64,000 bases of DNA, from IMG/VR virus record IMGVR_UViG_3300035102_000507; one strand, given 5' to 3'. A program made the translations under genes and the position numbers. Positions 1 to 64,000 of the stretch are shown here, in pieces; positions within the stretch are counted from its first letter, which is position 1; each line of letters starts with the position of its first letter. Under the pieces are notes generated by a model. That model was not told where the DNA came from. It did not search any database and saw nothing but the letters and a program-made list of their open reading frames with translations. The DNA comes from a virus.

Positions 1-2509
1 GGTCGGTGCGCAGACGCTTGAGCGCCAGCTCCGCACCGTCCCGGGCGGCCCGATTGCTGGCCGCCTGAATCAGCGCCATGTTTTTTTCGGACACGTCGCC
101 CGCGACATGTACGCTGGAGTCGATGTTGAAGACCACGCCGCCACTGCCGCCCGAGCCGCGAATGGTGACAGGGATGGTGCGACCGTCCGGAAGCGGCACA
201 TGCGCCTCCTTGCGGTAGCGACCTTCGGAAACCCATGCCAGCTGCGGGCCGACGGAGACGCCGCCGTTGGCGTAGGCGGCATCCGCGCCGGCGAGTTCGG
301 TGGACTGGTTGCCGCCCCCGGAGGCGTCGCCACCGCTGAACAGGTCTCCGAAAAAGCTGCCCACGCCGGAGGCAAGGCTGCTGGTCAGCGGCTTCATGAC
401 GTTGATGCGAAATATTTCCTGCGCCACCTGCTTCACCAGATTGGTCAGGTCGCTCAGGTCTCCTTTCATATTGAAAACCATGTCGGTGCCGAGCTGCTCG
501 ACGCGGCGAAACGCTCCTTCGTAAACGTCCGCGATGCTTTCCGCGGCGGTCTGTGAATAGCGTTCGTATCGCGACGCCCCGAGGATGAGCCCGTCAATCA
601 TGCTGTCCGACTCCGCCAGCTGCATTTCGTGCTGACGCTTTTGCGCTGCGGCCCGTTCGTCCTCGATCTGGAGAATCTGCTCGGAAGCCCAGCGGTTCAC
701 CTTCACCTTGTCGGCCCCGGCCTGCTCAAAGCGCTTGGCTTCATCCTCGATGAGCTTTACTTCGTAGTCGTATCTGCCCAGAGACATGCGCTGATACTCG
801 ACATTGAACTCGGCCAGCACCTGCTTGCGCTGCTCCAGTGCGGCCTTCTGCGCGGCCAGCGCGCTGGCGCTCGGTCCGGACCGTTCCACGTTGGTGGGAG
901 TCGGCGACGGATCGGGGGGAGGGTCGTTGGTGGGGGCGGGGGTGTCCCTGTCTGCCTGCCCGCTGCGGTTGTCCAGCACCCGGAAGTCATGTTCGGCCTG
1001 CCGGCGCTCTTCACCGGCCTTGCGGCGCATTTCGGCCAGCCTGTCGGTCAGGCGCTTGATCCGCGCTTCCGACTCGGCAATCTGTTTGCGGATGGCGGGG
1101 CCTTGGGTTTCCAGGGACTGGCCGCTCAGCTCGGCCAGCCGCTTGCGGCGGTTGGCCAGAAAGTTCATCTCCTGCCGCATGACGGCATTGATTTTATCCC
1201 GGTCCGTGACCTTCTTGCCCTCGTCAAAGGTGTCCTTGATCTGACCGATGGCGGCGGAGACAAGCACAATGGCGGCCCGGGCCTTGGCCCCGCCCACGAT
1301 GGCGCCGATGAGGCCGATCTCCTGCACCACGTCGGGCAACTGGTTCCATCCCGTGATGGTTTTGTCGAACACCCTGCCCACGATCTCGGCAAAGTCGCCG
1401 GCGTGGCGGGCTGCACCGCCGAGCGTGGTCACGAGCTTGTCGCCGTTCTGGTCCAGCCAGTCGGACAGGCCGTTCAGGGTCTGCTTGAGGTCCGGCGCAA
1501 TGTCCTCGCCCAGATCAAGCATGGTGGCGTCGAGGGTATTCTGGAAACGTTCGCGGCTGGCTTCGAGTGTTTTTTCAAATGAATGCCACGCTTTTGCTGC
1601 TCGTCCCTGCCGGTTCTCCATTTCCTGAAGAACCTGATTGAACTGAGAAAACTCGTCGGCGAGCATGGGGGCCATGCCGGTCAGGGCCTCGGACGATTCG
1701 AACAGACGGCCCATGCTCATGCCGCTGGCTTCGGCCTGCTTCTTGATCTGAAGCAACGCCCCGGCAAGGCCGTATTGCTGGACAAGAGCCTCGCCGCTGG
1801 CCACCCCCATGGATTCGAGCAGATCCCGCATGCGCTCCTGCGGCTTGATCAGTCCCATCAAAATGGCGCGGTACTGAGTGGCGGCCTGCGAGGTGGTTCC
1901 GGCGGTCTGGGAAATGGCTGCCAGCGCCGCGCCCATCTCTTCCGCCTTGACGCCGAGCAGGCCGGAGATGGCAGCCACGTCGCCGATGACCGGCACGAGC
2001 TCCGCGAAACTGGTCTGCCCCTCCTTCTCGATGGAGAACAGCAGGTCCGCCGCGTCCGAGGCATCCCGGAACTCGCCTTCCAGACCCTTCATGACCTTGG
2101 TGAGCGCCTTGATGGTCTTGGACTGCGAAACGTGCGCCCCTTTGGAGGACTGCGCCGAAGTGGTGAGCATCTCCATGGCGGCGGCCGGTTCCTTCACCCC
2201 CGCCGAGATGGTCTGGTAGTATCCCTGCACCAGCTCGGTCATGGTGCCGAGCGAGTGCGGCAGCTCGCCAAGCTGCGAGTCGATTTCCTGCAGCGACTGG
2301 TCGGTGACCTTGGACATGTCGCGCAAGCTCACCTCGTACTGCTCGAACCGCTGGGTCACGTCCCGCAGGAACATGGCGCCGCCCGCAGCCACGAACGCGT
2401 TCTGCAACGTCATGGCCCGGCGCGTGAGCGCATCAACGGCCAGCCCCGCCTTGCGGAGCTGGCTCGTTGCCATGTCTTTTGCGCTAATAATTATCTGAGT
2501 TTCCGGCAT
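1..2509 (-). CDS. Tape measure protein (TP901-like core), 3' end outside the window
   Basis: Translated by hand from ATG 2509 (GGAGG RBS): MPETQIIISAKDMATSQLRKAGLAVD...; Ala/Gly-rich and helical; frame open where spot-checked; missing from the ORF track, consistent with running off the edge. Confidence 0.85.
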   Translation of the reverse strand, partial: MPETQIIISAKDMATSQLRKAGLAVDALTRRAMTLQNAFVAAGGAMFLRDVTQRFEQYEVSLRDMSKVTDQSLQEIDSQLGELPHSLGTMTELVQGYYQTISAGVKEPAAAMEMLTTSAQSSKGAHVSQSKTIKALTKVMKGLEGEFRDASDAADLLFSIEKEGQTSFAELVPVIGDVAAISGLLGVKAEEMGAALAAISQTAGTTSQAATQYRAILMGLIKPQERMRDLLESMGVASGEALVQQYGLAGALLQIKKQAEASGMSMGRLFESSEALTGMAPMLADEFSQFNQVLQEMENRQGRAAKAWHSFEKTLEASRERFQNTLDATMLDLGEDIAPDLKQTLNGLSDWLDQNGDKLVTTLGGAARHAGDFAEIVGRVFDKTITGWNQLPDVVQEIGLIGAIVGGAKARAAIVLVSAAIGQIKDTFDEGKKVTDRDKINAVMRQEMNFLANRRKRLAELSGQSLETQGPAIRKQIAESEARIKRLTDRLAEMRRKAGEERRQAEHDFRVLDNRSGQADRDTPAPTNDPPPDPSPTPTNVERSGPSASALAAQKAALEQRKQVLAEFNVEYQRMSLGRYDYEVKLIEDEAKRFEQAGADKVKVNRWASEQILQIEDERAAAQKRQHEMQLAESDSMIDGLILGASRYERYSQTAAESIADVYEGAFRRVEQLGTDMVFNMKGDLSDLTNLVKQVAQEIFRINVMKPLTSSLASGVGSFFGDLFSGGDASGGGNQSTELAGADAAYANGGVSVGPQLAWVSEGRYRKEAHVPLPDGRTIPVTIRGSGGSGGVVFNIDSSVHVAGDVSEKNMALIQAASNRAARDGAELALKRLRTD

Positions 2510-2840
2510 CGTTCCTCCGGGCCATCCGGTTCAGTTCGAATTGCTCCAGGTGCTTGAGTCTGCGAAAAACCCCGGCATCCACGTCCAGTGGCGGGTCCTG
2601 TCTTTCGGCCACCCAATCCACGGCGGGCCAGTCCAGCCCGACAGGGCCCAGCGGCCCGACCCGCCACTGGTTGTTGCAGTCTATCCAGAGGCGCCAGACC
2701 GCACGGTTTTCGGGCATGAGCTCCGGGCTGTCCGCGCGGACCTCGCATTCGGCGCACTCTGCGGCGGTGCCGTTACATGTGTCGCAGTATGCAGCTCGGT
2801 CCGGGTCCGCGACCCAACGCCAGACCGCTAGGAGTTTTCC
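2484..2840 (-). CDS. Tail assembly chaperone gpT-like extension (-1 frame)
   Basis: The -1 frame is open from GGAAAAC (2840-2834) through ORF 2484..2717 (LLAVWRWVADPDRAAYCDTC...PENRAVWRLW...GLDWPAV). Confidence 0.75.
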   Translation of the reverse strand, partial: GKLLAVWRWVADPDRAAYCDTCNGTAAECAECEVRADSPELMPENRAVWRLWIDCNNQWRVGPLGPVGLDWPAVDWVAERQDPPLDVDAGVFRRLKHLEQFELNRMARRNDAGNSDNY

Positions 2841-3100
2841 GCCAGCTCGGGCAGGGTGAACGTGTGGCGCTGGGTCTCGGACACCAGCAGCATGACGTCG
2901 CGGTTGGACTGGCGGATCTCCTCGAACAGCTCCTCGCCGTACAGATTCTCCACCATGCGCCGCACGTTTTCGCGCGCTTCGAGCACATCGAGTTCGGCCT
3001 CGTCCTCACGGCGGCGCAGGATTTCCGTGGCCTCGTCAAAGCCGAGCCCCTTGAGCTCAACGGTCTTGCCGCAGTCCGGCAGCAGAATGGTCTTGGGCAT
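2828..3100 (-). CDS. Tail assembly chaperone gpG-like
   Basis: 90 aa, between tail tube and tape measure, ends GCG GAA AAC TCC TAG. Confidence 0.75.
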   Translation of the reverse strand: MPKTILLPDCGKTVELKGLGFDEATEILRRREDEAELDVLEARENVRRMVENLYGEELFEEIRQSNRDVMLLVSETQRHTFTLPELAENS

Positions 3101-4507
3101 CTATTCCTCCCAGGTCTTGATTTCGTTGCGCAGCCGCACCACGAGCCCGCTGCCTTCGGAGGCAACGTCGTGGAAGGCGCTGTAACTGAATTCTTCCTTC
3201 ACACCCTTGGGCCCGGAGATGGCCGGGGTGTTTCGCTGATACAGGCATTCGGGCAGCAACAGGGACAGCTGATAGCCGTTGTTCACCAGCAGGATTTCCA
3301 GCCGCTTGCGGTCGCCGGTGTTCGACGCTTCAAGAAACCGCGTATCCTTGAACAGGGCGGTCATCTGTCCGGACAGCGTCATGAGGCCCTCGGAGAGAGA
3401 GCCGCGACGGCCGTCGGCGCCGATGGTGTAGCCGTCCTCGGTGTCCAGATCGTTGGACACGTCCAGCGAAAACGTCTTGAGCCGGTCGGCGAGCAGCACG
3501 CCGTCTTCGAGAATCCGCGCCTGACGCTGCTGGAATTTGTGCAGCGGCAGGCGGACGGCGGAGGCGTCATAGGGCTGGGTGGAGTCGCTTTCGCCACGGC
3601 CGACGATATCCAGACTGGCGGACATGGCGCCGGATTCGCCCACGCTCAGGCCCAGCGAGTTGAGCTTGAGGCCTTCGCACACGGCGTAGAGCGGCAGGTC
3701 CGGAAAAGCCTTCTCAGCGAGGAAGCTGGGCATGTCGTCAACCACCACATAGGTGTGATCGAAGAAGCCGGCGCTGGCGGTCGGGGTGTCGTCGAACGCT
3801 TCTTCGACGTAGGCGGCCGTGATCACGATTGCATCCAGACCGGATCCCCGACGCACGACGTGCGTGCCGTCATAATTGACCGTGCCGGAGATGACGACTT
3901 GCGCGCCGACCGGCAGGCCGTGCCCCTTGCTGGGCAGCGCCACCGTGCCGTCGCCGCGATCCGCCGCATCGCCGAGCAGCGTCACGACCCGGGCCAGCTG
4001 GACGGTTTCGGTACCGTCAAACACTTCGGCGGCATACGGGGCGGCAATCACCAGTTCGTTGTCCGTGGTCTCGGTGGCCAGCGAGTACGCGCCGTCGTAG
4101 CCGGTGGTGCCGGAGATGAGCACGGGAGCGCCTGCCGCAAGGCCGTGTCCGGTGGCGGGCAGGCCCACCTTGCCGGAGCCTTTGTCCACGGCGTTGCCCG
4201 CGTCCAGCGTCAGGGCTGGGACGGGCTCGGTGGCCGGCAGGCCGAACAGGCCGCGCAGCCAGATGCCGAAGGAATGCGCGTCAACGGGGACGTCGGCGCT
4301 GCCGCGCTCGTCGGTGAGCCCTTCGTCCGGCGCCACCGGGTTGCGTGAGCCGGTCAGGATTTCGTCCGGCGTCTGGTCGCGCGACTCGGCCACCTCAAAT
4401 GATCGGATCGGGACCCGAAACGCCCTCTTGACGCCGGGCCGCACGCCGTAGGTGGCTTCGAAGTCCACCGTCACCGCACTTTTGTATCCTCTTGCCTGTC
4501 TACCCAT
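3101..4507 (-). CDS. Major tail (tube) protein with two inserted beta-domain repeats
   Basis: 468 aa, upstream of the chaperones; tube-like N and C termini; internal duplicated GHGL..G..V.ISGT..YDG motif. Confidence 0.7.
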   Translation of the reverse strand: MGRQARGYKSAVTVDFEATYGVRPGVKRAFRVPIRSFEVAESRDQTPDEILTGSRNPVAPDEGLTDERGSADVPVDAHSFGIWLRGLFGLPATEPVPALTLDAGNAVDKGSGKVGLPATGHGLAAGAPVLISGTTGYDGAYSLATETTDNELVIAAPYAAEVFDGTETVQLARVVTLLGDAADRGDGTVALPSKGHGLPVGAQVVISGTVNYDGTHVVRRGSGLDAIVITAAYVEEAFDDTPTASAGFFDHTYVVVDDMPSFLAEKAFPDLPLYAVCEGLKLNSLGLSVGESGAMSASLDIVGRGESDSTQPYDASAVRLPLHKFQQRQARILEDGVLLADRLKTFSLDVSNDLDTEDGYTIGADGRRGSLSEGLMTLSGQMTALFKDTRFLEASNTGDRKRLEILLVNNGYQLSLLLPECLYQRNTPAISGPKGVKEEFSYSAFHDVASEGSGLVVRLRNEIKTWEE

Positions 4508-4516
4508 AGTGTCCTC

Positions 4517-4954
4517 CTAAATGGTGTTGTCCTCGACCACCTCGAAAATCAGGTGGCGTTCAAAGAGATGCTTGCCCGGGCGCGAAGTCTCTCCCTCCCA
4601 GGACGATGGTGCGGCTTCGCACCCTTCCAGCGCATCAAGCGCCAGCGATTCGAAGCGGCGGATCAGGCCGTAGCCGCGAACCTCGTATCCGTTCGCCAGT
4701 TCGTCGCGTTCACGGCAATTCAGGCCGAGCGCCATCAGCACGGTCCTGCGGGCCGTGCTGCGCTCGAAACCGTCGCGGTCGGCGAACGGGACCAAGGCAA
4801 TGTACGGCGCATCCCCGCTGCCGTGGGGCGCTCTGGGATCAAAGCCCAGAATCAACACGGGCTCGCCGCCGAGCGTGTCCCGGCAGAAGTCCTGCAGCGC
4901 AGGAGAATCCTGCAATGCTGCGACCCATTCTTTGGCGATTTCGTAGCTGTCCAT
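4517..4954 (-). CDS. Putative tail terminator / neck protein
   Basis: 145 aa, immediately upstream of the tail tube gene; called from position only. Confidence 0.45.
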   Translation of the reverse strand: MDSYEIAKEWVAALQDSPALQDFCRDTLGGEPVLILGFDPRAPHGSGDAPYIALVPFADRDGFERSTARRTVLMALGLNCRERDELANGYEVRGYGLIRRFESLALDALEGCEAAPSSWEGETSRPGKHLFERHLIFEVVEDNTI

Positions 4955-4957
4955 GCG

Positions 4958-5629
4958 TTACCTCAGAGCGAAAGCCCGGCTGGATTTGCCGAGGTAGTAG
5001 GAAATCTTCTGCTCGATCCGTTCGAAAATCTCGTCGCGTGACCCCTCGTAGACCGGGGTGATCAGATCGCGGGGCGGGCTCTCAATGGTGTCCTCCGCCG
5101 GAATGGGCAGCCCGGCCGCGCCGAAGAACCGCCGCATCTTGTCCGTGACGCGCGTGCTGAAACCGCGCTGCAATGACCACGCGCGGCGGGCCGCTGCCGG
5201 AGAGAGCCAGCCCACGCGCACGCGCATGAGCCGCTTGTCGCGGCGGTAGCCGACGGCCTTGACCAGCTGGCCGTATGCGTGGGTGGCGGGTTGCCGGAAG
5301 TGTCCCTTCGCATCATCGAGAACGCGCTGCTGCTGAATCTCGGACAGTTCGGGCCAGTTCTCGCCGGGCGGATCCTCGTCGTAGACCGTGTTCTTGATTT
5401 CCTGCTGCAACCACCAACCCGCAGACCCGAGAGCGCGGTTGAACTCGGACGGGAAGGTGCGCACCAGAAAAGCCATGAACGGAGCCGTGGTGTCCCGGAT
5501 GGCCACGCGGGCCCCGCCCCGGTGGGACGAGTAAAAGGGGTAGGTCCGGAGCACGGTCTTGCCCTGATGGCCCTTGACCGGAAAACGTACCGTGCCTTGG
5601 TATCCCTCGAAATCGCTCCAGCTGCTCAT
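4958..5629 (-). CDS. Putative neck / tail completion protein
   Basis: Basic, about 223 aa from ATG 5629 (MSSWSDFEG), in the neck module. Confidence 0.45.
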   Translation of the reverse strand: MSSWSDFEGYQGTVRFPVKGHQGKTVLRTYPFYSSHRGGARVAIRDTTAPFMAFLVRTFPSEFNRALGSAGWWLQQEIKNTVYDEDPPGENWPELSEIQQQRVLDDAKGHFRQPATHAYGQLVKAVGYRRDKRLMRVRVGWLSPAAARRAWSLQRGFSTRVTDKMRRFFGAAGLPIPAEDTIESPPRDLITPVYEGSRDEIFERIEQKISYYLGKSSRAFALR

Positions 5630-5973
5630 GCCGGACTGCTCCCACGTTGTTCGGCCACGCAGCGCAGGCGCCACCATATCGGCGTCGATGTGCGGGGCAG
5701 GGCATCCACCTGACGGATTTCGTACAGCCGGGTTTCGAACGCGATTTCGTCGCCGTACACGGGAGGTTCGGGATGATCCGACACGGCGAGGCGAAACGAA
5801 GCGTGGTGTCCCAATCCGTCGAACAGGTCGGCATCGAACCCCGACGGGGTGGAGCCGAACCCGAAGACGGTGACCACCGCACGGGTGGGCACCGCTTCAC
5901 CGGTCTCGGCCACGTAATCGACCGTGCGGCCGCATTCGTCGAGCATGGACCGGGCATGGTCTGACGTCAGCAT
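5626..5973 (-). CDS. Putative head-tail joining protein (FII-like)
   Basis: 115 aa with beta-rich character and a 4-bp overlap with the next gene; called from position. Confidence 0.5.
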   Translation of the reverse strand: MLTSDHARSMLDECGRTVDYVAETGEAVPTRAVVTVFGFGSTPSGFDADLFDGLGHHASFRLAVSDHPEPPVYGDEIAFETRLYEIRQVDALPRTSTPIWWRLRCVAEQRGSSPA

Positions 5974-5977
5974 GGCG

Positions 5978-6178
5978 TCAGTCCTCGCGTTCCGAGACAG
6001 GCAGCTCTTCCAGATCGGGCAGGGCTTCCAGCTCGCGGGTACGGGCGTTGTATTCCTCGGGCGTCGGCACGGTGTAGCCGTCGTCGGTCAGGGCTGCGGC
6101 TATCTGGGCGAACGTGGCCCCGACCCTGAGCGCGCCCTTGATCATCAGCAATACTTCCATGGTCCTGTCCTCCGACAT
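5978..6178 (-). CDS. Hypothetical protein
   Basis: 66 aa, GGAGG RBS, fits the operon. Confidence 0.6.
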   Translation of the reverse strand: MSEDRTMEVLLMIKGALRVGATFAQIAAALTDDGYTVPTPEEYNARTRELEALPDLEELPVSERED

Positions 6179-6182
6179 TGTC

Positions 6183-6758
6183 TTATCCTCCGAGGATTCG
6201 GTTCATCGCCGCCTTGGCCTGCGTCAGCAGGGACCGGGCCTTGTCCAGCAGGGCGGGCCAGTCTCCGGGACGCGTGCGGGAGTACCGCCACGTGTCTGTG
6301 GCGTTGCGCAGCAGCACGAGGACGGTCTTTGTCCGGTTGAGCAGCGGGGCCACATCCGTCTTGAGCTGTTTGCGGGTGTCGGGTTCGACCTGCGGCAGCA
6401 GCTGGCGGTATTGCGTATCGACACTTTCAAAGGCCGTGGTGATTTCGTCGGTCACGGCCACGGCCTGTTCGTGAGGCGGCAGGTTCTTGAGCGCGCAACC
6501 GGACAGGGCGGGGCCCAGCGTGACGATAAGAAGCACGACGCCGAGTCCGGTCTTGTCGGGCTTGCCCGCCACCACCTTGTCCCTGGCCTTGATGCGGCCG
6601 TAGATCGTCCCGACGGTGGTCGCCACGGCTGCCAGCAGCGTCAGGATTTTTTCCAGCTCGCCCGCCTGCACATCGAGGCCGAACAGGCTGAACAGCAGCA
6701 CGCCCATTCCGGCGAGGCTGGAAATGACGGTTTTCGATTGCAACAGATTCTTTTGCAT
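6183..6758 (-). CDS. Membrane protein: holin-like N-terminus plus internal lipobox (spanin-like candidate)
   Basis: MQKNLLQSKT...TIYGRIKA holin-like segment, then hydrophobic stretch ending LSGC; TGATG-coupled to the endolysin gene. Confidence 0.5.
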   Translation of the reverse strand: MQKNLLQSKTVISSLAGMGVLLFSLFGLDVQAGELEKILTLLAAVATTVGTIYGRIKARDKVVAGKPDKTGLGVVLLIVTLGPALSGCALKNLPPHEQAVAVTDEITTAFESVDTQYRQLLPQVEPDTRKQLKTDVAPLLNRTKTVLVLLRNATDTWRYSRTRPGDWPALLDKARSLLTQAKAAMNRILGG

Positions 6759-7300
6759 CAGACCTCCTGCAGTCTGCGGTTGAGCTCGGTGACGCGTCCC
6801 GTCCACCCGAGCAGGTATTTCATGCTTGCGGGCCGCTTCCGGCAGATGTCCCGGTAGTGGTCCATTCGGTTGAGCAGCAGGTCCTTGGCCAGCAACAGCG
6901 AGCGGGTGCGGGAGTTGCCGACGTAAAAGTCCATGGTGCCGATGGTGCGGGTGCCGGTCACGCCGTCCACCACCAGCGACGGGACTACCTCGCCGTCGAT
7001 GAACAGGGCGTTGATGCTTCGCTGGAGGATCCGACCGGCCGGACGGAGACCGAGGTTGACCGCCGTGTCGAACATGACCAGCGCCACATGGGCGGGCATC
7101 TGGTCGCAGTTCTGGGCGTGCCAGTAGTCGCGGCGGTAAATCTCCTTGGCGCCCGCACGGGTCAGGGCCGCGATATCCACGTCGGGGTACGCCCGCGCGG
7201 AGATACCGAATTTGGTTTCCCCGCCCGGATCGTCCGGGTCGTTCACATAGCCGCCCTCGTGCTCAAGCACGAAGGTGAGTGCGCATTCGAGACTGTTCAT
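6758..7300 (-). CDS. Endolysin, glycoside hydrolase family 108
   Basis: EGGYVNDPDDPGGETKFGIS signature; C-terminal segment resembles PG-binding 3 (Y.LGW..R). Confidence 0.9.
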   Translation of the reverse strand: MNSLECALTFVLEHEGGYVNDPDDPGGETKFGISARAYPDVDIAALTRAGAKEIYRRDYWHAQNCDQMPAHVALVMFDTAVNLGLRPAGRILQRSINALFIDGEVVPSLVVDGVTGTRTIGTMDFYVGNSRTRSLLLAKDLLLNRMDHYRDICRKRPASMKYLLGWTGRVTELNRRLQEV

Positions 7301-7773
7301 AAAGCCCTCCTGGGATCGCCGGAGTCCCGGCAGTGGCGCAGCCGCTCCATGAGCCATGCGGGCAGACGGATGCCCAGCGCGGCGAGATGGTCCGCTGCGG
7401 AGAGAAATTCGTTGATGGCCAGATACGCGATCATCAGATCCCGCGCGGGACTCTGGAGCCAGCTCGTGGAAATGGCCAGGTCCAGCACGTGGGCAATGGC
7501 GACGGCGATGACGTAGAGCAGAAACTTGCCGATGCCCTTGCGCATCTTCGCCAGCGACAGACGCCTTTCATAGAAGGCGCGCGAAAAGCCCAGCAGATAG
7601 TCGGCGCAGAACAGAATCGTAAGGGCGCCGAACGGCAGGTCGAACCCGCCGAGCAGCCAGCCCACGACGCCGAGGCAGGTGCCGCCGATGGCCTTGAGCC
7701 CGAACTGATCGGCAACGGGAGCGCAGAGGGCGCGCAGGGTGAGGATGGCGTCGAGGAAACTGTCGCTTTGCAT
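7297..7773 (-). CDS. Phage holin (holin_4_1-like)
   Basis: Several TM segments; DY..G..RA...LS..KMRKGI.K and INE..S...HLA..G...P.WL motifs. Confidence 0.8.
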   Translation of the reverse strand: MQSDSFLDAILTLRALCAPVADQFGLKAIGGTCLGVVGWLLGGFDLPFGALTILFCADYLLGFSRAFYERRLSLAKMRKGIGKFLLYVIAVAIAHVLDLAISTSWLQSPARDLMIAYLAINEFLSAADHLAALGIRLPAWLMERLRHCRDSGDPRRAL

Positions 7774-7790
7774 GACCGCTCCGGGGTTGC

Positions 7791-7832
7791 CCCCGCCTGC
7801 GGACCATGGGGGTGACGTGTCCGCAGGCGGGG
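7791..7832. repeat. 14-bp inverted repeat hairpin between the capsid and lysis genes
   Basis: CCCCGCCTGCGGAC / GTCCGCAGGCGGGG with a 14-nt loop. Confidence 0.8.
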
Positions 7833-7844
7833 ATGGTACGGAGG

Positions 7845-8177
7845 TTAACCCTTGTCGTCGGAGGTCCCGTTGGCGAGCTGGGCTTCCAGCCCCTTGGCGT
7901 ACTCCACGGCCTCGTCCAGCTTGGCTCTCAGGTCCTCGTTCTCGACCTTGAGGGTTCTGGCGGATTCGTTGGCACTGTCGAGCTTGGCCTTCATTTCAGC
8001 CGCCTCGGCGGACATGGGGGGAGTGGCCGGATCGTCCTCGCCGGGCAAAGCGGCCAGCCCTTCCTTGAGCAGGCGGTCGGCCTCGCTGACGGGGATGGGG
8101 TGGACCTTACCGGCGGCGTACTTGCGCTCGCCGTCGAACAGGGTCGCGAGCAGCTTGACTTTCTTGGTTTTGGCCAT
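7845..8177 (-). CDS. Hypothetical capsid-associated protein
   Basis: MAKTKKVK... 110 aa directly after the major capsid gene; coiled-coil C-terminus. Confidence 0.65.
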   Translation of the reverse strand: MAKTKKVKLLATLFDGERKYAAGKVHPIPVSEADRLLKEGLAALPGEDDPATPPMSAEAAEMKAKLDSANESARTLKVENEDLRAKLDEAVEYAKGLEAQLANGTSDDKG

Positions 8178-8179
8178 GG

Positions 8180-9181
8180 CTACACCACCTTGTTGTACAT
8201 GAACGCGCCGGGGTTCTTGGGCAGCGGCACCGGGCGGGATTCCATCAGGACGAACAGCGCGGAGGGGTCGTTCTCTTCGTACGTCTTGACGAACTTCTCG
8301 CAGGGGCCGGGGCACTTGAGGTCGTTGGGCAGGCCGAACTCAATGGAGTTGTCGGAGCTGCGGCTGCCGGCCACGGCATAGTCCGGGTGCAGCAGCTGCT
8401 TGGCCACGCCGTCCTCCTGATACGTGCCGCCGTAGACGTAGATGTCCACGCCGTTGACGTTGCCCTTGTACAGGCTCTTGACGCGGGGCGAGAGTTCGCC
8501 CACGTCAAGGCGGCGGTTGTCGAGCTTGTCGGCGATGCGGTCGCGGAAATGCTTCCACGCGTTCGTGCCCAGCACCACGGTGTCCATGCCGCAGCTGGAG
8601 GCTTCGAGGATCACGTTGTACCAGTCCTCGAACTGGCCCTCGGGATCGGCGCCGGGGTCGGACCACAGGGCGGTGCCGGACAGGGCCAGCTTGTTGTCGG
8701 CGGGCATGAGGTAGTCGATGTGCACCTTGGCGTCTTCGCCGGAGAGGGTGATCTCGCCGGTCAGGGCCATGGCGCAGTACAGTTCGTAGGTCAGCTCCAG
8801 CCGGTCGTCGAGGTTCTTGAGGTCGGCGGCCAGCTTGGCTTCGACGCGGTCCATCGGAGCGCCGGGGCTGCTGGGCGCGGTTCCCGGAACCTTTTCCTTC
8901 AAAAGGTCCGCTCCGGAATAAGGCAGTTTGGGGCGCAGCCGGGGAGCCTTGACGATGCGGCTTTCCCGAGACGTGGCGTCCACGACCTTACCGCGCGAAA
9001 CCTCGGAGACGACGGGAATAACTTCCTTGCCGCCGACCACGAGCTCCAGTTCCACGGTATTGGTCTCAAGCGCATTGCGCTTGCTGAAAAACAGTTCCTT
9101 GAACAGTCCCGGGAAATGCGGGAACCGCTCCACCACACCCATCATGGTGTAGATGTCGAACGGGTTGTATACAAAAGTCAT
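8180..9181 (-). CDS. Major capsid protein, lambda gpE family
   Basis: 333 aa, follows gpD-like gene; F..LFF..., E..CAMALTG.I and ESRPVPLP motifs. Confidence 0.9.
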   Translation of the reverse strand: MTFVYNPFDIYTMMGVVERFPHFPGLFKELFFSKRNALETNTVELELVVGGKEVIPVVSEVSRGKVVDATSRESRIVKAPRLRPKLPYSGADLLKEKVPGTAPSSPGAPMDRVEAKLAADLKNLDDRLELTYELYCAMALTGEITLSGEDAKVHIDYLMPADNKLALSGTALWSDPGADPEGQFEDWYNVILEASSCGMDTVVLGTNAWKHFRDRIADKLDNRRLDVGELSPRVKSLYKGNVNGVDIYVYGGTYQEDGVAKQLLHPDYAVAGSRSSDNSIEFGLPNDLKCPGPCEKFVKTYEENDPSALFVLMESRPVPLPKNPGAFMYNKVV

Positions 9182-9190
9182 CGCATCCTC

Positions 9191-9562
9191 CTAGATCACG
9201 AACAGGCCCACGCCGCGAAGCTGGGCGATGGCGGTTTTCTTCTCGGCTTCGGTGATGCCGTCGGGCCAGATCAGGCCGTCTTCAAGCATCTCGCCGTGGA
9301 TGTAGACGGGTGCCGCCTCGTCGCCGGCTGCGGGAACCGTGACGTCCATGGCCAGAACGCAGACAGCGGCATCGCTGCCGTCCGCGGCCGCCGGATCGAG
9401 CTGCACGTGTTTGTCCTCGGCGGTGATCACTCCGAGCACGGTGCCGGATTCGAGCGTGTACTCGGCTCCGGTGGACTTGAGCTGCACGCTGTCCATGATG
9501 GGCTGATGGTCGCCCACGAGCCTTCTGACAACGCGGGATATGGATTCGACGCCGTAGTTCAT
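9191..9562 (-). CDS. Head decoration protein, lambda gpD-like
   Basis: 123 aa; GTVLG..., A..VLA.D, VY..GE....LIWP motifs. Confidence 0.85.
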   Translation of the reverse strand: MNYGVESISRVVRRLVGDHQPIMDSVQLKSTGAEYTLESGTVLGVITAEDKHVQLDPAAADGSDAAVCVLAMDVTVPAAGDEAAPVYIHGEMLEDGLIWPDGITEAEKKTAIAQLRGVGLFVI

Positions 9563-9570
9563 GTCTCCTC

Positions 9571-10035
9571 CTAGCGGGTTGCGTGCTTGACCATGCGGTC
9601 GATACCGGCCTCGCGGGCCGCCTCTGCGTTGTCAGCGCGTGCGCCGCCCGGGTCCACGTTGTCCTGCATGGCGGCATGAAGGCCCTGCAGGATGGAGGCG
9701 CGAGAGTCTTCGGGCTGCTGCGCGTCCGGGTCCTGCTTGGCCGGATCTTCTCCGTTCTGCTGCGGCCCGTCTTTCTGTGGGATGACACCGAGCGCCGTGA
9801 CCTGTTCAGCGGTCAGGCCGGCTTCGACGCAGGCCTTGATGCGGGCGCTTGCCTTTTCGTCGAGCAGGGCTTCGACAATGCTCATGACGCGTTCGGTGGA
9901 ATCGGTGGCGGCCTTGGTCACCGCCTCGTCCAGCTCCTTGCGAACCTTGGCCTGTTCGTCCTGACTGACGCTGGCCACGATTTCGCGGACCGCCTCGGGG
10001 TATTCGGCCCGCAATTCCTTTGCCGTTTTGCTCAT
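9571..10035 (-). CDS. Nested in-frame scaffold protein (Nu3-like)
   Basis: Internal GGAGG RBS before ATG 10035 (MSKTAKELR), in frame with the protease. Confidence 0.6.
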   Translation of the reverse strand: MSKTAKELRAEYPEAVREIVASVSQDEQAKVRKELDEAVTKAATDSTERVMSIVEALLDEKASARIKACVEAGLTAEQVTALGVIPQKDGPQQNGEDPAKQDPDAQQPEDSRASILQGLHAAMQDNVDPGGARADNAEAAREAGIDRMVKHATR

Positions 10036-10833
10036 GGTCTCCTCCTTGATGAGTTTGATGAGCTGTTCCTTGGGCATGATGCCCTTCACCAGGCCGAGTC
10101 CGAGAGCGTCCTCAGCTCGGAAAACTTGTCCGTCCGCCCAGTCGTTCGCCTTTTCCGGGGCCAGCCCCATGTTCTGGGCGACGGTCTCCACGAACAGGCG
10201 GTAGTTGCCGTCAAGGCTGGCCTGCATGCAGTCGCGCGCTTTCTGGCTCAAGGGTTCATCGGGGTTGCCCAGCGCCTTGTATGCACCGGCGTGGAGCCAG
10301 GTGGGGGTGATGCCCACCTTGTCGTTGAACTTGCTCCAGTCCATGTGCAGGCGGAGCACGCCGATGGAGCCGACCGAGGCCGTGGGGGCGCTGGCGTAGA
10401 CGCGGCCGCCGGCGCTGCCCACCCAGTAGGCCGCGCTGGTCATCTGGCTGTTGGCCAGCGAGTAGACGGGTTTGACCGCGTTCGCTTCGCGAAGATATTC
10501 GCCAAGCTCGTACACCCCGGCCACGGTCCCGCCCGGGGAGTCCGTGTCGAGCAGAATGGCGTGGACGGAATCATCCCCCAGCGCCGCCGCAACGGACGCG
10601 CGAATGCCGCTGTACGACTGACGGAACCACGAGCGCGGCGAGAGGCTGCCCGTGACGGGGATCACGGCCACGCCGCCATCCACCTTGTAAGGCACCGTTT
10701 CCGCATCGCTTCCCGGAAAAACCAGCGATGCCGTTTCCTTGTCCCGGACGGCGTGCAGGACTCCGGCAAGAGCGTCTTCGGTGATGGCCCACGACGAGCC
10801 GAACAGGTCGGTGGGATCAGGCTGCATTGTCAT
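9571..10833 (-). CDS. S49 prohead protease / scaffold (lambda gpC-like)
   Basis: DSPGG, SAAYW and VGSIGV motifs; C-terminal scaffold-like region. Confidence 0.9.
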   Translation of the reverse strand: MTMQPDPTDLFGSSWAITEDALAGVLHAVRDKETASLVFPGSDAETVPYKVDGGVAVIPVTGSLSPRSWFRQSYSGIRASVAAALGDDSVHAILLDTDSPGGTVAGVYELGEYLREANAVKPVYSLANSQMTSAAYWVGSAGGRVYASAPTASVGSIGVLRLHMDWSKFNDKVGITPTWLHAGAYKALGNPDEPLSQKARDCMQASLDGNYRLFVETVAQNMGLAPEKANDWADGQVFRAEDALGLGLVKGIMPKEQLIKLIKEETMSKTAKELRAEYPEAVREIVASVSQDEQAKVRKELDEAVTKAATDSTERVMSIVEALLDEKASARIKACVEAGLTAEQVTALGVIPQKDGPQQNGEDPAKQDPDAQQPEDSRASILQGLHAAMQDNVDPGGARADNAEAAREAGIDRMVKHATR

Positions 10834-12292
10834 CTTCCTCCTTCAGACCGGCCTCATGGAGACGCTGTTTTTCGCGCTTGCGCTGGTCCACGGTGTCTTC
10901 CCAGTCCTGCCCCTGTTCGGCGGCCACGTCGGCCAGCGTGAAGATGCCGGCATCAAGGCCCTTGATGTAGGACACGACTTCCTTGACCGGATCCACGTAG
11001 CCCCGGGCCGGGCCGATCCAGCGGGCGCGCGTCCAGAGCTGACGGGCGTCGTAGAAGTCAGGACCGGAGCCGGTGGACCACATGCCGCGCAGGAAGGCCT
11101 CCTCGATCACGCAGTTCCAGCAGATCTGGGCGAAGTGGGCGCCGGCGTGGGCACGGTAGATCTGGAACATGCGCCACGCTTCGAGCATTGCGGCACGGGC
11201 GCTGGAATAGTTGGATTCGGAAAAGTCCTTGCTCAGGACCTCGTAGGGGATGTTCAGGCTGGCGCTCATGGCGCGCAGGACCACCTTGGAAAATTCCACG
11301 AAGTTGGGGCCGGGAATGTTGGAGGAAAGCGTGCGGGCGTCGTCGCCCGGGCGGCCATAGAGGACCTGTCCCGGGGCGTATTCCTGCACCAACGGATATT
11401 CCTCAGCTTCGAAATCCTGTTGACCGCCGAGTGCGGGCAGGGTCGGCGGACCGCTCTGGGACGAGATGAACACCGGGAATGATGCGGCGATGATCTGGCC
11501 GATGAGGCTGTAGTCCAGTGCCGTGTCAAGCTGACGATGCAGTTTTGCGCCAGAGGAAAACACGCTGCGGCCTCGGTACATCTCCGGCTGGGTGTAGCGG
11601 TAGCAGTGGATGAATCCGGGCCAGTGCCCGCGCCGGGCCGGAACCCGCTCGAAGTCCGGCGAGCTCAGGGTGGCGGCGGGCGTGCCTTTGGGCGGGTTGC
11701 CTACCCAGTACGCCACCGGACGGCCGTCGTCGTCGATCTCCACGCCGTCGATGATGTCGGTTCGCGTCTGCATGTTTGCGGGCGTCGCCACGCGCTGAGG
11801 GTGCAGGTCGAGCAGGCAGAACCCGAAGGTCCTGCCGGGCGCCTTGGACATGCGCGGCAGGAAAACGGAGTCGCCGAGCGACAGCATGGTGGAGATGTTC
11901 ATGAACTGCAGGTCGCCGAACGTGGCGAGTCCGCGGCTGTGGGATTCGGTCTGCCACAGCTCGAACGCGGCTTCCATGTCGGCCTGGATCTGCATGGCCT
12001 CGTCTTCGGGGATGCCGAGCAGGCGGTAGGGGAGGGAGGACTGTGCCCGCAGCCCCCGGCCGATCACGTTGGCGGCTGTGGACTCGATGGCTCCGGCCGC
12101 GAACGGATCCGACTCGACGAGCTCCTCGGCCCGGCGCTGGATCAGGCTGCGTTCCGTAGCCTCTTCATGGGGGGAAATAACTTGATGCGGCGCCCAGCCT
12201 GTGTATCCCGTACCGTAGCGACCTGCGGGACGACGAACCGGACGGCGGCCGCGCGGTCGAATTGCGGGAGATTTCAGCTTGCGAAAGCTCAT
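10817..12292 (-). CDS. Portal protein, lambda family
   Basis: 491 aa; N.IG.GL, SESNYSSARAA, W..P....VDP.KE motifs. Confidence 0.92.
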   Translation of the reverse strand: MSFRKLKSPAIRPRGRRPVRRPAGRYGTGYTGWAPHQVISPHEEATERSLIQRRAEELVESDPFAAGAIESTAANVIGRGLRAQSSLPYRLLGIPEDEAMQIQADMEAAFELWQTESHSRGLATFGDLQFMNISTMLSLGDSVFLPRMSKAPGRTFGFCLLDLHPQRVATPANMQTRTDIIDGVEIDDDGRPVAYWVGNPPKGTPAATLSSPDFERVPARRGHWPGFIHCYRYTQPEMYRGRSVFSSGAKLHRQLDTALDYSLIGQIIAASFPVFISSQSGPPTLPALGGQQDFEAEEYPLVQEYAPGQVLYGRPGDDARTLSSNIPGPNFVEFSKVVLRAMSASLNIPYEVLSKDFSESNYSSARAAMLEAWRMFQIYRAHAGAHFAQICWNCVIEEAFLRGMWSTGSGPDFYDARQLWTRARWIGPARGYVDPVKEVVSYIKGLDAGIFTLADVAAEQGQDWEDTVDQRKREKQRLHEAGLKEEDDNAA

Positions 12293-12513
12293 CGCACGGG
12301 CCTCCCCGCAACGATGGTCAATCCGCCGGGCTTGCCGTCGAGCTTGTTCAGCTCGTCCTCGGCATAGTCGAGCATACTGCGCAGCGCTCGGATGCTGGCC
12401 AGCGTGTAGCTCTCGCCCTCGATCTCCACGGTCTGACCCGCCGCCACGCGCCTGAGTGCGCTCTTGTAGACGCCGATCAGCTCAACGAGTTCCTGTCTGG
12501 TCCATACGCTCAT
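12289..12513 (-). CDS. Head-tail joining protein gpW-like
   Basis: 74 aa just upstream of the portal with a 4-bp overlap; GQTV.I.GE.YT.A motif. Confidence 0.8.
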   Translation of the reverse strand: MSVWTRQELVELIGVYKSALRRVAAGQTVEIEGESYTLASIRALRSMLDYAEDELNKLDGKPGGLTIVAGRPVR

Positions 12514-12548
12514 GCCCCGGAGCTTGATGCTCGCGGCCTGTGATTGTC

Positions 12549-12575
12549 ACGGAACAGACGGAACAGACGGAACAG
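12549..12575. repeat. Tandem 9-bp repeat (ACGGAACAG)x3 plus a partial fourth copy
   Basis: Read directly at 12549-12575; about 36 bp upstream of the gpW ATG. Confidence 0.9.
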
Positions 12576-12580
12576 AACGG

Positions 12581-12625
12581 AAAAATATTCGGGGCTGACA
12601 TGGATATCCATGTCAGCCCCGAATA
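12581..12625 (-). terminator. Perfect 40-bp palindrome plus U-tract ending the ktr operon
   Basis: TATTCGGGGCTGACATGGAT|ATCCATGTCAGCCCCGAATA at 12586-12625, followed by TTTTT on the minus strand. Confidence 0.7.
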
Positions 12626-12656
12626 GTATGTCAGGTTGAAGGAGAACGCGTGCTCA

Positions 12657-13307
12657 TCAAAGCTCAAGAACATCTCTGGCATGCCCGAGTATGATGAGAA
12701 CATCACCATCGCAAAGGGGTCTGCTGGCGTCCGGTACAAAGCTAAAATGACCTTCACCACAATACTTAATCGCCACCACCTGAACATTGTGTTTGTTGGT
12801 CAAGTTTAAATCGACCAGTGTTCGTCCAGCCCACTTTGTGACAACCAGCTCCCGCGTCAGGACATCCTCACCCAAGTCCAAATAATCCATTATGCCGGGA
12901 ACTGCCAGCTTGTGGGCAATCTGCTTTGCGACAAATTCCTCGGGAAAGACGACAAAGCTGACCCCAAGGCGCTGAAGAACTTTTTCATGCTGTGCGCTGA
13001 CAACTTTAACCCAAATATTGTCAACACCAAGCTCTTGCAGGTTCAAAACGGTTAGTATGCTGGCTTCCATTGATTTCCCAATGGATACGATTACTTGATC
13101 AAGTTCGTTGAAGCCAAGTTGTTTCAGTACGGCTATGTCGGTCCCGTCCGCTTGGTAGACCTGAGGCATGATGTTTCGTACTTTTTGAACATTTGATTCA
13201 TGTCTATCGATGGCGATGACCTCTTGCTTGAGGTTGAGAAGCGTTTCCGCAAGTGCACCGCCAAATTTTCCAAGTCCGATGATTCCGATTTGTTTCATCC
13301 TACTCAT
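12657..13307 (-). CDS. ktrA: Ktr/Trk potassium uptake regulatory subunit (RCK_N + RCK_C)
   Basis: IGIIGLGKFG Rossmann motif, AID, QADGT, PE...A; AAGGA RBS before ATG 13307. Confidence 0.9.
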   Translation of the reverse strand: MSRMKQIGIIGLGKFGGALAETLLNLKQEVIAIDRHESNVQKVRNIMPQVYQADGTDIAVLKQLGFNELDQVIVSIGKSMEASILTVLNLQELGVDNIWVKVVSAQHEKVLQRLGVSFVVFPEEFVAKQIAHKLAVPGIMDYLDLGEDVLTRELVVTKWAGRTLVDLNLTNKHNVQVVAIKYCGEGHFSFVPDASRPLCDGDVLIILGHARDVLEL

Positions 13308-13320
13308 GTGGCATCCTTGA

Positions 13321-14682
13321 TTAGCCCAAAGGCAGGCTGTCCTGAGGCAAACGATATTTTGGGAAAGACTGCCAGCTCTGCAATGCCGCCAGCATCCACA
13401 CTGGACCAAGACGGCCGACGAACATCAAAACTATCAGGACACCCTTGCCAAAGCTGGAGAGAGTGTCCGTGATCCCCGTCGAAAGCCCTACCGTTCCAAA
13501 TGCGGATACGACTTCGAACAGGGTGTCGAGGAAATGCCCTCTAACCATACTATGAGGCATGTCTCCCCCTTCGCTCACTTCAAGCAAAAGCACAGCCCCC
13601 GCCACAAGTGCCAAGGCAAAAATTAAGAGTGTTAAGGCTCTGTTCAGGGAAGCCGCGTCAAGGGCGAAGCGCCCGATTCTCGCCTGAGAGCCGCCACGAA
13701 CCTGTGATACGATAAATGCAAAGATTGCCCGGAAGGTGGTGGTCTTGATGCCGCCGGCGCACGACCCCGGAGAACCGCCTATGAACATGAATGCCAGCAT
13801 GAAAACAAGAGTGACATTGGTAAGACCGCCGATGTCAACGGTGTTGAACCCTGCTGTCCTGCAGGTCACTGAATTGAAGAAGGCAACAAGCATTTGGGTT
13901 GAAATGTCCAAGTCGTTTTGGCCGCCATTGTGCTCCGCCAAAAAGAATATGACTGCGCCTCCCAAAAGAAGAAATGCTGTTGTTTTCAGGACAACACTCG
14001 TGTGCCAACTGAAGAAGTAGGCCCCTGTCCTTGGTTTTCTCCCGGAAAGAATACCAATGGCCTTGGAAGATACTTCGTGAAGGACATAAAACCCCAGGCC
14101 TCCAAGAATGATCAGTAGCATGAAAACGGTATTTACAGACCAGTCTGCCTGCCACTGTGTAAGGCTGTCCGGCTGTAGCGCAAATCCGGCATTGCAAAAG
14201 GCACTGACAGAATGAAATGCCGCCGACCAGACGGAAAAATTGGCGTCGGTAAGAAAATATAGGCAGGCCGCGCCAGCCAGTTCCAGGCCGAATGCCCCGA
14301 GGACTATCCTCAGCAGAAAGGATTTCAGGCTGAAGCCGGGGTCATGAAGGAGGGTGTTACTGACAGCCATCCGGTCTGCCAGTGAAACATGTCTGCCAAG
14401 AAGGTACATGACCAAGCTGGTGTAAGTCATGACGCCAAGCCCACCAAGCTGGATCAGAATCAAAATGACTGCTTGGCCGTATTGGGAAAAAACGCTCCCG
14501 GTATCCACAACGATAAGCCCGGTAACGCACATCGCTGACGTGGCCGTAAAAAGGCTGTCCAACCATGACAACTCGGCTCCGGGATGGGCCGCGTCAGCGT
14601 GAAGCAGCACGGTTCCAAGCAGTATCCCGGCAAGGAAGAAATATATGGGCAACCAGAACGGCTGAAGCGGTTTGAAGCGCAT
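13321..14682 (-). CDS. ktrB: Ktr/Trk potassium uptake membrane subunit
   Basis: Four pore-loop motifs: TSAMCVTGL, SAFCNAGF, TCRTAGF, SAFGTVGLS; LMFVGRLG near the C-terminus. Confidence 0.92.
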   Translation of the reverse strand: MRFKPLQPFWLPIYFFLAGILLGTVLLHADAAHPGAELSWLDSLFTATSAMCVTGLIVVDTGSVFSQYGQAVILILIQLGGLGVMTYTSLVMYLLGRHVSLADRMAVSNTLLHDPGFSLKSFLLRIVLGAFGLELAGAACLYFLTDANFSVWSAAFHSVSAFCNAGFALQPDSLTQWQADWSVNTVFMLLIILGGLGFYVLHEVSSKAIGILSGRKPRTGAYFFSWHTSVVLKTTAFLLLGGAVIFFLAEHNGGQNDLDISTQMLVAFFNSVTCRTAGFNTVDIGGLTNVTLVFMLAFMFIGGSPGSCAGGIKTTTFRAIFAFIVSQVRGGSQARIGRFALDAASLNRALTLLIFALALVAGAVLLLEVSEGGDMPHSMVRGHFLDTLFEVVSAFGTVGLSTGITDTLSSFGKGVLIVLMFVGRLGPVWMLAALQSWQSFPKYRLPQDSLPLG

Positions 14683-14779
14683 GCGGCGAGTTCTACGCCG
14701 TAGGCCTGCCGCTTGCAAGTTCTAAATTACCGGTTGTTCGGCAGCGAAGGCACGGCTCGGACCGTGTTGTATGTGATAG

Positions 14780-14977
14780 TTAGTCTTCAGACATTTGCTG
14801 TCTGGATTTCTCCATAAATGTCTGGATGTCGGAAAGAGGAACTCGGATCCCGCGAGGGCCGACTCGGAAAGCCTTGGGGAATTCCCCTTTGTTGATGAGT
14901 TCATAAAACGTTGTCTTGCCGATGTTCAACATCTTGCAGACCGTCTTGTAGTTCAGAGCCGGATCCTCGTGCGTCAT
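14780..14977 (-). CDS. AlpA/Xis-family winged-HTH protein
   Basis: 65 aa, MTHEDPALNYKTVCKMLNIGKTTFYELINKGEFPKAFRVGPRGIRVPLSDI; GAGGT RBS. Confidence 0.85.
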   Translation of the reverse strand: MTHEDPALNYKTVCKMLNIGKTTFYELINKGEFPKAFRVGPRGIRVPLSDIQTFMEKSRQQMSED

Positions 14978-14979
14978 GA

Positions 14980-16965
14980 TTACCTCGAAAACCAGGTTGG
15001 GCGCGTCCCCACCAGAGAACCTTGTCTGGCCGGGCGGGCTGTGGGTTGTTTGGGGGCGGAGCCGGGCCGCTTGAGGAAGGGACCGCCGAGCGCATACCAT
15101 GCGGCCCTCGCGTACACCTCGCAGTCCCAGTAATGGTTGTCCTTGTGGTCCGGACAGAGCCAGACGCGCTTTTCCTCGTCGAACCATTCCGCGCAGAGCT
15201 GCTGGGCGTAGTCCTGAGACGTGTCCGCGTGCAGGTGGAACATGCCCGGATCGCCCGGTTCGATGGCCATGGCCGCAGCGAGGTCGTTCTTGAAAAAGGT
15301 CGTGTCGATCTGCATGAGGCTCAGTCCGCCCGGGATGCGGCTCTTGGTGCCGGGGTAGTATTCGATGTCCGAATACTTGACCGGCGTGGCCGCCAGATAC
15401 TGCTTGCCCTGAATGGGCATGATCTTGCCCCGGTGCCCGGCGCAATACTGGTAGACTTCGCGCGTCCGGTCTCCCATGGCATCGATGAGCGTCAGCCGGA
15501 TGGGGTGCACGTTGCCGTCGGCGTCCCGGTATTCCGAGCCCCAGAGCACGGACGTCAGGTCCTCGAAGGTAACGACCTGACCGGCACGCACCAGCCAGCT
15601 CTCCCAGTTCTCTCCGTAGGCAAACGCGCGTATGGAGTAGTAGAAACCGCGCTTCTGGGTATCCACGCCGGCCACGAGCCCGGCGATCAACGACCGTTCG
15701 CCTTCGGGCGTGGCGGGCACGCGGCCGCGTGGACGGCTGTCGCACAGTGCCAGTATGCGGTCTTCGTCGCGCTGGATCTCGTACTCCTGCCACGGCTCCG
15801 CCTTGATGGCGTTCATGAAGTGACGCAGGTGGGCCATGCGCTGCCGGTTCTTCTTGTCGTTTCCCTTGAGGAACCAGTAGACGCATTCGGACAGGGAGAC
15901 GAAGGTCGAAAGCCACGCCGGGATATGGAACGCCACGGACTTGGGTTCGGCCTGCCGCAGATGCTGCGCCAGTTCCATGCCCGTGGACTGCTCTCGCCAC
16001 TGCCCGGCGCGCACCGCGCGGTCGCGCGCCGAGTCATCCCAGAATCCGCCGCAGTGGGGACATTCGTACCAGGCAAGGGCCTTGTTCTTGATGACTTCGG
16101 GGTTCCGCTCGTCTTCGGGAAATTTGATCTGGTCGAAGGCCATGACATGGAACATGCCGCACTCGGGACAGCGCACCCAGAACTCGAAGCGGGCCACCGC
16201 GTTGTTCCACGCCAGCCAGATCGGCCCGTCCTCGGTGGTCGGGGTGCTGATGCGCCAAACCTTCTTGTTGTAGCGATAGGTCGTGGTGCGGGCCAGCGCC
16301 AGCGATATGGGGTCGGCCTCGTCCTTGCTGGTCAGGCGCGGATACTTGTCCACTTCATCCAGCACGAGATAGCGGATAGGGCGGTTCCCGAGTCGGGATA
16401 CCGACCGCGCCCATGCCATGTAGAGCGGCATGCCCACGAGCTTGAGCTTGATCCCGGTCTTGTCGTTGTCGCTGCCGGACAGCAGGTCGCGGAGCTCCGG
16501 GGATTCCTCGAACATGGGGGTGATGCGTTCGCGGTTGTTGTCCTTGGCCGTTTCAATGTCGGGATAGACGAACATGCCAGGGCCCGGGTCGAAGCTGGAG
16601 GCGTAGCCGATGCAGTTGTTGACGAACTCCGAACCGCCGACCTGAGGGGACTTGATGACGGCCACGTCCTGTACCGCCGGGTGAAAACTCGATTCCATGA
16701 TGCCCGTCAGGTAGGGCGTGCGCGAGTTGCGCCACGGTCCCGGCTTCGAGCTCATCGACAGGACGCGGGCGTGCTCGACCCACTTGCTGATGGGTTCGCG
16801 CCGACGCTTGCGCATGACCTTTCGCACCTGATGCCCGAGCCCGAATCGGTGGCGCTGCGCCTCAAGGCACAGGGTCCGCACGGACTCGGGCAACCAATCG
16901 GGCGGAGTGACGCGCACCCGGCGGACCTTGTTCTTCTGCTTCTGCGGGGGGACGGGTTTAAGCAT
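14980..16965 (-). CDS. Terminase large subunit, lambda GpA family
   Basis: KSPQVGGSE Walker A, LVLDEVD Walker B, ISTPT, CPECG..CPHC zinc motif, GVDTQ, NHYWDC. Confidence 0.95.
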   Translation of the reverse strand: MLKPVPPQKQKNKVRRVRVTPPDWLPESVRTLCLEAQRHRFGLGHQVRKVMRKRRREPISKWVEHARVLSMSSKPGPWRNSRTPYLTGIMESSFHPAVQDVAVIKSPQVGGSEFVNNCIGYASSFDPGPGMFVYPDIETAKDNNRERITPMFEESPELRDLLSGSDNDKTGIKLKLVGMPLYMAWARSVSRLGNRPIRYLVLDEVDKYPRLTSKDEADPISLALARTTTYRYNKKVWRISTPTTEDGPIWLAWNNAVARFEFWVRCPECGMFHVMAFDQIKFPEDERNPEVIKNKALAWYECPHCGGFWDDSARDRAVRAGQWREQSTGMELAQHLRQAEPKSVAFHIPAWLSTFVSLSECVYWFLKGNDKKNRQRMAHLRHFMNAIKAEPWQEYEIQRDEDRILALCDSRPRGRVPATPEGERSLIAGLVAGVDTQKRGFYYSIRAFAYGENWESWLVRAGQVVTFEDLTSVLWGSEYRDADGNVHPIRLTLIDAMGDRTREVYQYCAGHRGKIMPIQGKQYLAATPVKYSDIEYYPGTKSRIPGGLSLMQIDTTFFKNDLAAAMAIEPGDPGMFHLHADTSQDYAQQLCAEWFDEEKRVWLCPDHKDNHYWDCEVYARAAWYALGGPFLKRPGSAPKQPTARPARQGSLVGTRPTWFSR

Positions 16966-17497
16966 CGCTGAAAATCACCTCCAGACTGCCGCTTGTGGCC
17001 AGCTGCGTCAGTTCCTCGTCAAGGATGGAGTCCAGCAGCTTCTTCAATTCGTGCTCACGTTCAGGGTCTCCCCGGACCGCCTCGATGAGTCGGGTCGCGT
17101 CGTCCTGAAAACGTTGCTTCACCAGCGACTTGATGGCGGTGACCACGCCTGCCATTTCCAGATAATGGTCCTCGCGGGGGATGTGCTTGCCTTCTAGAAT
17201 CTCCAGTTCGCGCGCCTCTCTCTGTTGCCGCTGCTCCTCTCGGAGCGTGCTGGCGATGAGCTTGCGCTGCTGCCATTCGTCCACCGGAAAATCGTCCGCC
17301 TCCTTCTCGGGAGGGACGTCAAGAGACTTGAGGGTGGTGGCGTACTGGCGCAGCGAGGCGGGGGGGATGGTATTGTCCGGCAGGACCTCCACGGTCCCGG
17401 CATTACAGTCCTTGTAGAACTTGGACTTTCCTATCTTGTAGCGGGAGCTCAGCCAGCGAAGAGCCTCGGCCTTGGTGAGGTGATCCGGTATGTCCAT
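16958..17497 (-). CDS. Terminase small subunit
   Basis: 179 aa overlapping the GpA start; N-terminal HTH-like and coiled-coil regions. Confidence 0.75.
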   Translation of the reverse strand: MDIPDHLTKAEALRWLSSRYKIGKSKFYKDCNAGTVEVLPDNTIPPASLRQYATTLKSLDVPPEKEADDFPVDEWQQRKLIASTLREEQRQQREARELEILEGKHIPREDHYLEMAGVVTAIKSLVKQRFQDDATRLIEAVRGDPEREHELKKLLDSILDEELTQLATSGSLEVIFSDA

Positions 17498-17576
17498 GCG
17501 TCACTCCTTGGGTTCTTCGCGATTCATAGCGGCTGGTCGGTCTGAGACTCAACCTTTCTGCGTATCTGTCGTGAAG

Positions 17577-17614
17577 AAAACAAAAGGCCGGCGACGCAGG
17601 AAGCGTCACCGGCC
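17577..17614 (-). terminator. Intrinsic terminator after the BRO gene
   Basis: GGCCGGTGACGC-TTCCT-GCGTCGCCGGCC followed by TTTTGTTTT on the minus strand. Confidence 0.8.
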
Positions 17615-17642
17615 TGTGAAGGCGTGGGTATGAATTCGGCGG

Positions 17643-18437
17643 TCAACCGCCACCGGCGGTGGGAACGAGGTTGTAGAATACGCGGCTGGTTGGCGAAACC
17701 TGCACCACGCCGGGCACCCGCTTGAGGTGACGCCCGAAGGTGTTGTGGCTTGGAACAGCGTCATGCTCAATGCCCTGTTCCTCACGACACCAGTCAACAA
17801 ACCGTTTGTACAGGTGGATGGCCTGAGTCTTGAGTCGTCGCGGCATGGTGCCTCGGACGACGTCTACCACCTCGTAATGTGCGGCTATGAACTCTCGCAC
17901 CAGTTCCCCCGGACCGTCCGACGTGCCATGGGGTTCTCCGGCGGGATCGCTCTTGGCGCTGAACAGGTGGCAGAACTCGGCGTACAGGCGTTTCACGTCG
18001 TCTTCGCAGCCATCGCCGAGCTTGGCGGTCTGCACGGCGGTATGCATGGCCTGAGCGCGAAGCGCTGGTTTGAGTCGCAATGACGCGCAGGGGATGGCTC
18101 CCGCGTGACCGGCAGCTTCGTATCGCCCCTGTCTGCGGATGGCCGGGAGCACCTCGGAAGTGACCCACTTGCGGAAGCGCCTTGCTTCAGGCTTGCGGGA
18201 GCGAAAAACCAAGCCATAAAGCCCAGACTCGGAAATGATGTTCACTTCCTGCCTTCCACCAAGGGTGTCGGTATTACCGACCCCCTTTTCATCATCGTCT
18301 AAACGTGAAAGAGCATCGCGTGGATTACCAATATCAAGCACCCCACAAATATCCTTCGCCACGAACCACGGCTCGTCTTCGCGCATGACCACCCGCACCG
18401 CGTCGCCGTCAAAATCGAACGGAATCACGCTACTCAT
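17643..18437 (-). CDS. BRO-N domain antirepressor
   Basis: F.FDG..VRVV...EPWFVAKD.C.VL, ISESGLY.L.FRSRKPEA..F.KWVTSEVLP.IR. Confidence 0.9.
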   Translation of the reverse strand: MSSVIPFDFDGDAVRVVMREDEPWFVAKDICGVLDIGNPRDALSRLDDDEKGVGNTDTLGGRQEVNIISESGLYGLVFRSRKPEARRFRKWVTSEVLPAIRRQGRYEAAGHAGAIPCASLRLKPALRAQAMHTAVQTAKLGDGCEDDVKRLYAEFCHLFSAKSDPAGEPHGTSDGPGELVREFIAAHYEVVDVVRGTMPRRLKTQAIHLYKRFVDWCREEQGIEHDAVPSHNTFGRHLKRVPGVVQVSPTSRVFYNLVPTAGGG

Positions 18438-18711
18438 GGGCAGCCTCCCTTGAACGGGCGACGGGCTTCTCTGATGTGGTGCAGAGGGCGATCGGTCCGA
18501 ACTGCTCCTCGATGGCCTCGAAGGTCTCCGCAAGCCTGTTCCAGTGCTTGTCCACCATTTCGCCCAGCAGAACGCGAACGCTTTCGACGTCTGCCTCGCT
18601 GCCCCGCAGGGTGTCCCCGAGGCATTGCAGCGGCTGGATCAGGCCGTACAGATACATGTCCAATGATTGAAAACGGTGGTGCGGGCTGTCGTAGATGTCT
18701 TTTTCGCCCAT
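18430..18711 (-). CDS. Hypothetical protein, first gene of the antirepressor operon
   Basis: 93 aa, AAGGAG RBS overlapped by the antisense target site. Confidence 0.65.
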   Translation of the reverse strand: MGEKDIYDSPHHRFQSLDMYLYGLIQPLQCLGDTLRGSEADVESVRVLLGEMVDKHWNRLAETFEAIEEQFGPIALCTTSEKPVARSREAAHE

Positions 18712-18757
18712 GGTGGCAACTCCTTGTGTTTTCTAATGCCCCCCACGAAATATGGAA

Positions 18758-18831
18758 GCCGGGAGTTAGAACCCCACAAGGCAGGGCTGGGTATTTTAGG
18801 CCGAAGCCTTGGACATTTCCCCACTCCCGGC
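18758..18831 (-). ncRNA. C4-like antisense RNA (prophage A)
   Basis: GCCGGGAGU/ACUCCCGGC closing stem, AGGC-UUCG-GCCU hairpin, loop GCCUUGU and GUUCUA complementary to the upstream (18930-18946) and downstream (18722-18735) sites. Confidence 0.7.
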
Positions 18832-18959
18832 AAATATTTTGGATACATTGCGCCCAGTAGATCTGAAAGACAAACAAGGCAATGAGCTATGGGCACAAAA
18901 AACCGCACTCTGACGGGGTGGCGGCGTCCGCCTTGTGGAGTTTCTACGCTCCGTAGCAA

Positions 18960-18990
18960 ACAACTCGCCACAAACCGTCATGGATGTCAA
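18960..18990 (-). promoter_or_regulatory. Putative promoter of the c4-antirepressor operon
   Basis: TTGACA at 18990-18985; TTGACATCC...GGTTTGTGGCG is conserved with the locus at 52344. Confidence 0.5.
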
Positions 18991-19000
18991 GAAGGAAGGT

Positions 19001-19369
19001 TCAGTCGTCCTGCACAGGACGGTTTTGCCCCTCAAGTTTCTGATGACAGTGTTTGCAAAGAATAGCGTCCTGTCGAATCGCTTCACGACAGAAAGGGCAT
19101 CTGTATGTGGGTGGACCTGTCGTGCTCGGTTTATTGGACACCATTGCGCCTATGAGGCCCCAACCGTTCGAGCCGCCCCCCAAATTTTTCCCGCAACGGT
19201 CGCATCGCCATGGCTTCTTCTCCATAGAGGTGGACCCCCAAACCAGTATCCAAAGCCCGCATGTGAGCACCGAGAGCAAAAGGTGAAGCAGATGATTTGG
19301 TGTGTGCCGGGTGATTTTTACGTGGTCTTCACATTGCGGGCAGTATGCCGTTGAAGATTCAATGCCCAT
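19001..19369 (-). CDS. LITAF-like membrane-anchored zinc-binding protein plus zinc ribbon
   Basis: CPQC - NHLLHLLLSVLTCGLW - CDRC, then CPFC...CKHC. Confidence 0.65.
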   Translation of the reverse strand: MGIESSTAYCPQCEDHVKITRHTPNHLLHLLLSVLTCGLWILVWGSTSMEKKPWRCDRCGKNLGGGSNGWGLIGAMVSNKPSTTGPPTYRCPFCREAIRQDAILCKHCHQKLEGQNRPVQDD

Positions 19370-19467
19370 GGTTACCTCCCATGTCGTTTGTGTGAAAACG
19401 CATGAAAGATAGAATAACGCGTATTGCTTGGCAATCCGAATTCGGGAGGGTGCCCAGTCAGGCAGGG

Positions 19468-19998
19468 TTATTGCTGTTCCGATTCAGCCTGTTCCGTCGG
19501 TGTCGGTTCGGCGGTATGGTTGGGGGGAGTGTCGTTTTTGCCGTTACGCCGGGTGATGAAAATACCGACAACGGAAGCCAGCGTTGCGCCGCAGAGAACG
19601 ATGCCCCATCCGGGATGTCCTGCGTGGATGGAATAAGCCCCGGCCGCTATAGCCATGGTGCAGAAGAAAAGCGCGAACCATTGGCCGCGAGCTTCGGCTT
19701 TGCGTTCGTCCCGGACGTCGCTCGTCTGGGCCGAGACAACCGTGGATTCGATTTCGTGGCGGTGGCTTTGTTCCTTTTCGGCCATGGCGATGATGCGTTC
19801 GGCCGTGCCGGGAGCTATTTGCTCATAACGGTTCAGGGTCTCCGGGTCGGGGATCGGCCCTTCGTAGTGAGTTACCTGCTGAGCCATCAACAAGGAGTGC
19901 TGTCCCTCGCCGCCCGAGGATTGAGAAGACCCCGTCCCGCCTTTCTGGACGGTGGACGGGGCCTTTTTGCTCTTTTGCTCTTTGTTACGATTAGACAT
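19468..19998 (-). CDS. DUF2335-like membrane protein
   Basis: GP.P.PE.L..YE.I.PG.AERII.MAEKEQ.HR motif plus two C-terminal TM helices. Confidence 0.8.
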   Translation of the reverse strand: MSNRNKEQKSKKAPSTVQKGGTGSSQSSGGEGQHSLLMAQQVTHYEGPIPDPETLNRYEQIAPGTAERIIAMAEKEQSHRHEIESTVVSAQTSDVRDERKAEARGQWFALFFCTMAIAAGAYSIHAGHPGWGIVLCGATLASVVGIFITRRNGKNDTPPNHTAEPTPTEQAESEQQ

Positions 19999-20224
19999 GA
20001 TGTTGCTGTCGTATTGCTTTCCGGATGTCGTTGCCGACCTTCTCGTAGTCAGTTCGAAGCCTCTCGCCATCGGACAGGCTGAGCCGTTCGGCCGCCATCT
20101 TGTCAAGCTTGACTCGACTCGGTCCCTTTTTCCTGTGTGCAAGGACAACCATCCCGCCAAGTGCGGTAACGAAAAATCCTAACAGGTTACGGGTAGGCAT
20201 GGAATCACGCTCCAGATTATGCAT
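19991..20224 (-). CDS. Small protein paired with DUF2335
   Basis: 8-bp overlap with the next gene; D.E.L..D...VG.D.R.AI motif; start could be 20200. Confidence 0.6.
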   Translation of the reverse strand: MHNLERDSMPTRNLLGFFVTALGGMVVLAHRKKGPSRVKLDKMAAERLSLSDGERLRTDYEKVGNDIRKAIRQQHHV

Positions 20225-20311
20225 GAAAGTTGTGTGTGACGTCCAATGACTATCAAGTAAAGCACAAATTCGAAGGGAGTCAAGTCCGGTTTTCTGTGGA
20301 CACTTTGCACG

Positions 20312-21736
20312 CTATTCGTGCGTCAGCGTCATTTCCCACTTCTCCACGATCAATTCCGGCCAATAGAATTCGATGACCTCGAAGACGCGGACCGCCAGGG
20401 AATCCACTTCTTCTGCCAGCTCCGGGTTTTCGCGGATCCACCGCGCGTCAGTCAGTTCCACCCACTGCATCGACCTGTCGGGCAATGAGCAGAGCTTGAC
20501 TGGGCAACGCGGATAGAGTTCGCGAAAGCGGATGAGATCGTCAGCCAAAGCGTCGCCCATGAGGCGCCGGACGTCCTCGACCGCCTGACGAAACTTTTTC
20601 TCTTTCGGGGATTCTTCTGGATGAGAGGGTGAGGGGGGAGCGCCGGTCTTGCGCACTCCCGCCTTGCGCTCAATGATGGCGCGAAGTCCCGGCGAAAGGG
20701 CTGCGGAGACCCATGCGGCGATGTCTCCGCCATGGTCCGCGAAATACTCACCCGGATCTTTCCCTTGTGGCACCGGCCACCGTTTGACCCGGCCGCCGTA
20801 CGTGGCTTCCCACCACTCATATGCTTCTCGGGCCACGCGCTCTTCGGCGTCCAGAGCCACAAGGATTCGGCGAGCCTGCAACAGCGCTTCGTGCATCTCG
20901 CTGTCGGGCTTGATCTTGACGGCCGTCATGGCGCAGACCCCTATGTCGGAACCGCATCGTTCTGCCACGAGGTAGGCGTCGAGCTCGCTCTCCACCACAA
21001 CGAAGACAGGGGAGTCCGGATTGATCAGAACCGGACGGTTCTTGCTGCCGTCCACCATGCAGTATTTGGGGCCGCTTTCGTCATCTGCGCGACGGATGCG
21101 CAACCGGACAAGTTCGTCGCCGGCAAAGCGGCACAGGACAAGCCCTTTGCGGATCATCAGCTTCCGCTCGCGTCCGTCCTCCCAATACTTGGCCGGGAGT
21201 CCCCACGCCGCCCTGGGGCGATACGCGCGCTTCGGGTTCCAGCCGATGGCGAACCGTTTGACCGCATTGGCATCCAGACCTCGCTGAGATGCCAGCCATT
21301 CCAGCACGTCGGGATGATCCCATATCTTGCGGCGGCAGAACTCGAAGAACTTGTACGCCTGACGCTGCCACCTTCGACGGGGAGATTCCCCCGGCGAAGG
21401 CGTCCAGACCTGTCGCTTTGGACGGGGCTTTCGGTCCGCCAGCTCCATGGGCTGATCCGCAGCGTAGCGGTCGCGAAAGGCGCGGAAGCCATCACCGGAA
21501 TCCTCGTCCATGCCGTTCACCACGTTGAATACGCCGATCAAATCCGAGCTGTGCTGACACCCATGGCAAACTGCGTCGTCACGGTCCGGGTAGTAGCGGA
21601 ATGCGCCGAGTGTTTCCTCGCCGTGGAAAGGGCATCGGGCAAGGATGTAACTCCCGCAATCCTTGGAGTCCCGAAGGAGCCCCATGGACACCGACCGGCA
21701 ACCGTCCGGGCCGAGCCAATCAAGGGCTTTACCCAT
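20312..21736 (-). CDS. CHC2 zinc finger / Toprim DNA primase
   Basis: CPFH.E...C.GC zinc finger, VVESELDA and ALDAE Toprim motifs. Confidence 0.85.
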   Translation of the reverse strand: MGKALDWLGPDGCRSVSMGLLRDSKDCGSYILARCPFHGEETLGAFRYYPDRDDAVCHGCQHSSDLIGVFNVVNGMDEDSGDGFRAFRDRYAADQPMELADRKPRPKRQVWTPSPGESPRRRWQRQAYKFFEFCRRKIWDHPDVLEWLASQRGLDANAVKRFAIGWNPKRAYRPRAAWGLPAKYWEDGRERKLMIRKGLVLCRFAGDELVRLRIRRADDESGPKYCMVDGSKNRPVLINPDSPVFVVVESELDAYLVAERCGSDIGVCAMTAVKIKPDSEMHEALLQARRILVALDAEERVAREAYEWWEATYGGRVKRWPVPQGKDPGEYFADHGGDIAAWVSAALSPGLRAIIERKAGVRKTGAPPSPSHPEESPKEKKFRQAVEDVRRLMGDALADDLIRFRELYPRCPVKLCSLPDRSMQWVELTDARWIRENPELAEEVDSLAVRVFEVIEFYWPELIVEKWEMTLTHE

Positions 21737-21786
21737 TGCCGCCCCCCCTTACCTCACAGGATTTCCGCGCAGAGGTCTGGTTCCTC

Positions 21787-22040
21787 GACCTTTGAGACCT
21801 TGGGGTGACGATTCTCACCGCTGGAGTCACTCGAAAAAGTGACGTATTGTTGGTGCGTTGCGGCTTTGAAGTGACCTTGCAGACCCTTTTGCCGTGATTT
21901 TTCCCTCTTTTGGCTCTCTTATTGTTAATAAATGATTTTCCTTTTCTTCTGAAAAGGTCTCTAAGATCATTAGAGTCAAAAGAAGAAGATAAAATCAAAG
22001 TCGTTACAGCTGCTTGGAGGTTGCTGCCGACAATGACCTT
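21787..22040. other. Candidate replication origin (AT-rich core with GACCTT repeats)
   Basis: Visibly AT-rich 21890-22010; GACCTT at 21787, 21796, 21873 and 22035, and inverted at 21954. Confidence 0.4.
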
Positions 22041-22059
22041 TCTGTGACCATCGGTGATC

Positions 22060-23661
22060 CTATTCATCATGGACGGCCTTCCAGTAGTCTTCGGTCACAG
22101 TGAAGCCGAGGTAGTGCACCACGCTCGACTTCTTCGAGTCCGTCTTGCTGATCCCGGGCGTTCGCTGGACGAAAGCGGTCATCTCCCGGCCCCACTTGTT
22201 GGAGCTCCACAGGTACCGTTTCTGCTGTACTCCGGATTCAAGCGCCCAGACCTTGAACGCTGTGTACAGATCCGAGGACTGGATTCTGCTCTGTTCGTTT
22301 TCAATGCAGACCTCGCGGAAAAACTTGAGGCAAATGTCCACTTCATCCCGGTAGCCCGTGGTGGCTTCCTTGACGGCCTGACTCCACTCAAGATGCCCGT
22401 CGGCTTGCCACTTCTGACAGCCGTCAACGATCCATCGCAGGATACCGGGGAGCTCCTGCGTCAGCTCCAGCTTCAACTTCGGGTTGTATGGACGCTCGAA
22501 ACTCTGCCGCGGGTTTTCCACGAAGGAGAGATTGAAAGGGACCACCCGGCAGCGTGACCAGAACGCGGTCTCCTTGGCCGAAATGCCCGGGCGATGGTTC
22601 GTCAGCAGGAACAGGGAGTGTGTGGGTGGAAACTTGATCGGTTCCTTGGCGTGCGGGGCGCGACACCAGACCGTATCCCCGCCGGCAAGAAACTTGACTG
22701 CGGCCGCGCTGAATCGGCGGTTTTCCTCGGTCTCCGATCCCCATATGACGCGCTTGCCGTAGAGATCGTACAATGATGCTGACGGCGCGTCCGGGTTCTT
22801 GGGCACGCCACGATCGAGCAGCATTTCGGACTGGATCGGCGAGGCGTAGTCACCCAACACCTGAAACAGCGTTTCCAGCATGGTGCCCTTACCGTTCTGG
22901 CCATGTTCGCCGTAAAACAGATGGAACCGGTTGATGTTCGCCAAGCCAGTAATGGAGTAGCCGAACACCTTCTGGATATATTCGATGGTCTCCACATCAC
23001 CGTCGAATATTTCGAGAAGGAACTGTTCCCAGGTATCGCACTTTGCGTCCGGGTCATACTCGGCTGGGCTGGCAGTGCGGATGTAGTCCTGCGGTCGCCC
23101 CGGCTCCAGCTCGAAGGTTTCGAGGTTGATGACGCCGTTGGCGCAGGCGAAGCGCAGCGGGACTTGATCCCATTCCCCGTGGAACAGGAAGTCGTCCATC
23201 GTCTTGGCAAGCGAAATGATAGATCGCTTGCGCGTGATCTTCTTGAGAGAGTCGGCGCGGCTCTTGAAGCGCTTCTCCCATTTTTCGAGGCGGTCACATT
23301 CATCTCCGTCGCTCGTTTCTTGCCGCCGCTTCTGGTATCGCCACATGGCGCGGGTCCATTCCTTGACCAGATCGCGAGTGCACGAAAGGACCTGTTCGCC
23401 GTATAGCCGGCGCCATGAATGGTCCTCAAAGCGGTACCACGCGTCCTCGCGGTAGTCGTAAACAAGACGGCCCTCGAAGATCCTCCGGAACAGGTCGGCG
23501 TCGCCGTCCTGATCCTCCCAGAAACATTGCTCATAGAACCGATCGGTGATTGGCTCTTTGCCACTGGGATTCGCACTACCAAACTCCCGCTGCTCGTTTT
23601 GAGCGCGTTCTGTGACAGCTTTCTTAATTTCTTCTGGGTGTTGCGGCTGAGAATTAGGCAT
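22060..23661 (-). CDS. P4/D5-family primase-helicase (SF3)
   Basis: G.HGQNGKGT Walker A, N.RP and VVPF motifs, D5_N-like region. Confidence 0.9.
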   Translation of the reverse strand: MPNSQPQHPEEIKKAVTERAQNEQREFGSANPSGKEPITDRFYEQCFWEDQDGDADLFRRIFEGRLVYDYREDAWYRFEDHSWRRLYGEQVLSCTRDLVKEWTRAMWRYQKRRQETSDGDECDRLEKWEKRFKSRADSLKKITRKRSIISLAKTMDDFLFHGEWDQVPLRFACANGVINLETFELEPGRPQDYIRTASPAEYDPDAKCDTWEQFLLEIFDGDVETIEYIQKVFGYSITGLANINRFHLFYGEHGQNGKGTMLETLFQVLGDYASPIQSEMLLDRGVPKNPDAPSASLYDLYGKRVIWGSETEENRRFSAAAVKFLAGGDTVWCRAPHAKEPIKFPPTHSLFLLTNHRPGISAKETAFWSRCRVVPFNLSFVENPRQSFERPYNPKLKLELTQELPGILRWIVDGCQKWQADGHLEWSQAVKEATTGYRDEVDICLKFFREVCIENEQSRIQSSDLYTAFKVWALESGVQQKRYLWSSNKWGREMTAFVQRTPGISKTDSKKSSVVHYLGFTVTEDYWKAVHDE

Positions 23662-23993
23662 GGGAAAAGGCTCCTGAGGTAGCACAGGTGGGAAGGGCGG
23701 TTACACGAAAGGCACCACGGAAAACGCGATTCCATTTTCCATTCCATTTCGGAGATAACCCCGCGCGAGAAGCCCGAGATGAGAGCGACCCCTGCGGGCT
23801 CTTCGTGGCGAAGGACCCGTAATGCCTAGAGGCGGCACTCTCGGCAGAGTGACCTTTTGCGAAGTCTTTTAAAGAAAGGGGGGAGGGGAAAGGGCATGCG
23901 ACCAGCCTCCTGTTCGAAGTGGATGCGGTCGCTACCGCGCCCGCGTTTTTTTCGCACGCTGTGCAGTATGAAAAAGGGCGGTGTTCGCTCAGT

Positions 23994-24011
23994 GGGTAGC
24001 TATAGGGTAGC
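23994..24011. repeat. GGGTAGC direct repeat (candidate arm sites of the prophage A integrase)
   Basis: GGGTAGC-TATA-GGGTAGC about 50 bp from the tRNA core. Confidence 0.45.
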
Positions 24012-24053
24012 AAAAAATAAAACGGCCGCATGCAGTAATGCATGCAACCGTTT
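24012..24053 (-). terminator. Terminator downstream of the tRNA 3' end
   Basis: AAACGG..GCATGCA-GTAA-TGCATGC..CCGTTT hairpin with a T-tract on the minus strand. Confidence 0.55.
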
Positions 24054-24061
24054 GATTTTCT

Positions 24062-24111
24062 TGGTGGAGACGAAGAGATTTGAACTCTCGACCCCTGCCT
24101 TGCGAAGGCAA
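24062..24111 (-). pseudogene. 3' half of tRNA-Ala(CGC): att core at the prophage junction
   Basis: Reverse complement TTGCC-TTCGCAA-GGCAG GGGTC GAGAG-TTCAAAT-CTCTT CGTCTCC ACCA; no D-arm or 5' acceptor strand upstream. Confidence 0.85.
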
Positions 24112-24135
24112 GGGCTTACATCTCAAACGCTGTAA

Positions 24136-25254
24136 TCATTGAATCTTTTTTTCGTCAGTAATACAAAAATCCCCCGAAAAGGCTGATTTTGTATTACCAC
24201 TTTGTATTACCAAGTCCGGGACCGCGTTTGCCGCTGCCTTTCGCTGCTTGTCGAGCACGTGCTGGTAGTGTTTGTGGATCATGGTCGTCGTGCTGTGACC
24301 CATATTCTCAGAGAGTGCCTTGAGGTCTGCGCCGTTTGCCAGCGCCTCGGTCGCATGAGCGTGGCGGAGGTCGTAGGGGCGAATCCGGCGGGTGATGCCA
24401 GCCCGCTCAAGTGTCGCCTTCCATGCCTTCTTGATTTTCTGGACAGGCCGCCCCTTCCAATGGACCAGATACTCGGCCCCGATCTCTTGGTCTTCTGCCC
24501 ACCACTGCTCAAGGGCTGTGACGAGGCTGCCCTTCAGGGGGATATCTCTCCACGGCATTTCTGCGTTTTTGTCTGCCGACCAGATTCGCGCCACTTCTCT
24601 GCCGAAGTCTACATCGGTCCACTTGAGACGGAACATCTCCGATGGCCCTACTCTGACGCCGAGGGATAGGCCGAGGATGATAACGCGCTGAATGTGCGGA
24701 GCGGCCACGGCGAGCATGGATTGCAATTCATCCGTAGTCGGCGGCGGTATTCTCTCATCCGTTCCGCGTGGGCAGGTGAAGCGCTGGATGGGATTTGCTC
24801 CGATGAGCTCGGCGTCTTCTGCCCAGTTCATGGCGGCTTTGACAATGCCTACCTTTCGAACGATCCCGTTCATTTTTAGGCCTCGGTCACGCAGAGCTCT
24901 CACAAGTTGCCTCATGTGCGACTTGCTCAACTCAGAAGCCGGGACCATGCCAATCTCCGGCAACACTGCCTTGAGGTGATAGATGGTGTTCTTGAGGGGC
25001 TTGGGCTTAAGCTGGCGATCTTTCAGGTATGCCCACACGATAGCCTCGACGGTCAGGTCATCCCCGGACGCCTGAACTTCTTCTTCTGGCGCGAGCATTT
25101 CCGGCTCGAACTCCAGCCAGTGCCTGACTTGGCTGTCGTGCTTGCGGGCATCGCGCAGCGAATCAAAGTGCTGGGTCTGGATTTTCTTGGTGTAGGGGTT
25201 GCGCCAGTATACCCGGTAGGGCTTTGAGCGCCGGTTGAGCTTCTTGATCGCCAT
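24136..25254 (-). CDS. int: Tyrosine integrase
   Basis: GVR..E, RPYDLRH and GHS...M...Y catalytic motifs; N-terminal arm-binding domain. Confidence 0.95.
   Translation of the reverse strand: MAIKKLNRRSKPYRVYWRNPYTKKIQTQHFDSLRDARKHDSQVRHWLEFEPEMLAPEEEVQASGDDLTVEAIVWAYLKDRQLKPKPLKNTIYHLKAVLPEIGMVPASELSKSHMRQLVRALRDRGLKMNGIVRKVGIVKAAMNWAEDAELIGANPIQRFTCPRGTDERIPPPTTDELQSMLAVAAPHIQRVIILGLSLGVRVGPSEMFRLKWTDVDFGREVARIWSADKNAEMPWRDIPLKGSLVTALEQWWAEDQEIGAEYLVHWKGRPVQKIKKAWKATLERAGITRRIRPYDLRHAHATEALANGADLKALSENMGHSTTTMIHKHYQHVLDKQRKAAANAVPDLVIQSGNTKSAFSGDFCITDEKKIQ
24157..24212. repeat. Integrase arm-type repeats TTTGTATTAC inside the int 3' end
   Basis: TTTGTATTACCA at 24188 and 24201 (direct); inverted copy at about 24157-24168. 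Confidence 0.65.
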
Positions 25255-25263
25255 GGTTGCGAT

Positions 25264-25539
25264 TTACTGCTGTGTCGGCTTGCTTGTCAACTCGGCTACG
25301 AGGTCGTCCGCCGATTTCCCGGCGAAGAGAGAGCCTTTCGGCGCGGTAGGTTTGCGCTTGCGCTTTGGTTTGCGGGTGCCCTCGATGGCATTCAGAACTT
25401 CGCTCTTGTACCACCGCAGCCCGAGGCCTCGGCCTCTACCGAGGTTTACGGGCTGCACCTTGAGGCGGTCCAGCACGTTGCGGGCCGCTCCGGGTGTGGT
25501 TCTGAGGAGGTCAGCGACCTCGTGGGTGGTCAAGAGCAT
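25264..25539 (-). CDS. Excisionase-like HTH protein
   Basis: LLTTHEVADLL..T...RW motif, directly upstream of int. Confidence 0.75.
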   Translation of the reverse strand: MLLTTHEVADLLRTTPGAARNVLDRLKVQPVNLGRGRGLGLRWYKSEVLNAIEGTRKPKRKRKPTAPKGSLFAGKSADDLVAELTSKPTQQ

Positions 25540-25659
25540 ATTGATTGGTGTTCCGTGGTTAGCCTCTGGTTTTGATCATCCCAGGAAGATGTGCCCCGAT
25601 TTCCCCTAAAGTCATGAATGGACTATAATGAGTTTTTAACCTTTTGCCGTGAGGTGAAG

Positions 25660-25821
25660 ATGGAAAGCCTTTGGGATTCATATTTTGAGGAACTGATTGT
25701 GTGTCTGACAATTTATGTCCTTAGAAAGGGTTGGAAGCTGCTATCCAGTTTTAGAGTAAGCGGCACAAGCAGCGAAAAATGTGTCAAAATTTCAAAATAC
25801 CGGATTATGTTCCTCAAGTAA
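25660..25821 (+). CDS. Small AT-rich hypothetical protein
   Basis: TATAAT at 25624, GAGGTG RBS, 53 aa with a hydrophobic segment. Confidence 0.35.
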   Translation: MESLWDSYFEELIVCLTIYVLRKGWKLLSSFRVSGTSSEKCVKISKYRIMFLK

Positions 25822-25915
25822 GTGATGCTTTTGCCCCTTTAGACCTCGCTTTTATGCAAGAGCCGGGTTCCCCAGCCCGGAGAACGAACCGGGGAACCCG
25901 AAGGGGAGGGGAAAT

Positions 25916-26113
25916 TTATTCGACCGAGTCTTCATCAGTTGATTTCTTCGGGCATGGCCTGAAACTCCCTGCCTCCAGCGGACAACCCTTTTCCTCATGT
26001 TCGTCGTAGCACTCCACACAACAACACGGCTCACCGTCTTCATCGTGCCGAGTCCAGTACAGGGCCGTCATGGTATCGACCGGCGTTCCGCAATTTGCAC
26101 AAGGGAATCTCAT
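25916..26113 (-). CDS. Small Cys-rich zinc-finger protein
   Basis: MRFPCANCG...CCCVEC. Confidence 0.5.
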   Translation of the reverse strand: MRFPCANCGTPVDTMTALYWTRHDEDGEPCCCVECYDEHEEKGCPLEAGSFRPCPKKSTDEDSVE

Positions 26114-26121
26114 GTAAGTGT

Positions 26122-26220
26122 TTAGTGGCCGCACAGAGAGCAGAGCCATTGCCCCTGAAACATCCGTATCTCATCGTCCCAATACGGGGCCTCATATCCG
26201 CAGATTTCGCAACAAACCAT
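26122..26220 (-). CDS. 32-aa zinc-finger miniprotein
   Basis: MVCCEICGYEAPYWDDEIRMFQGQWLCSLCGH; AGGAGG RBS; below the ORF-track cutoff. Confidence 0.55.
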   Translation of the reverse strand: MVCCEICGYEAPYWDDEIRMFQGQWLCSLCGH

Positions 26221-26241
26221 AGTGCCTCCTGTTCTCATGAA

Positions 26242-26550
26242 CTAAGACATTTTCAGCAGAGACTTGAAATCCTCTGCCGTTGCAGGCCGGAACTTGCCCA
26301 CGAATGTGGGGGCGTCATCATGTTCGGGCCACCCGTGACCTTCCCACACGTACATCCCCGGCTCCTTGGGCGGAATCTCGCCCATCAGGTCATCTACGAA
26401 ATCGCATGACCCGACAGAGATTTCTTCCTTCCAAAAATTGTACTCCCCGTCCTCGGTGTCACCGCCGCTATGAGAAACGACGATTGCAGTTCTATCTGCA
26501 CCGACAGCCACAAGCGCGGACAGGTTGTCGAAAATGATTCGTGATTCCAT
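26242..26550 (-). CDS. Hypothetical protein
   Basis: 102 aa in the early-left operon; PG.Y.WEG motif. Confidence 0.65.
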   Translation of the reverse strand: MESRIIFDNLSALVAVGADRTAIVVSHSGGDTEDGEYNFWKEEISVGSCDFVDDLMGEIPPKEPGMYVWEGHGWPEHDDAPTFVGKFRPATAEDFKSLLKMS

Positions 26551-26572
26551 TCTTCGCTACCTATTTTGAATA

Positions 26573-28393
26573 CTATGCGGCCGCTGTTTCGGCCGTTCTC
26601 AACTCGACATTGGCGCGGACCAGAGCGGCAGCCATGGGCGGGCAAACCGAGTTGCCACACATGCGGACCTGGTCGGTCTTGGTCATCTTGTTGCCGTCCG
26701 CGTCGTGGTCGATGATGTATGTGTCGGGAAATCCCTGTGCACGGTAAAGTTCGCGGGGTTGGAGCATACGCATGCCAATGTCGGCAATGACGTATTCCTC
26801 ACCCTCGACAGTCACGAGTCCGAACCGGTCCTGTGCCGTAACAGTATGCATAGGCCCGCCTGCCTCTTGCCCGATCCCCTGCCCGTAGTATTTGCAAAGA
26901 AATGCCCGCACTTCGGCATGATGGAGTCCGCCGGCTGAAACTGTATGCAACGGTTCATCGGTCGGCTGGCCGACATTGGTGCCGCGCATTTTGACGAGGC
27001 TTGAAGAAACCACGGAGTTGTGGTCGCGAGTCGTAACAGTCGGCGCAGGCTTGTCTAGGTCCGTGCCGACAACTCCGGTGAAATGTTTGGCAAGGAACCC
27101 GGAGACAAGAGCGTGTTTCACCCCACCGGCCACCGCCGTGCCGAGCGGCTTGTCCAGGCCCGGCACGCGAGGAGATTGTCCCTCTCGCTCCCCGTAGCCC
27201 GTCTGAATGAGCGTAGGAGAAACGAGGCCGAATCTGTTCTCAGTCGGGACCGTTCGCATGGGGGCTTGGATGTCCGGCAGGCGCATAGCCTTGGAACCTT
27301 TGCCTGCATAATGAGCCTCCAGGAAAGGAAACACCACGGCGAAATGACCGCCCTTGACCTGGGCGCATTGTGTCCGCAGCGGGTCGGCGGCAGCCATGTT
27401 GCGCTGGTTGGAACTGTTGGCATGCTCCGTGAGGTATGGAGCAACCAAGGAAAATCCGGGGTCTTTGGTCACAGTCTGCAAAGGCTCGTCCACGCCCTGC
27501 CCGCGAAAGCAGTTGTAATAGCTGGCCGTGTGGTTGGCCTTCACGATAAACGGTTCTGCCGCTTCCAGAACGTACCGCTTGATCCCTTCCGCAATGCGTT
27601 TGAGCGTCTTCTCGGCCAAGGGACGCTTGGCACGGACACCGTACTTCTGGAAAACATCCTCCGATGCATCGAAGATGGACGGGCAGGGGATTGACCAGTC
27701 GATGCAATCCGCAGCGGTTCGCCATGGCAAGAGCTCGCCGGACTGCACGGCTTGGCCCTTGGGGTCGCCGTGCGTCGGCTCCGGCCATGCGATGGGCTGA
27801 CCGTCGCAGCGGGCAATCAGGAACAGACGCTTGCGGATGGTGGGAGCGCCGTAGTCGCATGCCCTGAGCTCTTTCCATTCGACTCTGTATCCGGCCCGGC
27901 GAAGGCGATTGATGAACTGGCGGAAGGTGTCGCCCTTGGCCGTTTCAATGATTCGGCCTCGACTGTCCAGAGGCCCCCAAGTAGTAAACTCCTCGACGTT
28001 CTCCATGATGATGACGCGGGGCCGGACTTCGGGAATCCATTTGTCCACCAGAACCATGGCCAGTGAACGTATCTTGTCACACCTAATGGGTGCGCCGCCC
28101 TTGGCCTTTGAGAAGTGGGTACAGTCAGGCGATGCCCAAAGTAGCCCGACCGGGCGGCCCTTGGTCACCCATGAAGGCGACACCGACCAGACATCATTCG
28201 TGAAGTGGACGGTATCCGGATGGTTGGCCTTGTGCATCGCCACGGCCTTGGGGTTGTGGTTCACCGCAGCGGCAGGGTTCTTGCCGGTCGCAATGCGGAT
28301 GCCCTCGGATGCACCGCCGCCACCGGCGAACAAGTCCACCACGATCTCGTCTTGGGGCGCGCCGCCAGCTGTCATATCAAAAAGGTTTCGCAT
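26573..28393 (-). CDS. C5 DNA cytosine methyltransferase with a long repetitive variable region
   Basis: DLFAGGGG (motif I), SPDC (IV), ENV (VI), PTIRKR (VIII), GNSV (X). Confidence 0.92.
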   Translation of the reverse strand: MRNLFDMTAGGAPQDEIVVDLFAGGGGASEGIRIATGKNPAAAVNHNPKAVAMHKANHPDTVHFTNDVWSVSPSWVTKGRPVGLLWASPDCTHFSKAKGGAPIRCDKIRSLAMVLVDKWIPEVRPRVIIMENVEEFTTWGPLDSRGRIIETAKGDTFRQFINRLRRAGYRVEWKELRACDYGAPTIRKRLFLIARCDGQPIAWPEPTHGDPKGQAVQSGELLPWRTAADCIDWSIPCPSIFDASEDVFQKYGVRAKRPLAEKTLKRIAEGIKRYVLEAAEPFIVKANHTASYYNCFRGQGVDEPLQTVTKDPGFSLVAPYLTEHANSSNQRNMAAADPLRTQCAQVKGGHFAVVFPFLEAHYAGKGSKAMRLPDIQAPMRTVPTENRFGLVSPTLIQTGYGEREGQSPRVPGLDKPLGTAVAGGVKHALVSGFLAKHFTGVVGTDLDKPAPTVTTRDHNSVVSSSLVKMRGTNVGQPTDEPLHTVSAGGLHHAEVRAFLCKYYGQGIGQEAGGPMHTVTAQDRFGLVTVEGEEYVIADIGMRMLQPRELYRAQGFPDTYIIDHDADGNKMTKTDQVRMCGNSVCPPMAAALVRANVELRTAETAAA

Positions 28394-28414
28394 GTATTCT
28401 CCGATGTCGCAGAA

Positions 28415-28774
28415 CTATCGATCGGTTACCTTGCGCAGCTTCGCTGCCATAATTTTGCAGTTGTCGACCCATCCTGAACATTCGCAACACCTGGCGCACT
28501 CGCAAGCGTCGTCAAGGTAGCCGCGTAAGCGCTTGTTCTCCGCAACTAGCTTGCGAATGACTTGCGGGTATTCAGCAAACCCTCCATCCGGACGGATTCC
28601 CAGTTCAATAAACGCATTCATGATAGGGATGAGCGCGTTATGGTCTAAGGCTGCCCACTTCCGCTCAGACTCCAACTCAGCCCGCAGTAGCCTGTTCTCC
28701 TTCGAGAGGGCCGCCACGCGGTTGCGCAGTATGCCCCTGGCGAGGTGGCGTCTGGTCTCTTCTGCGTTGTCCAT
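28415..28774 (-). CDS. Hypothetical protein
   Basis: MDNAEETRR... with a GGAGAG RBS; coiled coil plus C-terminal Cys cluster. Confidence 0.55.
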   Translation of the reverse strand: MDNAEETRRHLARGILRNRVAALSKENRLLRAELESERKWAALDHNALIPIMNAFIELGIRPDGGFAEYPQVIRKLVAENKRLRGYLDDACECARCCECSGWVDNCKIMAAKLRKVTDR

Positions 28775-28840
28775 CGTCTGCTCTCCTTGTTGCTTCGCAA
28801 TCATCCCGCAGGGCACGAGGTTCGCGCCCTGTGCGGATGG

Positions 28841-29998
28841 CTACGCGGCCTTTCTTTTGATGGTTACAGAGTCATCACCGCAGGATACCGTGACGCTGGT
28901 TCCCTCTTGCGCGAGCCCGAGCAAGCACTCCCGCAAGCTCTGGAAGCTGCCGAAGTCGTGGCCGACCTGCTCGACATAGTGGACGATGAGGTGCTGGAGC
29001 ATCCCGAACGCCTCTTCGATGTTGCCGATTTGGATCAGCATGGCGCCGGCGACGTCCTCGGCGTCCAGATGGGTGACAGGGGGGATAGTCACGGAGTTGA
29101 TGCTCGGCAGCGACTCGCCAAGCAGGTCCATGTATGCCAATTTTTCCACGCCTTCGTCGACGTAGCGCTCGAAGGAGACACCAGCCTGCACAACCTGCTT
29201 GCCGCTCTGCACGCCCTGAATGATCTCCATGAACTCGCCTTCGGCCTCGCCGGAGACGCTCGCCGCGATGGACTCGTGCGCGTCGGCGATAGTGATCTTG
29301 TCCTCGATGTAGGCGACGAAGTTGGTGTCGTAGACGTGATAGTCGTTGCCGCTGGCCCGCTCCTTCCAGAGCCACGTCAGGAACCCACGCACAAACTCCG
29401 AGCGGGACGCGATGTCCTCGACCATGGGGAGCATGTCGCAGAGCTCGAACGGGGCGAGTGTGTACTCGGGGCCAAACGCCGCGTTGAAGACGTTTTCAAC
29501 CCTCGTGAGGGCGGTCTTGGATTTGTCCGTCACAAAGACCAGGTCGGTTTTTGTGTTCCAGATCACATCCACGACCTTCGGGACCGGGGGCATGTGGGCC
29601 AGCATGCGCAGTTTGACCTGCTCCTTGATCTCCTTTTTGCGTTCGCGGGAGACGAAGTTTTTCCCCTGATCCCTGTTGCGTTCCAGTTCGGCATCAACCG
29701 CGTCCTCAAACTCTTTATTGAGGGCTGCGGCCGGGACCTTGCGCTCGTCGGCCCGGAGTGAAAATACGATGTACTCATCAAACTCCGTGTTGGCGGGACC
29801 GAAGTTCGTGGAGCGGTAGTTCTCGAAGGTCGCTGCGCCGAAACTGTGTTCGACTGATCCCGACTCGGGCCCGATGGGGCTGAATGCGACACGAGCCAGC
29901 TTGTCATAGCTACGGTCTCCGATATCCAGCACTCCCTGGTCACTCTTCACGGCCCTGAAAACCGTCAGGGGATGTGTTTTGAAAAGTCTGCCCATCAC
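28841..29998 (-). CDS. rdgC: RdgC-family recombination-associated protein
   Basis: LR.DERKVP.A.L, SRE.KKEIKE.V...L motifs; adjacent to recT/recE. Confidence 0.75.
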   Translation of the reverse strand: MMGRLFKTHPLTVFRAVKSDQGVLDIGDRSYDKLARVAFSPIGPESGSVEHSFGAATFENYRSTNFGPANTEFDEYIVFSLRADERKVPAAALNKEFEDAVDAELERNRDQGKNFVSRERKKEIKEQVKLRMLAHMPPVPKVVDVIWNTKTDLVFVTDKSKTALTRVENVFNAAFGPEYTLAPFELCDMLPMVEDIASRSEFVRGFLTWLWKERASGNDYHVYDTNFVAYIEDKITIADAHESIAASVSGEAEGEFMEIIQGVQSGKQVVQAGVSFERYVDEGVEKLAYMDLLGESLPSINSVTIPPVTHLDAEDVAGAMLIQIGNIEEAFGMLQHLIVHYVEQVGHDFGSFQSLRECLLGLAQEGTSVTVSCGDDSVTIKRKAA

Positions 29999-30084
29999 GT
30001 CCTCGCTTCTGGGGGTTGCGGCTGACCGGGGCCATGTGGGGGCAGTCCCCGGCCAGCCAGGTTAAGGGATGAGGGTACGGAGAT

Positions 30085-31023
30085 TTATGCAAACACGGCT
30101 GCCGGATCGGCACCGCTAGCGAGCTGCATATAGGCATCAGCCAGAGCCTGGCGTTCCTTACGGGCCCACTGTCCGTAGCTCTTACCGACGAGCTTGGTCA
30201 TGTCCTGCTCGGTGATGTCGTAGCCTCGGAGCCATTCGAAGAGGGCTTTCTTGCGGTCGGCGGCGCTGAGGCCGAGGTATTCCTCGCCGAGCTGCTGTTC
30301 CGCGTCCTGTTCTTCGGCGGCCGGTTCGGGCTGCGGGTCGGGGGTGCTGGGCTGTTCCTCTGCGGAGGTATCCACGATGGTCTCGTTCAGGTCTGCGGCA
30401 GTAGGGGCAGCCATTTCCGTAGCCGTGTACGTCCCGTCTTCGGAGCGGTGCAGGTCCACGGTCTCGCGGATTTCGTCGGCGGTGTGGAGACCCATGGCGA
30501 TTTCCGGGGCATAGGCTCGGATGAACCACGCTGCGGCCCGGTACATCAGCATCTGCTGGGGCATGGTCTGCCACTTGGAACCGCTCTTATTGTACCAGCC
30601 TTCTTTTTTCGCCAGTCCAATGGACACCCACGAGCCCTTGAGTTCCTCGCCGCTTTCTTTTTCGACCGCCCATGCTCGGCAGGCCCAGCCGTCCGTGCCT
30701 TCTTTGCCCTTGAACTCGTAGCGGAGTGCTGAAAATTTCGGGTTGTTGTTGAACGTCGCGATCAGGAATTGCGCGGACCATCCGGGAGTGCCGTGCACGA
30801 CATACAGGTTCTGCATGACCATGAGCGGGTCAGCCCCGATGCGCGCGGACATGTTCAGCGCGATCATGCAGTTCGGCGCGTTGCCGCGAAACCGTTCCGG
30901 GACGAGGTTCGACGCGGCCAGATCGACAGAGATTTTCTTCGCCAGGGCGTATGAGTTGCTGTCAAGCATCCCTACGCTTACGGCCTGCGTCATTTCGGTC
31001 CGCTCGGCGGGTACATGGGTCAT
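30085..31023 (-). CDS. recT: RecT/Redbeta-family single-strand annealing protein
   Basis: VP..F.G...NC.IA, V.HG.PGWSAQF, W...PQQML.YRA motifs; TAATG-coupled to the exonuclease. Confidence 0.75.
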   Translation of the reverse strand: MTHVPAERTEMTQAVSVGMLDSNSYALAKKISVDLAASNLVPERFRGNAPNCMIALNMSARIGADPLMVMQNLYVVHGTPGWSAQFLIATFNNNPKFSALRYEFKGKEGTDGWACRAWAVEKESGEELKGSWVSIGLAKKEGWYNKSGSKWQTMPQQMLMYRAAAWFIRAYAPEIAMGLHTADEIRETVDLHRSEDGTYTATEMAAPTAADLNETIVDTSAEEQPSTPDPQPEPAAEEQDAEQQLGEEYLGLSAADRKKALFEWLRGYDITEQDMTKLVGKSYGQWARKERQALADAYMQLASGADPAAVFA

Positions 31024-31847
31024 TATGCTGCCTCCTTCTTCGCCGCCCACCTGGGCAGGCTGATTTCTTCGATTAACTCCGAGTATGCGGGCCAATAGTT
31101 AGCGGCCTTGCACTCGGACAGTTTGACCATGAGGTCATTTGCGATCATCTTGCCGACCTGAATCATTTCGTAGTCAGCTAGGTAGACGCCGACCGCGTAG
31201 GGCGGTTCTTTCTCCTGAGCGATAAACACGAAGCTGGTGGGCTCGACGATATCCGCACCGCTCTGTCTGATTGCTGCCGCGCAACCGTCCAAGTAGTGGC
31301 CTGCTGAAATGTGGTATCCGTAGTTCCAGATTGCCTTGGCAAAGGCTTCGGGACTGGCGTCGGTCGTCGACTTATAGTCGATGATTATGCCGTCATGGCG
31401 CCAGAAGTCCGGACGGCACTTGCCAAACTCTCCGCTGCGCTCGTCAGTCCAGTAGGCCGACACTTCCGCCTGTCCAGCCCCGGGGACGAGCAAGGCTTTT
31501 GCCTTGGGGTGCGAGTGCACCTGTTCAACCATTGCCATGATGGTTTCGGCCTCGGACTTTTTGATGAGGTCCATGCCCTCATGCTCGGCAGCGAATTCTT
31601 TCCACTCTTTGCGATTCTTGGCGCAGTCAGGACCGACAGCTACGGTGGAGTCGAACTTTTCGGGCTCAAGCACCGCCGTGTGAATCAGTTGCCCGAAGCG
31701 GAGCGCGTCGGTCTCTTTGCGCTGCTCAGCCATGTACGCACGGTAGTGGGCCGGGCTTTGCCGCAGCTTCTTGAGGGCCGTAGAAGACGCGCCGGGGCTG
31801 GCGTGGTACTCGGCGTTCGGGATGTCGTGGTAAATACCAGGACGCAT
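31023..31847 (-). CDS. RecE-like PD-(D/E)XK exonuclease (DUF3799 / ExoVIII type)
   Basis: Y..I.N.EYH, G...H..VLEP, KCRPD, DYKST, Y..S..HY motifs. Confidence 0.85.
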   Translation of the reverse strand: MRPGIYHDIPNAEYHASPGASSTALKKLRQSPAHYRAYMAEQRKETDALRFGQLIHTAVLEPEKFDSTVAVGPDCAKNRKEWKEFAAEHEGMDLIKKSEAETIMAMVEQVHSHPKAKALLVPGAGQAEVSAYWTDERSGEFGKCRPDFWRHDGIIIDYKSTTDASPEAFAKAIWNYGYHISAGHYLDGCAAAIRQSGADIVEPTSFVFIAQEKEPPYAVGVYLADYEMIQVGKMIANDLMVKLSECKAANYWPAYSELIEEISLPRWAAKKEAA

Positions 31848-31849
31848 GG

Positions 31850-32305
31850 CTAGGCCGCCTCCTTCCGCATGTCCTGCTTGTCCCGGGCACGCAGGCACTC
31901 CAGAGCCAGCTCGTGGCGCCGCTCCATATGCCTGTAGTCGCTCAGTGCGTTTTGCATGGTGCCGATGCACTCCTGCGCATATTCCGGCCAGGACTCCCAG
32001 CCGGATCCGCAGGCCGGGCAGATCGCTTCGAGCGGCGTGTCGTCCACGACGTTGGTCATGATCTTGACCTCGTGGCCTTCGTAAGCGCAGTGGGGACAGA
32101 GGGCGTCCTTGCTCGCGCGGAACTTTTCGCACGCCCAGAGTCCGACCTGTTCGTCGGCGCCGATGTGGTGGTTGAGGTCGCAGACCTCGCGCTGTTCGCC
32201 GACGGGGATGAACTCGTAGCCGACTATCTTCGTCGGGCCGTCTTCAGTCTTGGCCGAGCAGTTGTGACAGTTGACGGTCGCGGGGGAGTTGAAATCGCAG
32301 GTCAT
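31850..32305 (-). CDS. Cys-rich hypothetical protein
   Basis: 151 aa with several CxxC pairs. Confidence 0.6.
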   Translation of the reverse strand: MTCDFNSPATVNCHNCSAKTEDGPTKIVGYEFIPVGEQREVCDLNHHIGADEQVGLWACEKFRASKDALCPHCAYEGHEVKIMTNVVDDTPLEAICPACGSGWESWPEYAQECIGTMQNALSDYRHMERRHELALECLRARDKQDMRKEAA

Positions 32306-32307
32306 AG

Positions 32308-32568
32308 CTACATTCCTCCGATGGCCGCGTATACGCCGAGGGCAAGCACGGTCAGGATTGCGGTCAAGCCGAAGACGGGCGGCCAGTCGGAACCGGACTC
32401 CTGCCGCTCTCGACAGCGCATGCAGTGGTCTTCGAAGATGTCTCCGCCGGGATCGGCGCAGGCGATCCGTACATACGGTTCACCGGCGGGGATTCTGCGC
32501 TTGCACTGAGAGCAGGTAACGCTCTGGGGGCTTCTCGCCCTGGTGCAGTGGATGATCGCACTTGCCAT
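32308..32568 (-). CDS. Zinc-ribbon plus C-terminal TM protein, first gene of the PL operon
   Basis: GGAGG RBS; CSQC...HCMRC and a C-terminal hydrophobic helix. Confidence 0.6.
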   Translation of the reverse strand: MASAIIHCTRARSPQSVTCSQCKRRIPAGEPYVRIACADPGGDIFEDHCMRCRERQESGSDWPPVFGLTAILTVLALGVYAAIGGM

Positions 32569-32847
32569 AGCTGCCTCCGTTGAAAGTTTGCCGGGTTCGG
32601 GGAACGCGCCCGGCTGTCGCGCTGATGGGAGCTTCCGCCTTACCCCTGGCCCCGTTTTACTGTCACCCTGACGGGCGGACACGGTGGCCCTGTCCATACC
32701 GCCCTCGGGCGGCGTCCAAAACGATGGTCTCGAAAATTGCCTCATCCAACCTTCTCCGCCCGTTCCGGGCTGGCGCAGCTCGTGGCCGCCTTTGGTGCGC
32801 TGATTTGCGGGCTAGTGCCGCGCTAGTTCCGCGCCGACTGTGACTGA

Positions 32848-32897
32848 ATGATGCCGTATGGAATTTATTGCGTCAAGAGATAAGTTCCAATTGGAAC
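32848..32897 (-). promoter_or_regulatory. PL promoter and palindromic operator
   Basis: TTGACG-17-CATCAT on the minus strand; perfect palindrome GTTCCAATTGGAAC at 32884-32897. Confidence 0.7.
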
Positions 32898-32909
32898 CAA
32901 TGGGGACAT

Positions 32910-32932
32910 AAAAAAGCCCGCCGAAGCGGGCT
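32910..32932 (-). terminator. Terminator of the cI/hicAB region
   Basis: AGCCCGC-TTCG-GCGGGCT followed by TTTTT on the minus strand. Confidence 0.85.
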
Positions 32933-32958
32933 GGGAGAGGGCGCGGAGAGAGAGGGCG

Positions 32959-33360
32959 TTAGGTGTCTTTAGTTATTCGCTTTAAAACTAGAAGTGCAGG
33001 GTGGCTGGTTGTAACATCCCCATCTTCTTCAATCTCTACTTGGAACAAGTGCTCCCCAGTTTCGCTGAATTCATATCCAGAAACCTTGAAGTCTAGCTGA
33101 AGAATCCCTTCCGTTATTTTTGTGTTGGCCGGTTCCCCAAGTTCTGAAGTTTCTCCACTTGGTGATATGTGTTTAAATCTGATGGTGGCATCAGGGATGT
33201 CATTCTTTGCAAGCCACCGTGAGGAGAGCACAAACCTCGGTGCTCTCACAGGGAACTTAGGGAATTCAGCAGTGTCTAATATAGAAACAAGAGACTGGCT
33301 CCCTGAGCCTTCCTCACGCATTGACCGTTCACACAACAGCGTCCAAAGATTTTTAATCAT
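32959..33360 (-). CDS. DUF6941-like protein
   Basis: LLCE.......G..SL..I.D N-terminal motif and G.H.F.V C-terminal motif; overlaps the hicB stop. Confidence 0.6.
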   Translation of the reverse strand: MIKNLWTLLCERSMREEGSGSQSLVSILDTAEFPKFPVRAPRFVLSSRWLAKNDIPDATIRFKHISPSGETSELGEPANTKITEGILQLDFKVSGYEFSETGEHLFQVEIEEDGDVTTSHPALLVLKRITKDT

Positions 33361-33838
33361 GTTTGTACACCCCGTAGTCGTGCAGCTTTTCCGACCTATG
33401 CCAAGAAAACTCCTCTTGCTGATCTTGACTGGAGAACAGTTCGATAGTCTTAACTAGATGAGTAATATCTTGAACCGTTGTTTTTTGGCACTGTTTGCAT
33501 TCGTGCTTTTTGTGAAGATGATTAACGACGGCGTCTTCCACCAGTTGCCCTTGTGTTTTGCCTGCCTCTATTGCGGCCATCGCGATTTGTCTATGAACCT
33601 CAGGAGTCGTACGTACCAGCATGCTTCCGTTAAAAGGCTTTTCCGGTTTCTCCCCAAGGTCCTCGCAAAATGCAATATAGTCATCAACGGCAGCGTGAAA
33701 CTCATCTTTGATTCTGGCCGGGTCGTTCGTATGAAATGATATAGAATCCTTAAGACCGTGGACGCGACCATAAATGATCCCTTCGTTAGGGTCTATTTCG
33801 ATTGTCGCAACATATTTCTTGTATTTCATTGTCGCCAT
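33353..33838 (-). CDS. hicB: HicB antitoxin with C-terminal extension
   Basis: YKKY.A.I..D, F...VDDY...C...G..PEKPFNG...VR..PE.HR motifs. Confidence 0.9.
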   Translation of the reverse strand: MATMKYKKYVATIEIDPNEGIIYGRVHGLKDSISFHTNDPARIKDEFHAAVDDYIAFCEDLGEKPEKPFNGSMLVRTTPEVHRQIAMAAIEAGKTQGQLVEDAVVNHLHKKHECKQCQKTTVQDITHLVKTIELFSSQDQQEEFSWHRSEKLHDYGVYKHD

Positions 33839-33849
33839 TGGGTTCCTCC

Positions 33850-34149
33850 TTATGTTTCTTCGAGAATCCCTGCGTTGAGTAAAAAATCGATCACATCTTT
33901 GACCTGATAATCGTGCAAAACCTTATCCCGCCCATGAGGCTTGTGGAGTCTTAGTTTGCACCCGTTCAGTGCCGCCATTATCCCAGACCCGCTTTTTGTC
34001 TCTTTCACAACTCCCTCAGCTTTCACGATCATTGCCGCCACGGGCTCCCACTCCATCGTTTTGGGGGCTGGTTTGCTGAGAAGTTTGTTGAGCGTCTTTC
34101 GGTGCTTTCTGGATAAGACTAGCTTGGCGCTATCAGAAATTGATATCAT
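33850..34149 (-). CDS. hicA: HicA mRNA interferase toxin
   Basis: KH.KTL, LNG...LHKPH, Y.VK.V..FL motifs; start reassigned to ATG 34149. Confidence 0.85.
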   Translation of the reverse strand: MISISDSAKLVLSRKHRKTLNKLLSKPAPKTMEWEPVAAMIVKAEGVVKETKSGSGIMAALNGCKLRLHKPHGRDKVLHDYQVKDVIDFLLNAGILEET

Positions 34150-34160
34150 CGCTTGGTTCC

Positions 34161-34188
34161 AATATGAAACTTTTTCAAAGTTTGTCAA
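34161..34188 (-). promoter_or_regulatory. hicAB promoter with an inverted repeat in the spacer
   Basis: TTGACA (34188-34183) then CATATT; AAACTTT..AAAGTTT inverted repeat in the spacer. Confidence 0.55.
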
Positions 34189-34214
34189 TGGTCGTGAGAC
34201 GTTTTTGGAATTAA

Positions 34215-34949
34215 CTATTTCCTACTCATATCCGACCAAGCCCAGACCACGCGGCCAATGACCGCCCGGTCAATATCACCGCCGTATTCTTCTGTGAGTG
34301 AATACAGGGTAGGGGCGTGCTCCACATTGTCCGAGTAAAAGGTCAGCATCATGTCGCCGTTCTTTTGCTTGATCGAGACCCGCTTGACCGTGACCGAATC
34401 GTCCGGCTCCCGGACAAGGAAGATGTTCCCCGGCGGGGCGAACCGGTCCTTGAAGTCATCCCGGTCCACGAGAAGAATGTCCTGGGGATGGAGGGTCGGC
34501 ACCATGGAGTCCTGACCCTTGCCGATCTCTACCGCGATGAGGTTGGTGCGGAAGCGGACAGAGTCGTGGTTCTTCCAAACGAGAACCCATGACTTGATGA
34601 AGTCATCAGGGACCATGCCTCGGCCTGCGGCCACGCTACCCTCAGCGAGCGGCACGGCTATGTAGTCCTCCGGGATCGGATTCCCCATGTCCTCCACATT
34701 CAGACGCTGTGGAGCCACGAAGCAGACGTCTTTAGCAACGTCCTTCTCGTCTTCGGGGAAAGTCACCTTTGCGCCCAGCGTTTCCAGTATGCTGCTCAGC
34801 TTACCGAAGTCCGCAACGCGAGACTTGGAAAACCATCTGGTCAGCATAGTCGGGTTTACGTCTGCAAAGTCGGCAAACTTCCGAACGCTCCCGTAGCGGT
34901 TTCTGATCTCACGCTCTACGCGCTTCAGGGTGTCATCATAAAGAGGCAT
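34215..34949 (-). CDS. CI-like repressor (HTH plus S24 peptidase)
   Basis: N-terminal HTH; G.SM.PTL...D.LLVD and V.VKR catalytic motifs; AGGGGGG RBS before ATG 34949. Confidence 0.9.
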   Translation of the reverse strand: MPLYDDTLKRVEREIRNRYGSVRKFADFADVNPTMLTRWFSKSRVADFGKLSSILETLGAKVTFPEDEKDVAKDVCFVAPQRLNVEDMGNPIPEDYIAVPLAEGSVAAGRGMVPDDFIKSWVLVWKNHDSVRFRTNLIAVEIGKGQDSMVPTLHPQDILLVDRDDFKDRFAPPGNIFLVREPDDSVTVKRVSIKQKNGDMMLTFYSDNVEHAPTLYSLTEEYGGDIDRAVIGRVVWAWSDMSRK

Positions 34950-35001
34950 CCCCCCTGATACCAGACGGAACAACCCTTGTCTTGTTCCGGACGGATTCGT
35001 G

Positions 35002-35037
35002 TTGACTGTCTCTGATTCCATATGGCATCATCTCTCC
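35002..35037 (+). promoter_or_regulatory. PR promoter (leaderless cro)
   Basis: TTGACT-18-CATCAT, then 6 nt, then ATG; spacer ATTCCATATGGCATCAT nearly identical to PL. Confidence 0.7.
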
Positions 35038-35253
35038 ATGAATATCAAAGCTGACCTGAAAAATGTTCTGGCTGAGTCCGGGTGGTCTGCCTCAAGACTG
35101 GCAGCTGCTGCCGGTGTCTCCGCGCCGGTGGTCACTCGATTTTTGAGCGGGGCGCGAGCGGGGCTTCATTCGTCGACCCTCGAAAAACTCTGGCCCTTCA
35201 TCTACGGCGACAAGCGCCCGAACCCCGAACAAGCGCCGAAGGAGGCAGCATGA
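35038..35253 (+). CDS. Cro-like HTH protein
   Basis: 71 aa, divergent from cI; LA.AAGVS...V.RFL.G motif. Confidence 0.85.
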   Translation: MNIKADLKNVLAESGWSASRLAAAAGVSAPVVTRFLSGARAGLHSSTLEKLWPFIYGDKRPNPEQAPKEAA

Positions 35254-35444
35254 AGGCTACCGTGGTCGTTGATGATTATGGAGGTCTCACCGTCTACCTT
35301 GAAGCTTCTCAGCATAACCTGACAACCGTTCTGCAATCGCTTCTAGCCCTCGGGGCCGATGTTCAATTCGGACAAACAAGTCTCGACGGTTCCGGGAAAG
35401 TCGAATGTACGGGCGAAAAGGTCCAAGGTCATGGCGAAGAGTGA
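35250..35444 (+). CDS. Hypothetical protein
   Basis: GGAGG RBS; 4-bp overlap with cro. Confidence 0.5.
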   Translation: MKATVVVDDYGGLTVYLEASQHNLTTVLQSLLALGADVQFGQTSLDGSGKVECTGEKVQGHGEE

Positions 35445-35775
35445 GTTTCTTACTACAATTTTGCCCAGGTGGAATGACTGCACCAATGTCTTGGGTCTTT
35501 CCAATGGGCTTCAGTGTGGCATTCGCCGTCTTGGGATCAAACCCGGTTAGGGTAAGGAAGTCCCCAAAAGAGGTTGTTGCCTGCTTGAGGACAACCTCTC
35601 TTTTGCCGTTGTTCGTTACATTGATCCACAGCGTTGTCCCTTTCTCGCCTTCTACGATGTCTTCCATGTGTATGGATGAAGATTCAGAGGAAATCTGCCG
35701 GTAGAGAACCACTCCAGAAAACAGCGCGGCAAGAAAGCCTCCAAGGTCGCCAATAGAAATCATAGGAGCCTCCAT
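35287..35775 (-). CDS. Membrane-anchored moron protein
   Basis: N-terminal TM helix, AT-richer, opposite strand. Confidence 0.55.
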   Translation of the reverse strand: MEAPMISIGDLGGFLAALFSGVVLYRQISSESSSIHMEDIVEGEKGTTLWINVTNNGKREVVLKQATTSFGDFLTLTGFDPKTANATLKPIGKTQDIGAVIPPGQNCSKKLTLRHDLGPFRPYIRLSRNRRDLFVRIEHRPRGLEAIAERLSGYAEKLQGRR

Positions 35776-35880
35776 GGATAAAACAACAAGAACCCCTGAC
35801 GTTAGCAGAGAGGGCCATACTCGTTACAGCTTTCCCCCTACCAGAGATGTATACTCTCTGTCCCACATTTCGGTGGGGTC

Positions 35881-36132
35881 CTAGTCATGCGCCGGCAACG
35901 CCATTTGCATACTGACGACCCTCGGCGTTTCCTCACTCGGGCCATAGCGTGCACGCAGTCGCTCCAGTGCGCTGCCGACAATCGCGTCGTGCAGCATCCA
36001 GATCGGGGCGTTCTCGTCCAGCTGCACCCGGTGAAACTGCACGTCGTCAGAGGTGACCAGCGATACCGTCGCGAGGTAGCCCCTCGCGGTCCTGCGAAAA
36101 TGAATCCTGATGTCCGCTTCTGTGTGTTCCAT
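35881..36132 (-). CDS. Hypothetical protein
   Basis: 83-aa ORF on the opposite strand. Confidence 0.4.
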   Translation of the reverse strand: MEHTEADIRIHFRRTARGYLATVSLVTSDDVQFHRVQLDENAPIWMLHDAIVGSALERLRARYGPSEETPRVVSMQMALPAHD

Positions 36133-36188
36133 GGTTCCAGAGAAACACAGGGCGGAACAAAAAAGAACCGTAAAAGGAGAGGCTGATT

Positions 36189-36647
36189 ATGAAGGAGCAG
36201 AGGCTCACAGCCATCGCTCAGAAGGCCGTGTCCAAGTCCGACATGGAGGTCAAAGAGATTGCCCCTGAGTTGGATTTAAGGCCGTCGACGGTCTACCAGA
36301 AGCTGAACCCTTACGACGAAAACGGGTTTCTCGGTCTCGATGACGCCCATCAGATAATGCTCATGATCAACGACACCTCTGTGTTGAAGGCCATGGCGCT
36401 GGATTTCGGCTATGGCCTGCACAAGATCGGGGAGTGTCCCCCGGACGGTGCGGACATGCTCGATGAAGTCTCCCAGCTCGTGGAGGCCAGCAATATGCTC
36501 GTTCAGGCGGCGAATAAGGGTATCCCCTACGAAAGGGTTTCCCCCTTGCTGGAGAGAGTGAGGAAGGAAGCCGAGGATATCTTTGTGCGCCTCCGCGACG
36601 AGCAGAAAAGCAAGCCCCGCGTCCACGACATCAAGCAGGCCGGATAG
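36189..36647 (+). CDS. CII-family phage regulatory protein
   Basis: HTH-like N-terminus, YQKLNPYD motif; typical position after cro. Confidence 0.7.
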   Translation: MKEQRLTAIAQKAVSKSDMEVKEIAPELDLRPSTVYQKLNPYDENGFLGLDDAHQIMLMINDTSVLKAMALDFGYGLHKIGECPPDGADMLDEVSQLVEASNMLVQAANKGIPYERVSPLLERVRKEAEDIFVRLRDEQKSKPRVHDIKQAG

Positions 36648-36664
36648 GCCAAGGAGGCTCGAAC

Positions 36665-36877
36665 ATGACAGGCGAATCCCTACCGCGCGAAGGCTGGAAG
36701 CAGAAGTTCGAGAAGCTGGAGCGCCAGTATATCCACATGCGCCGAAGGTGTGAACACGCCGAGAAGGACCGTGACGCGGCTCTCTACCGGCTTGACCAGG
36801 CCAGCAAAGAACTGGATGCGCTCAAGCGCAAATACGGGCTGACAGTACGTCAGGGCTCGCTGTTGAGGACTGGCTGA
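36665..36877 (+). CDS. Hypothetical coiled-coil protein
   Basis: AGGAGG RBS; coupled to the replication gene. Confidence 0.6.
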   Translation: MTGESLPREGWKQKFEKLERQYIHMRRRCEHAEKDRDAALYRLDQASKELDALKRKYGLTVRQGSLLRTG

Positions 36878-37734
36878 TGCATCGCGGGTACTACAAAGCC
36901 TGGCGCAAGATCACGGACTCTGTCTCGTGGAGCAGAGGGCTTGAATATCGGGGGTTGATGCACTCCATTTTGGCGCGCGCCAACTACAAAGCGACCCCTT
37001 TCCGCGGGGAAATGATACCCGCCGGGGCTTTTGCTGTGGTTCTCACCTCTTGGGCGGGGGAACTCGGGGTTACGAGGCAAAAACTACAGCGGATGCTGAA
37101 GACGCTGGCGGGCGACCCCGACCGCTTTATAAATGTCGAAAATGTGGGCAACCGATTTTCAATCATAACCGTTTGTAATTGGGGCGTTTATCAAGAAGAC
37201 AAAGCGCACGAGCGGGCAACGGCTGTAACGACCGATGAGCGACCAGCGGGCGACCACCGGGCGACCACCGGGCAACAGAAGAAGAAAGTTAAGAATATAA
37301 GAAACTCTCCCGGCAACTCTGACGAGCAGCCGGAAGTGAGCTGGCGGGATGAAGCTGACGGGGATGTGCTCAAGTTCGTCGAGCGCTTCCAGCAGTTCGT
37401 GGAGCAGGAGCACGGAAAGAAGGCCCCAAAGCTGAGCGATTCGCTGATCCGCAAGGGCGTGGACACCTTGGACAAGCTCATCCGGCTGGACGGGTTCGAC
37501 CTGGAGACCATCCGTGCCGCTATGCTCTGGGCGGTCAAAGACGAGTTCTGGCAAAAGAACGTGCTCTCACTCGCGGCGCTGCGCAAAAAGAACGCCGACG
37601 GCGTGATGAAGTTTCAGCAGATTCTCGCCCGGTACGAATCCGAGGCCGGTGAATCTGACGAGCCGGACCAGTTCGAAGGCTGGGTCGACTGGACGGACGA
37701 ACAAATCGCGGCATTGCCGCCGTTGGGGGGCTAG
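36877..37734 (+). CDS. Replication initiator (O-like replisome organizer)
   Basis: GY.K.WRKI N-terminus; C-terminal FW..NV.S...LRKK motif; upstream of DnaB. Confidence 0.75.
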   Translation: MHRGYYKAWRKITDSVSWSRGLEYRGLMHSILARANYKATPFRGEMIPAGAFAVVLTSWAGELGVTRQKLQRMLKTLAGDPDRFINVENVGNRFSIITVCNWGVYQEDKAHERATAVTTDERPAGDHRATTGQQKKKVKNIRNSPGNSDEQPEVSWRDEADGDVLKFVERFQQFVEQEHGKKAPKLSDSLIRKGVDTLDKLIRLDGFDLETIRAAMLWAVKDEFWQKNVLSLAALRKKNADGVMKFQQILARYESEAGESDEPDQFEGWVDWTDEQIAALPPLGG

Positions 37735-37737
37735 GCT

Positions 37738-39087
37738 GTGACGCAGTGTGCTGACGACATCCTGGTGCGCAACGTGCCGCCGCACAGCATGGAGGCCGAG
37801 CAGGCAATCGTGGGCGCTGTGCTCGCAAGGGCCGACCTGTTGGACGATCTGCGCGACACCATCAGCGCGGGAGACTTCTACTCGCCAGCGCATTCGAAGA
37901 TATTCCTGGCCATCTGCGAACTCGCTGATGCTTCTCAGCCCGTCGACATGCTGACTGTCGGGGACAAACTCAGCGCGCAGGACTGCCTCGACGAAGTTGG
38001 CGGACCGGTCTACCTGGCCGACTTGGCCGACACCATCGCCAGCCCGTCCTCGGTGAGCGCTTATGCACGGACGGTCCGGGACCGAGCTGCCCGCCGGGCC
38101 ATGGCGCAATCTGCCGCCGAGATTCTGCAGGACTCGTATTCGCTGGCCACTCCGACCGACGAGATTGCCGCGAAGGCTGCGAAGATTGCCGAAGACGGGA
38201 TAACCGGCGCTGTCGGCGATGGGTCAAGCACGGTTTCCATGGGCGACGCCCTGACCGACTTCGTGCAGTGGTGTGAGCATTCTCGCGCCGCGAAAGACGA
38301 CGTCATGGTGCCGACTCCATGGCAAGCGCTGAACCGGCTCATGGGTGGCTTCCACCCGGGCGAAGTCACAGTGCTTGCCGGGCGGCCGTCAAACGGCAAG
38401 ACCGCTGCGGCCCTCAATGTGGCGCTCTACGCAGCCCGACGCGACTGCCCCACCGCGGTAATCAGCCTCGAAATGTCCCGCCGCATGCTCTTGGCTCGAA
38501 TGTGTGCTGGAGAAGCCGAAATCGACGGGCGCAGATTCAGGACCGGGCAAATTGACGATGCCGACATGGGCAGGGTGTACCGCTGGTGCGACAACAACGC
38601 GGGCCTGCCGCTCAATATCTTCGACGGCACCGACCTCAAACCGTCAAGCTTGCGGGCGCTAACCAAGCGCTGGGTAAAGCGCTTCGGGGTGCGGCTGATT
38701 GTCATCGACTACTTGCAGCTCATCAAGCCGCAAACGCCCAACGCCTCGCGTGAGGTCCAGGTCGCGGAGATCAGCAGGGCCGTCAAAGAGATCGCTATCA
38801 ACCACGACGTTCATGTTCTGTTGCTGGCCCAGATGAATCGCGAGGTCGAGAAACGGACCAAACGGGAGCCGCAGCTGTCCGACCTGCGCGAGTCTGGAGC
38901 TATCGAGCAGGACGCCGACAACGTGCTGTTTATCCACCCGTGGAATCCGGACACGCAGATCAACACCATCCCCGTCAAGCTCAAGCTGGCAAAGGCCAGG
39001 AACGACTGCACCGGCGTTGCCGAGTTGGTCTACGTGCGGCCGCGACTCCGCTTCGCGGACCAAACCTTCGGGGGGCACGATGCATAG
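37738..39087 (+). CDS. dnaB: Replicative DNA helicase
   Basis: PPHS.EAEQ, GRPSNGKT, SLEM, IDYLQL, SDLRESGAIEQDAD. Confidence 0.95.
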   Translation: MTQCADDILVRNVPPHSMEAEQAIVGAVLARADLLDDLRDTISAGDFYSPAHSKIFLAICELADASQPVDMLTVGDKLSAQDCLDEVGGPVYLADLADTIASPSSVSAYARTVRDRAARRAMAQSAAEILQDSYSLATPTDEIAAKAAKIAEDGITGAVGDGSSTVSMGDALTDFVQWCEHSRAAKDDVMVPTPWQALNRLMGGFHPGEVTVLAGRPSNGKTAAALNVALYAARRDCPTAVISLEMSRRMLLARMCAGEAEIDGRRFRTGQIDDADMGRVYRWCDNNAGLPLNIFDGTDLKPSSLRALTKRWVKRFGVRLIVIDYLQLIKPQTPNASREVQVAEISRAVKEIAINHDVHVLLLAQMNREVEKRTKREPQLSDLRESGAIEQDADNVLFIHPWNPDTQINTIPVKLKLAKARNDCTGVAELVYVRPRLRFADQTFGGHDA

Positions 39088-39274
39088 GTTCAACCCCGAG
39101 ACAGGCAAGTTCGAAGAAGTCGATGTTCATGAGTTCGTGGAAGGGCTCCGCAGAAGCGAAGCGATCGCCGCGGCGAGTGATGACCCTTGCGAGGTCTTTC
39201 GGCATGGCGGGGACTTCGACCAGATGCTGATCGCGGAAAAACGCAAAAAGAAGGCTGACAAGGAGGTCGCATGA
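39080..39274 (+). CDS. Hypothetical protein
   Basis: 64 aa overlapping dnaB and rusA. Confidence 0.5.
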   Translation: MHRFNPETGKFEEVDVHEFVEGLRRSEAIAAASDDPCEVFRHGGDFDQMLIAEKRKKKADKEVA

Positions 39275-39663
39275 TCAAAATATCTCTCCCGTTCCCCCCG
39301 TCCACCAACACGTACTGGCGACACGTCTCTATGGGCAAGCGCGGTACCCGAGTGCTGATCAGCAAGAAAGGCCGGCAGTATCGCAGCGACGTAATCGGTG
39401 AGTGCTGTGCGGCCCAGCTTACCGGTAAGCGACTCGGCGGCCGACTGTGCGTCCAGGTTACGCTGTACGAGCCAGATCGCCGCAAGCGGGACATGGATAA
39501 TTTCAACAAGGCACTGCTCGACGCGCTGACCGAGGCTCAGGTCTGGGGCGACGACTCGCAGATCGACGACCTGCGGGTGGTGCGCGGGCACGTGGTCAAA
39601 GGCGGTCGGGCTGTGGTCGAGATCGAGGAGCTTGACCCGCTCCGGTGCCAGGAGGCGGCATGA
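39271..39663 (+). CDS. rusA: RusA Holliday junction resolvase
   Basis: PPS.N.YWR, D.R.RD.DN..K.L.DAL, DDSQID. Confidence 0.92.
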   Translation: MIKISLPFPPSTNTYWRHVSMGKRGTRVLISKKGRQYRSDVIGECCAAQLTGKRLGGRLCVQVTLYEPDRRKRDMDNFNKALLDALTEAQVWGDDSQIDDLRVVRGHVVKGGRAVVEIEELDPLRCQEAA

Positions 39664-40394
39664 GCTGCAAGTACAAAGACCAGCCCCGCGTTTGCGTGAT
39701 GAAGCTCACGATGCACCACAGGGGCACGGCATCGCATCAGACGTGCGTGCTCTGCGAGCATGGCGCCAAAGCGTGGAAAGCCGCGAAATCAACCGAAACG
39801 AAGCAGGAGGACAGCGATATGCCGAGGCGAGGACAGTGTGTGAAGTGCAAAGAGGGTCCGTATAGGCTGAACGGCCGCAGCCTTTGTGCTAATTGCGCAG
39901 CAGAGGAGAGAGGGAAGGGGAAACCCACCAGCCCAAAGCCCCACAGCGACAAGAAGACGAAGCCCGTCTCCAAGCCCAAAGAAAAGCCGGCGACGCCCCC
40001 GGCCCCTTCCGGGGTGGTCAAGTTCGAGCCGACAAAGGCCAAGCGGTTGCAAAAAACTATCACGCGGGACGGACAGCCTATTCTGGCCGTGCGCAACAAC
40101 GCTCGAGGCAAGACGTTCGCGGTCAATGCCGACGCCGTCCGAGACTTCAATATCGGGCAGGCCGGATACGTCGATTTTTACTCCGGTGATGGGGTGCTGT
40201 TTCTGCGCTTCACAGAGCGCCAGACCGACCGGGATTCGTACAAGCTTGCAGACCTGCACAAGTCCAATCGGATCATCAATGCCGCGACTGTCATCAACAC
40301 CGTCGGCATAGCGCCCGGTAAGTACGAACTCCAGCGCACCGACACCGACGGAGTGTTTTGCGTCGAATTCGTTCCCGCGAGGGAGGTGGCGTAA
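39660..40394 (+). CDS. Hypothetical protein (possible internal start at 39819)
   Basis: Cys-rich N-terminus, Lys/Pro linker; AGGAGG RBS before ATG 39819. Confidence 0.6.
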   Translation: MSCKYKDQPRVCVMKLTMHHRGTASHQTCVLCEHGAKAWKAAKSTETKQEDSDMPRRGQCVKCKEGPYRLNGRSLCANCAAEERGKGKPTSPKPHSDKKTKPVSKPKEKPATPPAPSGVVKFEPTKAKRLQKTITRDGQPILAVRNNARGKTFAVNADAVRDFNIGQAGYVDFYSGDGVLFLRFTERQTDRDSYKLADLHKSNRIINAATVINTVGIAPGKYELQRTDTDGVFCVEFVPAREVA

Positions 40395-40756
40395 TGGAAG
40401 TTTTCTTGGTGCGAGTCGCGGAGACACACGTCATCGTAGGGCTGTTTGCCGTGCCTAACATGGAAGTGCTGTTCGATTTTGTCGACGAGTTTACCGACCC
40501 ATACGGTTGCGAAGCAGCCGTAGTCGAAAGCGGCTTTGGCTTCATGTACTCCGAGGACTTCACGGCAAACAAGATCAAAGCTCTAGAAGACGAGTGCGCT
40601 GTCGGCGACTATCTCGGGCCCAAAGAGCACACCCAAAGCGTTTACGACCTGACCTTTGACGCTGACGACCCGGAGCTGACGTGGTTGCCGTTTGGGCGGG
40701 AACATTCATGGGTTTGGCGGATGGGTGAAGAGGCAAGAGAGGGGGAACCGACATGA
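40394..40756 (+). CDS. Hypothetical protein
   Basis: GGAGG RBS; acidic, 120 aa. Confidence 0.55.
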   Translation: MEVFLVRVAETHVIVGLFAVPNMEVLFDFVDEFTDPYGCEAAVVESGFGFMYSEDFTANKIKALEDECAVGDYLGPKEHTQSVYDLTFDADDPELTWLPFGREHSWVWRMGEEAREGEPT

Positions 40757-40947
40757 TCGTCCGTGGCGTTGAGATCAAGAAAGGGCTGGCCAATATCGCC
40801 GAGCACTTCGGGCGCGATGTGCGGACCGTGAAGAAGTGGCAGCGCCAGGGAGCGCCTATCTATCTCGTGGACGGGATATGGACCACCGAGACCGCCGAGC
40901 TTTGGGACTGGATTAAGGTTCGAAGGCAGAGGGAGGCGGCGGCGTGA
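40753..40947 (+). CDS. Small winged-HTH protein (Nu1/MerR-like)
   Basis: GLANIAEHFGRDVRTVKKWQRQGAP...G.W...L.DW. Confidence 0.75.
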   Translation: MIVRGVEIKKGLANIAEHFGRDVRTVKKWQRQGAPIYLVDGIWTTETAELWDWIKVRRQREAAA

Positions 40948-40955
40948 AGTGAGCA

Positions 40956-40993
40956 GTTGGAACAATTACCCATAGGTTGGAACAATTACCCAT
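40956..40993. repeat. 18-bp direct repeat GTTGGAACAATTACCCAT x2
   Basis: Copies at 40956 and 40976 (period 20). Confidence 0.9.
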
Positions 40994-41023
40994 CATGCCC
41001 GTGAATATGTTCCAAACGAACCA

Positions 41024-41058
41024 GAAGCCCCGGACATTCGGTCGGGGCTTCGTCTTTT
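41024..41058 (+). terminator. Terminator of the early-right operon
   Basis: GAAGCCCCG...CGGGGCTTC followed by GTCTTTT. Confidence 0.75.
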
Positions 41059-41075
41059 GGAACCCTGTCAACCCC

Positions 41076-41146
41076 TACATGAGGGGTACATGAGGGGGGC
41101 ATGAGGGGTACATGAGCGAACTCCGTTCAAAAAACCGGGTTATAAT
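41076..41146 (+). promoter_or_regulatory. Late promoter: four 11-bp repeats (TACATGAGGGG) then AAAAACCGGGT-TATAAT
   Basis: Repeats start at 41076, 41087, 41098 and 41109; TATAAT at 41141; no TTGACA. Confidence 0.7.
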
Positions 41147-41253
41147 GGTCACCAATCAAACGAGGGTCCGAGTTCTGCCCCGGACCGACCACCCCGGCTA
41201 CGGCTGGGAGGCACGATTTCACAGCGGGCAGGCCGGACCACCCACGGGGAACC

Positions 41254-41406
41254 ATGACGCAAGCAAATGTCCAGCATTGCCTTAACGGGTTGCACGTCCT
41301 CGCTAGACTGAGGGGGCTCGGGTTGCCGTACTCGGTGGCCTGCCCCCTCGCTCGGGCGTGGGAGCGTCTGGTGCATCCCCTGATTTACCGGAGGAAGCAT
41401 GTTTGA
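41254..41406 (+). CDS. 50-aa small protein upstream of the holin
   Basis: MTQANVQHCLNGLHVLARLRGLG...AWERLVHP; overlaps the next ATG. Confidence 0.55.
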   Translation: MTQANVQHCLNGLHVLARLRGLGLPYSVACPLARAWERLVHPLIYRRKHV

Positions 41407-41620
41407 GCTGATCGGCGTCCAGTACGTCACCACCGCCCTCTATGCGCTTACCGCGCTCGTGCTCGTGCTCGGCCTGCTGCGCTGGCTCGACAAGAGCGCC
41501 GGTCGTCCGTGGTGCAACGTCATCGACAATATCCGGGAGGACCCCCGTGCGGCAGCGCTGTACTACGGCATTCGCTTTGCTGGTGCTTGTCTGCTCGTTG
41601 GCATGGTCATGTCCAGCTAA
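41399..41620 (+). CDS. Holin-like two-TM protein
   Basis: 73 aa with two hydrophobic helices, first gene of the lysis cassette. Confidence 0.6.
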   Translation: MFELIGVQYVTTALYALTALVLVLGLLRWLDKSAGRPWCNVIDNIREDPRAAALYYGIRFAGACLLVGMVMSS

Positions 41621-42140
41621 CGCAGGCGTAGGCATTCCCAGCAAGTACGACTCCCTGATCGAGTCCTCGGTCTCCAGGTGGTGGCCGCGCGTTCCGCTCG
41701 CCGACTGGCGGTTTTGGAAAGCGCAGCTCTATCAGGAGTCGTTGCTCGATCCCGATGCCGTGTCGCCGGTTGGCGCTTGCGGTCTCGCGCAGTTCATGCC
41801 CGGCACATGGTCGGACGTGAGCCAGCGCATGGGGCTCGGAGCCGCATCCCCGTATAACGCCAAATCCGCCATCAACGCCGGTGCCTACTACATGGCCCGG
41901 CTGTACCTGTCATGGTCCGCACCGCGTCCCGACATGGACCGCTGGGACCTCGCTCGCGCATCATACAACGCAGGCATGGGCAATCTGCTCAAGGCGCAGC
42001 GTGTCGCCGGTGGCGCGAACCGTTATGCCGAGATCATCGCCGCGTTGCCAGCGGTCACCGGACATCACAGCCGCGAGACCATCACCTACGTGCAGCGCAT
42101 CCACGAGATTTACCGGAGGCTGACATGCTCGCGTCGCTGA
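41547..42140 (+). CDS. Lytic transglycosylase (SLT) endolysin with a signal peptide
   Basis: QESLLDP.AVSPVGA.GL.QFMP.TW and ASYNAG motifs; GTG start with GGAGG RBS; N-terminus ...FALLVLVCSLAWSCPANA. Confidence 0.85.
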   Translation: MRQRCTTAFALLVLVCSLAWSCPANAGVGIPSKYDSLIESSVSRWWPRVPLADWRFWKAQLYQESLLDPDAVSPVGACGLAQFMPGTWSDVSQRMGLGAASPYNAKSAINAGAYYMARLYLSWSAPRPDMDRWDLARASYNAGMGNLLKAQRVAGGANRYAEIIAALPAVTGHHSRETITYVQRIHEIYRRLTCSRR

Positions 42141-42523
42141 TCGGCAAGGTCGGCAGCATGCTCGGCGGCTCCTCAGTTTTCAAATGGGTGGGGATGGGCG
42201 TTGTCGCCCTCGTCCTCACCGCCGCGTTTTGCTGGCTCGGATGGGGCAAGGCTCAAGCCGAGGCCGAACGTGATCAGGTGCGGGCCGAGCTCGTTGCCGT
42301 GGAGGCGGCACACGCTGCCAGCGTCGCAGCTCTGCAGGACCTGCGGCAGACGGTTGAGGCACAGCGTCAGGCTCTCGCAGAGCGGGACCAGGCTATCAAA
42401 GAGATTAACGCCCAGCGCGAGGCCCTGCGTCAGCGTTGGCAGGAGGCTATCCGGAATGACGAGACTGTCCGTGATTGGGCTGACGCTCCTCTCCCTGATG
42501 CTGTGCGCAGCATGCTCCAGTAA
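42125..42523 (+). CDS. Inner-membrane spanin (Rz-like)
   Basis: N-terminal TM, coiled coil, C-terminal W.DAPLPD. Confidence 0.8.
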   Translation: MLASLIGKVGSMLGGSSVFKWVGMGVVALVLTAAFCWLGWGKAQAEAERDQVRAELVAVEAAHAASVAALQDLRQTVEAQRQALAERDQAIKEINAQREALRQRWQEAIRNDETVRDWADAPLPDAVRSMLQ

Positions 42524-42716
42524 GCCTCGGGTCGTCACCGTCCACAAGGTGGAGCGCGTGGCCCCCCCGGCACATCTGATGGAGCCGACGCCGGTGCCTG
42601 ACTGCAGCGCGGCCCGAACGAACGAGGACCTGCTCGACTGCGTGCTGGATACCCGTGAGGCGCTCAAAAGGGCCAACGCGGACAAAACGGCAATCAAGCA
42701 GAGCGTGGGAGAATAG
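42456..42716 (+). CDS. Outer-membrane spanin lipoprotein (Rz1-like)
   Basis: Lipobox CAAC; Pro-rich; overlaps the Rz 3' end. Confidence 0.8.
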   Translation: MTRLSVIGLTLLSLMLCAACSSKPRVVTVHKVERVAPPAHLMEPTPVPDCSAARTNEDLLDCVLDTREALKRANADKTAIKQSVGE

Positions 42717-42717
42717 C

Positions 42718-43011
42718 ATGGGTGAAGACGAACACCGCGAGTTGTGGGCCGCTATCCAGCAAATCAGGGCCGAGAACGCAGCGACAAATCTCGCTGTCCA
42801 GAACACGTTGGCACGAATCGAGACAATGCTGAGCGAACGATGTGAGGCGAGAGTGGAACGGATTAAGGCGATCGAAGAAAAGCAGGAGTCGCAGGACTCG
42901 CGTCTCGACAAACTGGAGCAGCTCAGGGCGCAGATCGGAGTTATAGCGGCTCTCGGTTCAATGGTCGGCGGTGGTGCAGTCGTCGTGATTTTTCAGTGGC
43001 TGGGTAAGTAG
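42718..43011 (+). CDS. Coiled-coil protein with C-terminal TM
   Basis: 97 aa following the spanins. Confidence 0.6.
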   Translation: MGEDEHRELWAAIQQIRAENAATNLAVQNTLARIETMLSERCEARVERIKAIEEKQESQDSRLDKLEQLRAQIGVIAALGSMVGGGAVVVIFQWLGK

Positions 43012-43160
43012 CGAATTTCAACCTGCGGCGCACTTCACCTTTGTGCGCCCCCGGCCACGGATACAGGCACGATGCCGGGACAGAGGCCCAAGACCCGCAA
43101 GCGCGGTGGGAAGGCTCAAAAGCAGGACCTTATCATACGCCTGTCTAATAGGGAGAAGCC

Positions 43161-43742
43161 ATGCACCTGGTTCGCCTCAAGAGTCATCAGAAGGGATTGT
43201 CTCCGGAGAAGTTCAAGGCTCTCGTCAGGAACAAGGCAAGGATGAAGCGACGCCCCACAAGGGGCGAAAGGCGCTTCAAGAAAGCCCTTGGGGTCGCTGC
43301 GTTACGATGTGTGCCACAGCGGATATTCATCAGTCCAGAAGAGGGCAAAGGATACATCGCAGATTTTTATTCTGAGGAATTGAAGCTGGTCTTTGAGGTC
43401 GATGGAGACAGCCACGCAGGGAAGTTCGCAGAGGCTTACGACGATGTCAGGTCAAGCCTGTTGGCTAAACGCGGAATCAAGGTCGTGCGGATCACCAATG
43501 ACCAGACCCTTGATCTGGACTGGACAGTGTCTTGGATCCGTTCACAGGTGCTCGTTCGCAGGCGGGAGTTGAGTGAAAGAAGTCTGTCGTACAGGCGAGG
43601 CAGGGCCGACCCGAGGGAGCAAGTGAAGACTCCCCGGGAAGAAATGGACCGCATGATGGCCGAGTTCGAGTCGAGAGGAGGCGAGGTCACGCAGTGTCCT
43701 ACCGTCGATCCAAAGGGACGAAAGATAGTCCGGCTGAAGTGA
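43161..43742 (+). CDS. DUF559 / very-short-patch-repair-like endonuclease
   Basis: YIADFY...LVFEVDG.SH...D..R...L...G.KV.R motif. Confidence 0.8.
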   Translation: MHLVRLKSHQKGLSPEKFKALVRNKARMKRRPTRGERRFKKALGVAALRCVPQRIFISPEEGKGYIADFYSEELKLVFEVDGDSHAGKFAEAYDDVRSSLLAKRGIKVVRITNDQTLDLDWTVSWIRSQVLVRRRELSERSLSYRRGRADPREQVKTPREEMDRMMAEFESRGGEVTQCPTVDPKGRKIVRLK

Positions 43743-43752
43743 GGGATAAGGC

Positions 43753-44109
43753 ATGCCACCACGTTTTGCGGAGCACAACAGTCAGCGCAGGGGAACGGCT
43801 GCCCAGCGAGGATACGACCGCGCGTGGCAGCGAGTCCGTGGCGCGTTCCTCAAGGCTCACCCTCTTTGTGTCGAATGCGAGCGTCGGGGCAAGGTCAGGC
43901 CCGCCGAGGTCGTGCACCACCTCAAGCCCGTCGAAGACTTCCCGGAGTTGAGGCTCAAGTGGTCGAACCTCGAGGGGCTGTGCCGGGACTGTCACGAACG
44001 TCATCACGGGCGAAAGGCTGGCGGTGGAGGGTGTGATGCCTCTGGATGGCCTGCATCATCCGACCATCCGTGGAACCTGAGCGAAGGGGGGCGGGGGTCA
44101 AAAGTCTAG
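43753..44109 (+). CDS. HNH endonuclease (terminase-associated)
   Basis: RGYD..W, CVEC, VHH, NLEGLC..CH. Confidence 0.9.
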   Translation: MPPRFAEHNSQRRGTAAQRGYDRAWQRVRGAFLKAHPLCVECERRGKVRPAEVVHHLKPVEDFPELRLKWSNLEGLCRDCHERHHGRKAGGGGCDASGWPASSDHPWNLSEGGRGSKV

Positions 44110-44188
44110 GGCCTTCTCTCTGTAGACCGACGGTGGAAGTTTTCTTTGTAGTTTCACGAAAAAACAGGGGTACTTTTTCGAGGCAAAA

Positions 44189-44629
44189 ATGGGCAAGCGC
44201 GGACCGAAGCCGAAGGGCAATCTCAAGGTCGTAGAGGTCGGCCAGCACCAACCGGAGCGACCGAAGCCGTTGCCGGGGATGAATACTCGGTCCCGAGCGA
44301 TGTGGCGACGGATTGTCAAAAGCGTCCCGGTCGATCATTTCTGCCCGGCAGATCTGCCCCTGCTCCGGGACTACTGCGAGGCCTATGACAGGAGCGTTGA
44401 AGCCCAGAAGGCTATTAACCGGGATGGGCACTACATCCCGACCGGCACCGGAAGCATCAAGGCTCACCCTGCGGTTGCCGTGAAGGTTGCTGCTTCTCAG
44501 TGCATGGCCCAGCTCGGCACTAAGCTCGGACTGACTCGGTCAGCCCGGCGCGGCAAGGAAAAGGACAGCGAGACGGAAAAGCCCAGAAGCAAGCGCGACG
44601 GGCTGATGTTTGGAGGCAATAAGGCGTGA
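44189..44629 (+). CDS. Terminase small subunit, P27 family
   Basis: MGKRGPKP, HPAV, LGLT.SAR. Confidence 0.9.
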   Translation: MGKRGPKPKGNLKVVEVGQHQPERPKPLPGMNTRSRAMWRRIVKSVPVDHFCPADLPLLRDYCEAYDRSVEAQKAINRDGHYIPTGTGSIKAHPAVAVKVAASQCMAQLGTKLGLTRSARRGKEKDSETEKPRSKRDGLMFGGNKA

Positions 44630-46215
44630 AGGTGTACCAGTCAGATCGTGGAGAGCGCGTTATCGAATTCATCGAGACGCTGAACATCCCGGAAGGCATG
44701 CATGTTGGGCAGCCTTTCCGTCTGCGTGATTGGCAAAAAGACATCATCCGCCGTGTCTACAACCCCGTGGACGAGTACGGAAACCGTGTTGTCCGCAAGG
44801 TCATCTACTCCGTTGCGAAAAAGAACGGCAAGACGCCGATGGTTTCGGCGATAGGCCTGACGCACCTCTGCGGTCCGGAGGCCAAGAAGAACGAGCAGCT
44901 CTACTCTGCCGCATTTCAGCGCGACCAGGCCAGCATCACGCATCGTTACATGAGCCAGATGATCGAGCTTGATGATGAGTTGTCCGGCGTTCTGAACGTC
45001 AAGGCGGCCACCAAGGAAATCGAAGCCCCGAACGGTTCAATTTTCAAGGCTCTGTCGTCTGAAGTGAAAGGGAAGCACGGCATCGGTCCAGCCCTCTTGA
45101 TCTTCGACGAGCTGGCACAGTTCGGCGCGGACAGGGAATTCTACGACACATTGATTCAGGGGCGCGGAGCGCACGAAGAACCGCTTATGTGGATCATTTC
45201 CACGCAGGCGAAAGACGACCTCGCAGTCCTGTCGCAAGAGATCGACTACGGGATGAAAGTCATGCGCGGCGAGATCGACGATCCGAGCGTCGTGTGCTGC
45301 CTCTTCGAGACGGACGAAGATGCAGACCTTGAGGACGAGGACGCCTGGAGGGCAAGCAACCCGGCCCTTGGCGATTTTCTCAGTATGGCCGACATGCGTG
45401 AAGCGGCGAAGACGGCGAAGAACATGCCCAGCGCCGAAGCAAATTTCCGCAACCTCAGGCTGAACCAGCGCATCGACTCGGCAGCTCATTTCATAACCCC
45501 CGGCACCTGGAAGGCCAACGGGGCTGAACCGGACATGTCTGTCTTTGAAGAGTGCGAGTGCGTTGGTGGACTTGACCTTTCGGCGAAAAACGACCTGACC
45601 GCGCTGGTGTTCGTTGCGGAAGACGAGAGACGGCAAATCCATGTGCTTCCGTTTTTCTGGACACCCGGCGACACCCTCAGGGACAGGGCCGAGCGGGATC
45701 GCGTGCCTTATGACCTGTGGCGAGATCAGGGATACCTCGAAGCCAAGCCGGGCCGCACCATCGATTATGGGTGGGTGGCGAAGAAAATCGCCGAGCTCAT
45801 GTCCTGGCTGAACATAAAGGGGATCAAGTTTGACCGCTGGCGTATCGACGACCTCAAGCGCGAGTTGGAAAAAATCGGGGTGGAGGTCTGGGTTGACGGT
45901 TCTGACGAGCCGATCCCCGGCGGCCTTCGCCTCGTGCCGCATGGACAGGGATTCAAGGACATGAATCCAGCGGTCGAAACCGTCGAGGACATTCTGAGTG
46001 AAGAGCGGGCGCGGCATGGTAACCACCCTGTGTTGACCTGGTGTGCGGCAAACACCCGCGTGCAGTCAGACCCGGCAGGAAACCGCAAGTTCGACAAGCT
46101 CAAAAGTACGGGCCGGATTGACGGGCTCGTGGCGATGGCCATGGCTGCAAACGGCGCGGTGAGCATCGGAGAAGTCGTTGAGCAAGAAGCAACCCAAGCT
46201 TTTGTGGAGCTGTAA
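44626..46215 (+). CDS. Terminase large subunit
   Basis: AKKNGKT, IFDE, ISTQ, GLDLS, KFDK.KS.GRIDG.VA. Confidence 0.95.
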   Translation: MKVYQSDRGERVIEFIETLNIPEGMHVGQPFRLRDWQKDIIRRVYNPVDEYGNRVVRKVIYSVAKKNGKTPMVSAIGLTHLCGPEAKKNEQLYSAAFQRDQASITHRYMSQMIELDDELSGVLNVKAATKEIEAPNGSIFKALSSEVKGKHGIGPALLIFDELAQFGADREFYDTLIQGRGAHEEPLMWIISTQAKDDLAVLSQEIDYGMKVMRGEIDDPSVVCCLFETDEDADLEDEDAWRASNPALGDFLSMADMREAAKTAKNMPSAEANFRNLRLNQRIDSAAHFITPGTWKANGAEPDMSVFEECECVGGLDLSAKNDLTALVFVAEDERRQIHVLPFFWTPGDTLRDRAERDRVPYDLWRDQGYLEAKPGRTIDYGWVAKKIAELMSWLNIKGIKFDRWRIDDLKRELEKIGVEVWVDGSDEPIPGGLRLVPHGQGFKDMNPAVETVEDILSEERARHGNHPVLTWCAANTRVQSDPAGNRKFDKLKSTGRIDGLVAMAMAANGAVSIGEVVEQEATQAFVEL

Positions 46216-46217
46216 AT

Positions 46218-47489
46218 ATGTTCGGATTCGGCAAGAAAAAGCAGACTGAAGACGAGCCTCTGCATAATGAGATCGAAGAGATTCAGAAGGGCTTCATGGC
46301 CGAGGGCGAACCATTGGGCTCCCTACTTGGTGGATTCACCACCTCCGGGAACACTGTGACCAGAGACAAGTCCATGAAGACCTCTGCGGTGTTCGCCTGT
46401 GTCCGTCTCATATCCAGCGCCGTATCCAGCGCCCCGCTCATCGTCTACCGGCGAGGCGAGGGGGTAGTGCGACAGCCTGCCCCGAATCACGCCCTTGCTC
46501 GTTTGCTCAAGTTGCGTCCGAACAGATTCATGACTGCGTCCACTTTCTGGAAGCGAATCATGAGCGACAAGCTGCTGGAGGGGAACGCCTATGCACATAT
46601 CATCCGAACCGGCGGCGGTGATCCTGTAGCGTTGTTCCCGCTGACCCCATCCCGAACCACTGTCTATTGGGCTTGGGAGCTCGGACTTCACACGAAGCTG
46701 GGGCTGGAGCGAAACCGCCTGATCTACGACACGACGTTCGAGGACGGCAGCCGGCGAGTCTTCGACCAGGACGATATCCTTCATATCCCGAACGTAGGGT
46801 GGAATGGGAAGGGTGGCATTTCCACGATCAGGGCGATGGCAAACGCAGTCGGGCTTTCACTTGCCGCTGAAGAGTCGGCGGCGGGAGTCTTTCGCAAAGG
46901 GATGATCGCTGACGTGGCGCTTGCTTACCCCAGCAAACTTTCGGACGAAGCCGCTCAGCGACTTCGGGAGCACTTCGAACGCAAGTACAGCGGCTCCGGA
47001 AACCACCATACGCCTCTCGTTTTAAGCGAAGGCGGGGACGTCAAGACTCTGAACATGTCTGCAGAAGACGCCCAGCTTATCGAGTCCCGCAAGTTCAGCG
47101 TGATCGATATCTGCCGGTTCTTCGGCGTGAACCCGGTCATGATCGGCGAGTCTGAGAAGACAAGTTCCTGGGGCTCCGGTGTCGAGCAGATGGGCCGCTG
47201 GTTCAACACGCTCACCCTCAACGAACATTTCACGACGATTGAGCAGGAACTGGAGGTCAAGTGTTTCGGTTTTGACGGGCACTTTGCGGAGTTCGACGAG
47301 TCTGAGCTGACGCGCGGCGATACGAAAACGCGCGGGGAGTTCTACAAGGTCGCTCGTGGCTCAATGCAGGAACCCGGATTCTACACCATCAACGAAATCC
47401 GCGCGGCTGAAGGTTTGCCGCCTATGGAGGGTGGAGATGTTTTGCAACGCCCTGAGAGCAGGGCCGAAGACGGAGGCGATGATGTTTGA
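46218..47489 (+). CDS. Portal protein, HK97 family
   Basis: AVFACV..IS, GNAY, G.S.I, DAQ..ESRKF, NE.RA.EGLPP..GGD. Confidence 0.95.
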   Translation: MFGFGKKKQTEDEPLHNEIEEIQKGFMAEGEPLGSLLGGFTTSGNTVTRDKSMKTSAVFACVRLISSAVSSAPLIVYRRGEGVVRQPAPNHALARLLKLRPNRFMTASTFWKRIMSDKLLEGNAYAHIIRTGGGDPVALFPLTPSRTTVYWAWELGLHTKLGLERNRLIYDTTFEDGSRRVFDQDDILHIPNVGWNGKGGISTIRAMANAVGLSLAAEESAAGVFRKGMIADVALAYPSKLSDEAAQRLREHFERKYSGSGNHHTPLVLSEGGDVKTLNMSAEDAQLIESRKFSVIDICRFFGVNPVMIGESEKTSSWGSGVEQMGRWFNTLTLNEHFTTIEQELEVKCFGFDGHFAEFDESELTRGDTKTRGEFYKVARGSMQEPGFYTINEIRAAEGLPPMEGGDVLQRPESRAEDGGDDV

Positions 47490-48219
47490 TCGAATAGTCC
47501 GCCTGCTGCGAGACAACGCAGAAGCGCGCGCCAAGGCTCCGGTCAGGGCAGAGGTGTCCGGCGATGAGGCCAGAATCTACCTGTACGACGTGATCGTGTC
47601 GGACGACTGGCTCGGCGGCGTAGGCGCCGAGAGCTTCGCGAAGAAGCTGGACGAACTCGATGTGTCGGTAATCCACTTGCACATCAACAGCCCCGGCGGC
47701 GAGGTCTTTGCCGCTCGTTCGATCGAGGCCGCGATCCGGCGGAACAAGGCCAAGGTCGTGGCGCACATTGACGGCCTTGCCGCCAGTGCCGCGTCTTTTG
47801 TGGCTGTCGCTTGCGACGAGGTCGAGATCGCAAAGGGTGGGATGCTCATGATCCACAAAGCGTGGACGTGTCGCTGCGGCAACGCGAACGACTTCGTGGA
47901 CTCTGCCGCACAGCTCGAAAAACTCGATGGGACCATGGCCGACACTTACTCCGAAAAGACCGGGCTCAAGGTAGCCAAGATTTCGGAGATGATGACTGCT
48001 GAGACTTGGCTCACGGGTTCCGAAGCAGTCGAGCTCGGCTTTGCTGACCGGGTGGCAGAGTCCAACAAGCAAGCCAGCGTGAGCGGGTGGGACCTCTCTG
48101 CGTACGAGAACGCACCCCAGCCTCCGGCTACCGCCGAAGATGAGTCCAAAGAGGAAGACGACGAAGCCGAAACCGAAGCCCGCGAGCGGAGGCTCCGGCT
48201 TATCGAATTGGCTGCATAG
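47479..48219 (+). CDS. ClpP-like prohead protease
   Basis: INSPGGEV, GLAASAAS, MIH, ETW....EAV..GFAD. Confidence 0.92.
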   Translation: MMFDRIVRLLRDNAEARAKAPVRAEVSGDEARIYLYDVIVSDDWLGGVGAESFAKKLDELDVSVIHLHINSPGGEVFAARSIEAAIRRNKAKVVAHIDGLAASAASFVAVACDEVEIAKGGMLMIHKAWTCRCGNANDFVDSAAQLEKLDGTMADTYSEKTGLKVAKISEMMTAETWLTGSEAVELGFADRVAESNKQASVSGWDLSAYENAPQPPATAEDESKEEDDEAETEARERRLRLIELAA

Positions 48220-48263
48220 CGGGTTTCCCCGCGCAAATACATCAGCTCATAAGGAGGAACCAC

Positions 48264-49493
48264 ATGGGCAAATCGATTCAGGCCATGCGGGAAGAACGGA
48301 CCGCCATCGCGCGTGAAATCCGCAACCTGCATGACAACACCACCGACTGGGGCCAGGAGGCCAAGGACAAGTTCAACGAGCTCGAAGGCAAGATCACCGC
48401 TCTGGACGAGGAGATCGATCGTTATCAGAAAGTGCTCGACCTCGAAGCCAAGAATGCCAACGTCGTCGACCAGACCGCCGACAAGCTCGGCACGACTTTG
48501 GCGACCGCCGAAGATATCCTCAATGCCAAGAAGGACGTCTACGATGCATGGCTGCGGGGCGGTGCCAAGGCGGCCCGTGAGCGCATGGAAACCTATGCGG
48601 CCACCCTCGACGGCCTCGAAGTCGCGACCCCCGCTGACGGCGGGTACACCGTGCCCGATCAGGTTGCCTCCACTCTGCTGGAGGAACTGGCCCAGATCGG
48701 CGGCATGCGTCAGGCCGCGACCGTGCTGGCTACCGCCACCGGTCAGGAAATCAGTTTCCCGACCGCCGACGAGACCAGCCAGAAAGGTGAAATGCTGGGC
48801 GAGCGCACTCAGGCCGCTCACAGCGACCCGACCTTCGGAACTAAGGCCCTGAAGGTCTACAAGTTCTCCTCGAAGACCGTCGGCGTTTCCATCGAACTCT
48901 TGCAGGACACCACCATCGACCTTGAAGGCTTTATCCGCCGCGCCCTGGTCGACCGCCTGTCCCGCATCACCGAGGATTACTACCACGACGGCACCGGCTC
49001 CGATCAGCCTCAGGGCCTCCTGACTGCGGCCACGCAGGGCAAGGTCGGCGCATCCGGGCAGACCGCGACCGTCATCTACGAGGACCTGCTGGACCTGATC
49101 CACGCCGTCGACCCCGCTTATCGTCGTGGCGGCTCCTGCGGGTTCATGTTCAACGACACCACGCTGGGCGGCATTCGCAAGCTCGAAGACGACTACGGTC
49201 GCCCGCTCTGGCAGCCCAACGTCGTCGAAAGCGAGCCGTCCCGTATTCTCGGCTATCCGTACTGGGTTAACCAGGAAATGGCCGACATGGCCGCCAACGC
49301 GAAGTCCATCGTCTTCGGCGATCTGTCCAAGTTCATCATCCGCGATGCCATGGACATCCAGCTTCGCCGCTTCGACGATTCCCGCTATGCCGAGTACGGC
49401 ATGGTCGGCTTCCTCGCCATGATGCGTTCCGGTTCGGCGCTCATCGCTCCGTCCGGCTCCTGCGTGAAGTATTACCAGAACGCCGCGTCCTAA
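48264..49493 (+). CDS. Major capsid protein, HK97 family
   Basis: N-terminal delta coiled coil; GGY.VP, G.G..QP.G, GRP.W, FGD. Confidence 0.95.
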   Translation: MGKSIQAMREERTAIAREIRNLHDNTTDWGQEAKDKFNELEGKITALDEEIDRYQKVLDLEAKNANVVDQTADKLGTTLATAEDILNAKKDVYDAWLRGGAKAARERMETYAATLDGLEVATPADGGYTVPDQVASTLLEELAQIGGMRQAATVLATATGQEISFPTADETSQKGEMLGERTQAAHSDPTFGTKALKVYKFSSKTVGVSIELLQDTTIDLEGFIRRALVDRLSRITEDYYHDGTGSDQPQGLLTAATQGKVGASGQTATVIYEDLLDLIHAVDPAYRRGGSCGFMFNDTTLGGIRKLEDDYGRPLWQPNVVESEPSRILGYPYWVNQEMADMAANAKSIVFGDLSKFIIRDAMDIQLRRFDDSRYAEYGMVGFLAMMRSGSALIAPSGSCVKYYQNAAS

Positions 49494-49541
49494 GCGCGGC
49501 AGAAGGGAGGGGTTCCGGCCCCTCCCGAATAAGGAGGCGAT

Positions 49542-49730
49542 ATGCCCAAGATCATCGTTGAAGAGCCGTTCCGGTTTTCCGAGGACACGACCACCGTACG
49601 CAGCTTCGAGCCTGGGGAACACGAGGTGTCCGCTCTCTGTGCGAAGTACGCCGAGAAGCACCATGGGGCGGAGATTGTCGGAGAGAAGAAGCCCGCCAGA
49701 AAGCCCGCCCCCAAGAAGGACGCCAAGTAA
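49542..49730 (+). CDS. Small capsid-associated protein
   Basis: 62 aa with a Lys/Pro tail; AGGAGG RBS. Confidence 0.6.
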   Translation: MPKIIVEEPFRFSEDTTTVRSFEPGEHEVSALCAKYAEKHHGAEIVGEKKPARKPAPKKDAK

Positions 49731-50230
49731 TGAAACGGCTGCTTGTGATAGGCTCGGCTCCGTGCCTCCGGCGCGACCTCGCGAACTTGTACCTGCCCGC
49801 GTATGACGTGATGGCGGTGAACCGCGCCGCGCTGCGCGTGGTCGAGCCTATCCGGTGGCTGGTGACTTATCACCCAACTGACATGATCAGCGAGGACTGG
49901 CCGGGCCTGCGTCGCCGGTTCGGAGGCAACGACGATTACCAGATCGTTTTGCACCGCCGCAACCAGTGGGCAGAGCGCTTGTATGGCGACCGGGTGCAGT
50001 ACGCCACTCACCGCCCCGGGCGGACCGGCTCGTCCGCGCTGCTGGGTGTCTTCCACGGCATCCACCTTGGCTACACCAACATCACGCTTGCCGGCTGTCC
50101 GTTGGTCGAGGGGTATGCGACTTTTCAAGGGGGGTGGGAATCCGCGCGCGATGAGCTCGCAGCGGTCAAAACCCGCTCCCTCTCCGGCTGGACGAAAACT
50201 TTTCTGGAGGGATTGCAGTGCAACGCTTGA
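49730..50230 (+). CDS. MAF_flag10 / sialyltransferase-like Rossmann-fold protein
   Basis: LVIGSAP, D.MAVN and GSSA..G...G..LGY..I.LAGC motifs. Confidence 0.5.
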   Translation: MKRLLVIGSAPCLRRDLANLYLPAYDVMAVNRAALRVVEPIRWLVTYHPTDMISEDWPGLRRRFGGNDDYQIVLHRRNQWAERLYGDRVQYATHRPGRTGSSALLGVFHGIHLGYTNITLAGCPLVEGYATFQGGWESARDELAAVKTRSLSGWTKTFLEGLQCNA

Positions 50231-50805
50231 AACTGATTGCCGGCCCCGAGTGTGAGCCTGTGACGCTGGACGAAGTGAAAGCACAGCGTGCACGCACCGA
50301 CTCCCTCGATGATGCGTATCTGGAATCGTGCATTGCGGCCATGCGTCAGCATGCCGAGGCCGAGACAGGCCGTCAGATGGTGACAGCCGTTTACGAGCTC
50401 ACGGTCGAGGCATGGAACCCTGCCGCTGCAATTGAGCTGCCGAGGCCTCCGCTCCAGTCCGTGGAGAGCATCACCGCTGTCGCGGACGACGGCACCGAGG
50501 CGGTGGTTGATCCGTCTGCCTACGAGGTTGTGGCGGATACGATTGTAGGCTTCGTCAGGCCCGCGCCGGAACAAGTGTGGCCGGAGGCACGAACACTGGT
50601 GATCCGCTTCTCTGCGGGATACCCGACCGTCGGCAGCCCGGCCACGGCAACCACGCCGGAGCCCATCAAACAGTGGATGCTGGTGAGGATCGGCACGATG
50701 GACGAATACCGCGAGGCCGTTGTTTCCGGGACAATCGTGGGCAAACTGCCGCGTGATTTCGTGGATGCCCTGCTTGACCCCTACAGAATCCCCTGGGTGG
50801 TGTAG
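50218..50805 (+). CDS. Head-tail connector (gp6-like)
   Basis: EPVTLDEVK, LP.PPLQSV.SI, P..IKQW.L motifs. Confidence 0.85.
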   Translation: MQRLKLIAGPECEPVTLDEVKAQRARTDSLDDAYLESCIAAMRQHAEAETGRQMVTAVYELTVEAWNPAAAIELPRPPLQSVESITAVADDGTEAVVDPSAYEVVADTIVGFVRPAPEQVWPEARTLVIRFSAGYPTVGSPATATTPEPIKQWMLVRIGTMDEYREAVVSGTIVGKLPRDFVDALLDPYRIPWVV

Positions 50806-50808
50806 GTC

Positions 50809-51129
50809 ATGCGCGCAGGAAAACTCAGGCACATCATCACCATCCAGCGGCCCACCGACACCCGGAACGACTACGGCGAAGTTGTCGAGGGTTGGGAAGA
50901 CGTCATTACTACGCGGGCCAGTGCGGAGCCGTTGCAGGGCAGGGAGTATTTCGCGTCGCAGCAGGTGCGCAGTGAAACGACCACCCGTTTCCGCATCCGT
51001 TGGCCGGGTATGCCCATCACGCCGGATATGCGCGTGATGTTTGAAGGCCGGGCTTACGACATTGACAGCGTGATCGACCCCAATGAGCGGCATCGTGAGC
51101 TGCACGTCATGGCGGTCGAGAAGAAGTAG
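50809..51129 (+). CDS. Head-tail adaptor / head closure protein
   Basis: MRAGKLRH.I.IQ, RE.FA.QQ, F.IR, MRV.F.G..Y.I. Confidence 0.9.
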   Translation: MRAGKLRHIITIQRPTDTRNDYGEVVEGWEDVITTRASAEPLQGREYFASQQVRSETTTRFRIRWPGMPITPDMRVMFEGRAYDIDSVIDPNERHRELHVMAVEKK

Positions 51130-51152
51130 AAAAGCCCCGCCGGAGCGGGGCC
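51130..51152. terminator. Hairpin between convergent genes
   Basis: AAAAGCCCCGC-CGGA-GCGGGGC. Confidence 0.6.
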
Positions 51153-51184
51153 ATGGTTCTTTGATAGTCGAATAGGGTATCGGG

Positions 51185-52078
51185 TCAGATTTTACCCGCA
51201 ATCTTCAAGGCCTGCTCCGTCTGCTTGGCTGTTTCGCTGTAAACCTCGGCGGCGACGCCCATCAGGTTATAGCAAAGCCCCATCAGGCGGTAGTAGCCTT
51301 GGAGGTGCAGGTTCATCGCGGCCTTGTTTTCCTTCGAGCCGTATTCAGCCGTCCTGATCTTGTAGCGCATGTCCTCGAAGTGGTGGCGCTGGAGCGTCAG
51401 GAATGAGTCTTCTTCGGTCTTGTAGAGGTCAAGCTCCCTGCTGAACTCCAAGAGGTCGGCGCCCGAAAGCGTCGGGGGAGGGGCCGGGAGGGCCTTGGGT
51501 TTCTGGTTTGCCTTGGCGACAACGGCGTCAATGCGTTGCTGGAGGAAGTCACAGGCCTCGCGCACCTGATCGACGGTCAGGTCGTCAACGGTCGTCACGC
51601 CGAACTTGGCGTGGATGAGCTTCCATGCATCACGGAAGGAGAGCGGGGCAAGGCCGACGTAGACCGCGACCAGGTCCTTGAGGGGGCGGCGGTCTGCTTT
51701 AGTGGAGAGGGCGCAGTGGTAACCACCTGTCTGCCGGATGGACGGCAAGACTTCCGAGGCTACCCAGTTGGTGAACCTATCGGCTTCCGGCTTGTTGGAG
51801 CGAAACGCCAGCTTGTAGACAGCGGGCTCCGAGATGACGGTGATCGGCGAATAGAGCCCACCACGACCTGTCTTTTTAGGGGGACGGAGTTTCCGCACCC
51901 CTTTCCATTCGTCAGGGACGGAAGCAAGCGTGTTGCTACGCCAGGCAATATCCAACGCGGAACAAACATCCTTCGCCACGAACCAAGGCTGTCCCTCGTC
52001 GTAGACGGTGCGGATAGGGGTTTCGTTGAAGCTGAACGGGGTGACAGCGGCACAGTCGGCTTGGGCGGTGTTAGGCAT
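51185..52078 (-). CDS. BRO-N domain antirepressor
   Basis: F.F....IRTV...QPWFVAKDVC, ISEP.VYKL.FRS.KPEA..F..WV..EVLPSIR. Confidence 0.9.
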   Translation of the reverse strand: MPNTAQADCAAVTPFSFNETPIRTVYDEGQPWFVAKDVCSALDIAWRSNTLASVPDEWKGVRKLRPPKKTGRGGLYSPITVISEPAVYKLAFRSNKPEADRFTNWVASEVLPSIRQTGGYHCALSTKADRRPLKDLVAVYVGLAPLSFRDAWKLIHAKFGVTTVDDLTVDQVREACDFLQQRIDAVVAKANQKPKALPAPPPTLSGADLLEFSRELDLYKTEEDSFLTLQRHHFEDMRYKIRTAEYGSKENKAAMNLHLQGYYRLMGLCYNLMGVAAEVYSETAKQTEQALKIAGKI

Positions 52079-52123
52079 GATGCCTCCTACTGTTTCTCTA
52101 GTGGCATCACCGAAATGAATGAT

Positions 52124-52197
52124 GCCGGGAGCTAGAACCTCAGTAGGCGAGGCTGGCTATTTTGGGCAAACGCCTTGGACATTTCACCACTCCCGGC
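52124..52197 (-). ncRNA. C4-like antisense RNA (prophage B)
   Basis: Same 74-nt scaffold as 18758-18831; loop GCCUACU in a CCUC/GAGG stem is complementary to AGUAGGC (52285-52291) and to AGUAGG over the BRO RBS (52086-52091). Confidence 0.7.
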
Positions 52198-52352
52198 AAC
52201 TTGGGTGCGAATATACCATGCCTCATGGTAGGGCCACAATGGGCAAGAGGCATGAAAAAGCCCCGGCTGTCGGGCGGGATGACCGCCTACTGGAGTTTCT
52301 AGGCTCCGTGCAGTCACCACGCCACAAACCGGGGCGGATGTCAAGGGGAAGG

Positions 52353-52688
52353 TTAGTTGCACAGGTGAAGGCCTTTTTGGATTAGTGGCATAAGGTCTCT
52401 ATTGGTGTAGTCACGGGCCTTTCTGTGTGGGTTCCCCTCGGCATCCTTTAGATTGGCGCGGTCGAACCAAGCCATAGCTTGCCCGTTGATGGCATATGTG
52501 TACCCATCAGAGCCGTTTATCCATACGGCCTTCCGTCCATTCCCGAGGTTTTTGCAGTACAGGGTTCCGCTGCTAAAGGTGAACGGCCAAACTCCACCTA
52601 AGTTTTTTTTGTACACATGGGCAGAGTTGGCGAAAGCGGGGCCAGGGGCCAGTGTTAGGGCTAGTAGGATAAAAATAGTTTTCATCAT
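52353..52688 (-). CDS. Exported YebY/DUF2511-like protein
   Basis: Signal peptide; WPFT...G.L.C and TYAING.A motifs. Confidence 0.65.
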   Translation of the reverse strand: MMKTIFILLALTLAPGPAFANSAHVYKKNLGGVWPFTFSSGTLYCKNLGNGRKAVWINGSDGYTYAINGQAMAWFDRANLKDAEGNPHRKARDYTNRDLMPLIQKGLHLCN

Positions 52689-52722
52689 GAGGGTATCCCT
52701 ACCTTTGTTTTGTTAGGAAGAA

Positions 52723-52974
52723 TCATGAGTTGGGAGGCGGGTTTTTGGAAAACGGCGGCGGCTGTGGTTCAAGCCTCTGTTTCGCCTTAGTGGTCTGTTC
52801 AGGGATGGGCGCGTCAAACTTTTTAGCAAGCCCCTCTAGAATGGCGGTTTGCTTCCTTAATTCCTGGTTGTTGGCCTTGGTCCAACTCCAGATGAAGAGA
52901 GGAGAGAGGGCCAGCATGACGCCTAGAATGAGAAATATCAACTGGACTGCACCAATACTTAGAAGGGCTTCCAT
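52723..52974 (-). CDS. Small membrane protein
   Basis: Long N-terminal hydrophobic helix; GGAGG RBS. Confidence 0.55.
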   Translation of the reverse strand: MEALLSIGAVQLIFLILGVMLALSPLFIWSWTKANNQELRKQTAILEGLAKKFDAPIPEQTTKAKQRLEPQPPPFSKNPPPNS

Positions 52975-52984
52975 CGTGCCTCCA

Positions 52985-53350
52985 TCACGGCCTAGTAACC
53001 CACACATCAACAGGAAGGCCGTATTCCTGAATGACCCGATGCACTCGACGAACATAGCGCATGTCTTTGTCTTTCTCGATGATGAGCACGATGCCGGGGC
53101 GCCTCCCGGTGTGCGCGCCGTAGAGCAAGGCTTGCCCGATGGACTCTGCCCATTTGTTGGCAAAGTCGAACTCCACCGCGTGAGTCTCCGTGAGGCAATC
53201 GCAGCGAGTCCGGTCCGGCATGACGACCTCGGTTTGCCCTTGTTCCGCTGCGCACCACCGGTCTTGATACCAAACCTCATAGTGGAGGCGTTTGGCATGG
53301 GCCAGCGGGGCGACGGCAAGCCATGCGATGAGAAAAACAAGTATGCGCAT
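52985..53350 (-). CDS. Signal-peptide protein with a PD-(D/E)XK-like motif
   Basis: MRILVFLIAWLAVAPLAHA signal; R.DC.T...AVEFD....ESIGQAL.Y. Confidence 0.55.
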   Translation of the reverse strand: MRILVFLIAWLAVAPLAHAKRLHYEVWYQDRWCAAEQGQTEVVMPDRTRCDCLTETHAVEFDFANKWAESIGQALLYGAHTGRRPGIVLIIEKDKDMRYVRRVHRVIQEYGLPVDVWVTRP

Positions 53351-53388
53351 TGAATAGCCCGTATCAGAAAACCGCACGGGAGGGCAAC

Positions 53389-53970
53389 ATGGGCAAATAC
53401 AGCGGAAGGGGGTGGATGAGCACCGAAGTCACCGGGATGCGCGAGCTTGACCGGGCTCTTTCAGTCCTGCCGGACAACATCGCCCAGAAGGTCCTTAAGC
53501 AGGCCGTCGCCGCGGGTGCTTCGGTCATGAAGCGCGAAGCGAAACGTAGGTGCCCCAAGAGGACCGGTCGGCTTGCGAAGTCTATTGCGATGAAGTTCAA
53601 ACGCATTGGCCGTGGCTCCCGTCGCGGCCGGGTCTTTTACCAGGTCGGCCCAAAGGAAAAATACGGGCACTTGGTCGAGTTCGGGACGGGCCCGCACATC
53701 ATCAAACCAAGCGTAAATCGTCGGATCAAATTGAAGGCGCGAGGGGAAAAGGTCTCCGACTATTGGGGGCTTGGCTACAAGGGGCGTTTCGGAAAAAAGG
53801 TAAAGCACCCCGGCGCGACTGCACAGCCCTTTTTGAGGCCCGCCTTTGACGAGTCGTCTGACCAGATCATAAAGGCCATGCAGCGCAGGATCAGGACCGG
53901 CGTTGAGAAGGAAAGCCGTAAGCTGGCTCGCAAGCGCATTGCAGCGCGCAGGGCGGCCCGGAGGGGATAG
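53389..53970 (+). CDS. HK97 gp10-like tail completion protein
   Basis: G..EL...L, RTG.LAKSI, H.VEFGT, AQPFLRPAF. Confidence 0.85.
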   Translation: MGKYSGRGWMSTEVTGMRELDRALSVLPDNIAQKVLKQAVAAGASVMKREAKRRCPKRTGRLAKSIAMKFKRIGRGSRRGRVFYQVGPKEKYGHLVEFGTGPHIIKPSVNRRIKLKARGEKVSDYWGLGYKGRFGKKVKHPGATAQPFLRPAFDESSDQIIKAMQRRIRTGVEKESRKLARKRIAARRAARRG

Positions 53971-53971
53971 G

Positions 53972-54217
53972 ATGCACGGCGCCACTCTGCTAAAGAACGC
54001 CGCAGAGCCTCACACCAACAGTGACGGACTCAGGGGGCTTGAGAATATCGCATCCTATGCTCAGTACGGGGCGAAGCTCATCCCTGAGCTTGTAGAACAC
54101 CATGGCTTCCCCGCGGAGCAGTTCATGGGCAAGTGGGAATCATCAAAGATGCTGATTGACGAATGGCGGCTAAAAAGACTCCGCTCGAAACTATGTCAAT
54201 CAGTTTCTGACGGGTAA
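53972..54217 (+). CDS. Small winged-HTH protein, paralogue of 40753..40947
   Basis: GLENIA...GFP...GKW...IDEW aligns by eye with GLANIA...GAP...GIW...WDW. Confidence 0.65.
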   Translation: MHGATLLKNAAEPHTNSDGLRGLENIASYAQYGAKLIPELVEHHGFPAEQFMGKWESSKMLIDEWRLKRLRSKLCQSVSDG

Positions 54218-54285
54218 AACTCCGCAAAACTCCGCAAAACTCCGCATACGCCGGATCGCCCAAAAAGCCGGGTTATAATCTCGGC
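54216..54285 (+). promoter_or_regulatory. Tail-operon promoter: (AAAACTCCGC)x3 then AAAAAGCCGGGT-TATAAT, leaderless
   Basis: Repeats at 54216-54245; TATAAT at 54274; ATG 6 nt later with no SD. Confidence 0.7.
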
Positions 54286-54648
54286 ATGATCCTCGAAGAA
54301 TCCATACACGCTATCCTGACCAACTCCGCGTCTGTCGCCGACATTGTTGGCAACGGAGTCTACCCCATGGTCATCCCGCAGCGCGGGAAGCTCCCGGCGG
54401 TGACGTATATGCGGGTATCCTCTCAGTACGACACCTCAGTGGACGGCACGGGATCGCGCCTTACGGCTCGGGTCCAAATCGACTGTTGGTGCCGATCATA
54501 CTCGGAGGCCAAGCGCCTGAGCGAAGCGGTGCGAAACGCCATGGTTGCAGCGGGACACTTGGTCCAGTCTGAGCGCGATGGGTTCGAGGATGATCTCTAC
54601 ATTTATAGCGTTGGCATGGACTTCTCATGCCGACACAAGGAGGCATGA
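54286..54648 (+). CDS. Tail terminator (DUF3168-like)
   Basis: VYP..IPQ...LP.VTY and R.QID.W..SY.EA motifs. Confidence 0.85.
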   Translation: MILEESIHAILTNSASVADIVGNGVYPMVIPQRGKLPAVTYMRVSSQYDTSVDGTGSRLTARVQIDCWCRSYSEAKRLSEAVRNAMVAAGHLVQSERDGFEDDLYIYSVGMDFSCRHKEA

Positions 54649-54649
54649 C

Positions 54650-55093
54650 ATGAGTGGTTCCATTTCTTCCCAGGGCGTTGCGATTCTGCGCGGCGACGGG
54701 TCCGGAAGCCCGGAGAACTTCGAAAAGATTGCGGAGGTTATGAGCTTCAACGGCCCCGGTACCTCCGCCCCTGAAATCGATGTTACCAGCCTCGATAGCA
54801 CTGCAAAGGAGTACCGGCTGGGCCTCAAGGACCACGGCACCTTTTCTTTCGAGAGCATGTTTATCCCCAAAGACTCCGGACAGAAGGGGCTGCAGGCTGA
54901 TCTGGACAACCGGACCCTGCGAAACTTCCGCCTTGAGTTTCCCAAGCAGGATGAAGCCAGCACCAGCGGCACCGTGTTCGAATTCGCCGCATATGTGACG
55001 GAATTTTCTATGACCGGCGGGGTGGACGAAGTGGTCAAGGCGTCCATTTCTCTGCGCATTTCCGGCGACATCACCAAGACCCACGAGGCGTAA
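54650..55093 (+). CDS. Major tail (tube) protein
   Basis: IDVTSLDS..KEY..GL.D.G motif. Confidence 0.85.
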   Translation: MSGSISSQGVAILRGDGSGSPENFEKIAEVMSFNGPGTSAPEIDVTSLDSTAKEYRLGLKDHGTFSFESMFIPKDSGQKGLQADLDNRTLRNFRLEFPKQDEASTSGTVFEFAAYVTEFSMTGGVDEVVKASISLRISGDITKTHEA

Positions 55094-55096
55094 AGA

Positions 55097-55459
55097 ATGA
55101 ACATTCTCGACAAGGACCAGATTCTAGCGGCGGAGGACCTCAAGACCGAGGTCGTTCCCATCCCCGAATGGGGCGGCGACGTCATCGTTTCCGAGATGAG
55201 CGCAGCCGACTCCGAGCGTTGGCTGATGGAGGCCTTCGACGACGAAGGCAAGCCCACTCGGCGCAAGGCCCCCACCGTCCAGCTCGCCGCAAGGTGTATT
55301 GTGGACGAGTCCGGGCAACGTGTTTTTTCCGAAGAAGACATCGAAGCCCTGGCAAAGAAGTCCCCGAAGGCCATCGGGAAGGTCTTCTCCGCCGCGGTCC
55401 GCTTGAACGGCTTGGGCGCTATGACCGATGAAGAATCGGACGAGCACGAAAAAAACTGA
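55097..55459 (+). CDS. Tail assembly chaperone gpG-like
   Basis: L.K.QIL.A.D, V.IPEWGG; ends in the A AAA AAC slippery site. Confidence 0.85.
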   Translation: MNILDKDQILAAEDLKTEVVPIPEWGGDVIVSEMSAADSERWLMEAFDDEGKPTRRKAPTVQLAARCIVDESGQRVFSEEDIEALAKKSPKAIGKVFSAAVRLNGLGAMTDEESDEHEKN

Positions 55460-55689
55460 CCGCGCGGGCGGGGCGTAGGTATTTTGCCTACGCTTTGGCC
55501 CGCGAGCTCGGTTACGCAAACGTGGATCGCATGCTCGAAGGCATGACGGCCCGCCAGTTTGAAGAGTGGAAGGCGTTCTTCAAAATCGAAAACGAACGAT
55601 ATGAGAACAAGAGCAAGCAAGAGGCTCCGCAGCCGCATGAGGTCGCGCGATCTCTGGAGTCCTCGCTCGACACTCTGATGGAGAAATAG
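55450..55689 (+). CDS. gpT-like -1 frameshift extension
   Basis: The -1 frame is open from the heptamer through LARELG...GMTARQF.EW.AFF. Confidence 0.8.
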   Translation, partial: KKLTARAGRRYFAYALARELGYANVDRMLEGMTARQFEEWKAFFKIENERYENKSKQEAPQPHEVARSLESSLDTLMEK

Positions 55690-57834
55690 ATGTCTGCAAA
55701 TGTCGGAACTCTGTTGGTTGAAATCGGCGCGGACGTTGCTCGCCTCCGTCAGGACATGGGCAAGGTTCAGCGAACGATGAACCACAACGCTCGGAAAATG
55801 CAGCGCTCCATGGATGCGGTCGGCGTTTCCATTGCTTCTGCGCTGTCGGTCGGGGCTGCGGTTGAGTTCGGGCGAGCTGTCTTTGATGCCGGGACCAGGG
55901 CGGAGAAGCTCCAGAAAGCATTCAAGGCGATTGAAGGGGCGCAGGCCCCGGAAACCTTGGCCTTCCTCCGGAAAGAAGCCGAGCGCCTTGGTCTTGAATT
56001 TTACACAGCGTCCGAAGCCTTCAAGAGTCTTTCCGCATCCGCAAAAGGTACCGCCCTGCAGGGACAGGCCTCTCGTGATATTTTCGTCGCTGTGTCCGAG
56101 GCGGCCACCGTCCTCGGACTCAACGCCGATGAAACGAGTGGGGCTTTGCAGGCTCTGTCGCAGATGATCTCCAAGGGCAAGGTGCAGGCCGAGGAACTTC
56201 GAGGGCAGCTCGGTGAGCGGCTTCCGGGGGCTTTCCAGATGGCCGCCCGTGCTATGGGGGTCACTACCGCCGAACTCGACAAGATGCTTGAGAAGGGAGA
56301 GGTCACTGCTGAGGATCTTCTCCCGCGACTGGCTAAAGCCCTACACGAAGAGTACGGCGCGGCCGCGCAAGAGGCAGCCAAGACCGGTACGGCTGCGTTT
56401 AATCGAATGACCACCGCCTGGACCGACTTTAAGGCGTCTTTCTACGACTCGGAGTCTGTGCAGACCGGCATTGACAGTGTGACGGAGGCGCTGAAGGGGC
56501 TGACGGACGTTATCGAGGGAGACGCGTGGACCGTCGCCACGGGTGCAGGAGCCGCAGGAGTAGGCCTCATAGGTCGCGTTCTCTTCGGGAGCTGGGGCCC
56601 AGGAAAGATCGTTACGGTCATCTACGCCGTAAACGAAGGGCTTAAGACAATGGACGGCCTGTTGGGAAAGGACAGCTCCTCGCTGGGCGGTATCTGGAAA
56701 AATGCGGGGGAAGCTAGCCAGCACCTGCAGAAGTTTTTCGAGGCCTTGCCGGGTATGCTCGATGGCTCCAGAGATTTTTGGTCGGGCGAGTTGACCGAGG
56801 GGCTCGCGAAGGAAGCAAAGCGCCTGCAGGCCTTGAGCAACTCTTTTGCGAACTCACAAGGGTCACCCAAGACCAAACTCGATATCGGCGGCGGCTCCGG
56901 CGGTGGAGATTCTGACGACACCGACACCGGCGGCGGTCCCCGTTACCTCCCGAGCGGCTACGTGGGCGGCGACATGAGCGTTGTCCGTGACCGCGAACAG
57001 GTCTGGCGGAAGGCTGCAGAGAGCCAGAAAGAAGCACTCGCAGAGGTCTCGAAGGAGTACAAGCGCCTCACTATGGGCGACACTCAGTTTGCGATCGCGG
57101 AAACCCGCGCCCGCTACGAGCAACTCCGCACTATGGCAGCTGGCAACGCTGAGTTGGTCCAGCAGATCAACGAGGTCGAAGCCGCAAAGATCGCCGAAAT
57201 CCACGAAGACGCCGCCAACAAAGCGCGGACGGCTTGGGAAGAATACGCTCTCGCAGCGCAAGACCGGGTGGCCAACACCGAGGCAATGATCGCTAGCTTC
57301 GGCGGGACCATTGAAGACTCCCTGACCACGGCTTTTACCGAAGGCAAGTTTGCGGCCGAGGACTTTTTTAAGACGATCTATGCCGAGGTTATCCGCATGC
57401 AGGTGGCTCGCCCTCTGGCGGGAGCGGTCACAGGCGGGCTCGGGGGCGCAATTGAGGCGATATTCCACCATGACGGAGGCGTCGTGGGGAGTGGCGGCCG
57501 TCCGGGCTCGGTCCCTGCCGCCGCCTTCATCGGCGCCCCTCGCTACCATTCCGGCGGCGTGGCTGGGCTTAAGCCCGACGAGGTCCCGGCCATCCTGCAG
57601 CGTGGCGAAATCGTGCTCTCACGCGAGCAGGTCGCCGGAGCAGCCGCCGCAACAAGCGGCAGTGCGCCACGGATCACATTCAACCTCATCAATGAAAGCG
57701 GCGAGCCTATGTCGGCCGACCCGCCGGACATGCGTTTTGACGGCGAGCAGTGGGTCGCGACCATGGTCATGCGCGGCACGCGCAACAATACTGCTGGTCT
57801 GCGCGACTTTTTCCGAGCTGGAGGTGCCAACTAA
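55690..57834 (+). CDS. Tape measure protein
   Basis: SKGKVQAEELRGQLGERLPGA and HSGG..GL.PDEVPAILQRGE motifs. Confidence 0.93.
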   Translation: MSANVGTLLVEIGADVARLRQDMGKVQRTMNHNARKMQRSMDAVGVSIASALSVGAAVEFGRAVFDAGTRAEKLQKAFKAIEGAQAPETLAFLRKEAERLGLEFYTASEAFKSLSASAKGTALQGQASRDIFVAVSEAATVLGLNADETSGALQALSQMISKGKVQAEELRGQLGERLPGAFQMAARAMGVTTAELDKMLEKGEVTAEDLLPRLAKALHEEYGAAAQEAAKTGTAAFNRMTTAWTDFKASFYDSESVQTGIDSVTEALKGLTDVIEGDAWTVATGAGAAGVGLIGRVLFGSWGPGKIVTVIYAVNEGLKTMDGLLGKDSSSLGGIWKNAGEASQHLQKFFEALPGMLDGSRDFWSGELTEGLAKEAKRLQALSNSFANSQGSPKTKLDIGGGSGGGDSDDTDTGGGPRYLPSGYVGGDMSVVRDREQVWRKAAESQKEALAEVSKEYKRLTMGDTQFAIAETRARYEQLRTMAAGNAELVQQINEVEAAKIAEIHEDAANKARTAWEEYALAAQDRVANTEAMIASFGGTIEDSLTTAFTEGKFAAEDFFKTIYAEVIRMQVARPLAGAVTGGLGGAIEAIFHHDGGVVGSGGRPGSVPAAAFIGAPRYHSGGVAGLKPDEVPAILQRGEIVLSREQVAGAAAATSGSAPRITFNLINESGEPMSADPPDMRFDGEQWVATMVMRGTRNNTAGLRDFFRAGGAN

Positions 57835-58178
57835 TGGACAGCTTCCCGACAATCGCGGCCCCGGCCCGCATCAATTACGGTTTGTCTGACCCGTACCTTG
57901 AGGACGAATTCGAAAGCGGCGATGCTGCGGCGCGTCCGGAGTTCACGGTTCCGCGCGAAAAGCCCATGTCGCTGAGTTGGAACGCGATGAAGCCCGCTGA
58001 CCTGGCGACGCTGAGGACGTTCTACGACGGGCACCGAGGCGTGCGGTTCAGCTGGACGGACCCGGTCAGCGACGAAGCGAAGACTTGCCGGTTTGTAGGC
58101 GACTGCTTGAGCTGGAAGGTCTCGACCGCGCTGGCCGGCCACTACCAGGTGACCCTGACTATGCGGAGGGTGTCTTAG
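57834..58178 (+). CDS. Distal/minor tail protein (gpM-like)
   Basis: Follows the tape measure; L.W..M, FY....G...FSWTDP. Confidence 0.75.
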   Translation: MDSFPTIAAPARINYGLSDPYLEDEFESGDAAARPEFTVPREKPMSLSWNAMKPADLATLRTFYDGHRGVRFSWTDPVSDEAKTCRFVGDCLSWKVSTALAGHYQVTLTMRRVS

Positions 58179-58814
58179 ATGCCGAGCATCGAGAGTATCC
58201 GGGAGAGCCAACGGCAATACTCTGACCAGCCATATCTCTGGCTGCTGGAGATCAATCTGCCCAGCGGGGAGACGATTCGCATCTGCCGCAACCCGGAACA
58301 GACCGGGGAAATCGAGTGGCCCATGGGCTCAGGTCAAGTCTGGCAGGAGTTCGCGTTCGAGTTCGACGACATCGACGAGACAAGCAAGGCCGAGACGCGC
58401 CAGCTCACGCTCAAAGTCGCCAACGCGAGCGGCGTGATCATGCAGTACGTGGAAGATCTGGAGGACTGGCGCAAGGTCCACGGACGCGAGCCCTGCACGA
58501 TCCGGCTGATTGCGGTCAACGCGGGCTTGCTGGATCAAGCCGAGCCAGAGGCGGAGTTCTGGTTCGAGGACAAGGGGGTCAGCTCCCCGCCGCCCATGAA
58601 ATGGGTGATTTTCCGCGTCGGGACCATGGACGTGTTTTCGCGCTCCATCCCGCGCCGCCGCATCCTGCGCGACTACTGCTCGTGGGAGACAACGGACCAG
58701 TGCCAGCACGTAGCAACATGCGACCGGACGCTGCGCACGTGCCGGGATGTCTACAACTTTTCTGTGAACTTCGGCGGCTTCCCCGTCGTAGAACGAGGAG
58801 CGATCTATGGTTGA
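58179..58814 (+). CDS. Minor tail protein (gpL/DUF1833-like)
   Basis: C-terminal Cys cluster C.W..C...CD..L..C....NFGGFP. Confidence 0.75.
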   Translation: MPSIESIRESQRQYSDQPYLWLLEINLPSGETIRICRNPEQTGEIEWPMGSGQVWQEFAFEFDDIDETSKAETRQLTLKVANASGVIMQYVEDLEDWRKVHGREPCTIRLIAVNAGLLDQAEPEAEFWFEDKGVSSPPPMKWVIFRVGTMDVFSRSIPRRRILRDYCSWETTDQCQHVATCDRTLRTCRDVYNFSVNFGGFPVVERGAIYG

Positions 58815-59226
58815 TCTGTCCGACCTGTACCTTGCCAAGTTTGTTGACGGCGGACGCGGTGAACTCGGCCCCGACCGTTGTCCGCAGTTGGATTGCTGGG
58901 GGCTGGTCATGGCCGTGTTTGAGCGGTTTGGCGTAGTGGTCCCGGATTTCGACATCGCCGCCAACGACACCGAGGGCAAGGACGGAGCGTATCGCGATGA
59001 GGCCCGTTCGGGCCGCTGGGTGCGGCTGGCCGAGGCCGAAACCCCGTGTCTGGTCGCCATGCGGACCAGTCCGCGCGCGCCCAAGGCGACCAACCATTTC
59101 GGCGTGCACGTGGGCGGCGGCCGCGTGCTGCACATTTTCGACGCCACCGGCGTGCACGTGTCCACGTTGGGCGATGGCCCCAAGCGTGCGCCCGGCGTGT
59201 GCGGCCTCTGGAGGTTTGTGGGATGA
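58807..59226 (+). CDS. NlpC/P60 tail tip protein (gpK-like)
   Basis: LDCWGLV and H.GV motifs. Confidence 0.85.
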   Translation: MVDLSDLYLAKFVDGGRGELGPDRCPQLDCWGLVMAVFERFGVVVPDFDIAANDTEGKDGAYRDEARSGRWVRLAEAETPCLVAMRTSPRAPKATNHFGVHVGGGRVLHIFDATGVHVSTLGDGPKRAPGVCGLWRFVG

Positions 59227-61979
59227 GCAACGGCGTTCCGATTTCTGAGTCTGTGCGCGTTACGGCGCTGCACTCTCCGATTGATCCGTCCGACCGTTGG
59301 GCCGGGGAGATACCGCACCGGCCCGGCCTGCGCGTCAACGATCTGCGGCCCGACACCCTGCCGGACGTGCGGGGTTTAGACGTGGCCACGTCCGTCAACG
59401 GGCGGGTGCTGACCGCGTTCGAGGCTGAGTGCTACGCGGTGCAGCCGGGCGACTCCGTGCTGTTTAAAGTAGTGCCGCACGGCGACGATGGCGGCGGGAA
59501 AGTGCTGGGCGCGGTGGCATCCATCGCGCTCATGGTTGCAGCGCCGCATGTTGCCGGGCCGCTGACCGGAAGCATCTCCGGACTGGTGGGCGGTCTGTCC
59601 GAAACTGCTGGCGCGTTTGTTTTCCAAGGGCTCTCGGCGGCCATCGGGCTCGGCGGGGCCATGGTGATCAACTCTGTGCTGCCGCCTGCACGGCCCGACA
59701 TGGGCAATGTGCCGAGCTTGGGCAGCTCCGGGTTCGACGAGTCGCCGACATACTCGTGGAGCATCGAAGAAAATCCGACCCGGAACGGGCATCCGGTCGC
59801 CATCCCGTACGGCCACTGCCGCAACGTCACGCCGTTTTTGCTGACGCGCTACGTGTCTACCGACGGGGATAAGCAATATCTCAATTGTCTGTATCTGCTC
59901 GGAGAGGGGCCGATTGACGATGTGGATGGCGTGTCCAATATCAAGATCAACGGCAACCCCATCGAAAACTATGAGGGCGTGCAAACGGAAATCCGACGCG
60001 GCACCGGCGATCAGGCGGTCATCCCGTGGTTCAACGACGCCATTAACGAACGGTCGGTCTCCGTCAAACTGAGCGCGGGGGACTGGGCCACGTTTACCAC
60101 GGACGGTACGGCGCTGCAGTCGCTGGGTGTGGGTCTCTCGGCCCCGGGCGGGCTGTGGTACGCCAATGATGCGGGCGGGCTGAACGAGATTGCCGTGCAG
60201 GTAGAACTGCAATACCGCGCCGTCGGTGCGCTGGACTGGACGTGGTGGGACACGGTGACGCTGTCCGATGCGTCACGTTCGCCAAAGCGCCAGTACCAGC
60301 GAATCGACGGGCTGAGCGCGGATCGCTACGAGGTCCGGGCGCGGTTCGCCTCGCAGCCCGACACCGGCCCGCGATACTCCACGGATGTCTGGTTTGAGTA
60401 TCTGCACGAGATCGTGCCGGACGATTTTGCTTTTCCCCACTCCGCGCTGCTAGGCGTGCGCGCTCTGGCGACGGACCAGCTGTCCGGCAGCCGCCCGCGC
60501 CTGACCTGCGACGTCAAGCGCTCCACGGTTGATGTCTGGGACCCGGCAGCCGAGGCGTGGACCACGCAGGCCGCGAGCAACATGGGCTGGATGGCCTACG
60601 ATCTGGCCCGGCACCCCAGATACGGGGGCGGTGTCAAACTGAGTTGCATCATCCACCGAGATTTTGCCAACGCTGCCGAGTGGTGCGACGTCAAGGGGCT
60701 GGCCGGCTCTCTCTACATCGATTCCAAGATGGACCTACAAACCGCGTGGGACCACTGCGGCCTGTTCGGTCGCTTCCGGGTTGTGCAGCGCGGTACGCAG
60801 GTGGGGACCATCGTCGACCGCCCTGCGGACATGCCGGAGCAGGGCTTTGTGGCCACGGCAGCAAACATCATCAAGGGGTCGTTCGGCGTCGACTATCTCG
60901 AAAGCTCCGACCGTGCTGACGCGGTGCAGGTGACGTGGATGCACCCGGAGAAGGGGCGCGACACGGTGCTCGTCATGGGCGAACACTACCGCACCATCAC
61001 AGACCGGCAGCCCAACGTCGCCCAGATCACGCTGTTTCCCTGCAACGACCTGGAGAGTGCGATCGCTGCCGGGCGTTATTATCTCAACTGCAACAAGTAT
61101 CTGACGCGCACAGTGAGCCTGGCGCTGTCGATCGACGCGATCAGCTGCCAAGTCGGGGACGTGATTCAGATCGCCAACGACCGCATCGGTTGGGGACAGT
61201 CCGGGCGGGTGGTGTCGGCCACCACGGGCACAGTCACGCTTAACCGGCCTGTGACGCTGCTGCCGGGGACGGATTACTGGATTACTCTCACGCACCGGGA
61301 CAAGCGCGACGATGTCACCGGAGCGGCCAAGAAGGAGACCGTCCTGCTGGCCCCGGTGGGCGCGGAGACCAAGAGCGACACCGTTGCGCTGTCCACGCCG
61401 TGGGCGCATATTCCTATTGAAGGCTGCGTCTGCGCTATCTGCGATGCCGATCCGGCCGGGCGCGAGATACGCTGGTATCGCGTGACCGACATCAGCCGCA
61501 ACACCAAACATCGGCGCACGGTCAAGGCGCTGGAGTATCACCCCGAGGTTTATGAAGACGCGGGTAATCTGCCCGTGATCGACGACGTTGGGCAGCTGGG
61601 CGCGGTGTCCGGGCTGCAGGCGGGTACGTTTGATCGCACTGAGGACGGCGTGGCCAAACGGCTTGTCTCGCTGTTTTGGCGCGGCAACGCCATCGCCTGG
61701 ACGGTTTTCGTGCGGCGCGTCGGAGACCCCGCGTGGCGAGTTGCGGGTGAAACGCGGGAGCCGCAGTACGACGTGCGCAATCTAGAAGTTGGGCACTATT
61801 ATCAAATGGCGGTGTCCGCCAGCCGAAACCCGGCCGACGGCCAGGTGGTGACAGTGGACTACACGCACGGCACGCCCACCGGGCTAGTTGAGACAATCGA
61901 AGAATACAGCACGGACGCGCTCGAAATCGTCACCGGCCTGAGCGGTGGCGCCGAGACTGTCGTGCAGGAGGTTGCGTAG
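59223..61979 (+). CDS. Host specificity / central tail fibre protein (gpI+gpJ-like)
   Basis: N-terminal ubiquitin-like/TM region, IPYG, L..GEGPI; C-terminal Fn3-like region. Confidence 0.9.
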   Translation: MSNGVPISESVRVTALHSPIDPSDRWAGEIPHRPGLRVNDLRPDTLPDVRGLDVATSVNGRVLTAFEAECYAVQPGDSVLFKVVPHGDDGGGKVLGAVASIALMVAAPHVAGPLTGSISGLVGGLSETAGAFVFQGLSAAIGLGGAMVINSVLPPARPDMGNVPSLGSSGFDESPTYSWSIEENPTRNGHPVAIPYGHCRNVTPFLLTRYVSTDGDKQYLNCLYLLGEGPIDDVDGVSNIKINGNPIENYEGVQTEIRRGTGDQAVIPWFNDAINERSVSVKLSAGDWATFTTDGTALQSLGVGLSAPGGLWYANDAGGLNEIAVQVELQYRAVGALDWTWWDTVTLSDASRSPKRQYQRIDGLSADRYEVRARFASQPDTGPRYSTDVWFEYLHEIVPDDFAFPHSALLGVRALATDQLSGSRPRLTCDVKRSTVDVWDPAAEAWTTQAASNMGWMAYDLARHPRYGGGVKLSCIIHRDFANAAEWCDVKGLAGSLYIDSKMDLQTAWDHCGLFGRFRVVQRGTQVGTIVDRPADMPEQGFVATAANIIKGSFGVDYLESSDRADAVQVTWMHPEKGRDTVLVMGEHYRTITDRQPNVAQITLFPCNDLESAIAAGRYYLNCNKYLTRTVSLALSIDAISCQVGDVIQIANDRIGWGQSGRVVSATTGTVTLNRPVTLLPGTDYWITLTHRDKRDDVTGAAKKETVLLAPVGAETKSDTVALSTPWAHIPIEGCVCAICDADPAGREIRWYRVTDISRNTKHRRTVKALEYHPEVYEDAGNLPVIDDVGQLGAVSGLQAGTFDRTEDGVAKRLVSLFWRGNAIAWTVFVRRVGDPAWRVAGETREPQYDVRNLEVGHYYQMAVSASRNPADGQVVTVDYTHGTPTGLVETIEEYSTDALEIVTGLSGGAETVVQEVA

Positions 61980-61981
61980 AG

Positions 61982-62695
61982 ATGCTGCATAGAGGCATGA
62001 CCGGCGATCAGGTGCACACCCCGTTTCGGTGGATTGTAGCTGACGAGGCCGAGCGGCTGGGGCTGGCGAATCTTGTTGAATCCGATCTGTACAAGCTGTG
62101 TCTCCAGCTATCGGACGGCACGGCGTGGACGCTGATGGCCGTGACGCCGTCCGTGCAGTGGGTGGCCGCAGGGTCGTCCATCGAAAAGGCCACGCTGGCA
62201 GATATCCAGGCCGGGACGAACGATACGAAGTATATCACTCCGAAGGGGCTTGCCGATACCGGCGTCGGTCCCGCTGGAGAGATCAAGATATTTGCCATGG
62301 ACACCCCGCCGGACGGGTATCTCAAATGCAACGGGGCGTTGGTGAGCCGCACGACCTACGCGAACCTTTTTGCGGCGATTGGCGAGATTTACGGCGCGGG
62401 TGACGGCTCCAGCACGTTTGCACTGCCGGATTGGCGCGGTGAGGGGATACGAGGCTGGGACGATGGCCGAGGCGTAGACCCCGGGCGCGCTATCGGGTCG
62501 TGGCAGGCTGATCAGTTTAAAAGCCACGATCACCTGATGACAAATAATTGGTATAGCGGCAGCTCTCCCAACGACAGGGACAGCTGGTCTAGGACAGAGC
62601 GAACTGGCAATCAGGCCAACAAGTTCACCGGCAGCGCCGGCGGGACTGAAACCCGTATGCGCAACATCGCCGCTTTGATCTGCATCAAGTATTAG
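61982..62695 (+). CDS. Tail fibre with phage tail collar domain
   Basis: GEI..FA....P.GYL.CNG..VSRTTYA.LFAAIG; ETR.RNIA...CIKY. Confidence 0.9.
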   Translation: MLHRGMTGDQVHTPFRWIVADEAERLGLANLVESDLYKLCLQLSDGTAWTLMAVTPSVQWVAAGSSIEKATLADIQAGTNDTKYITPKGLADTGVGPAGEIKIFAMDTPPDGYLKCNGALVSRTTYANLFAAIGEIYGAGDGSSTFALPDWRGEGIRGWDDGRGVDPGRAIGSWQADQFKSHDHLMTNNWYSGSSPNDRDSWSRTERTGNQANKFTGSAGGTETRMRNIAALICIKY

Positions 62696-62704
62696 GAGGG
62701 CAGT

Positions 62705-63133
62705 ATGACCATTTATCATTATCACCCTGTAACCGGAGAATATATGGGGTCGGACCCGGCTGACGAATCCCCGCTCGAACCCGGCGTGTTTCTGATTCCG
62801 GCGCACGCGACTGACGTAAAACCACCGGAAGCTTCAGACGGACAGGTTGTCAGGTGGAACGGTGCTGGATGGGAGTCTGTCCCGCCGGAGCAGCTGCCGG
62901 AGGCCGACGATGCGCCCACGCCTGCGCACGACCCCGCAGAGCAAGTGCGCGCCGAACGAGATCGGCGCATTGAAGCTGTCATGTGGCGCGTGCAGCGCTT
63001 TGAATCGGAGACACGGCTGGGACTGACGCCCACCGACGATATCGCGGCGCTCGACGCCTACGTGCAGGCGCTGCGGGACGTGCCCCAGCAGGCAGGCTTC
63101 CCGGAAAGCGTGGAGTGGCCGGAGGGACTGTAG
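62705..63133 (+). CDS. Tail fibre assembly chaperone
   Basis: Y.Y...TGEY.G, PA.AT...PP, Y.QALRDVPQQ.GFP..V.WP. Confidence 0.85.
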   Translation: MTIYHYHPVTGEYMGSDPADESPLEPGVFLIPAHATDVKPPEASDGQVVRWNGAGWESVPPEQLPEADDAPTPAHDPAEQVRAERDRRIEAVMWRVQRFESETRLGLTPTDDIAALDAYVQALRDVPQQAGFPESVEWPEGL

Positions 63134-63190
63134 AAGAAAGCCACGATACTTTCACTGCCGTGGCTTTTAGATGTTAACATCGGCAGATTG

Positions 63191-63225
63191 AAAAGCCCCG
63201 GACGCTTCGTGCGTCCGGGGCTTTT
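63191..63225. terminator. Bidirectional intrinsic terminator at the end of the tail operon
   Basis: AAAAGCCCCGGACGC-TTCGT-GCGTCCGGGGCTTTT. Confidence 0.85.
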
Positions 63226-63257
63226 GTTTGTTCTTTTCAGGTTTTTGCAGAAATAGG

Positions 63258-63295
63258 TTGACAGGTAGTAGCACTGGTGCTATTACTATAGTCAA
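63258..63295 (+). promoter_or_regulatory. Promoter with an inverted-repeat operator
   Basis: TTGACA at 63258; GTAGTAGCAC/GTGCTATTAC inverted repeat over the spacer and -10. Confidence 0.6.
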
Positions 63296-63429
63296 CAAAG
63301 GGGGAAACAAAATGACCAACATCGCCAACGAATGCGAAATCAGCACCGAGACCGTCTTTTCCGGAACCAACGGCAGGGTTCCCGAAAGCATCCTCGTTTT
63401 GAATCTGATCTAAAGAAAGGAGAGCAGGA

Positions 63430-64000
63430 ATGGCTATGAAGAAAGGGACCCCGCAGTCTGTCGTAAGATTTCAGACCGACAACGATTTGCGGCCCGCAAT
63501 TGCCCGGGCAGCCAAAGCGATCCAGATCGAATCGGGGGAAAAATGCTCGGCTAACGATTTTATTCTGGCGGCGGTTCAGGAAAAGCTGGAGGCCATGGGG
63601 CTTACATCGGGGCTGAATCAGTACGCTATGAAGATGCAGAAGCAGGTCATCGCGCAGAACGGGCCGTATACGATTGTGAATCCGTACTATCTGGAGGAGA
63701 ATCAGGATTCGCAGCGGTATAAATCGCTGAGTGCGCAGCGGACGTCCTTCCTCGAATTTCATAGATACATGTTTTCGCTCTCAGACGAGCGGGTTCAGCG
63801 CTTACACCAAAATTTCAAAGACTACTTTCTTGAACAGCGTTTGTGCGAGAGTGATCACGTATATCTCGATGTGCAACTGCTTCAAGATGCGATCGCATAC
63901 CAGCTAGCGCTTCGCTCTCCGGACATGTTCGATGTTTTCGCAGTGACAAAAGAAATTTCACAATCGTGGCGGTCCAACATCAAGACTGCTATCGACTTCG
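63430..64000 (+). CDS. Ribbon-helix-helix (Arc-like) N-terminal domain protein, 3' end outside the window
   Basis: Translated by hand: MAMKKGTPQSVVRFQTD...SANDFILAAVQEKLEAMG..., open to the window end; AGGA RBS. Confidence 0.6.
   Translation, partial: MAMKKGTPQSVVRFQTDNDLRPAIARAAKAIQIESGEKCSANDFILAAVQEKLEAMGLTSGLNQYAMKMQKQVIAQNGPYTIVNPYYLEENQDSQRYKSLSAQRTSFLEFHRYMFSLSDERVQRLHQNFKDYFLEQRLCESDHVYLDVQLLQDAIAYQLALRSPDMFDVFAVTKEISQSWRSNIKTAIDF

Follow-up and report, generated by a model that had tools for sequence, protein, structure and literature searches.

A KtrB-KtrA potassium uptake cassette in a cargo slot within the packaging and head module of a lambda-like Desulfovibrionaceae prophage

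We found a potassium uptake cassette, ktrB-ktrA, inside the packaging and head genes of a lambda-like siphovirus-type prophage. Its host belongs to the Desulfovibrionaceae (Salidesulfovibrio-related), i.e., to the sulfate-reducing bacteria. The window that was analysed is the whole stretch of 64,000 nucleotides of IMG/VR record IMGVR_UViG_3300035102_000507, and the cassette occupies positions 12657-14682 on its minus strand, spanning exactly the stretch from the stop of ktrA to the start of ktrB. It lies between an alpA-like gene and gpW, an interval that is a cargo hotspot and is described here as such for the first time. Our preferred reading, which we rate slightly better than even, is that ktrBA is horizontally acquired, exchangeable prophage cargo in a defined slot and gives the lysogen extra K+ uptake.

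Layout of the cassette and its flanks

The genes follow the order terL, alpA-like HTH gene, ktrB, ktrA, terminator, three 9-bp repeats, gpW and lambda-family portal on the minus strand, with these features:

14980..16965, minus strand: intact 661-aa TerL, the large terminase, of the lambda gpA type (Pfam domains GpA_ATPase at 232 bits, GpA_nuclease at 187 bits)
14780..14977, minus strand: alpA-like winged-HTH gene, 65 aa (Pfam HTH_17 45 bits, Phage_AlpA 25 bits; TIGR01764 excisionase family 39 bits)
14683..14779, minus strand: leader between alpA and ktrB, 97 nt, without terminator, recognisable promoter or riboswitch
13321..14682, minus strand: ktrB, 453 aa, K+-translocating membrane subunit of the TrkH/KtrB family
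12657..13307, minus strand: ktrA, 216 aa (213 aa from the second Met), RCK cytoplasmic gating subunit
12586..12625, minus strand: intrinsic terminator, 18-bp perfect stem with a 4-nt loop followed by TTTTT, ending the terS-terL-alpA-ktrBA unit
12548..12574, minus strand: three tandem 9-bp repeats (TGTTCCGTC twice, TGTTCCGTG once) upstream of gpW, where the backbone resumes past the cargo
12289..12513, minus strand: gpW-like head-tail adaptor, 74 aa (phrog_118, E 4e-8)
10817..12292, minus strand: portal protein of the lambda family, 491 aa, intact (Pfam Phage_portal_2 256.7 bits; TIGR01539 196 bits, over its cut-off)
2..10833, minus strand: remaining morphogenesis module (PHROG matches; Pfam families on the identical contig L008)

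The flanks are those named in the first-pass annotation: a terminase with GpA_ATPase and GpA_nuclease domains and an HTH_17/AlpA gene on one side, a gpW-like adaptor and a lambda-family portal on the other. The gpA-type TerL, gpW, portal, S49 (gpC-like) protease, gpD-like decoration protein and gpE-like capsid protein follow the head and packaging order of lambda; Peptidase_S49, HDPD and Phage_cap_E are the Pfam families found on contig L008. Beyond the protease, decoration and capsid genes, the remaining module encodes holin, endolysin, tail completion, tail tube and tape measure proteins. The tape measure gene is truncated by the window edge, and tail-fibre genes are present in the 98% identical prophage copy of the nearest genome (G001), which served as a proxy for the phage's host. 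TerL is 99.8% identical to that of the G001 prophage, and the gpW-like protein is 98.6-100% identical among other copies. Of the 20 related prophages sampled, 12 have an alpA homologue next after TerL. In the window this gene has a GC content of 49%, and its 3' two thirds are part of the variable segment: about 60 nt from its start, identity with the G001 prophage, 98% up to there, drops to about 75%.

The signals around the cassette were searched on both sides. The promoter and terminator scan found no terminator between alpA and ktrB, and a consensus scan (covering the sigma-70 type only) found no sigma-70-like promoter on the coding strand of the 97-nt leader; a weak or alternative-sigma promoter upstream of ktrB is possible. 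Rfam models run on 12200-15200 recognised no riboswitch, of the c-di-AMP class or otherwise; their sole hits, to miRNA families, fell on the terminator palindrome and were spurious. The leader and trailer of the phage genes align with nothing at chromosomal ktrBA loci. The terminator itself, which sits within cassette-specific sequence, folds at -38.6 kcal/mol (z -6.0; equally stable shuffles, 0 of 200), and its 18-bp stem and U5 tract bear out the earlier claim that ktrBA has a terminator of its own. Homology to the G001 prophage restarts at the tandem repeats. Each of the 13 related prophages examined has a comparable array upstream of gpW, made of 2-5 units of 8-10 bp, and two metagenome runs have two extra repeat units at 12548. 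Since each gpW is preceded by its own array, the downstream late genes are probably independent of read-through. The cassette is positionally part of the terminase transcription unit, because alpA starts 2 nt past the terL stop, neither terminator nor promoter was detected before ktrB, and a strong terminator lies past ktrA. The locus had been described as typical moron architecture. The foreign composition, the terminator and the insertion agree with this description; for the promoter of a typical moron, the sigma-70 scan of the ktrB leader gave no support.

Intactness, composition and origin of ktrBA

KtrB matches the Pfam family TrkH (PF02386) with 209.6 bits (cut-off 27, E 9e-62) over residues 26-426, which cover the whole 4 x M1-P-M2 core, and its best match among solved structures is KtrB of Bacillus subtilis (E 4e-67). 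The match to NCBIfam TIGR00933 (2a38) stays under the curated cut-off of 331.15 but is strong nonetheless (297.3 bits, E 2e-88). The P-loop glycines G55 (VTG55L), G166 (NAG166F), G278 (TAG278F) and G399 (TVG399L) fall, when aligned, on those of the B. subtilis KtrB filter and are invariant in our homologue alignment (A5). The glycine-rich intramembrane loop of D3M2b, GGSPGSCAGGIKTTTF, aligns with FIGAGSASTASGIKLTTF of the B. subtilis protein, as does the D4M2 arginine (VGRLGP with IGRIGP). Overall, of 134 positions that are the same in at least 95% of 119 homologues, KtrB keeps 131. The ktrA gene starts 13 nt past the ktrB stop, and its product has the Pfam domains TrkA_N (residues 8-122, 89 bits) and TrkA_C (residues 157-215, 32.8 bits), with KtrC and KtrA of B. 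subtilis as best structure matches (E about 4e-41 to 4e-37). Its Rossmann GxGxxG motif (G11-L-G13-K-F-G16) and acidic ribose residue (D34) align with both of these proteins. KtrA keeps 45 of 47 conserved positions and departs from the other two by a G to A and an A to V change. Thus, profile matches and alignments confirm what had been read from the letters: ktrB is intact with four selectivity-filter glycines, and ktrA is intact with GxGxxG and the RCK_N and RCK_C domains. Judged by sequence, both Ktr proteins look functional.

The composition of the cassette is foreign to the module. As had been noticed at first reading, ktrBA is more AT-rich than its flanks, with a GC content of 51% against 64-65% in the flanking head genes. 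The GC content at third codon positions (GC3) is 0.60 in phage ktrB and 0.49 in phage ktrA, compared with 0.73-0.78 in chromosomal ktrBA and 0.81-0.85 in the phage head genes. A phylogeny against host ktrAB, which the first-pass annotation had proposed, places phage KtrB outside the chromosomal KtrB clade of the host genus and sister to it (UFboot 96, SH-aLRT 86), on a branch of its own of length 0.43. The nearest chromosomal relatives lie in an aroK-ktrB-ktrA-aroC locus, and identity to chromosomal relatives is 67-70% for KtrB and 68-69% for KtrA; at the DNA level, the cassette is 67-71% identical to the chromosomal ktrBA of G001. Identities of 68-70% together with the lower GC3 indicate that the present host is not a recent source of the cassette. 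Passive capture of current host genes, raised earlier as a refuting scenario, is accordingly a poor fit with 68% identity to the chromosomal copy of the nearest genome and a different codon-position GC. As the G001 chromosome already encodes TrkH and KtrB, the phage copy would be additive.

An exchangeable slot, and recurrence of the cassette across samples

That ktrBA is extra cargo within the packaging and head module, as first proposed, is strengthened by the near-identical G001 prophage and by finds of the cassette in independent metagenome assemblies. The G001 prophage is 98-99% identical on both flanks and carries, in place of ktrBA, a 466-aa gene with SLFN_AlbA_2 and HATPase_c_4 domains (Schlafen/AlbA_2 ATPase-like) and a small secreted protein. 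Further relatives were gathered by a genome search over the host family, of which 20 were sampled; a TerL search of genome contigs gave no relative. Among the 20, the gap from alpA to gpW/portal ranges from 0.4 to 3.8 kb, and the cargo includes MqsR/MqsA, BrnT/BrnA-like, Gp49/HI1420, SoFic, and NACHT-like and pentapeptide genes, with the MqsRA, BrnTA and HigBA-like pairs and SoFic lying in relatives more distant than the G001 prophage. Two relatives (L050, L060) have little or no insert, and one (L055) carries a protein with two transmembrane segments (2-TM) and a borderline match to Ion_trans_2 (22.3 bits against a cut-off of 22.5). The cargo types of the relatives are of kinds that act in the lysogen. 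The site where toxin-antitoxin, defence and transporter cargo is exchanged is bracketed by an alpA-like gene, a terminator and tandem repeats that form a putative promoter, and it is a promising place to seek new accessory genes in a little-studied phage group.

The same cassette was found in the same position in contigs of several independent metagenomes and in one IMG/VR contig. At least half of the sampled words of the cassette are present in six runs from about five studies (oil-field, subsurface and soil samples), and two of these runs may be the source sample itself; smaller shares occur in runs of further studies, including groundwater, giving 11 studies in all. No RNA run was among those listed for the stretch. 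Among variants of the phage that differ by 2.9% in TerL and 4.9% in the protease, the cassette is retained with a single, synonymous change over 2013 nt, and one substitution is too few to gauge selection on phage ktrBA since its acquisition. The packaging genes on either side are undamaged, and copies of them show 97-100% conservation, at odds with the earlier suggestion that the insertion might inactivate packaging.

Several public contigs stop at the cassette edges (12596 or near 14777), as they might if an assembly chimera had fused host ktrBA with phage DNA. We regard such an artefact as having a negligible chance. The breaks at 12596, in Logan contigs of two runs, are accounted for by the 40-nt palindromic terminator, which the contigs on either side overlap. 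Contigs from different samples span both junctions (alpA-ktrB in L007, L009 and run X3; ktrA-gpW in L008 and L061), and the modest DNA identity to chromosomal ktrBA of G001 also argues against a fusion. The artefact that the first-pass annotation had feared is therefore not borne out by independent assemblies.

Searches of a phage collection gave no megablast match with window 8000-20000, and every tblastn match with KtrB was at most 37% identical; most of the latter are unannotated multi-contig 'phage' records that resemble host contamination and were thus not taken as precedents. Other contigs of IMG/VR also have pairs of ktrB and ktrA (28-45% identity). Two of them are ambiguous, as neither has its pair inside a structural module: L065 has host-type flanks (P-type ATPase, histidine kinase, ABC transporter), and in L069 the neighbours are an SNF2 helicase, part of a recombinase and a methylase.

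Possible functions and comparison with known systems

On the reading that we lean towards, ktrBA is lysogen cargo. It sits in a defined slot that follows the alpA-like gene after TerL and precedes the terminator and a putative tandem-repeat/promoter module, which would restart transcription at gpW, portal and head genes. KtrB and KtrA would assemble as a normal KtrAB, with a dimeric KtrB pore gated by an octameric nucleotide-binding ring of KtrA, and the lysogen would gain a third K+ route of the Trk/Ktr type beside chromosomal TrkH and KtrBA. This route may help the cell to accumulate K+ upon osmotic upshift in the saline waters of the subsurface and of oil fields, the link of the phage to saline habitats being drawn from run labels only. 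The sequences show the gene content and intactness of the cassette, its slot, its foreign composition, its phylogenetic origin and its recurrence in independent samples; from these we infer that the complex assembles, transports K+, is expressed in the lysogen and benefits the host. The roles put forward in the first-pass annotation, namely salt tolerance, superinfection exclusion and the countering of K+ leak, are likewise conjectural. Sulfate reducers that live in oil reservoirs and saline aquifers are a cause of souring and corrosion, and salt tolerance shapes their range. If our preferred reading is true, phage-borne transfer of self-sufficient K+ uptake between strains would be an osmoadaptation trait moving in the deep subsurface.

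The position of the cassette also suits a reading in which ktrBA acts in the lytic cycle, which we find possible, if unlikely. With no promoter match for ktrB and no terminator after alpA, ktrBA may be transcribed only with terS-terL-alpA, i.e., in lytic growth; the short spacing of terL and alpA and a strong terminator placed only after ktrA fit its transcription as the tail of this unit upon induction or infection. The transporter would then sustain K+, turgor and membrane potential during virion production, for example by compensating K+ loss from infection or holin priming, and so enlarge the burst size. However, the other cargo of the slot (toxin-antitoxin pairs, SoFic, the Schlafen-like ATPase) is of lysogen-acting kinds, an 8-TM transporter produced at the packaging stage would have scant time to act, and the promoter scan was limited to sigma-70 types.

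We think it improbable that the cassette is a neutral or silenced passenger, picked up recently by the hotspot, spread by homologous exchange of the flanks and currently devoid of a selected function. Its near-identity across diverged backbones is consistent with recent spread, and the slot takes many unrelated inserts. Moreover, trkG of the Rac prophage of Escherichia coli K-12 is largely silenced by H-NS (PMC9898762), and this analogy, which indicates that such cargo can stay unexpressed, also counts against lysogen benefit. Yet nearly all family-invariant residues are kept despite about 30% divergence from the closest chromosomal relatives, the tailored terminator is missing at chromosomal loci, where aroC comes directly next, and genome size limits of the phage disfavour 2.3 kb of useless DNA. 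Still less credence goes to a role in exclusion, defence or counter-defence, in which altered K+ flux or membrane potential would block the entry of superinfecting DNA or buffer a depolarising abortive infection. The slot otherwise holds defence-type and toxin-antitoxin cargo, and the 2-TM protein of one relative has its borderline ion-channel match. But that protein is without a canonical G[YF]G filter, PADLOC has no model that matches KtrB or KtrA, both resemble ordinary housekeeping Ktr subunits, and we know of no defence system based on Ktr or Trk. We have equal doubts about a reading in which ion-flux modules (KtrBA and the 2-TM protein) are drawn into the alpA-gpW slot of Desulfovibrionaceae phages for phage-phage or phage-host conflict and not for ordinary osmoadaptation, so that control over K+ flux or membrane potential would exclude superinfecting phages or counter abortive infection.

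Classical morons and cargo hotspots include bor and lom of lambda, the morons of HK97 and HK022, and the defence hotspots of P2 and P4. Like classical morons, ktrBA consists of compositionally foreign extra genes between conserved late genes, varies between close relatives and has its own terminator; unlike them, it sits between a regulator-like alpA and the gpW repeat array, inside the packaging and head module, and no promoter of the cargo was found. The phage genes share gene order and short ktrB-ktrA spacing with the chromosomal ktrBA of Salidesulfovibrio/Pseudodesulfovibrio-like Desulfovibrionaceae, their nearest relatives, whereas the chromosomal aroK-ktrB-ktrA-aroC locus has other flanks, no terminator past ktrA and higher GC3. 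The two-gene organisation and domain content are those of KtrAB of B. subtilis (PDB 4J7C, 8K1S) and Vibrio alginolyticus (7ZP9), with the four filter glycines, the intramembrane gating loop, the D4 arginine and the GxGxxG of KtrA in common. Identity to these proteins is about 35-40%, and they are encoded by chromosomal housekeeping genes. In B. subtilis, ktrAB has a leader with a c-di-AMP riboswitch, whereas Rfam detected none at phage ktrBA, and the arginine of GLGRFGG in KtrA is a lysine in phage KtrA and likewise in the Salidesulfovibrio homologue.

The first-pass annotation held that a two-subunit Ktr system is not standard cargo of temperate phages; prophage K+ transporters are in fact already known, in Rac (trkG) and in Sinorhizobium meliloti (Kup), and the KtrBA cassette is a new example. 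Kup is listed as cargo of phiLM21-like prophages of S. meliloti (PMC12429752). Like ktrBA, it is a K+ uptake gene annotated within prophages, in its case those of a soil bacterium; in this comparison, made from the listing alone, it belongs to a different, single-subunit transporter family (KUP). The closer parallel is trkG, a TrkH-family K+ transporter gene that has the remnant of the lysis genes of Rac on one side and the tail remnants on the other. Both cases involve a K+-translocating subunit of the Trk/Ktr/HKT superfamily on a lambdoid prophage, with GC below the host paralogue; trkG also lies in the late region past the lysis genes, at the start of the packaging and head genes, and is additive to a chromosomal paralogue (trkH). 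In contrast, Rac carries the membrane subunit alone and depends on host TrkA, and it is defective, with its head genes deleted, whereas the KtrBA prophage brings both subunits to a Desulfovibrionaceae host, in a defined slot between alpA and gpW, with all its morphogenesis genes intact as far as seen in the window and the G001 copy. If our preferred reading holds, the KtrBA prophage would parallel the long-known but defective Rac prophage and its trkG in a cleaner form that is apparently still active.

An intact Ktr pair in the packaging module

The ktrB-ktrA cassette lies within the packaging and head module of a lambda-like prophage of a Salidesulfovibrio-related Desulfovibrionaceae host, and the limits given for it in the first-pass annotation, 12657-14682, coincide exactly with the ktrA stop and the ktrB start.

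Genes of the module in the window
16958-17497, minus: 179-aa ORF, at the small-terminase position
14980-16965, minus: large terminase, gpA type
14780-14977, minus: alpA/HTH_17 gene, 65 aa
13321-14682, minus: TrkH-family protein (ktrB), 453 aa
12657-13307, minus: TrkA_N + TrkA_C protein (ktrA), 216 aa
12289-12513, minus: gpW-like adaptor
10817-12292, minus: portal, lambda family
after the portal, minus: S49 protease, gpD-like and gpE-like head proteins, holin, endolysin, tail completion, tail tube, tape measure

The 179-aa ORF is placed by position (family searches gave no match), and the tape measure gene is cut by the window end.

The claim that both genes are intact was borne out. The top solved-structure match of KtrB is KtrB of B. 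subtilis (E 4e-67), with which the P-loop glycines (G55, G166, G278, G399), the D3 intramembrane loop and the D4 arginine align; KtrA matches B. subtilis KtrC (E 4e-41) and KtrA (E 4e-37) best, and its GxGxxG motif and Asp34 align with the solved structures. The phage KtrB retains 131 of the 134 positions conserved at 95% or more in 119 chromosomal homologues (chromosomal control sequences lose 1-10 of the same positions), and KtrA retains 45/47, both changes being conservative. KtrB scores 297 bits on TIGR00933, under the curated cut-off of 331. As far as sequence can tell, nothing suggests decay or altered function of the pair.

Seven or more public contigs, each time from another sample, encode the identical KtrB protein, in every case in the order TerL-AlpA-KtrB-KtrA or KtrB-KtrA-gpW-portal; one IMG/VR contig encodes it too. 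Contigs aligned to the region break solely at a 40-nt palindromic terminator, which the flanking pieces overlap. An assembly artefact, the objection raised in the first-pass annotation, is ruled out by this recurrence and by the overlap across the break. Six runs from about five metagenome studies of oil fields, subsurface and soil contain at least half of the sampled words of the stretch (two of these six runs may represent the source sample), and smaller shares occur in runs of other studies, groundwater among them.

The alpA-gpW slot and exchange of its cargo

The nearest genome (G001) carries a prophage collinear with window 1-24055 at 96-98% identity. Between alpA and gpW this prophage lacks ktrBA and has two other genes, one for a 466-aa SLFN_AlbA_2 + HATPase_c_4 protein (38% GC) and one for a small secreted protein. 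The larger gene (L005:6484-7884; G001:C13:21483-22883) is a candidate defence gene, since PADLOC pAgo-associated models also match it (E 3e-20). The upstream breakpoint between the two prophages falls within alpA (the two copies have different alleles of its 3' part), and the downstream one at a triple 9-bp repeat immediately before gpW. An indel of about 0.9 kb near a DUF2335 gene (window 19373-19389 versus G001:C13:27979-28878) interrupts the otherwise collinear prophages.

Of 20 related gpA-terminase prophages compared, all from the same bacterial family, 12 encode an alpA homologue directly after TerL, and the gap from alpA to gpW/portal spans 0.4 to 3.8 kb.

Slot inserts in these relatives include
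MqsR/MqsA (twice)
BrnT with an MqsA-like antitoxin
Gp49/HI1420
SoFic-type Fic protein
NACHT-like + pentapeptide pair
L055:4613-5500 (G234:C1), minus: two-TM protein with a borderline ion-channel match

This last protein (295 aa, 33% GC) has two N-terminal TM helices, an Ion_trans_2 score (22.3 bits) just short of the 22.5-bit cut-off, and a pore-like motif, TLYFGE, without the canonical GYG.

Each of the 13 relatives inspected has a short palindrome and an array of 2-5 tandem repeats, with units of 8-10 bp, ahead of gpW. The repeat sequence varies from phage to phage, and cargo, if present, is placed after the alpA stop and before the array. A T-run hairpin stands ahead of the repeats in most relatives with upstream sequence shown. 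The number of 9-bp TGTTCCGTN repeats (window 12548-12580) is polymorphic: two metagenome runs (X3 and X4) have an extra 18 nt, i.e., two more units, at 12548.

Phage variants that differ by 2.9% in TerL and by 4.9% in the protease have only two to three changed nucleotides across alpA-ktrB-ktrA: a single change each in alpA and in the leader, and a synonymous one in ktrB. In X4, alternative sequence joins at the alpA stop (window 14772-14777). This junction and the near-invariance of the cassette across diverged backbones point to recent exchange by recombination at the slot edges. Contigs of X4 that reach the alpA stop from either side run on into sequence foreign to the window, with loose ends of 159 and 31 nt, so this sample contains at least two variants of the cargo or of alpA. 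One ktrBA-carrying phage variant (L007:3363-7725) differs ahead of its terminase genes: it encodes DAM-like-phage1/GNAT-phage-like and DUF488-like proteins where the window has a Bro-N antirepressor. The cassette thus resides in mosaic backbones.

Homology to the G001 prophage ends at window 23984-24140, where two GGGTAGC repeats and a terminator hairpin are followed by a partial tRNA-like 3' end, for which ARAGORN makes no tRNA call; the matching place in G001 holds a complete tRNA-Arg(ACG). In the window an integrase gene (24136-25254) comes immediately afterwards and belongs to a second, different prophage; two prophages therefore stand in tandem here. The early region of the second includes a 46% GC island (33353-34188) that encodes a HicB-family antitoxin with a small ORF upstream, adjoined by an S24 repressor-like gene (34215-35021).

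Origin and likely role of the cassette

The closest non-phage KtrB sequences share 70% (a chromosomal aroK-ktrB-ktrA-aroC locus), 68.5% (the G001 chromosome) and 67% (Salidesulfovibrio brasiliensis) identity; for KtrA the values are 68-69%. In the maximum-likelihood tree, the phage protein, on its own branch of length 0.43, has the G001/P0002 chromosomal pair as its sister group (96/86), and all of these group with S. brasiliensis in one 100/100 clade. GC3 is 0.60 in the phage ktrB and 0.49 in ktrA, compared with 0.73-0.78 in chromosomal ktrBA and 0.81-0.85 in phage head genes. No relatedness was found between the leader and trailer of the cassette and the chromosomal ktrBA loci, where aroC follows ktrA without an intervening terminator. 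Passive capture of host genes, one of the refuting scenarios of the first-pass annotation, is thus not borne out as a recent event: judging by identity, separate branch, GC3 and flanks, the cassette was not recently taken from the current host. It came from a lineage that is related, unsampled and of lower GC, or it has circulated for long in mobile DNA.

The G001 chromosome, taken as proxy for that of the host, encodes TrkH and KtrB, so the phage copy is an addition to existing K+ systems and does not make up for an absent one. Judged by analogy with what else occupies the slot, we lean slightly towards ktrBA being an accessory K+ uptake system expressed in the lysogen. Ktr systems belong to the earliest response to osmotic upshift, and uptake by the lysogen would also fit this role and the origin of the runs from saline subsurface sites. 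A serious rival, which we regard as rather improbable, is transcription solely with the terminase genes during lytic growth: we found no sigma-70-type promoter before ktrB, no riboswitch at the cassette and no terminator between alpA and ktrB.

Comparison with known prophage K+ transporters

The first-pass annotation took a two-subunit Ktr system to be non-standard cargo for temperate phages, a view against which two precedents stand. In E. coli K-12, the low-GC trkG lies in the cryptic Rac prophage, directly after the rzpR/rzoR lysis remnant and before tail remnants, and is held to be phage-transduced; Kup is among the listed cargo of S. meliloti phiLM21-like prophages (PMC12429752). K+ transporters on prophages are thus already known. 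What is new is that KtrB and KtrA are carried together, that every visible morphogenesis gene of the carrier prophage is intact (the data cover neither its left end nor its integrase), and that the pair occupies a clearly delimited slot of the packaging module whose contents are exchangeable.

Follow-up and report, generated by a model that had tools for sequence, protein, structure and literature searches.

A gene for a small Nu1-like winged-helix protein lies before phased repeats and a -35-less promoter in a prophage and may encode a late-gene activator

The window, which is the whole stretch of DNA that was analysed (64,000 nucleotides), derives from samples that are oil-field metagenomes, and no RNA run was found to contain it. 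The prophage under study presents the gene order integrase, S24 repressor, CII-like, DnaB, RusA, two unknown ORFs, wHTH-1, holin/SLT/spanin, HNH, TerS and TerL. The genes that delimit the region of interest are:

24136-25254: integrase, about 16 kb from wHTH-1
40753-40947, + strand: wHTH-1 gene, 64 aa, winged-helix protein (from the ORF list)
41254-41406, + strand: 50-aa ORF between the leader and the holin gene (41% identity to L071, 26% to L056)
41399-41620, + strand: holin-like membrane protein, first recognisable gene of the late operon
41622-42140, + strand: SLT-domain endolysin, after the holin
43753-46215: block of HNH, TerS and TerL
44189-44629: P27-family TerS, which precedes TerL
44626-46215: TerL

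The ATG of wHTH-1 overlaps the stop codon of the preceding ORF, and by this arrangement the gene is predicted to be translationally coupled to the early operon. It lies 3′ of RusA and 5′ of the lysis genes, which is the position of Q; the preliminary description had placed it there, and the order from early genes to wHTH-1 to lysis and packaging genes agrees. The order RusA, wHTH, lysis was found in the window and also in the related loci L002, L056, L059 and L071, and homologues of the holin and SLT endolysin are present in L059 and L071. No Q-family Pfam match was obtained among the proteins scanned across 34.2-41.6 kb. No att-like context was seen around wHTH-1, and the gene is not near int. 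A blastn search of phage GenBank with 39.2-42.2 kb returned nothing beyond a short endolysin match.

Downstream of wHTH-1 the following elements are found:

40956-40993, + strand: 18-nt direct repeat GTTGGAACAATTACCCAT, present in two exact copies with a 20-bp spacing; 0 expected by chance
41009-41017 (inverted) and 41055-41063: TTGGAAC half-sites akin to the 18-nt repeats, flanking the terminator
41024-41058, + strand: intrinsic-terminator-like hairpin (41024-41051; 10-bp stem, 7 G-C pairs) with a T-rich tail
41063-41075, + strand: conserved distal box CCC-TGTCAA-CCCC, in which TGTCAA occupies 41066-41071; distance to the downstream -10 hexamer 69 bp
41076-41119, + strand: four 11-bp tandem repeats (TACATGAGGGG twice, GGCATGAGGGG and TACATGAGCGA), at about -77 to -34 from the predicted start
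41129-41146, + strand: core promoter A6-CCGGGT-TATAAT, with no -35
41161-41246, + strand: conserved 5′ leader hairpin of the late transcript, about 85 nt

The 64-aa winged-helix gene, the terminator, the four 11-bp repeats and the AAAAAACCGGGT-TATAAT promoter without a -35 had been described before, and all of them were borne out. The conserved distal box and the extended -10 consensus are features absent from that description. The 18-nt repeat GTTGGAACAATTACCCAT has no third copy in the window. The hairpin at 41024-41051, with equivalents 3′ of the wHTH gene in L002, L056 and L071, is the predicted end of the early operon, ahead of the putative late promoter. In the tandem array, TRF delimited 41076-41116 (period 11, 3.7 copies, 86% matches, score 68); two of the copies are exact, and the third and fourth have two differing positions each.

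In the core promoter, no sigma-70 -35/-10 pair was called at 41129-41146, and a reading of the sequence found no TTGACA-like hexamer 16-18 bp upstream of the 41-kb -10. CCGGGT-TATAAT is a variant of the family consensus AAAA-n-CCGTGn-TAnnnT, an extended -10. Two other assignments of the TGTCAA box were rejected: as the -35 of a divergent or same-strand promoter it would need a -10 at 16-18 bp, and the window offers none that is suitable; as an E. coli-type IHF site it is a poor match by eye.

The transcription start, predicted from the -10, would lie at about 41152-41155. The leader that follows is about 77% identical to those of L056 and L071, though the reading frames differ, and the same long imperfect hairpin forms in the window, L056 and L071 (z -1.8 to -2.4). 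Searches by DNA patterns and blastn in 401 genomes recovered leader copies only in L071, L056 and L057, the other matches being chance-like. Rfam gave nothing relevant for the whole window at the gathering threshold or for 40900-41450 at E<=1, and no terminator was called in the 250-nt leader.

At 54 kb there is another promoter of this class:

53972-54217, + strand: 81-aa ORF upstream of the second promoter, of unproven kinship to the wHTH family
54188-54279, + strand: second promoter, with box-like element, repeats and core
54188-54199, + strand: box-like AAACTA-TGTCAA, with a 74-bp spacer to the -10
54216-54245, + strand: three exact 10-bp AAAACTCCGC units
54262-54273, + strand: A-tract-GCCGGGT
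54274-54279, + strand: TATAAT

The 12-mer CCGGGTTATAAT at 54268-54279 is identical to the 41-kb core and has only these two exact copies in 64 kb; none of 100 shuffles reached the observed number of 12-mer near-matches. Both window promoters are without the TG of an extended -10. The ATG of the tail-terminator gene (54286) is located 6 nt past this -10, so its mRNA may be leaderless.

The recurrence of the layout at 54 kb, proposed previously together with a paralogous protein, stands for the DNA, which has the identical 12-mer core and repeats of its own, and not for the paralogy. The 81-aa ORF matched wHTH-1 with E=0.01 in pairwise BLASTP and with a probability of 12.6% in hhalign, and the family HMM did not match it even at E<=10. 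Its single-sequence fold is all-helical and of low confidence (pLDDT 63), no homologues were found, and the structure-atlas matches were uninformative. A third occurrence, proposed at 12.5 kb, did not hold. Beside the 9-bp repeats lies a head-tail adaptor gene of the gpW type (12289-12513, minus strand; phrog_118). The small wHTH closest to them, at 14780-14977 on the minus strand, is separated by 2.2 kb that include ktrAB; it is of another family, HTH_17/AlpA, and is not matched by the family HMM; neither a TGTCAA box nor a matching -10 is present at the site.

By sequence comparison, wHTH-1 is assigned to an unnamed family of 59-81 aa homologous to the DNA-binding domain of lambda Nu1. The family profile matched residues 4-56 of 1j9i (lambda Nu1 DNA-binding domain) with E=3e-6, and Pfam Phage_Nu1 (PF07471) gave an N-terminal match of 23.2 bits, below the 30-bit cut-off and covering only profile positions 7-31 of 164. 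The match of the profile to BldC in sequence was marginal (E 0.2-0.4), no Pfam Cox or Xis match to the family was found, and weak Sigma70_r4 matches occurred in just two of 30 members. The AF2 model (pLDDT 91; topology beta-alpha-alpha-beta-beta-alpha) has, as modelled, a winged helix of the Nu1/BldC/excisionase (MerR/Xis) type. Its best Foldseek matches were a TerS DNA-binding domain, Nu1, BldC, RacA and RdfS (8dgl), with TM values of 0.62-0.77 for 1j9i, 7lw0 and 6hn7, and of 0.57-0.64 (probability 0.98) for BldC (6ama, 6amk). The protein is a small MerR/Xis-like fold without dimerisation or effector domain, and its 64 aa do not include the C-terminal regions for terminase self-assembly and TerL binding of full-length Nu1. 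A prediction of a three-copy complex (score 0.18, mark 0.42) has no bearing either way on multimerisation.

Of 401 genomes from the same order, 132 have a family member, and prophages in Desulfovibrionaceae-like genomes commonly carry one; the hosts are Gram-negative sulfate reducers. Strain SYK (GCA_027923765.1), which is in culture, has two prophages that carry P0002. A word-indexed protein search with wHTH-1 returned a single close homologue; a profile search with six family sequences returned four viral loci, and the same six-sequence profile had no match in genome contigs and metagenome contigs.

The preliminary description had recommended a survey of related prophages, and in this survey the gene, the phased repeats and the -35-less promoter recur together in many prophages. 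In a protein-first search, 13 of 38 loci presented the box, 10-11-bp repeats, the A-tract and CCGTGn-TAnnnT, a count limited to the DNA available around each locus. A conserved promoter architecture is located downstream of the wHTH gene in 16 wHTH-linked loci, and the 54-kb site is a similar seventeenth promoter. The box (consensus AAA..Cc-TGTCAA-cccc across the 17 promoters) comes first; it is followed by repeats with a period of 10-11, usually three or four and specific to the lineage, then by the A-tract and the extended -10, CCGTGn-TAnnnT. Autocorrelation peaks at period 11 in the window array and in most of the related loci, which generally have a period of 10-11. The distance from box to -10 is 65-71 bp in 14 of 17 promoters; two loci are about one or three helical turns longer.

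The repeats could also be neutral slippage in a length-constrained spacer of a plain extended -10 promoter, with a neighbouring gene that is coincidental. Indeed, one lineage's repeats bear no relation in sequence to another's, and in two loci, L056 and L163, gene, box and -10 come with no clear repeats. But arrays of three or four units (period 10-11) recur at this location in independent lineages, the interval they fill is constant in length or shifted by about one or three helical turns, and one phage has two exact copies of the core promoter, and we regard slippage as extremely improbable.

Lysis genes are found downstream in all nine loci checked, window included, and endolysins in seven. 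These endolysins belong to six unrelated families (SLT, Phage_lysozyme, GH108, DUF5675, pesticin-like and muramidase), which indicates that the promoter module goes with the regulator and not with the cargo. The same loci bear on whether wHTH-1 is a packaging accessory, that is, a stand-alone Nu1-like domain that marks cos or pac for the terminase. Its nearest homologues in sequence and structure are DNA-binding domains of terminase small subunits, and some family members directly precede terS, without box or repeats, as the second copy in L071 and L164 (G001). The prophage, however, has its own P27-family TerS beside HNH and TerL, with wHTH-1 3.2 kb upstream, ahead of the lysis genes and not adjacent to TerL. 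Endolysin, not terminase, comes next in seven of the other loci checked; the repeats keep a fixed, helically phased distance to the -10 in 14 of 17 promoters; and a position just 5′ of terS is also typical for late activators (PMC3753634). A packaging role is, in our judgement, highly improbable.

The association of gene and promoter was found in both search directions, protein-first and DNA-pattern-first. The search by DNA pattern only gave 43 matches, about 24 of them outside genus g38, and 11 for the control pattern. The top five sites by 10-11-bp periodicity (0.50-0.72) were L201/L233, L206, L226/L239, L240 and L205/L234, and in three of the five a family gene precedes the site on the same strand, at a distance of 0.6, 1.7 or 8 kb, with about 0.0005 expected per site; L206 and L233 are clearly related phages. 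A scan of viral contigs with the 18-mer core promoter recovered chiefly an unrelated low-GC family and one high-GC group. The core promoter as a common host motif was discarded, with three matches versus five control matches in 101 related genomes.

The comparison between the window and L071 showed that the SLT endolysin (70%), the holin (58%), the leader, the box and the core promoter were kept. The repeats show no relation, and just 26 residues of the two wHTH proteins could be aligned, at 50%. This co-divergence of protein and repeats is that of one pair, in which neighbouring elements are co-inherited anyway. The 92% identical relative in L002 is followed, from the stop codon onwards, by completely divergent DNA, although only 330 bp remain before the end of that contig.

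The box stays invariant although the recognition helix varies within the family; its reader may therefore be a host factor or a different phage protein. On this basis, the promoter could be real and be read at TGTCAA by such a protein, wHTH-1 being an early protein, as a Cox/Apl-like excision factor or an early or immunity regulator. A multicopy host element in g38 matches the pattern of box, spacer and extended -10 without any family gene, the excisionase RdfS is among the structural matches, and the 18-nt repeats directly 3′ of the gene could be the true target of wHTH-1. Against this, the integrase is distant, family genes occur upstream of the top-periodicity promoters far above chance, protein and repeats co-diverge between the window and L071, and the g38 element could be a single chance match multiplied by duplication. 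We consider this explanation unlikely.

Another possibility is that wHTH-1 represses or times the late promoter, coating -80 to -35 so as to delay or damp an otherwise active extended -10 promoter. Gp36 of mycobacteriophage D29, a small MerR-like protein, binds GC-rich direct repeats and represses (PMC12266134), and most relatives have a TGn-TAnnnT extended -10, able to work without a -35. The window promoters, however, are without this TG and should be weak unaided; the repeats are confined to DNA upstream of the region that polymerase covers, clear of both -10 and start; wHTH-1 would be made from the lytic early operon just ahead of genes needing activation; and the Ltr systems use the same layout for activation. 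Repression seems very unlikely.

We lean, by a modest degree, to the reading that wHTH-1 is the late-gene transcription activator of a lambda-like prophage, with an action like that of Ltr or of P2 Cox and BldC, and from another protein family. Counted in its favour are the position, fold and frequency of the gene, the shared architecture, the downstream genes, the reverse search, the co-divergence and the precedents; counted against it are the invariance of the box despite the varying recognition helix, the repeat-less L056 and L163, the terS-adjacent members, the L002 divergence and the g38 element. According to this activator reading, wHTH-1 would be the last product of the early operon, which would stop at the terminator 41024-41051. 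Several monomers would then load, perhaps one per helical turn, on the four 11-bp repeats, which fill the stretch from the -35 region back to the TGTCAA box, itself at about -86 to -81, the box or the repeats being the element read. Bound wHTH-1 would recruit or stabilise the host RNA polymerase at a promoter with a good -10 and no -35, and the holin, endolysin, packaging and head genes would be turned on. The 54.2-kb promoter would restart transcription for the tail genes, past an opposite-strand inserted gene block and its terminator.

A more elaborate version, which we hold to be distinctly unlikely, is a two-part late switch that replaces Q: the wHTH would nucleate at TGTCAA (about -83) and spread head to tail over the 11-bp repeats to RNA polymerase at the -35-less promoter, and the leader hairpin would render the polymerase resistant to termination, in a put-like way, or stabilise a 20-kb late mRNA. 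The repeats and the variable residues of the recognition helix would then set a phage-specific (orthogonal) specificity.

A Q-independent activation of late genes had been proposed for this DNA, with an activator-repeat pair for each operon. The first part is supported by the comparative evidence of position, fold, recurrent set of gene, repeats and promoter, and upstream terminator. The second part is not: the protein at 54 kb is not demonstrably related, and the two promoters, with the box-like element and the core in common, could both be under one factor.

Only in a few phage groups is late-gene control understood in detail, namely those with Q, Ogr/Delta, Mor/C and Ltr, and T4. The layout around wHTH-1 is probably that of a new protein family doing a known job, the turning on of phage lysis and structural genes. 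We could find no description in the literature of the protein family, nor of a distal box that is conserved and kept at a fixed spacing. If the activator reading is true, many temperate phages of sulfate reducers use a 60-80-residue relative of the Nu1 DNA-binding domain for late control; a widespread unnamed prophage gene receives a name and a job; a packaging-type DNA-binding domain proves reusable for transcription; and genetic tools for hard-to-engineer organisms gain a compact promoter whose box, repeats and extended -10 can be separated. The phase-locked spacing makes the mechanism directly testable.

Among known systems, lambda Nu1 reads repeated R elements. Lambda gpNu1 (1j9i, 7lw0) and the TerS domains (6hn7) are the closest to wHTH-1 in sequence and fold, but the candidate target DNA of wHTH-1 is phase-locked to a promoter. 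In phage phi29, the site of activator p4 is centred near -82 of the -35-less late promoter A3; p4, however, is an unrelated protein, binds inverted repeats and works with p6. The Q systems of lambda, 82 and 21 differ in that here there is no Q-family protein, and the terminator is upstream of the promoter, with none promoter-proximal downstream; a terminator that lies before the late promoter, and not after it, is not a Q/tR′ cassette.

The binding of a small winged-helix protein to direct repeats one helical turn apart is known for P2 Cox, 186 Apl, BldC and D29 Gp36. BldC of Streptomyces is a 68-aa MerR-like protein with no dimerisation domain, which forms cooperative head-to-tail multimers on variable numbers of direct repeats (PMC5859096). 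It is a structural match to the wHTH-1 model, but it is a chromosomal developmental regulator whose targets have ordinary promoters. RdfS also assembles as an oligomer. P2 Cox, 186 Apl and lambda Xis-type proteins are small winged-helix proteins that act on multiple boxes spaced 10-11 bp and form filaments or bend DNA (PMC7498355, PMC3936717), and P2 Cox activates the late promoter PLL of P4 from boxes 10-11 bp apart (PMC3936717). wHTH-1 resembles them as a small winged-helix protein beside several direct repeats one helical turn apart, its candidate target. In contrast, these proteins are also excision factors and early-switch repressors encoded near int or immunity, a role and position not seen for wHTH-1, which belongs to another sequence family.

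The layout had been taken as not described, but activator, terminator, repeats and late promoter are known in this arrangement for the Ltr activators (RinA, ArpU, LtrA, LtrB and LtrC; Quiles-Puchalt et al. 2013), for which experiments have shown that it works in this way and that activation requires the repeats (PMC3753634). As with wHTH-1, an Ltr gene closes the set of early genes where the late ones are about to begin, and between it and the late operon lie a terminator, direct repeats and the late promoter (PMC3753634). The Ltr proteins, on the other hand, have about 130 aa, are basic and carry a sigma-70 region-4-like C-terminal domain, whereas wHTH-1 has 64 aa and is of the MerR/Nu1 type; the Ltr phages are those of Gram-positive hosts, and the hosts here are Gram-negative sulfate reducers; and the invariant distal box at fixed spacing, together with the extended -10, belongs only to the promoters described here.

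The plus strand of the window carries a lambda-like prophage, in which the genes and the DNA elements downstream of the wHTH-1 gene are ordered as follows.

24136-25254, +, integrase
34215-35021, +, S24 repressor
36189-36647, +, CII-like gene
37738-39087, +, DnaB
39271-39663, +, RusA
between RusA and the 64-aa ORF, +, two unknown ORFs, one of them zinc-finger-like (249 aa)
40753-40947, +, 64-aa ORF (wHTH-1)
40956-40993, two exact 18-nt direct repeats (GTTGGAACAATTACCCAT), immediately past the stop codon of the wHTH gene
41024-41051, terminator-like hairpin
between this hairpin and the 11-bp repeats, CCC-TGTCAA-CCCC
41076-41119, four 11-bp repeats (TRF period 11, 3.7 copies, score 68)
41129-41146, A6-CCGGGT-TATAAT
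between this TATAAT and the holin, 250-nt leader
41161-41246, leader hairpin of ~85 nt (L056, ~5113-5198; L071, ~10999-11083, minus)
3′ of the 64-aa ORF, +, holin-like, SLT endolysin and spanin-like genes
after the lysis genes, +, DUF559, HNH, P27-type TerS, TerL, portal etc.

The start ATG of the 64-aa ORF shares bases with the stop codon of the preceding ORF. No -35 was found at the promoter of site 1 (~41.1 kb), and the preliminary description of a 64-aa wHTH gene, a terminator, four 11-bp repeats and a TATAAT without -35 was largely right. TTGGAAC half-sites related to the 18-nt repeats lie on either side of the terminator, one inverted and one direct (within 40956-41063); the 18-nt repeats themselves have no other copy in the window and are absent from the related locus L002.

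With the 64-aa protein, Pfam and PHROGs gave no match above threshold; the sub-threshold ones are to Nu1 and terminase small subunits, at the N-terminus. An exhaustive HMMER search identified 38 representatives of its family (E<=1e-3), nearly all of 59-81 aa, sharing the motif G..IA..FGV...TV+.W...GAPI....G.Y.AE..ELW.W.K. Profile comparison gave a full-length match (E=3e-6) between the family and the solved lambda gpNu1 DNA-binding domain. The AlphaFold model (pLDDT 91) has a beta-alpha-alpha-beta-beta-alpha topology, and the structures closest to it are TerS/Nu1 DNA-binding domains (TM up to 0.77), BldC, RacA, the RdfS excisionase and MerR regulators. By this profile match and fold, the protein is a stand-alone winged helix of the MerR/Xis/Nu1 type. 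It is not a genuine Nu1: it is too short and under the Pfam threshold, its gene does not adjoin TerL, and the phage encodes a TerS of its own. In 43753-44629, an HNH endonuclease lies directly 5′ of the P27-family TerS and TerL. HK97-like cos phages have this gene order, and the cos site therefore probably lies around 44110-44190 instead of at 41 kb.

The family HMM has matches in 132 of the 401 genomes searched in the order; 117 of these are among the 294 genomes of the same taxonomic family. The nearest genome, G001, is of the same genus as the cultured sulfate-reducing strain SYK (G020, GCA_027923765.1), and the window DNA was found in oil-field metagenomes and in no RNA run. In relatives, the position of the wHTH gene is constant: RusA or VRR_NUC precedes it and the genes for lysis and packaging follow, often with inserted opposite-strand genes (toxin-antitoxin pairs, pentapeptide-repeat proteins) in between. 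The related locus L071 also encodes a second true family member (8741-8953, minus; HMM E=3e-15) directly upstream of terS/terL, with a spacer of only ~50 bp and neither box nor repeats; a member in G001 (L164) also stands immediately before a P27-type terS.

Within the downstream DNA available, 13 of the 38 loci found by protein share one architecture: AAA..CC-TGTCAA, repeats, an A-tract, the extended -10 CCGTGn-TAnnnT, a short leader and the first late gene. The repeats, usually three or four in tandem with a period of 10-11, vary in sequence between lineages; L056 and L163 have none. The box-to-(-10) distance is 65-71 bp in 14 of 17 promoters, the outliers being the second site of the window (74 bp) and two loci with 79 and 98 bp, about one and three helical turns more. 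The first recognisable genes downstream encode endolysins, from six unrelated families (SLT, Phage_lysozyme, GH108, DUF5675, pesticin-like and muramidase), which argues that the control module travels with the regulator and not with the cargo. The window has exactly two copies of the 12-mer CCGGGTTATAAT, one at each of sites 1 and 2; in 101 related genomes the motif is uncommon (3 matches versus 5 for the control, one mismatch). The CCGGGT-TATAAT of the window is a variant of the family-wide consensus, with the TG lost and the hexamer perfect, and not a special element.

L071 is the closest full relative of the window, with identities of 70% for SLT, 58% for holin, 51% for RusA and 43% for the spanin-like gene. 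Box and core promoter are nearly identical; the repeats are unrelated (two 22-bp units in L071, four 11-bp units in the window), and no more than 26 residues of the wHTH proteins can be aligned (50% identity). This pattern is as expected if the wHTH protein reads the repeats; it comes from a single pair, and neighbouring elements are co-inherited anyway. L206 and L233 have the same protein subtype and also have CAGCCCCC-type repeats in common, but are clearly related phages.

The first ~100 nt of the predicted late transcript are ~77% identical among the window, L056/L057 and L071, which differ in their promoter repeats. This leader is not coding; reading frames are not kept and 1-2-nt indels are present. 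The three leaders (window, L056, L071) form the same long imperfect hairpin (z -1.8 to -2.4), differing by some wobble changes and by one or more compensatory changes; no Rfam family matched and a search for further copies found none. From these three sequences the hairpin is a lead, possibly a 5′ mRNA stabiliser or a put-like antitermination RNA. A 50-aa ORF (41254-41406) between leader and holin, its end overlapping the holin start, is kept in L071 (41% identity) and L056 (26%) and could encode a lysis regulator.

The DNA pattern alone (CCTGTCAA, 58-74 nt, CGTGnTAnnnT) was searched in 301 genomes and gave 43 matches, versus 11 for the control pattern. About 19 of the 43 are from a single genus, g38, where the match is part of a multicopy host element beside two-component genes. 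The element (G217 contig 34, L230 and L231; G186 contig 9, L232) consists of CCTGTCAAC, two TTTTTGTCC motifs and AAAAnCCGTGCTATAnT. Genomes contain as many as five copies of it, next to NtrC-type response regulators and ahead of a repeated gene of 242-248 aa. It has the outer pattern of the phage promoters without a wHTH family gene, none being present in the g38 genomes that carry it, a warning that reading of the box may not depend on the wHTH protein. Outside g38, the five matches with the highest 10-11-bp periodicity (0.50-0.72) are L201/L233, L206, L226/L239, L240 and L205/L234; three have a same-strand family gene upstream, at 0.6, 1.7 or 8 kb, where ~5e-4 per site is expected by chance from ~0.4 family genes per genome. 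Five high-GC viral contigs (L019, L023, L027, L045 and L046) have the identical core, AAAAAGCCGGGTTATAAT, 10 nt ahead of the terS start codon, and upstream of it a non-coding stretch of 500 bp dense in CGAACGATC/GATCGTTCG motifs (L023, 1600-2132); they have no TGTCAA box and, in the DNA available, no family gene.

The same layout had been claimed at two other places. The second site (54.2 kb) lies between the HK97-gp10-like gene (53350-53970) and the tail-terminator gene, in the order 81-aa ORF, AAACTA-TGTCAA, three exact 10-bp repeats and A5-GCCGGGT-TATAAT, with the ATG of the next gene 6 nt after TATAAT. With a box-like element, repeats of its own and the core of site 1, it belongs to the same promoter class. 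The claim of a paralogous second activator is not supported, as the 81-aa ORF cannot be shown to be a family member. The head-tail operon is broken in 51134-53377 by a block of minus-strand genes and, at 51134-51151, a bidirectional terminator; the 54.2-kb promoter, just downstream of this insertion, may exist to restart transcription of the tail genes. The supposed third copy at 12.5 kb, in prophage A, is not supported either: the repeats there adjoin a gpW-type adaptor gene, no wHTH is closer than an AlpA/HTH_17 protein on the far side of ktrAB, and there is neither a box nor a comparable -10. Prophage A (12289-16965, minus) runs from a gpA-type TerL through the AlpA/HTH_17 gene (14780-14977) and trk/ktr-like K+ transporter genes (12657-14718) to 9-bp repeats, the gpW-type adaptor and the portal, an unusual insertion within a packaging module.

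A late-activator role for wHTH-1 is plausible and mildly favoured by the comparative support, namely the shared architecture, the reverse search and the co-divergence with L071. The literature searched contained no description of the wHTH family or of an invariant distal box with phase-locked spacing. The general mechanism is not new. Known small wHTH proteins that load on repeats one helical turn apart are P2 Cox, an activator of P4 PLL (PMC3936717), 186 Apl (PMC7498355), BldC (PMC5859096) and D29 Gp36, a repressor (PMC12266134). Experiments on Gram-positive phages established an order of activator gene, terminator, direct repeats and late promoter for the Ltr activators (PMC3753634). The window has this layout too, but Ltr proteins have ~130 aa and a sigma-region-4-like domain, whereas wHTH-1 has 64 aa.

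Follow-up and report, generated by a model that had tools for sequence, protein, structure and literature searches.

Organization of the antirepressor cassette

In the window, by which we mean the whole stretch of 64,000 nucleotides analyzed here, a compact cassette occupies positions 51185-52344 of the minus strand (locus B, Table 1). When both strands of 51700-52700 were read, all of its elements were found on the minus strand, in the order TTGACA hexamer, leader hairpin, upstream site, GC-rich hairpin region with UUUUU, a 52-nt spacer and a 74-nt RNA (RNA B), the latter made up of an 8-bp closing stem, hairpin 1 and hairpin 2. On the 3' side of the RNA come a further hairpin, the motif CUAGA, a CAGUAGG site joined to the Shine-Dalgarno (SD) sequence and, lastly, the ATG of a 297-aa open reading frame. 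The word CAGTAGG, read as such or as CCTACTG, occurs six times in the 64-kb window, and three of these six occurrences are found inside a 207-nt stretch of locus B.

The product of the 297-aa reading frame matched Pfam Bro-N (E = 4e-20) and the PHROG anti-repressor Ant (E = 1e-35). Together with the overlap between CAGUAGG and the SD, this bears out the preliminary description of the locus, which had placed a target site over the ribosome binding site of a BRO antirepressor gene. PHROG searches also agreed with its claim of two co-resident prophages, as the window was found to hold two adjacent prophages with one copy of the RNA each. Prophage A (approximately 1-24 kb, minus strand) carries terminase, portal, protease, major head and primase genes. 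Prophage B, which is lambda-like and reaches from approximately 24.1 kb to the end of the window, has genes for an integrase, RecT, a CI-like repressor and DnaB as well as terminase, portal, capsid, tape measure and J genes. Since the integrase gene at 24136-25254 fits the left end of prophage B, the window does not contain the integrase of prophage A itself. No tRNA gene was found in the window, and hence none at the prophage junction (approximately 23700-25600). Cassette B forms part of a minus-strand insert (50125-52688), flanked in a plus-strand late operon by the capsid gene (48264-49493) on one side and by the head-tail genes on the other. Within the insert are a gene for a DUF2511-like secreted protein (52353-52688), the RNA, the antirepressor gene (ant) and a 358-aa reading frame (50125-51201), for which no family match was obtained.

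Table 1. Positions of the elements of locus B and of its paralog, locus A, in the window.
Feature	Position	Strand	Evidence or remark
Locus B
-35-like hexamer TTGACA, putative operon promoter	52339-52344	-	Conserved spacing to leader start
Leader hairpin I, GGAG-CCUAGAAA-CUCC, with a1-like CUAGAA (52302-52297) in the loop	52292-52307	-	Fold prediction and covariation
Upstream b1-like target CAGUAGGCG	52284-52292	-	9-nt perfect complement to loop region CGCCUACUG
Leader hairpin(s), terminator-like: GGCGG..CCGCC, loop CCCG(A/U)CAG, stem, UUUUU	52255-52287	-	Stem covariation
74-nt C4-like RNA B, GCCGGGAG to CUCCCGGC	52124-52197	-	Covariance model R1, 110.5 bits; fold z = -3.8
Hairpin-2 loop GCCUACU, b'-like specificity element	52142-52148	-	Complementary to upstream and SD sites
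Junction UUCUAG between hairpin 2 and closing stem, a'-like second pairing element	52132-52137	-	Covariation
Hairpin GGCAUCA / UGAUGCC directly 3' of RNA B, GGC common to closing stem	52103-52126	-	
Downstream a2-like site CUAGA	52097-52101	-	Complementary to junction
Downstream b2-like target CAGUAGG (52092-52086), overlapping SD AGGAGG (52088-52083)	52083-52092	-	
Antirepressor gene B, 297 aa, BRO-N, ATG at 52078	51185-52078	-	Pfam and PHROG matches
Locus A
74-nt RNA A in the neighboring prophage, loop GCCUUGU at 18782-18776	18758-18831	-	Alignment, R1
Upstream target CCACAAGGC, CACAAGG at 18937-18931	18930-18938	-	
Downstream target CACAAGG, over SD of 93-aa reading frame	18722-18728	-	
Hairpin 3' of RNA A	18737-18760	-	

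A second copy in the neighboring prophage

By local BLAST of the locus B stretch, the sole paralog in the window was located at 18720-19001 on the same strand. Pairwise alignment of the two copies showed that the loop dinucleotide UG in A is replaced by AC in B, and that CA is replaced by GU at both target sites, i.e. an exact compensation within conserved flanks. The loops accordingly read GCCUUGU and GCCUACU, and the targets ACAAGG and AGUAGG, in A and B, respectively. Compensatory pairs also distinguish the two RNAs internally, with C-G in A becoming U-A in B in hairpin 2 and G-C becoming U-G in hairpin 1, and both fold better than shuffled sequence (z = -3.8 for B and -3.5 for A). A second C4-like RNA of 74 nt, with the length and scaffold of the prophage A RNA and with the loop and both targets changed in step, had been claimed from a first inspection, and the claim holds in every part according to the alignment, the fold z-scores and the covariance model described below.

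Locus A differs from locus B in its coding part. Its RNA is followed by a 93-aa reading frame (18430-18711), which overlaps by 8 nt a gene for a BRO-N antirepressor; the latter probably starts with the ATG at 18437 and extends to 17643. Antirepressors A and B have only the N-terminal domain in common, with 43% identity. The loop word GCCUUGU occurs once more in sense orientation in locus A, within the spacer (18874-18880, minus strand). This second copy probably reflects ancestry and not function, as the homologous spacer of another locus (L009) has the similar word UCUUGU despite a different loop code.

Relatives and RNA structure

A covariance model (R1) was built from copies A and B, as had been proposed in the preliminary description. 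It gave 12 matches in 8 out of 101 genomes around the nearest genome (G001); 11 of these were convincing and one (L011) was judged spurious. Another 12 copies were identified on IMG/VR viral contigs, retrieved via a degenerate pattern, and seven more in metagenome contigs. A scan of genome contigs with the degenerate pattern added two copies in GTDB genomes titled Pseudodesulfovibrio and Desulfovibrio; the exact pattern had no match in these contigs. After removal of duplicates, 27 distinct loci were compared, which derive from genomes of Desulfovibrionaceae, from viral contigs of IMG/VR and from metagenomes. For locus A, blastn in "distant" mode found no match among 50,697 phage records.

In the alignment of the 27 RNAs, 98.5% of the cells are paired, both sides have changed in 10 out of 20 pairs and none of 500 shuffles equaled the observed signal, figures that overstate independence given that the alignment is model-fitted and the loci are related. 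The pairing signal is abolished when pair partners are slid against each other.

The gene downstream is of an antirepressor type almost everywhere, as seen from gene identity and position, its control by the RNA being predicted. Out of nine tested first reading frames directly downstream of the RNA, six contain BRO-N, Phage_pRha or P22_AR_N and three had no Pfam match. Where the first reading frame is small (75-113 aa), the overlapping second one encodes BRO-N in 9 out of 10 loci, once together with ANT/KilAC. The small reading frames themselves are hardly conserved among loci, and that of locus A is not homologous to Icd of phage P1.

At gathering score no Rfam family matched anywhere in the window. 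The only relevant match at E <= 10 was sRNA-Xcc1 (RF02221), over the full model length, with 19.8 bits for B and 29.1 bits for A. Both scores lie below the gathering cut-off of 53 bits, though two relatives linked by R1 do exceed it (60.5 bits for L010 and 53.9 bits for L007). The Rfam C4 model (RF01695, cut-off 45 bits) had no match at E <= 10 in 51800-52600 or 18500-19200; the P1 positive control scored 68.8 bits. Likewise, neither c4-a1b1 (RF03163) nor isrK (RF01394) matched the leader of A or B at E <= 10, the corresponding P1 controls giving 51 and 35 bits. As P1 c4 in turn goes undetected by R1, the case for homology between the RNA itself and C4 rests on architecture, graded intermediates and a shared leader.

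Covariation of loop and junction with their target sites

The hairpin-2 loop differs at nearly every locus, and both the upstream site and the site fused to the SD track it, so that approximately 20 loop codes occur among the 27 loci. A constant part, GCC-U, pairs with AGG(C) of the SD, and the code consists of the variable 2-3 nt 3' of it. Apart from the codes of A and B, the loops read include GCCUGUU, GCCAAGU, GCCUUUGG, GCCUCUGG, UCCUUGAG, UCUGUGA, CUCCUAGG, UCUUGGA, UCCUGUAG, GCCUGUAG, UCCGUAGG, GCCUUCU, GCCUAGUG, GCCUUAGA, ACCUAUGG, GCCUCAAG, ACCUUAGG, GCCGUUAG and GCCGAGUG, a list that is not exhaustive. Hairpin 2 forms a perfect Watson-Crick run of at least 7 nt with its own upstream site in 24 and with its own SD site in 25 of the 27 loci. 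Cognate runs have a mean of 8.3 nt at the upstream site and 7.1 nt at the SD site, as compared to 5.3 and 4.5 nt for non-cognate combinations. In locus B the match is also longer upstream (9 nt) than at the SD site (7 nt).

A second covarying element is the junction 3' of hairpin 2, whose changes are matched in the leader-hairpin loop and at a site located a few nucleotides 5' of the SD site. Its variants include UUCUAA, UUAGAA, UUCGAA, UCUGAA, UUUUGAA, UUGUGAG, GUGACUAG, UGCUAA and others. Hence, two segments of the RNA covary with four sites of the surrounding transcript. When RNA-target assignments were shuffled, the observed sum was reached in none of 20,000 shuffles, for loop sites and junction sites alike, a result to be read as descriptive and not as a true probability because the loci are kin. 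The preliminary description had taken the covariation of three sites in one window as evidence for functional pairing. Now that the pattern recurs with some 20 codes in 27 loci, it appears very probable from sequence comparison that pairing between loop and targets is functional at all.

Exact runs and permutation were used since, in this GC-rich DNA, RNAduplex gave noisy results when target windows were wide, with the cognate RNA ranking best for no more than about half of the targets. Loop calling based on MFE structures proved unreliable. Between CAUUUC, which lies downstream of the RNA and constitutes the loop of the 3' hairpin, and GAAAUG of hairpin 1 there is complementarity, for which no covariation was observed.

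A few loci depart from the general pattern. In a Pseudodesulfovibrio MAG (L003:1400-1586, identical to L025), the loop UCCAAGUU fits the upstream site of the same locus, AACUUGG, whereas the SD site, AACAGG, displays the code of L009 and L022, which belong to another phage type. This locus probably contains a recombinant downstream module, in which case the antirepressor module would have been freed from its own RNA. In L013 (2685-2950), the RNA is present together with a2/b2 sites and a gene for a BRO-N/ANT protein, but the upstream a1b1 leader module is missing altogether. In L029 and L033 the exception amounts to a single mismatch or wobble at the upstream site.

Leader and flanking hairpins

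In 23 out of 27 loci, the conserved leader start ACGGAGC is preceded at a distance of 34-37 nt by a TTGA(C/T)(A/G) hexamer; the -10 region is weak. Neither the consensus promoter scanner at TTGACA nor the simple terminator scanner at the leader made a call, and the predicted promoter and terminator consequently rest on conservation. Leader hairpin I is predicted in all leaders and aligns with the a1 hairpin of P1. The stem of the terminator covaries in distant loci, where it appears as GCCGC/GCGG, GCCA/UGGC, CCCACG/CGUGGG and GCCAA/UUGGC. The upstream module is a predicted terminated leader of approximately 55-60 nt.

The terminator loop, CCCGUCAGA, is strikingly conserved across leaders. Its motif CCCG(U/A)CAG(A) is seen at 52262-52270 and 18913-18921 (minus strand) and in all leaders, P1 having CCGAUA at this place. 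No covariation was detected for long-range pairing of CCCGUCAGA with the 5' end of the leader, nor was any pairing partner or function found for the terminator-loop motif. An antiterminator was also considered, in which the GGCGG..CCGCC hairpin would be in competition with the terminator and binding of the RNA at b1 would open this hairpin. This is plausible for A, B and their close kin. Confidence in it is low, however, as L007, L008 and L010, which are distant members, show no evident hairpin of this kind.

On the other side of the RNA, a 9-10-bp hairpin is predicted in almost all 27 loci, formed by very different sequences and without a following U-run. It may be a processing mark or a stabilizer of the RNA. 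This hairpin, the terminated leader and the covarying junction had no place in the preliminary description.

Proposed mechanism

We consider it probable that locus B serves a lambda-like prophage as its immunity-RNA cassette, of the same design as immI of P1 and seqA-CI-seqC of P4. In the proposed scheme, one promoter would drive a leader with a1- and b1-like sites and a leaky terminator, followed by the 74-nt RNA, the hairpin, the a2- and b2-like sites and the antirepressor gene. The RNA would presumably be cut from the operon transcript; in P1 and P4, the RNA is excised by RNase P. It would then pair with a2/b2 by means of the hairpin-2 loop (b') and the 3' junction (a') and thereby cover the SD. 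With the SD covered and the antirepressor left untranslated, lysogeny would be maintained. Repression by such occlusion of the SD is, as a model, given high credence. The upstream a1/b1 copy would bind the same RNA, and its role could be that of a decoy, of a terminated small RNA or of an element favoring termination of the leader. Transcription and processing of the RNA, the sign of the regulation and action in trans are what we infer from this layout.

As all elements are on one transcript, pairing in cis looks in sequence like action in trans, and the loop might conceivably pair, in the manner of a leader switch, with the upstream or SD site of its own transcript only, with no stable trans-acting RNA and no immunity or heteroimmunity between phages. 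Such a reading is in keeping with the presence of five elements within approximately 270 nt of one predicted transcript, with the failure of the scanners to find a separate strong promoter or terminator for the RNA, and with the GGC common to the 3' hairpin and the closing stem, which suggests alternative folds. It is nevertheless unlikely, as the RNA is processed and trans-acting in the P1 and P4 systems, whose layout is homologous, and as the conserved, compensated closing stem suits a stable excised RNA. Moreover, different codes in co-resident copies would be expected for action in trans and would be needless for folding in cis.

It is far less probable that the three sites are DNA operators of a phage repressor, two direct and one inverted, with specificity arising from protein-DNA recognition. 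Repeated 7-9-bp sites near the promoter of an antirepressor operon could serve this purpose, and a C1 operator is indeed present at the P1 c4 promoter. The inverted copy, however, lies exactly in a hairpin loop whose stem varies by compensatory pairs, the downstream copy is joined to the SD in every locus, the second covarying pair of elements has the same antisense geometry and the sites are located 50-250 nt downstream of the -35 box. Equally improbable is a trans-acting sRNA of the sRNA-Xcc1 type with mainly host-gene targets and a secondary local complementarity, as might be suspected from the best Rfam model and from the link of sRNA-Xcc1 to HrpG/HrpX in the literature, since the variable loop tracks local sites in 24-25 out of 27 loci, does so also in the loci scoring as sRNA-Xcc1 (L035-L042, L045-L046), and no host target could follow some 20 codes.

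Predicted insulation between the two prophages

Given that the variable 2-3 bases set the specificity, RNA B (..UACU) should not silence the antirepressor gene of prophage A (..ACAAGG), nor should RNA A silence that of prophage B. Cross pairs retain only GCCU:AGGC and have two central mismatches, namely U.U and G.G for the A loop on the B target and A.A and C.C for the B loop on the A target, none of which is rescued by wobble. For the SD site, duplex formation is predicted to yield -21.2 kcal/mol for A on A and -23.7 for B on B, compared to -15.0 for A on B and -15.8 for B on A, i.e. a predicted penalty of approximately 6-8 kcal/mol for cross pairs. At the upstream site, the predicted values are -29.9 and -29.8 kcal/mol for cognate and -25.9 and -20.6 kcal/mol for non-cognate pairs. 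Orthogonality of the two RNAs, and with it the insulated antirepressor control suggested in the preliminary description, is a prediction regarded as likely.

Polylysogens mostly have different codes in their copies, with two copies and two codes in the window, three and three in G001, and two and two in G056. An exception is the genome IMG 2576861818, in which two near-identical copies have one code. For tandem prophages, different codes may offer a route to separate induction controls.

Comparison with known RNA immunity systems

The closest parallel is immI of phage P1. Its record annotates promoters, a1, b1, a 77-nt c4 RNA, a2, b2, icd and the overlapping ant1, with a C1 operator at the c4 promoter. 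According to the sequence and the Rfam alignment, P1 b' (UCACUAAC) is the second hairpin loop and a' (CUGUCAA) the 3' junction, exactly as at locus B; a1 lies in a hairpin loop with b1 directly after it, and b2 abuts the SD. The order of elements is the same in both systems, i.e. promoter, a1 hairpin loop, b1, hairpin with U-run, an RNA of approximately 75 nt, a2, b2 at the SD, reading frame and antirepressor. The small reading frame of copy A overlaps the antirepressor start in the manner of icd and ant1, whereas copy B has no small reading frame. The leaders can also be aligned (MAFFT). After b1, P1 reads GCGGAC-AA-CCGC ... CCGAUA ... GCGGU-A-UUUUUGUG, and the window leaders read GCGGAC-R-CCGCC ... 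CCGUCA ... GCGGU-UUUUUGUG. The isrK model overlaps the a1b1 leader of P1, which is the part aligned to the window leaders.

Several differences from C4 were noted. The closing stem has 8 bp here and approximately 17 in C4, hairpin 1 is longer here and has internal loops, the specificity loop has 7-8 nt compared to approximately 12, and the a-b spacing is 3-5 nt compared to 7-22. Furthermore, the window RNAs have a hairpin between the RNA and a2, and the small reading frame is unrelated to Icd. The hosts are Desulfovibrionaceae with integrated siphovirus-like prophages, whereas P1 is a plasmid prophage.

The structural and positional features of the C4/CI-type class are found here. The RNA of approximately 75 nt has a closing stem around two hairpins; the b' loop and a' junction are complementary to downstream sites, with b2 over the ribosome binding site of the first reading frame; a duplicate of the target site lies upstream of the RNA on the same strand in 24 out of 27 loci; and, going by gene identity, position and prophage context, an antirepressor gene of a temperate phage follows downstream. 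Antisense control of ant, and heteroimmunity by matched changes, have been known since 1990 as the P1/P7 principle. The present finding is thus conceptually not new, and its value lies in the natural code table and in a re-reading of sRNA-Xcc1.

The elements a'/b', a1b1 and a2b2 were described by Weinberg et al. 2010, together with the proposal of a competition for C4 by a1b1 (PMC2864571). The IsrK-C4 system is present in P4, P1, P7 and N15 (PMC3632133), and full ant repression needs C4 (PMC8198154). Heteroimmunity of P1 and P7 has been ascribed to minor differences in ImmI (PMC6906374), and the two prophages of the window resemble these phages in that a predicted difference in specificity goes with matched changes in RNA and target.

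The seqA-CI RNA (seqB)-seqC arrangement of P4 is likewise similar, having a processed leader RNA with complementary sites both upstream and downstream (PMC4825925, PMC3632133) and a terminator-like element after the upstream site. P4 CI exerts its effect on replication genes by terminating their transcription prematurely, whereas at locus B the SD of the antirepressor gene would be covered; termination control at locus B may be hypothesized in addition. In the IsrK-orf45-anrP system of Gifsy-1, IsrK activates anrP translation (Hershko-Shalev et al. 2016, PMC4825925). This system shares a promoter-proximal terminated sRNA and a read-through transcript that gives a processed RNA, a small reading frame and an antirepressor, but the element described here is predicted to pair directly with the SD. 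As the upstream partner IsrK activates antirepressor translation in Gifsy-1, the net logic of such cassettes is not uniform.

As for sRNA-Xcc1, the window RNAs match this model over its full length and have the same three-part architecture. They differ in the single-stranded part of hairpin 1, which is GAAAUGUCCA here and AAUACAA in sRNA-Xcc1. In the literature, sRNA-Xcc1 appears as an integron-borne, virulence-linked trans-acting sRNA tied to HrpG/HrpX and not as a phage immunity RNA. Among kin Desulfovibrionaceae genomes, the loci L035-L042, L045 and L046 score as sRNA-Xcc1 with up to 69.6 bits, and all have the design with TTGACA, a1b1 leader, terminator, RNA and SD site, with a covarying code per locus. 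The leader of the window type is also found at L047 (56 bits), a canonical Rfam C4 locus of the same bacterial order. Because leader and cassette design are common to all three, C4, the sRNA-Xcc1 type and the window type can be seen as a continuum, in which the window RNAs are one divergent branch. In Rfam, C4 (RF01695) and c4-a1b1 (RF03163) form clan CL00128, and sRNA-Xcc1 is in no clan with C4. Genome G056 has 10 sRNA-Xcc1-type matches, three of them within approximately 4 kb on one contig (C50; 56830, 59950 and 60723), a cluster that recalls the tandem copies reported in Xylella (PMC12189769).

These relations suggest that sRNA-Xcc1-type RNAs are immunity RNAs controlling antirepressors. 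A wider proposal, which we offer tentatively and regard as somewhat doubtful, is that these cassettes and the whole sRNA-Xcc1 family are C4-class immunity RNAs with at least 20 mutually orthogonal codes of 2-4 nt, driven by selection for prophage coexistence, and that the a1b1 leader is a second sRNA (decoy or attenuator) in a two-RNA toggle. If true, a virulence-sRNA family would be reassigned and a ready-made set of orthogonal riboregulators would be at hand. For an intermolecular RNA-RNA contact, the natural covariation series provided by these loci is unusually clean, comprising approximately 20 codes and four target sites. The loci also extend the range of P1/P4-type RNA immunity switches to Desulfovibrionaceae, i.e. 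to sulfate-reducer prophages, on a scaffold missed by current Rfam models. Judged by its sequence, RNA B adds a new, divergent representative to the IsrK/C4 antisense immunity systems already known, for which the term "C4-like" holds with respect to architecture and logic and not to membership in Rfam C4.
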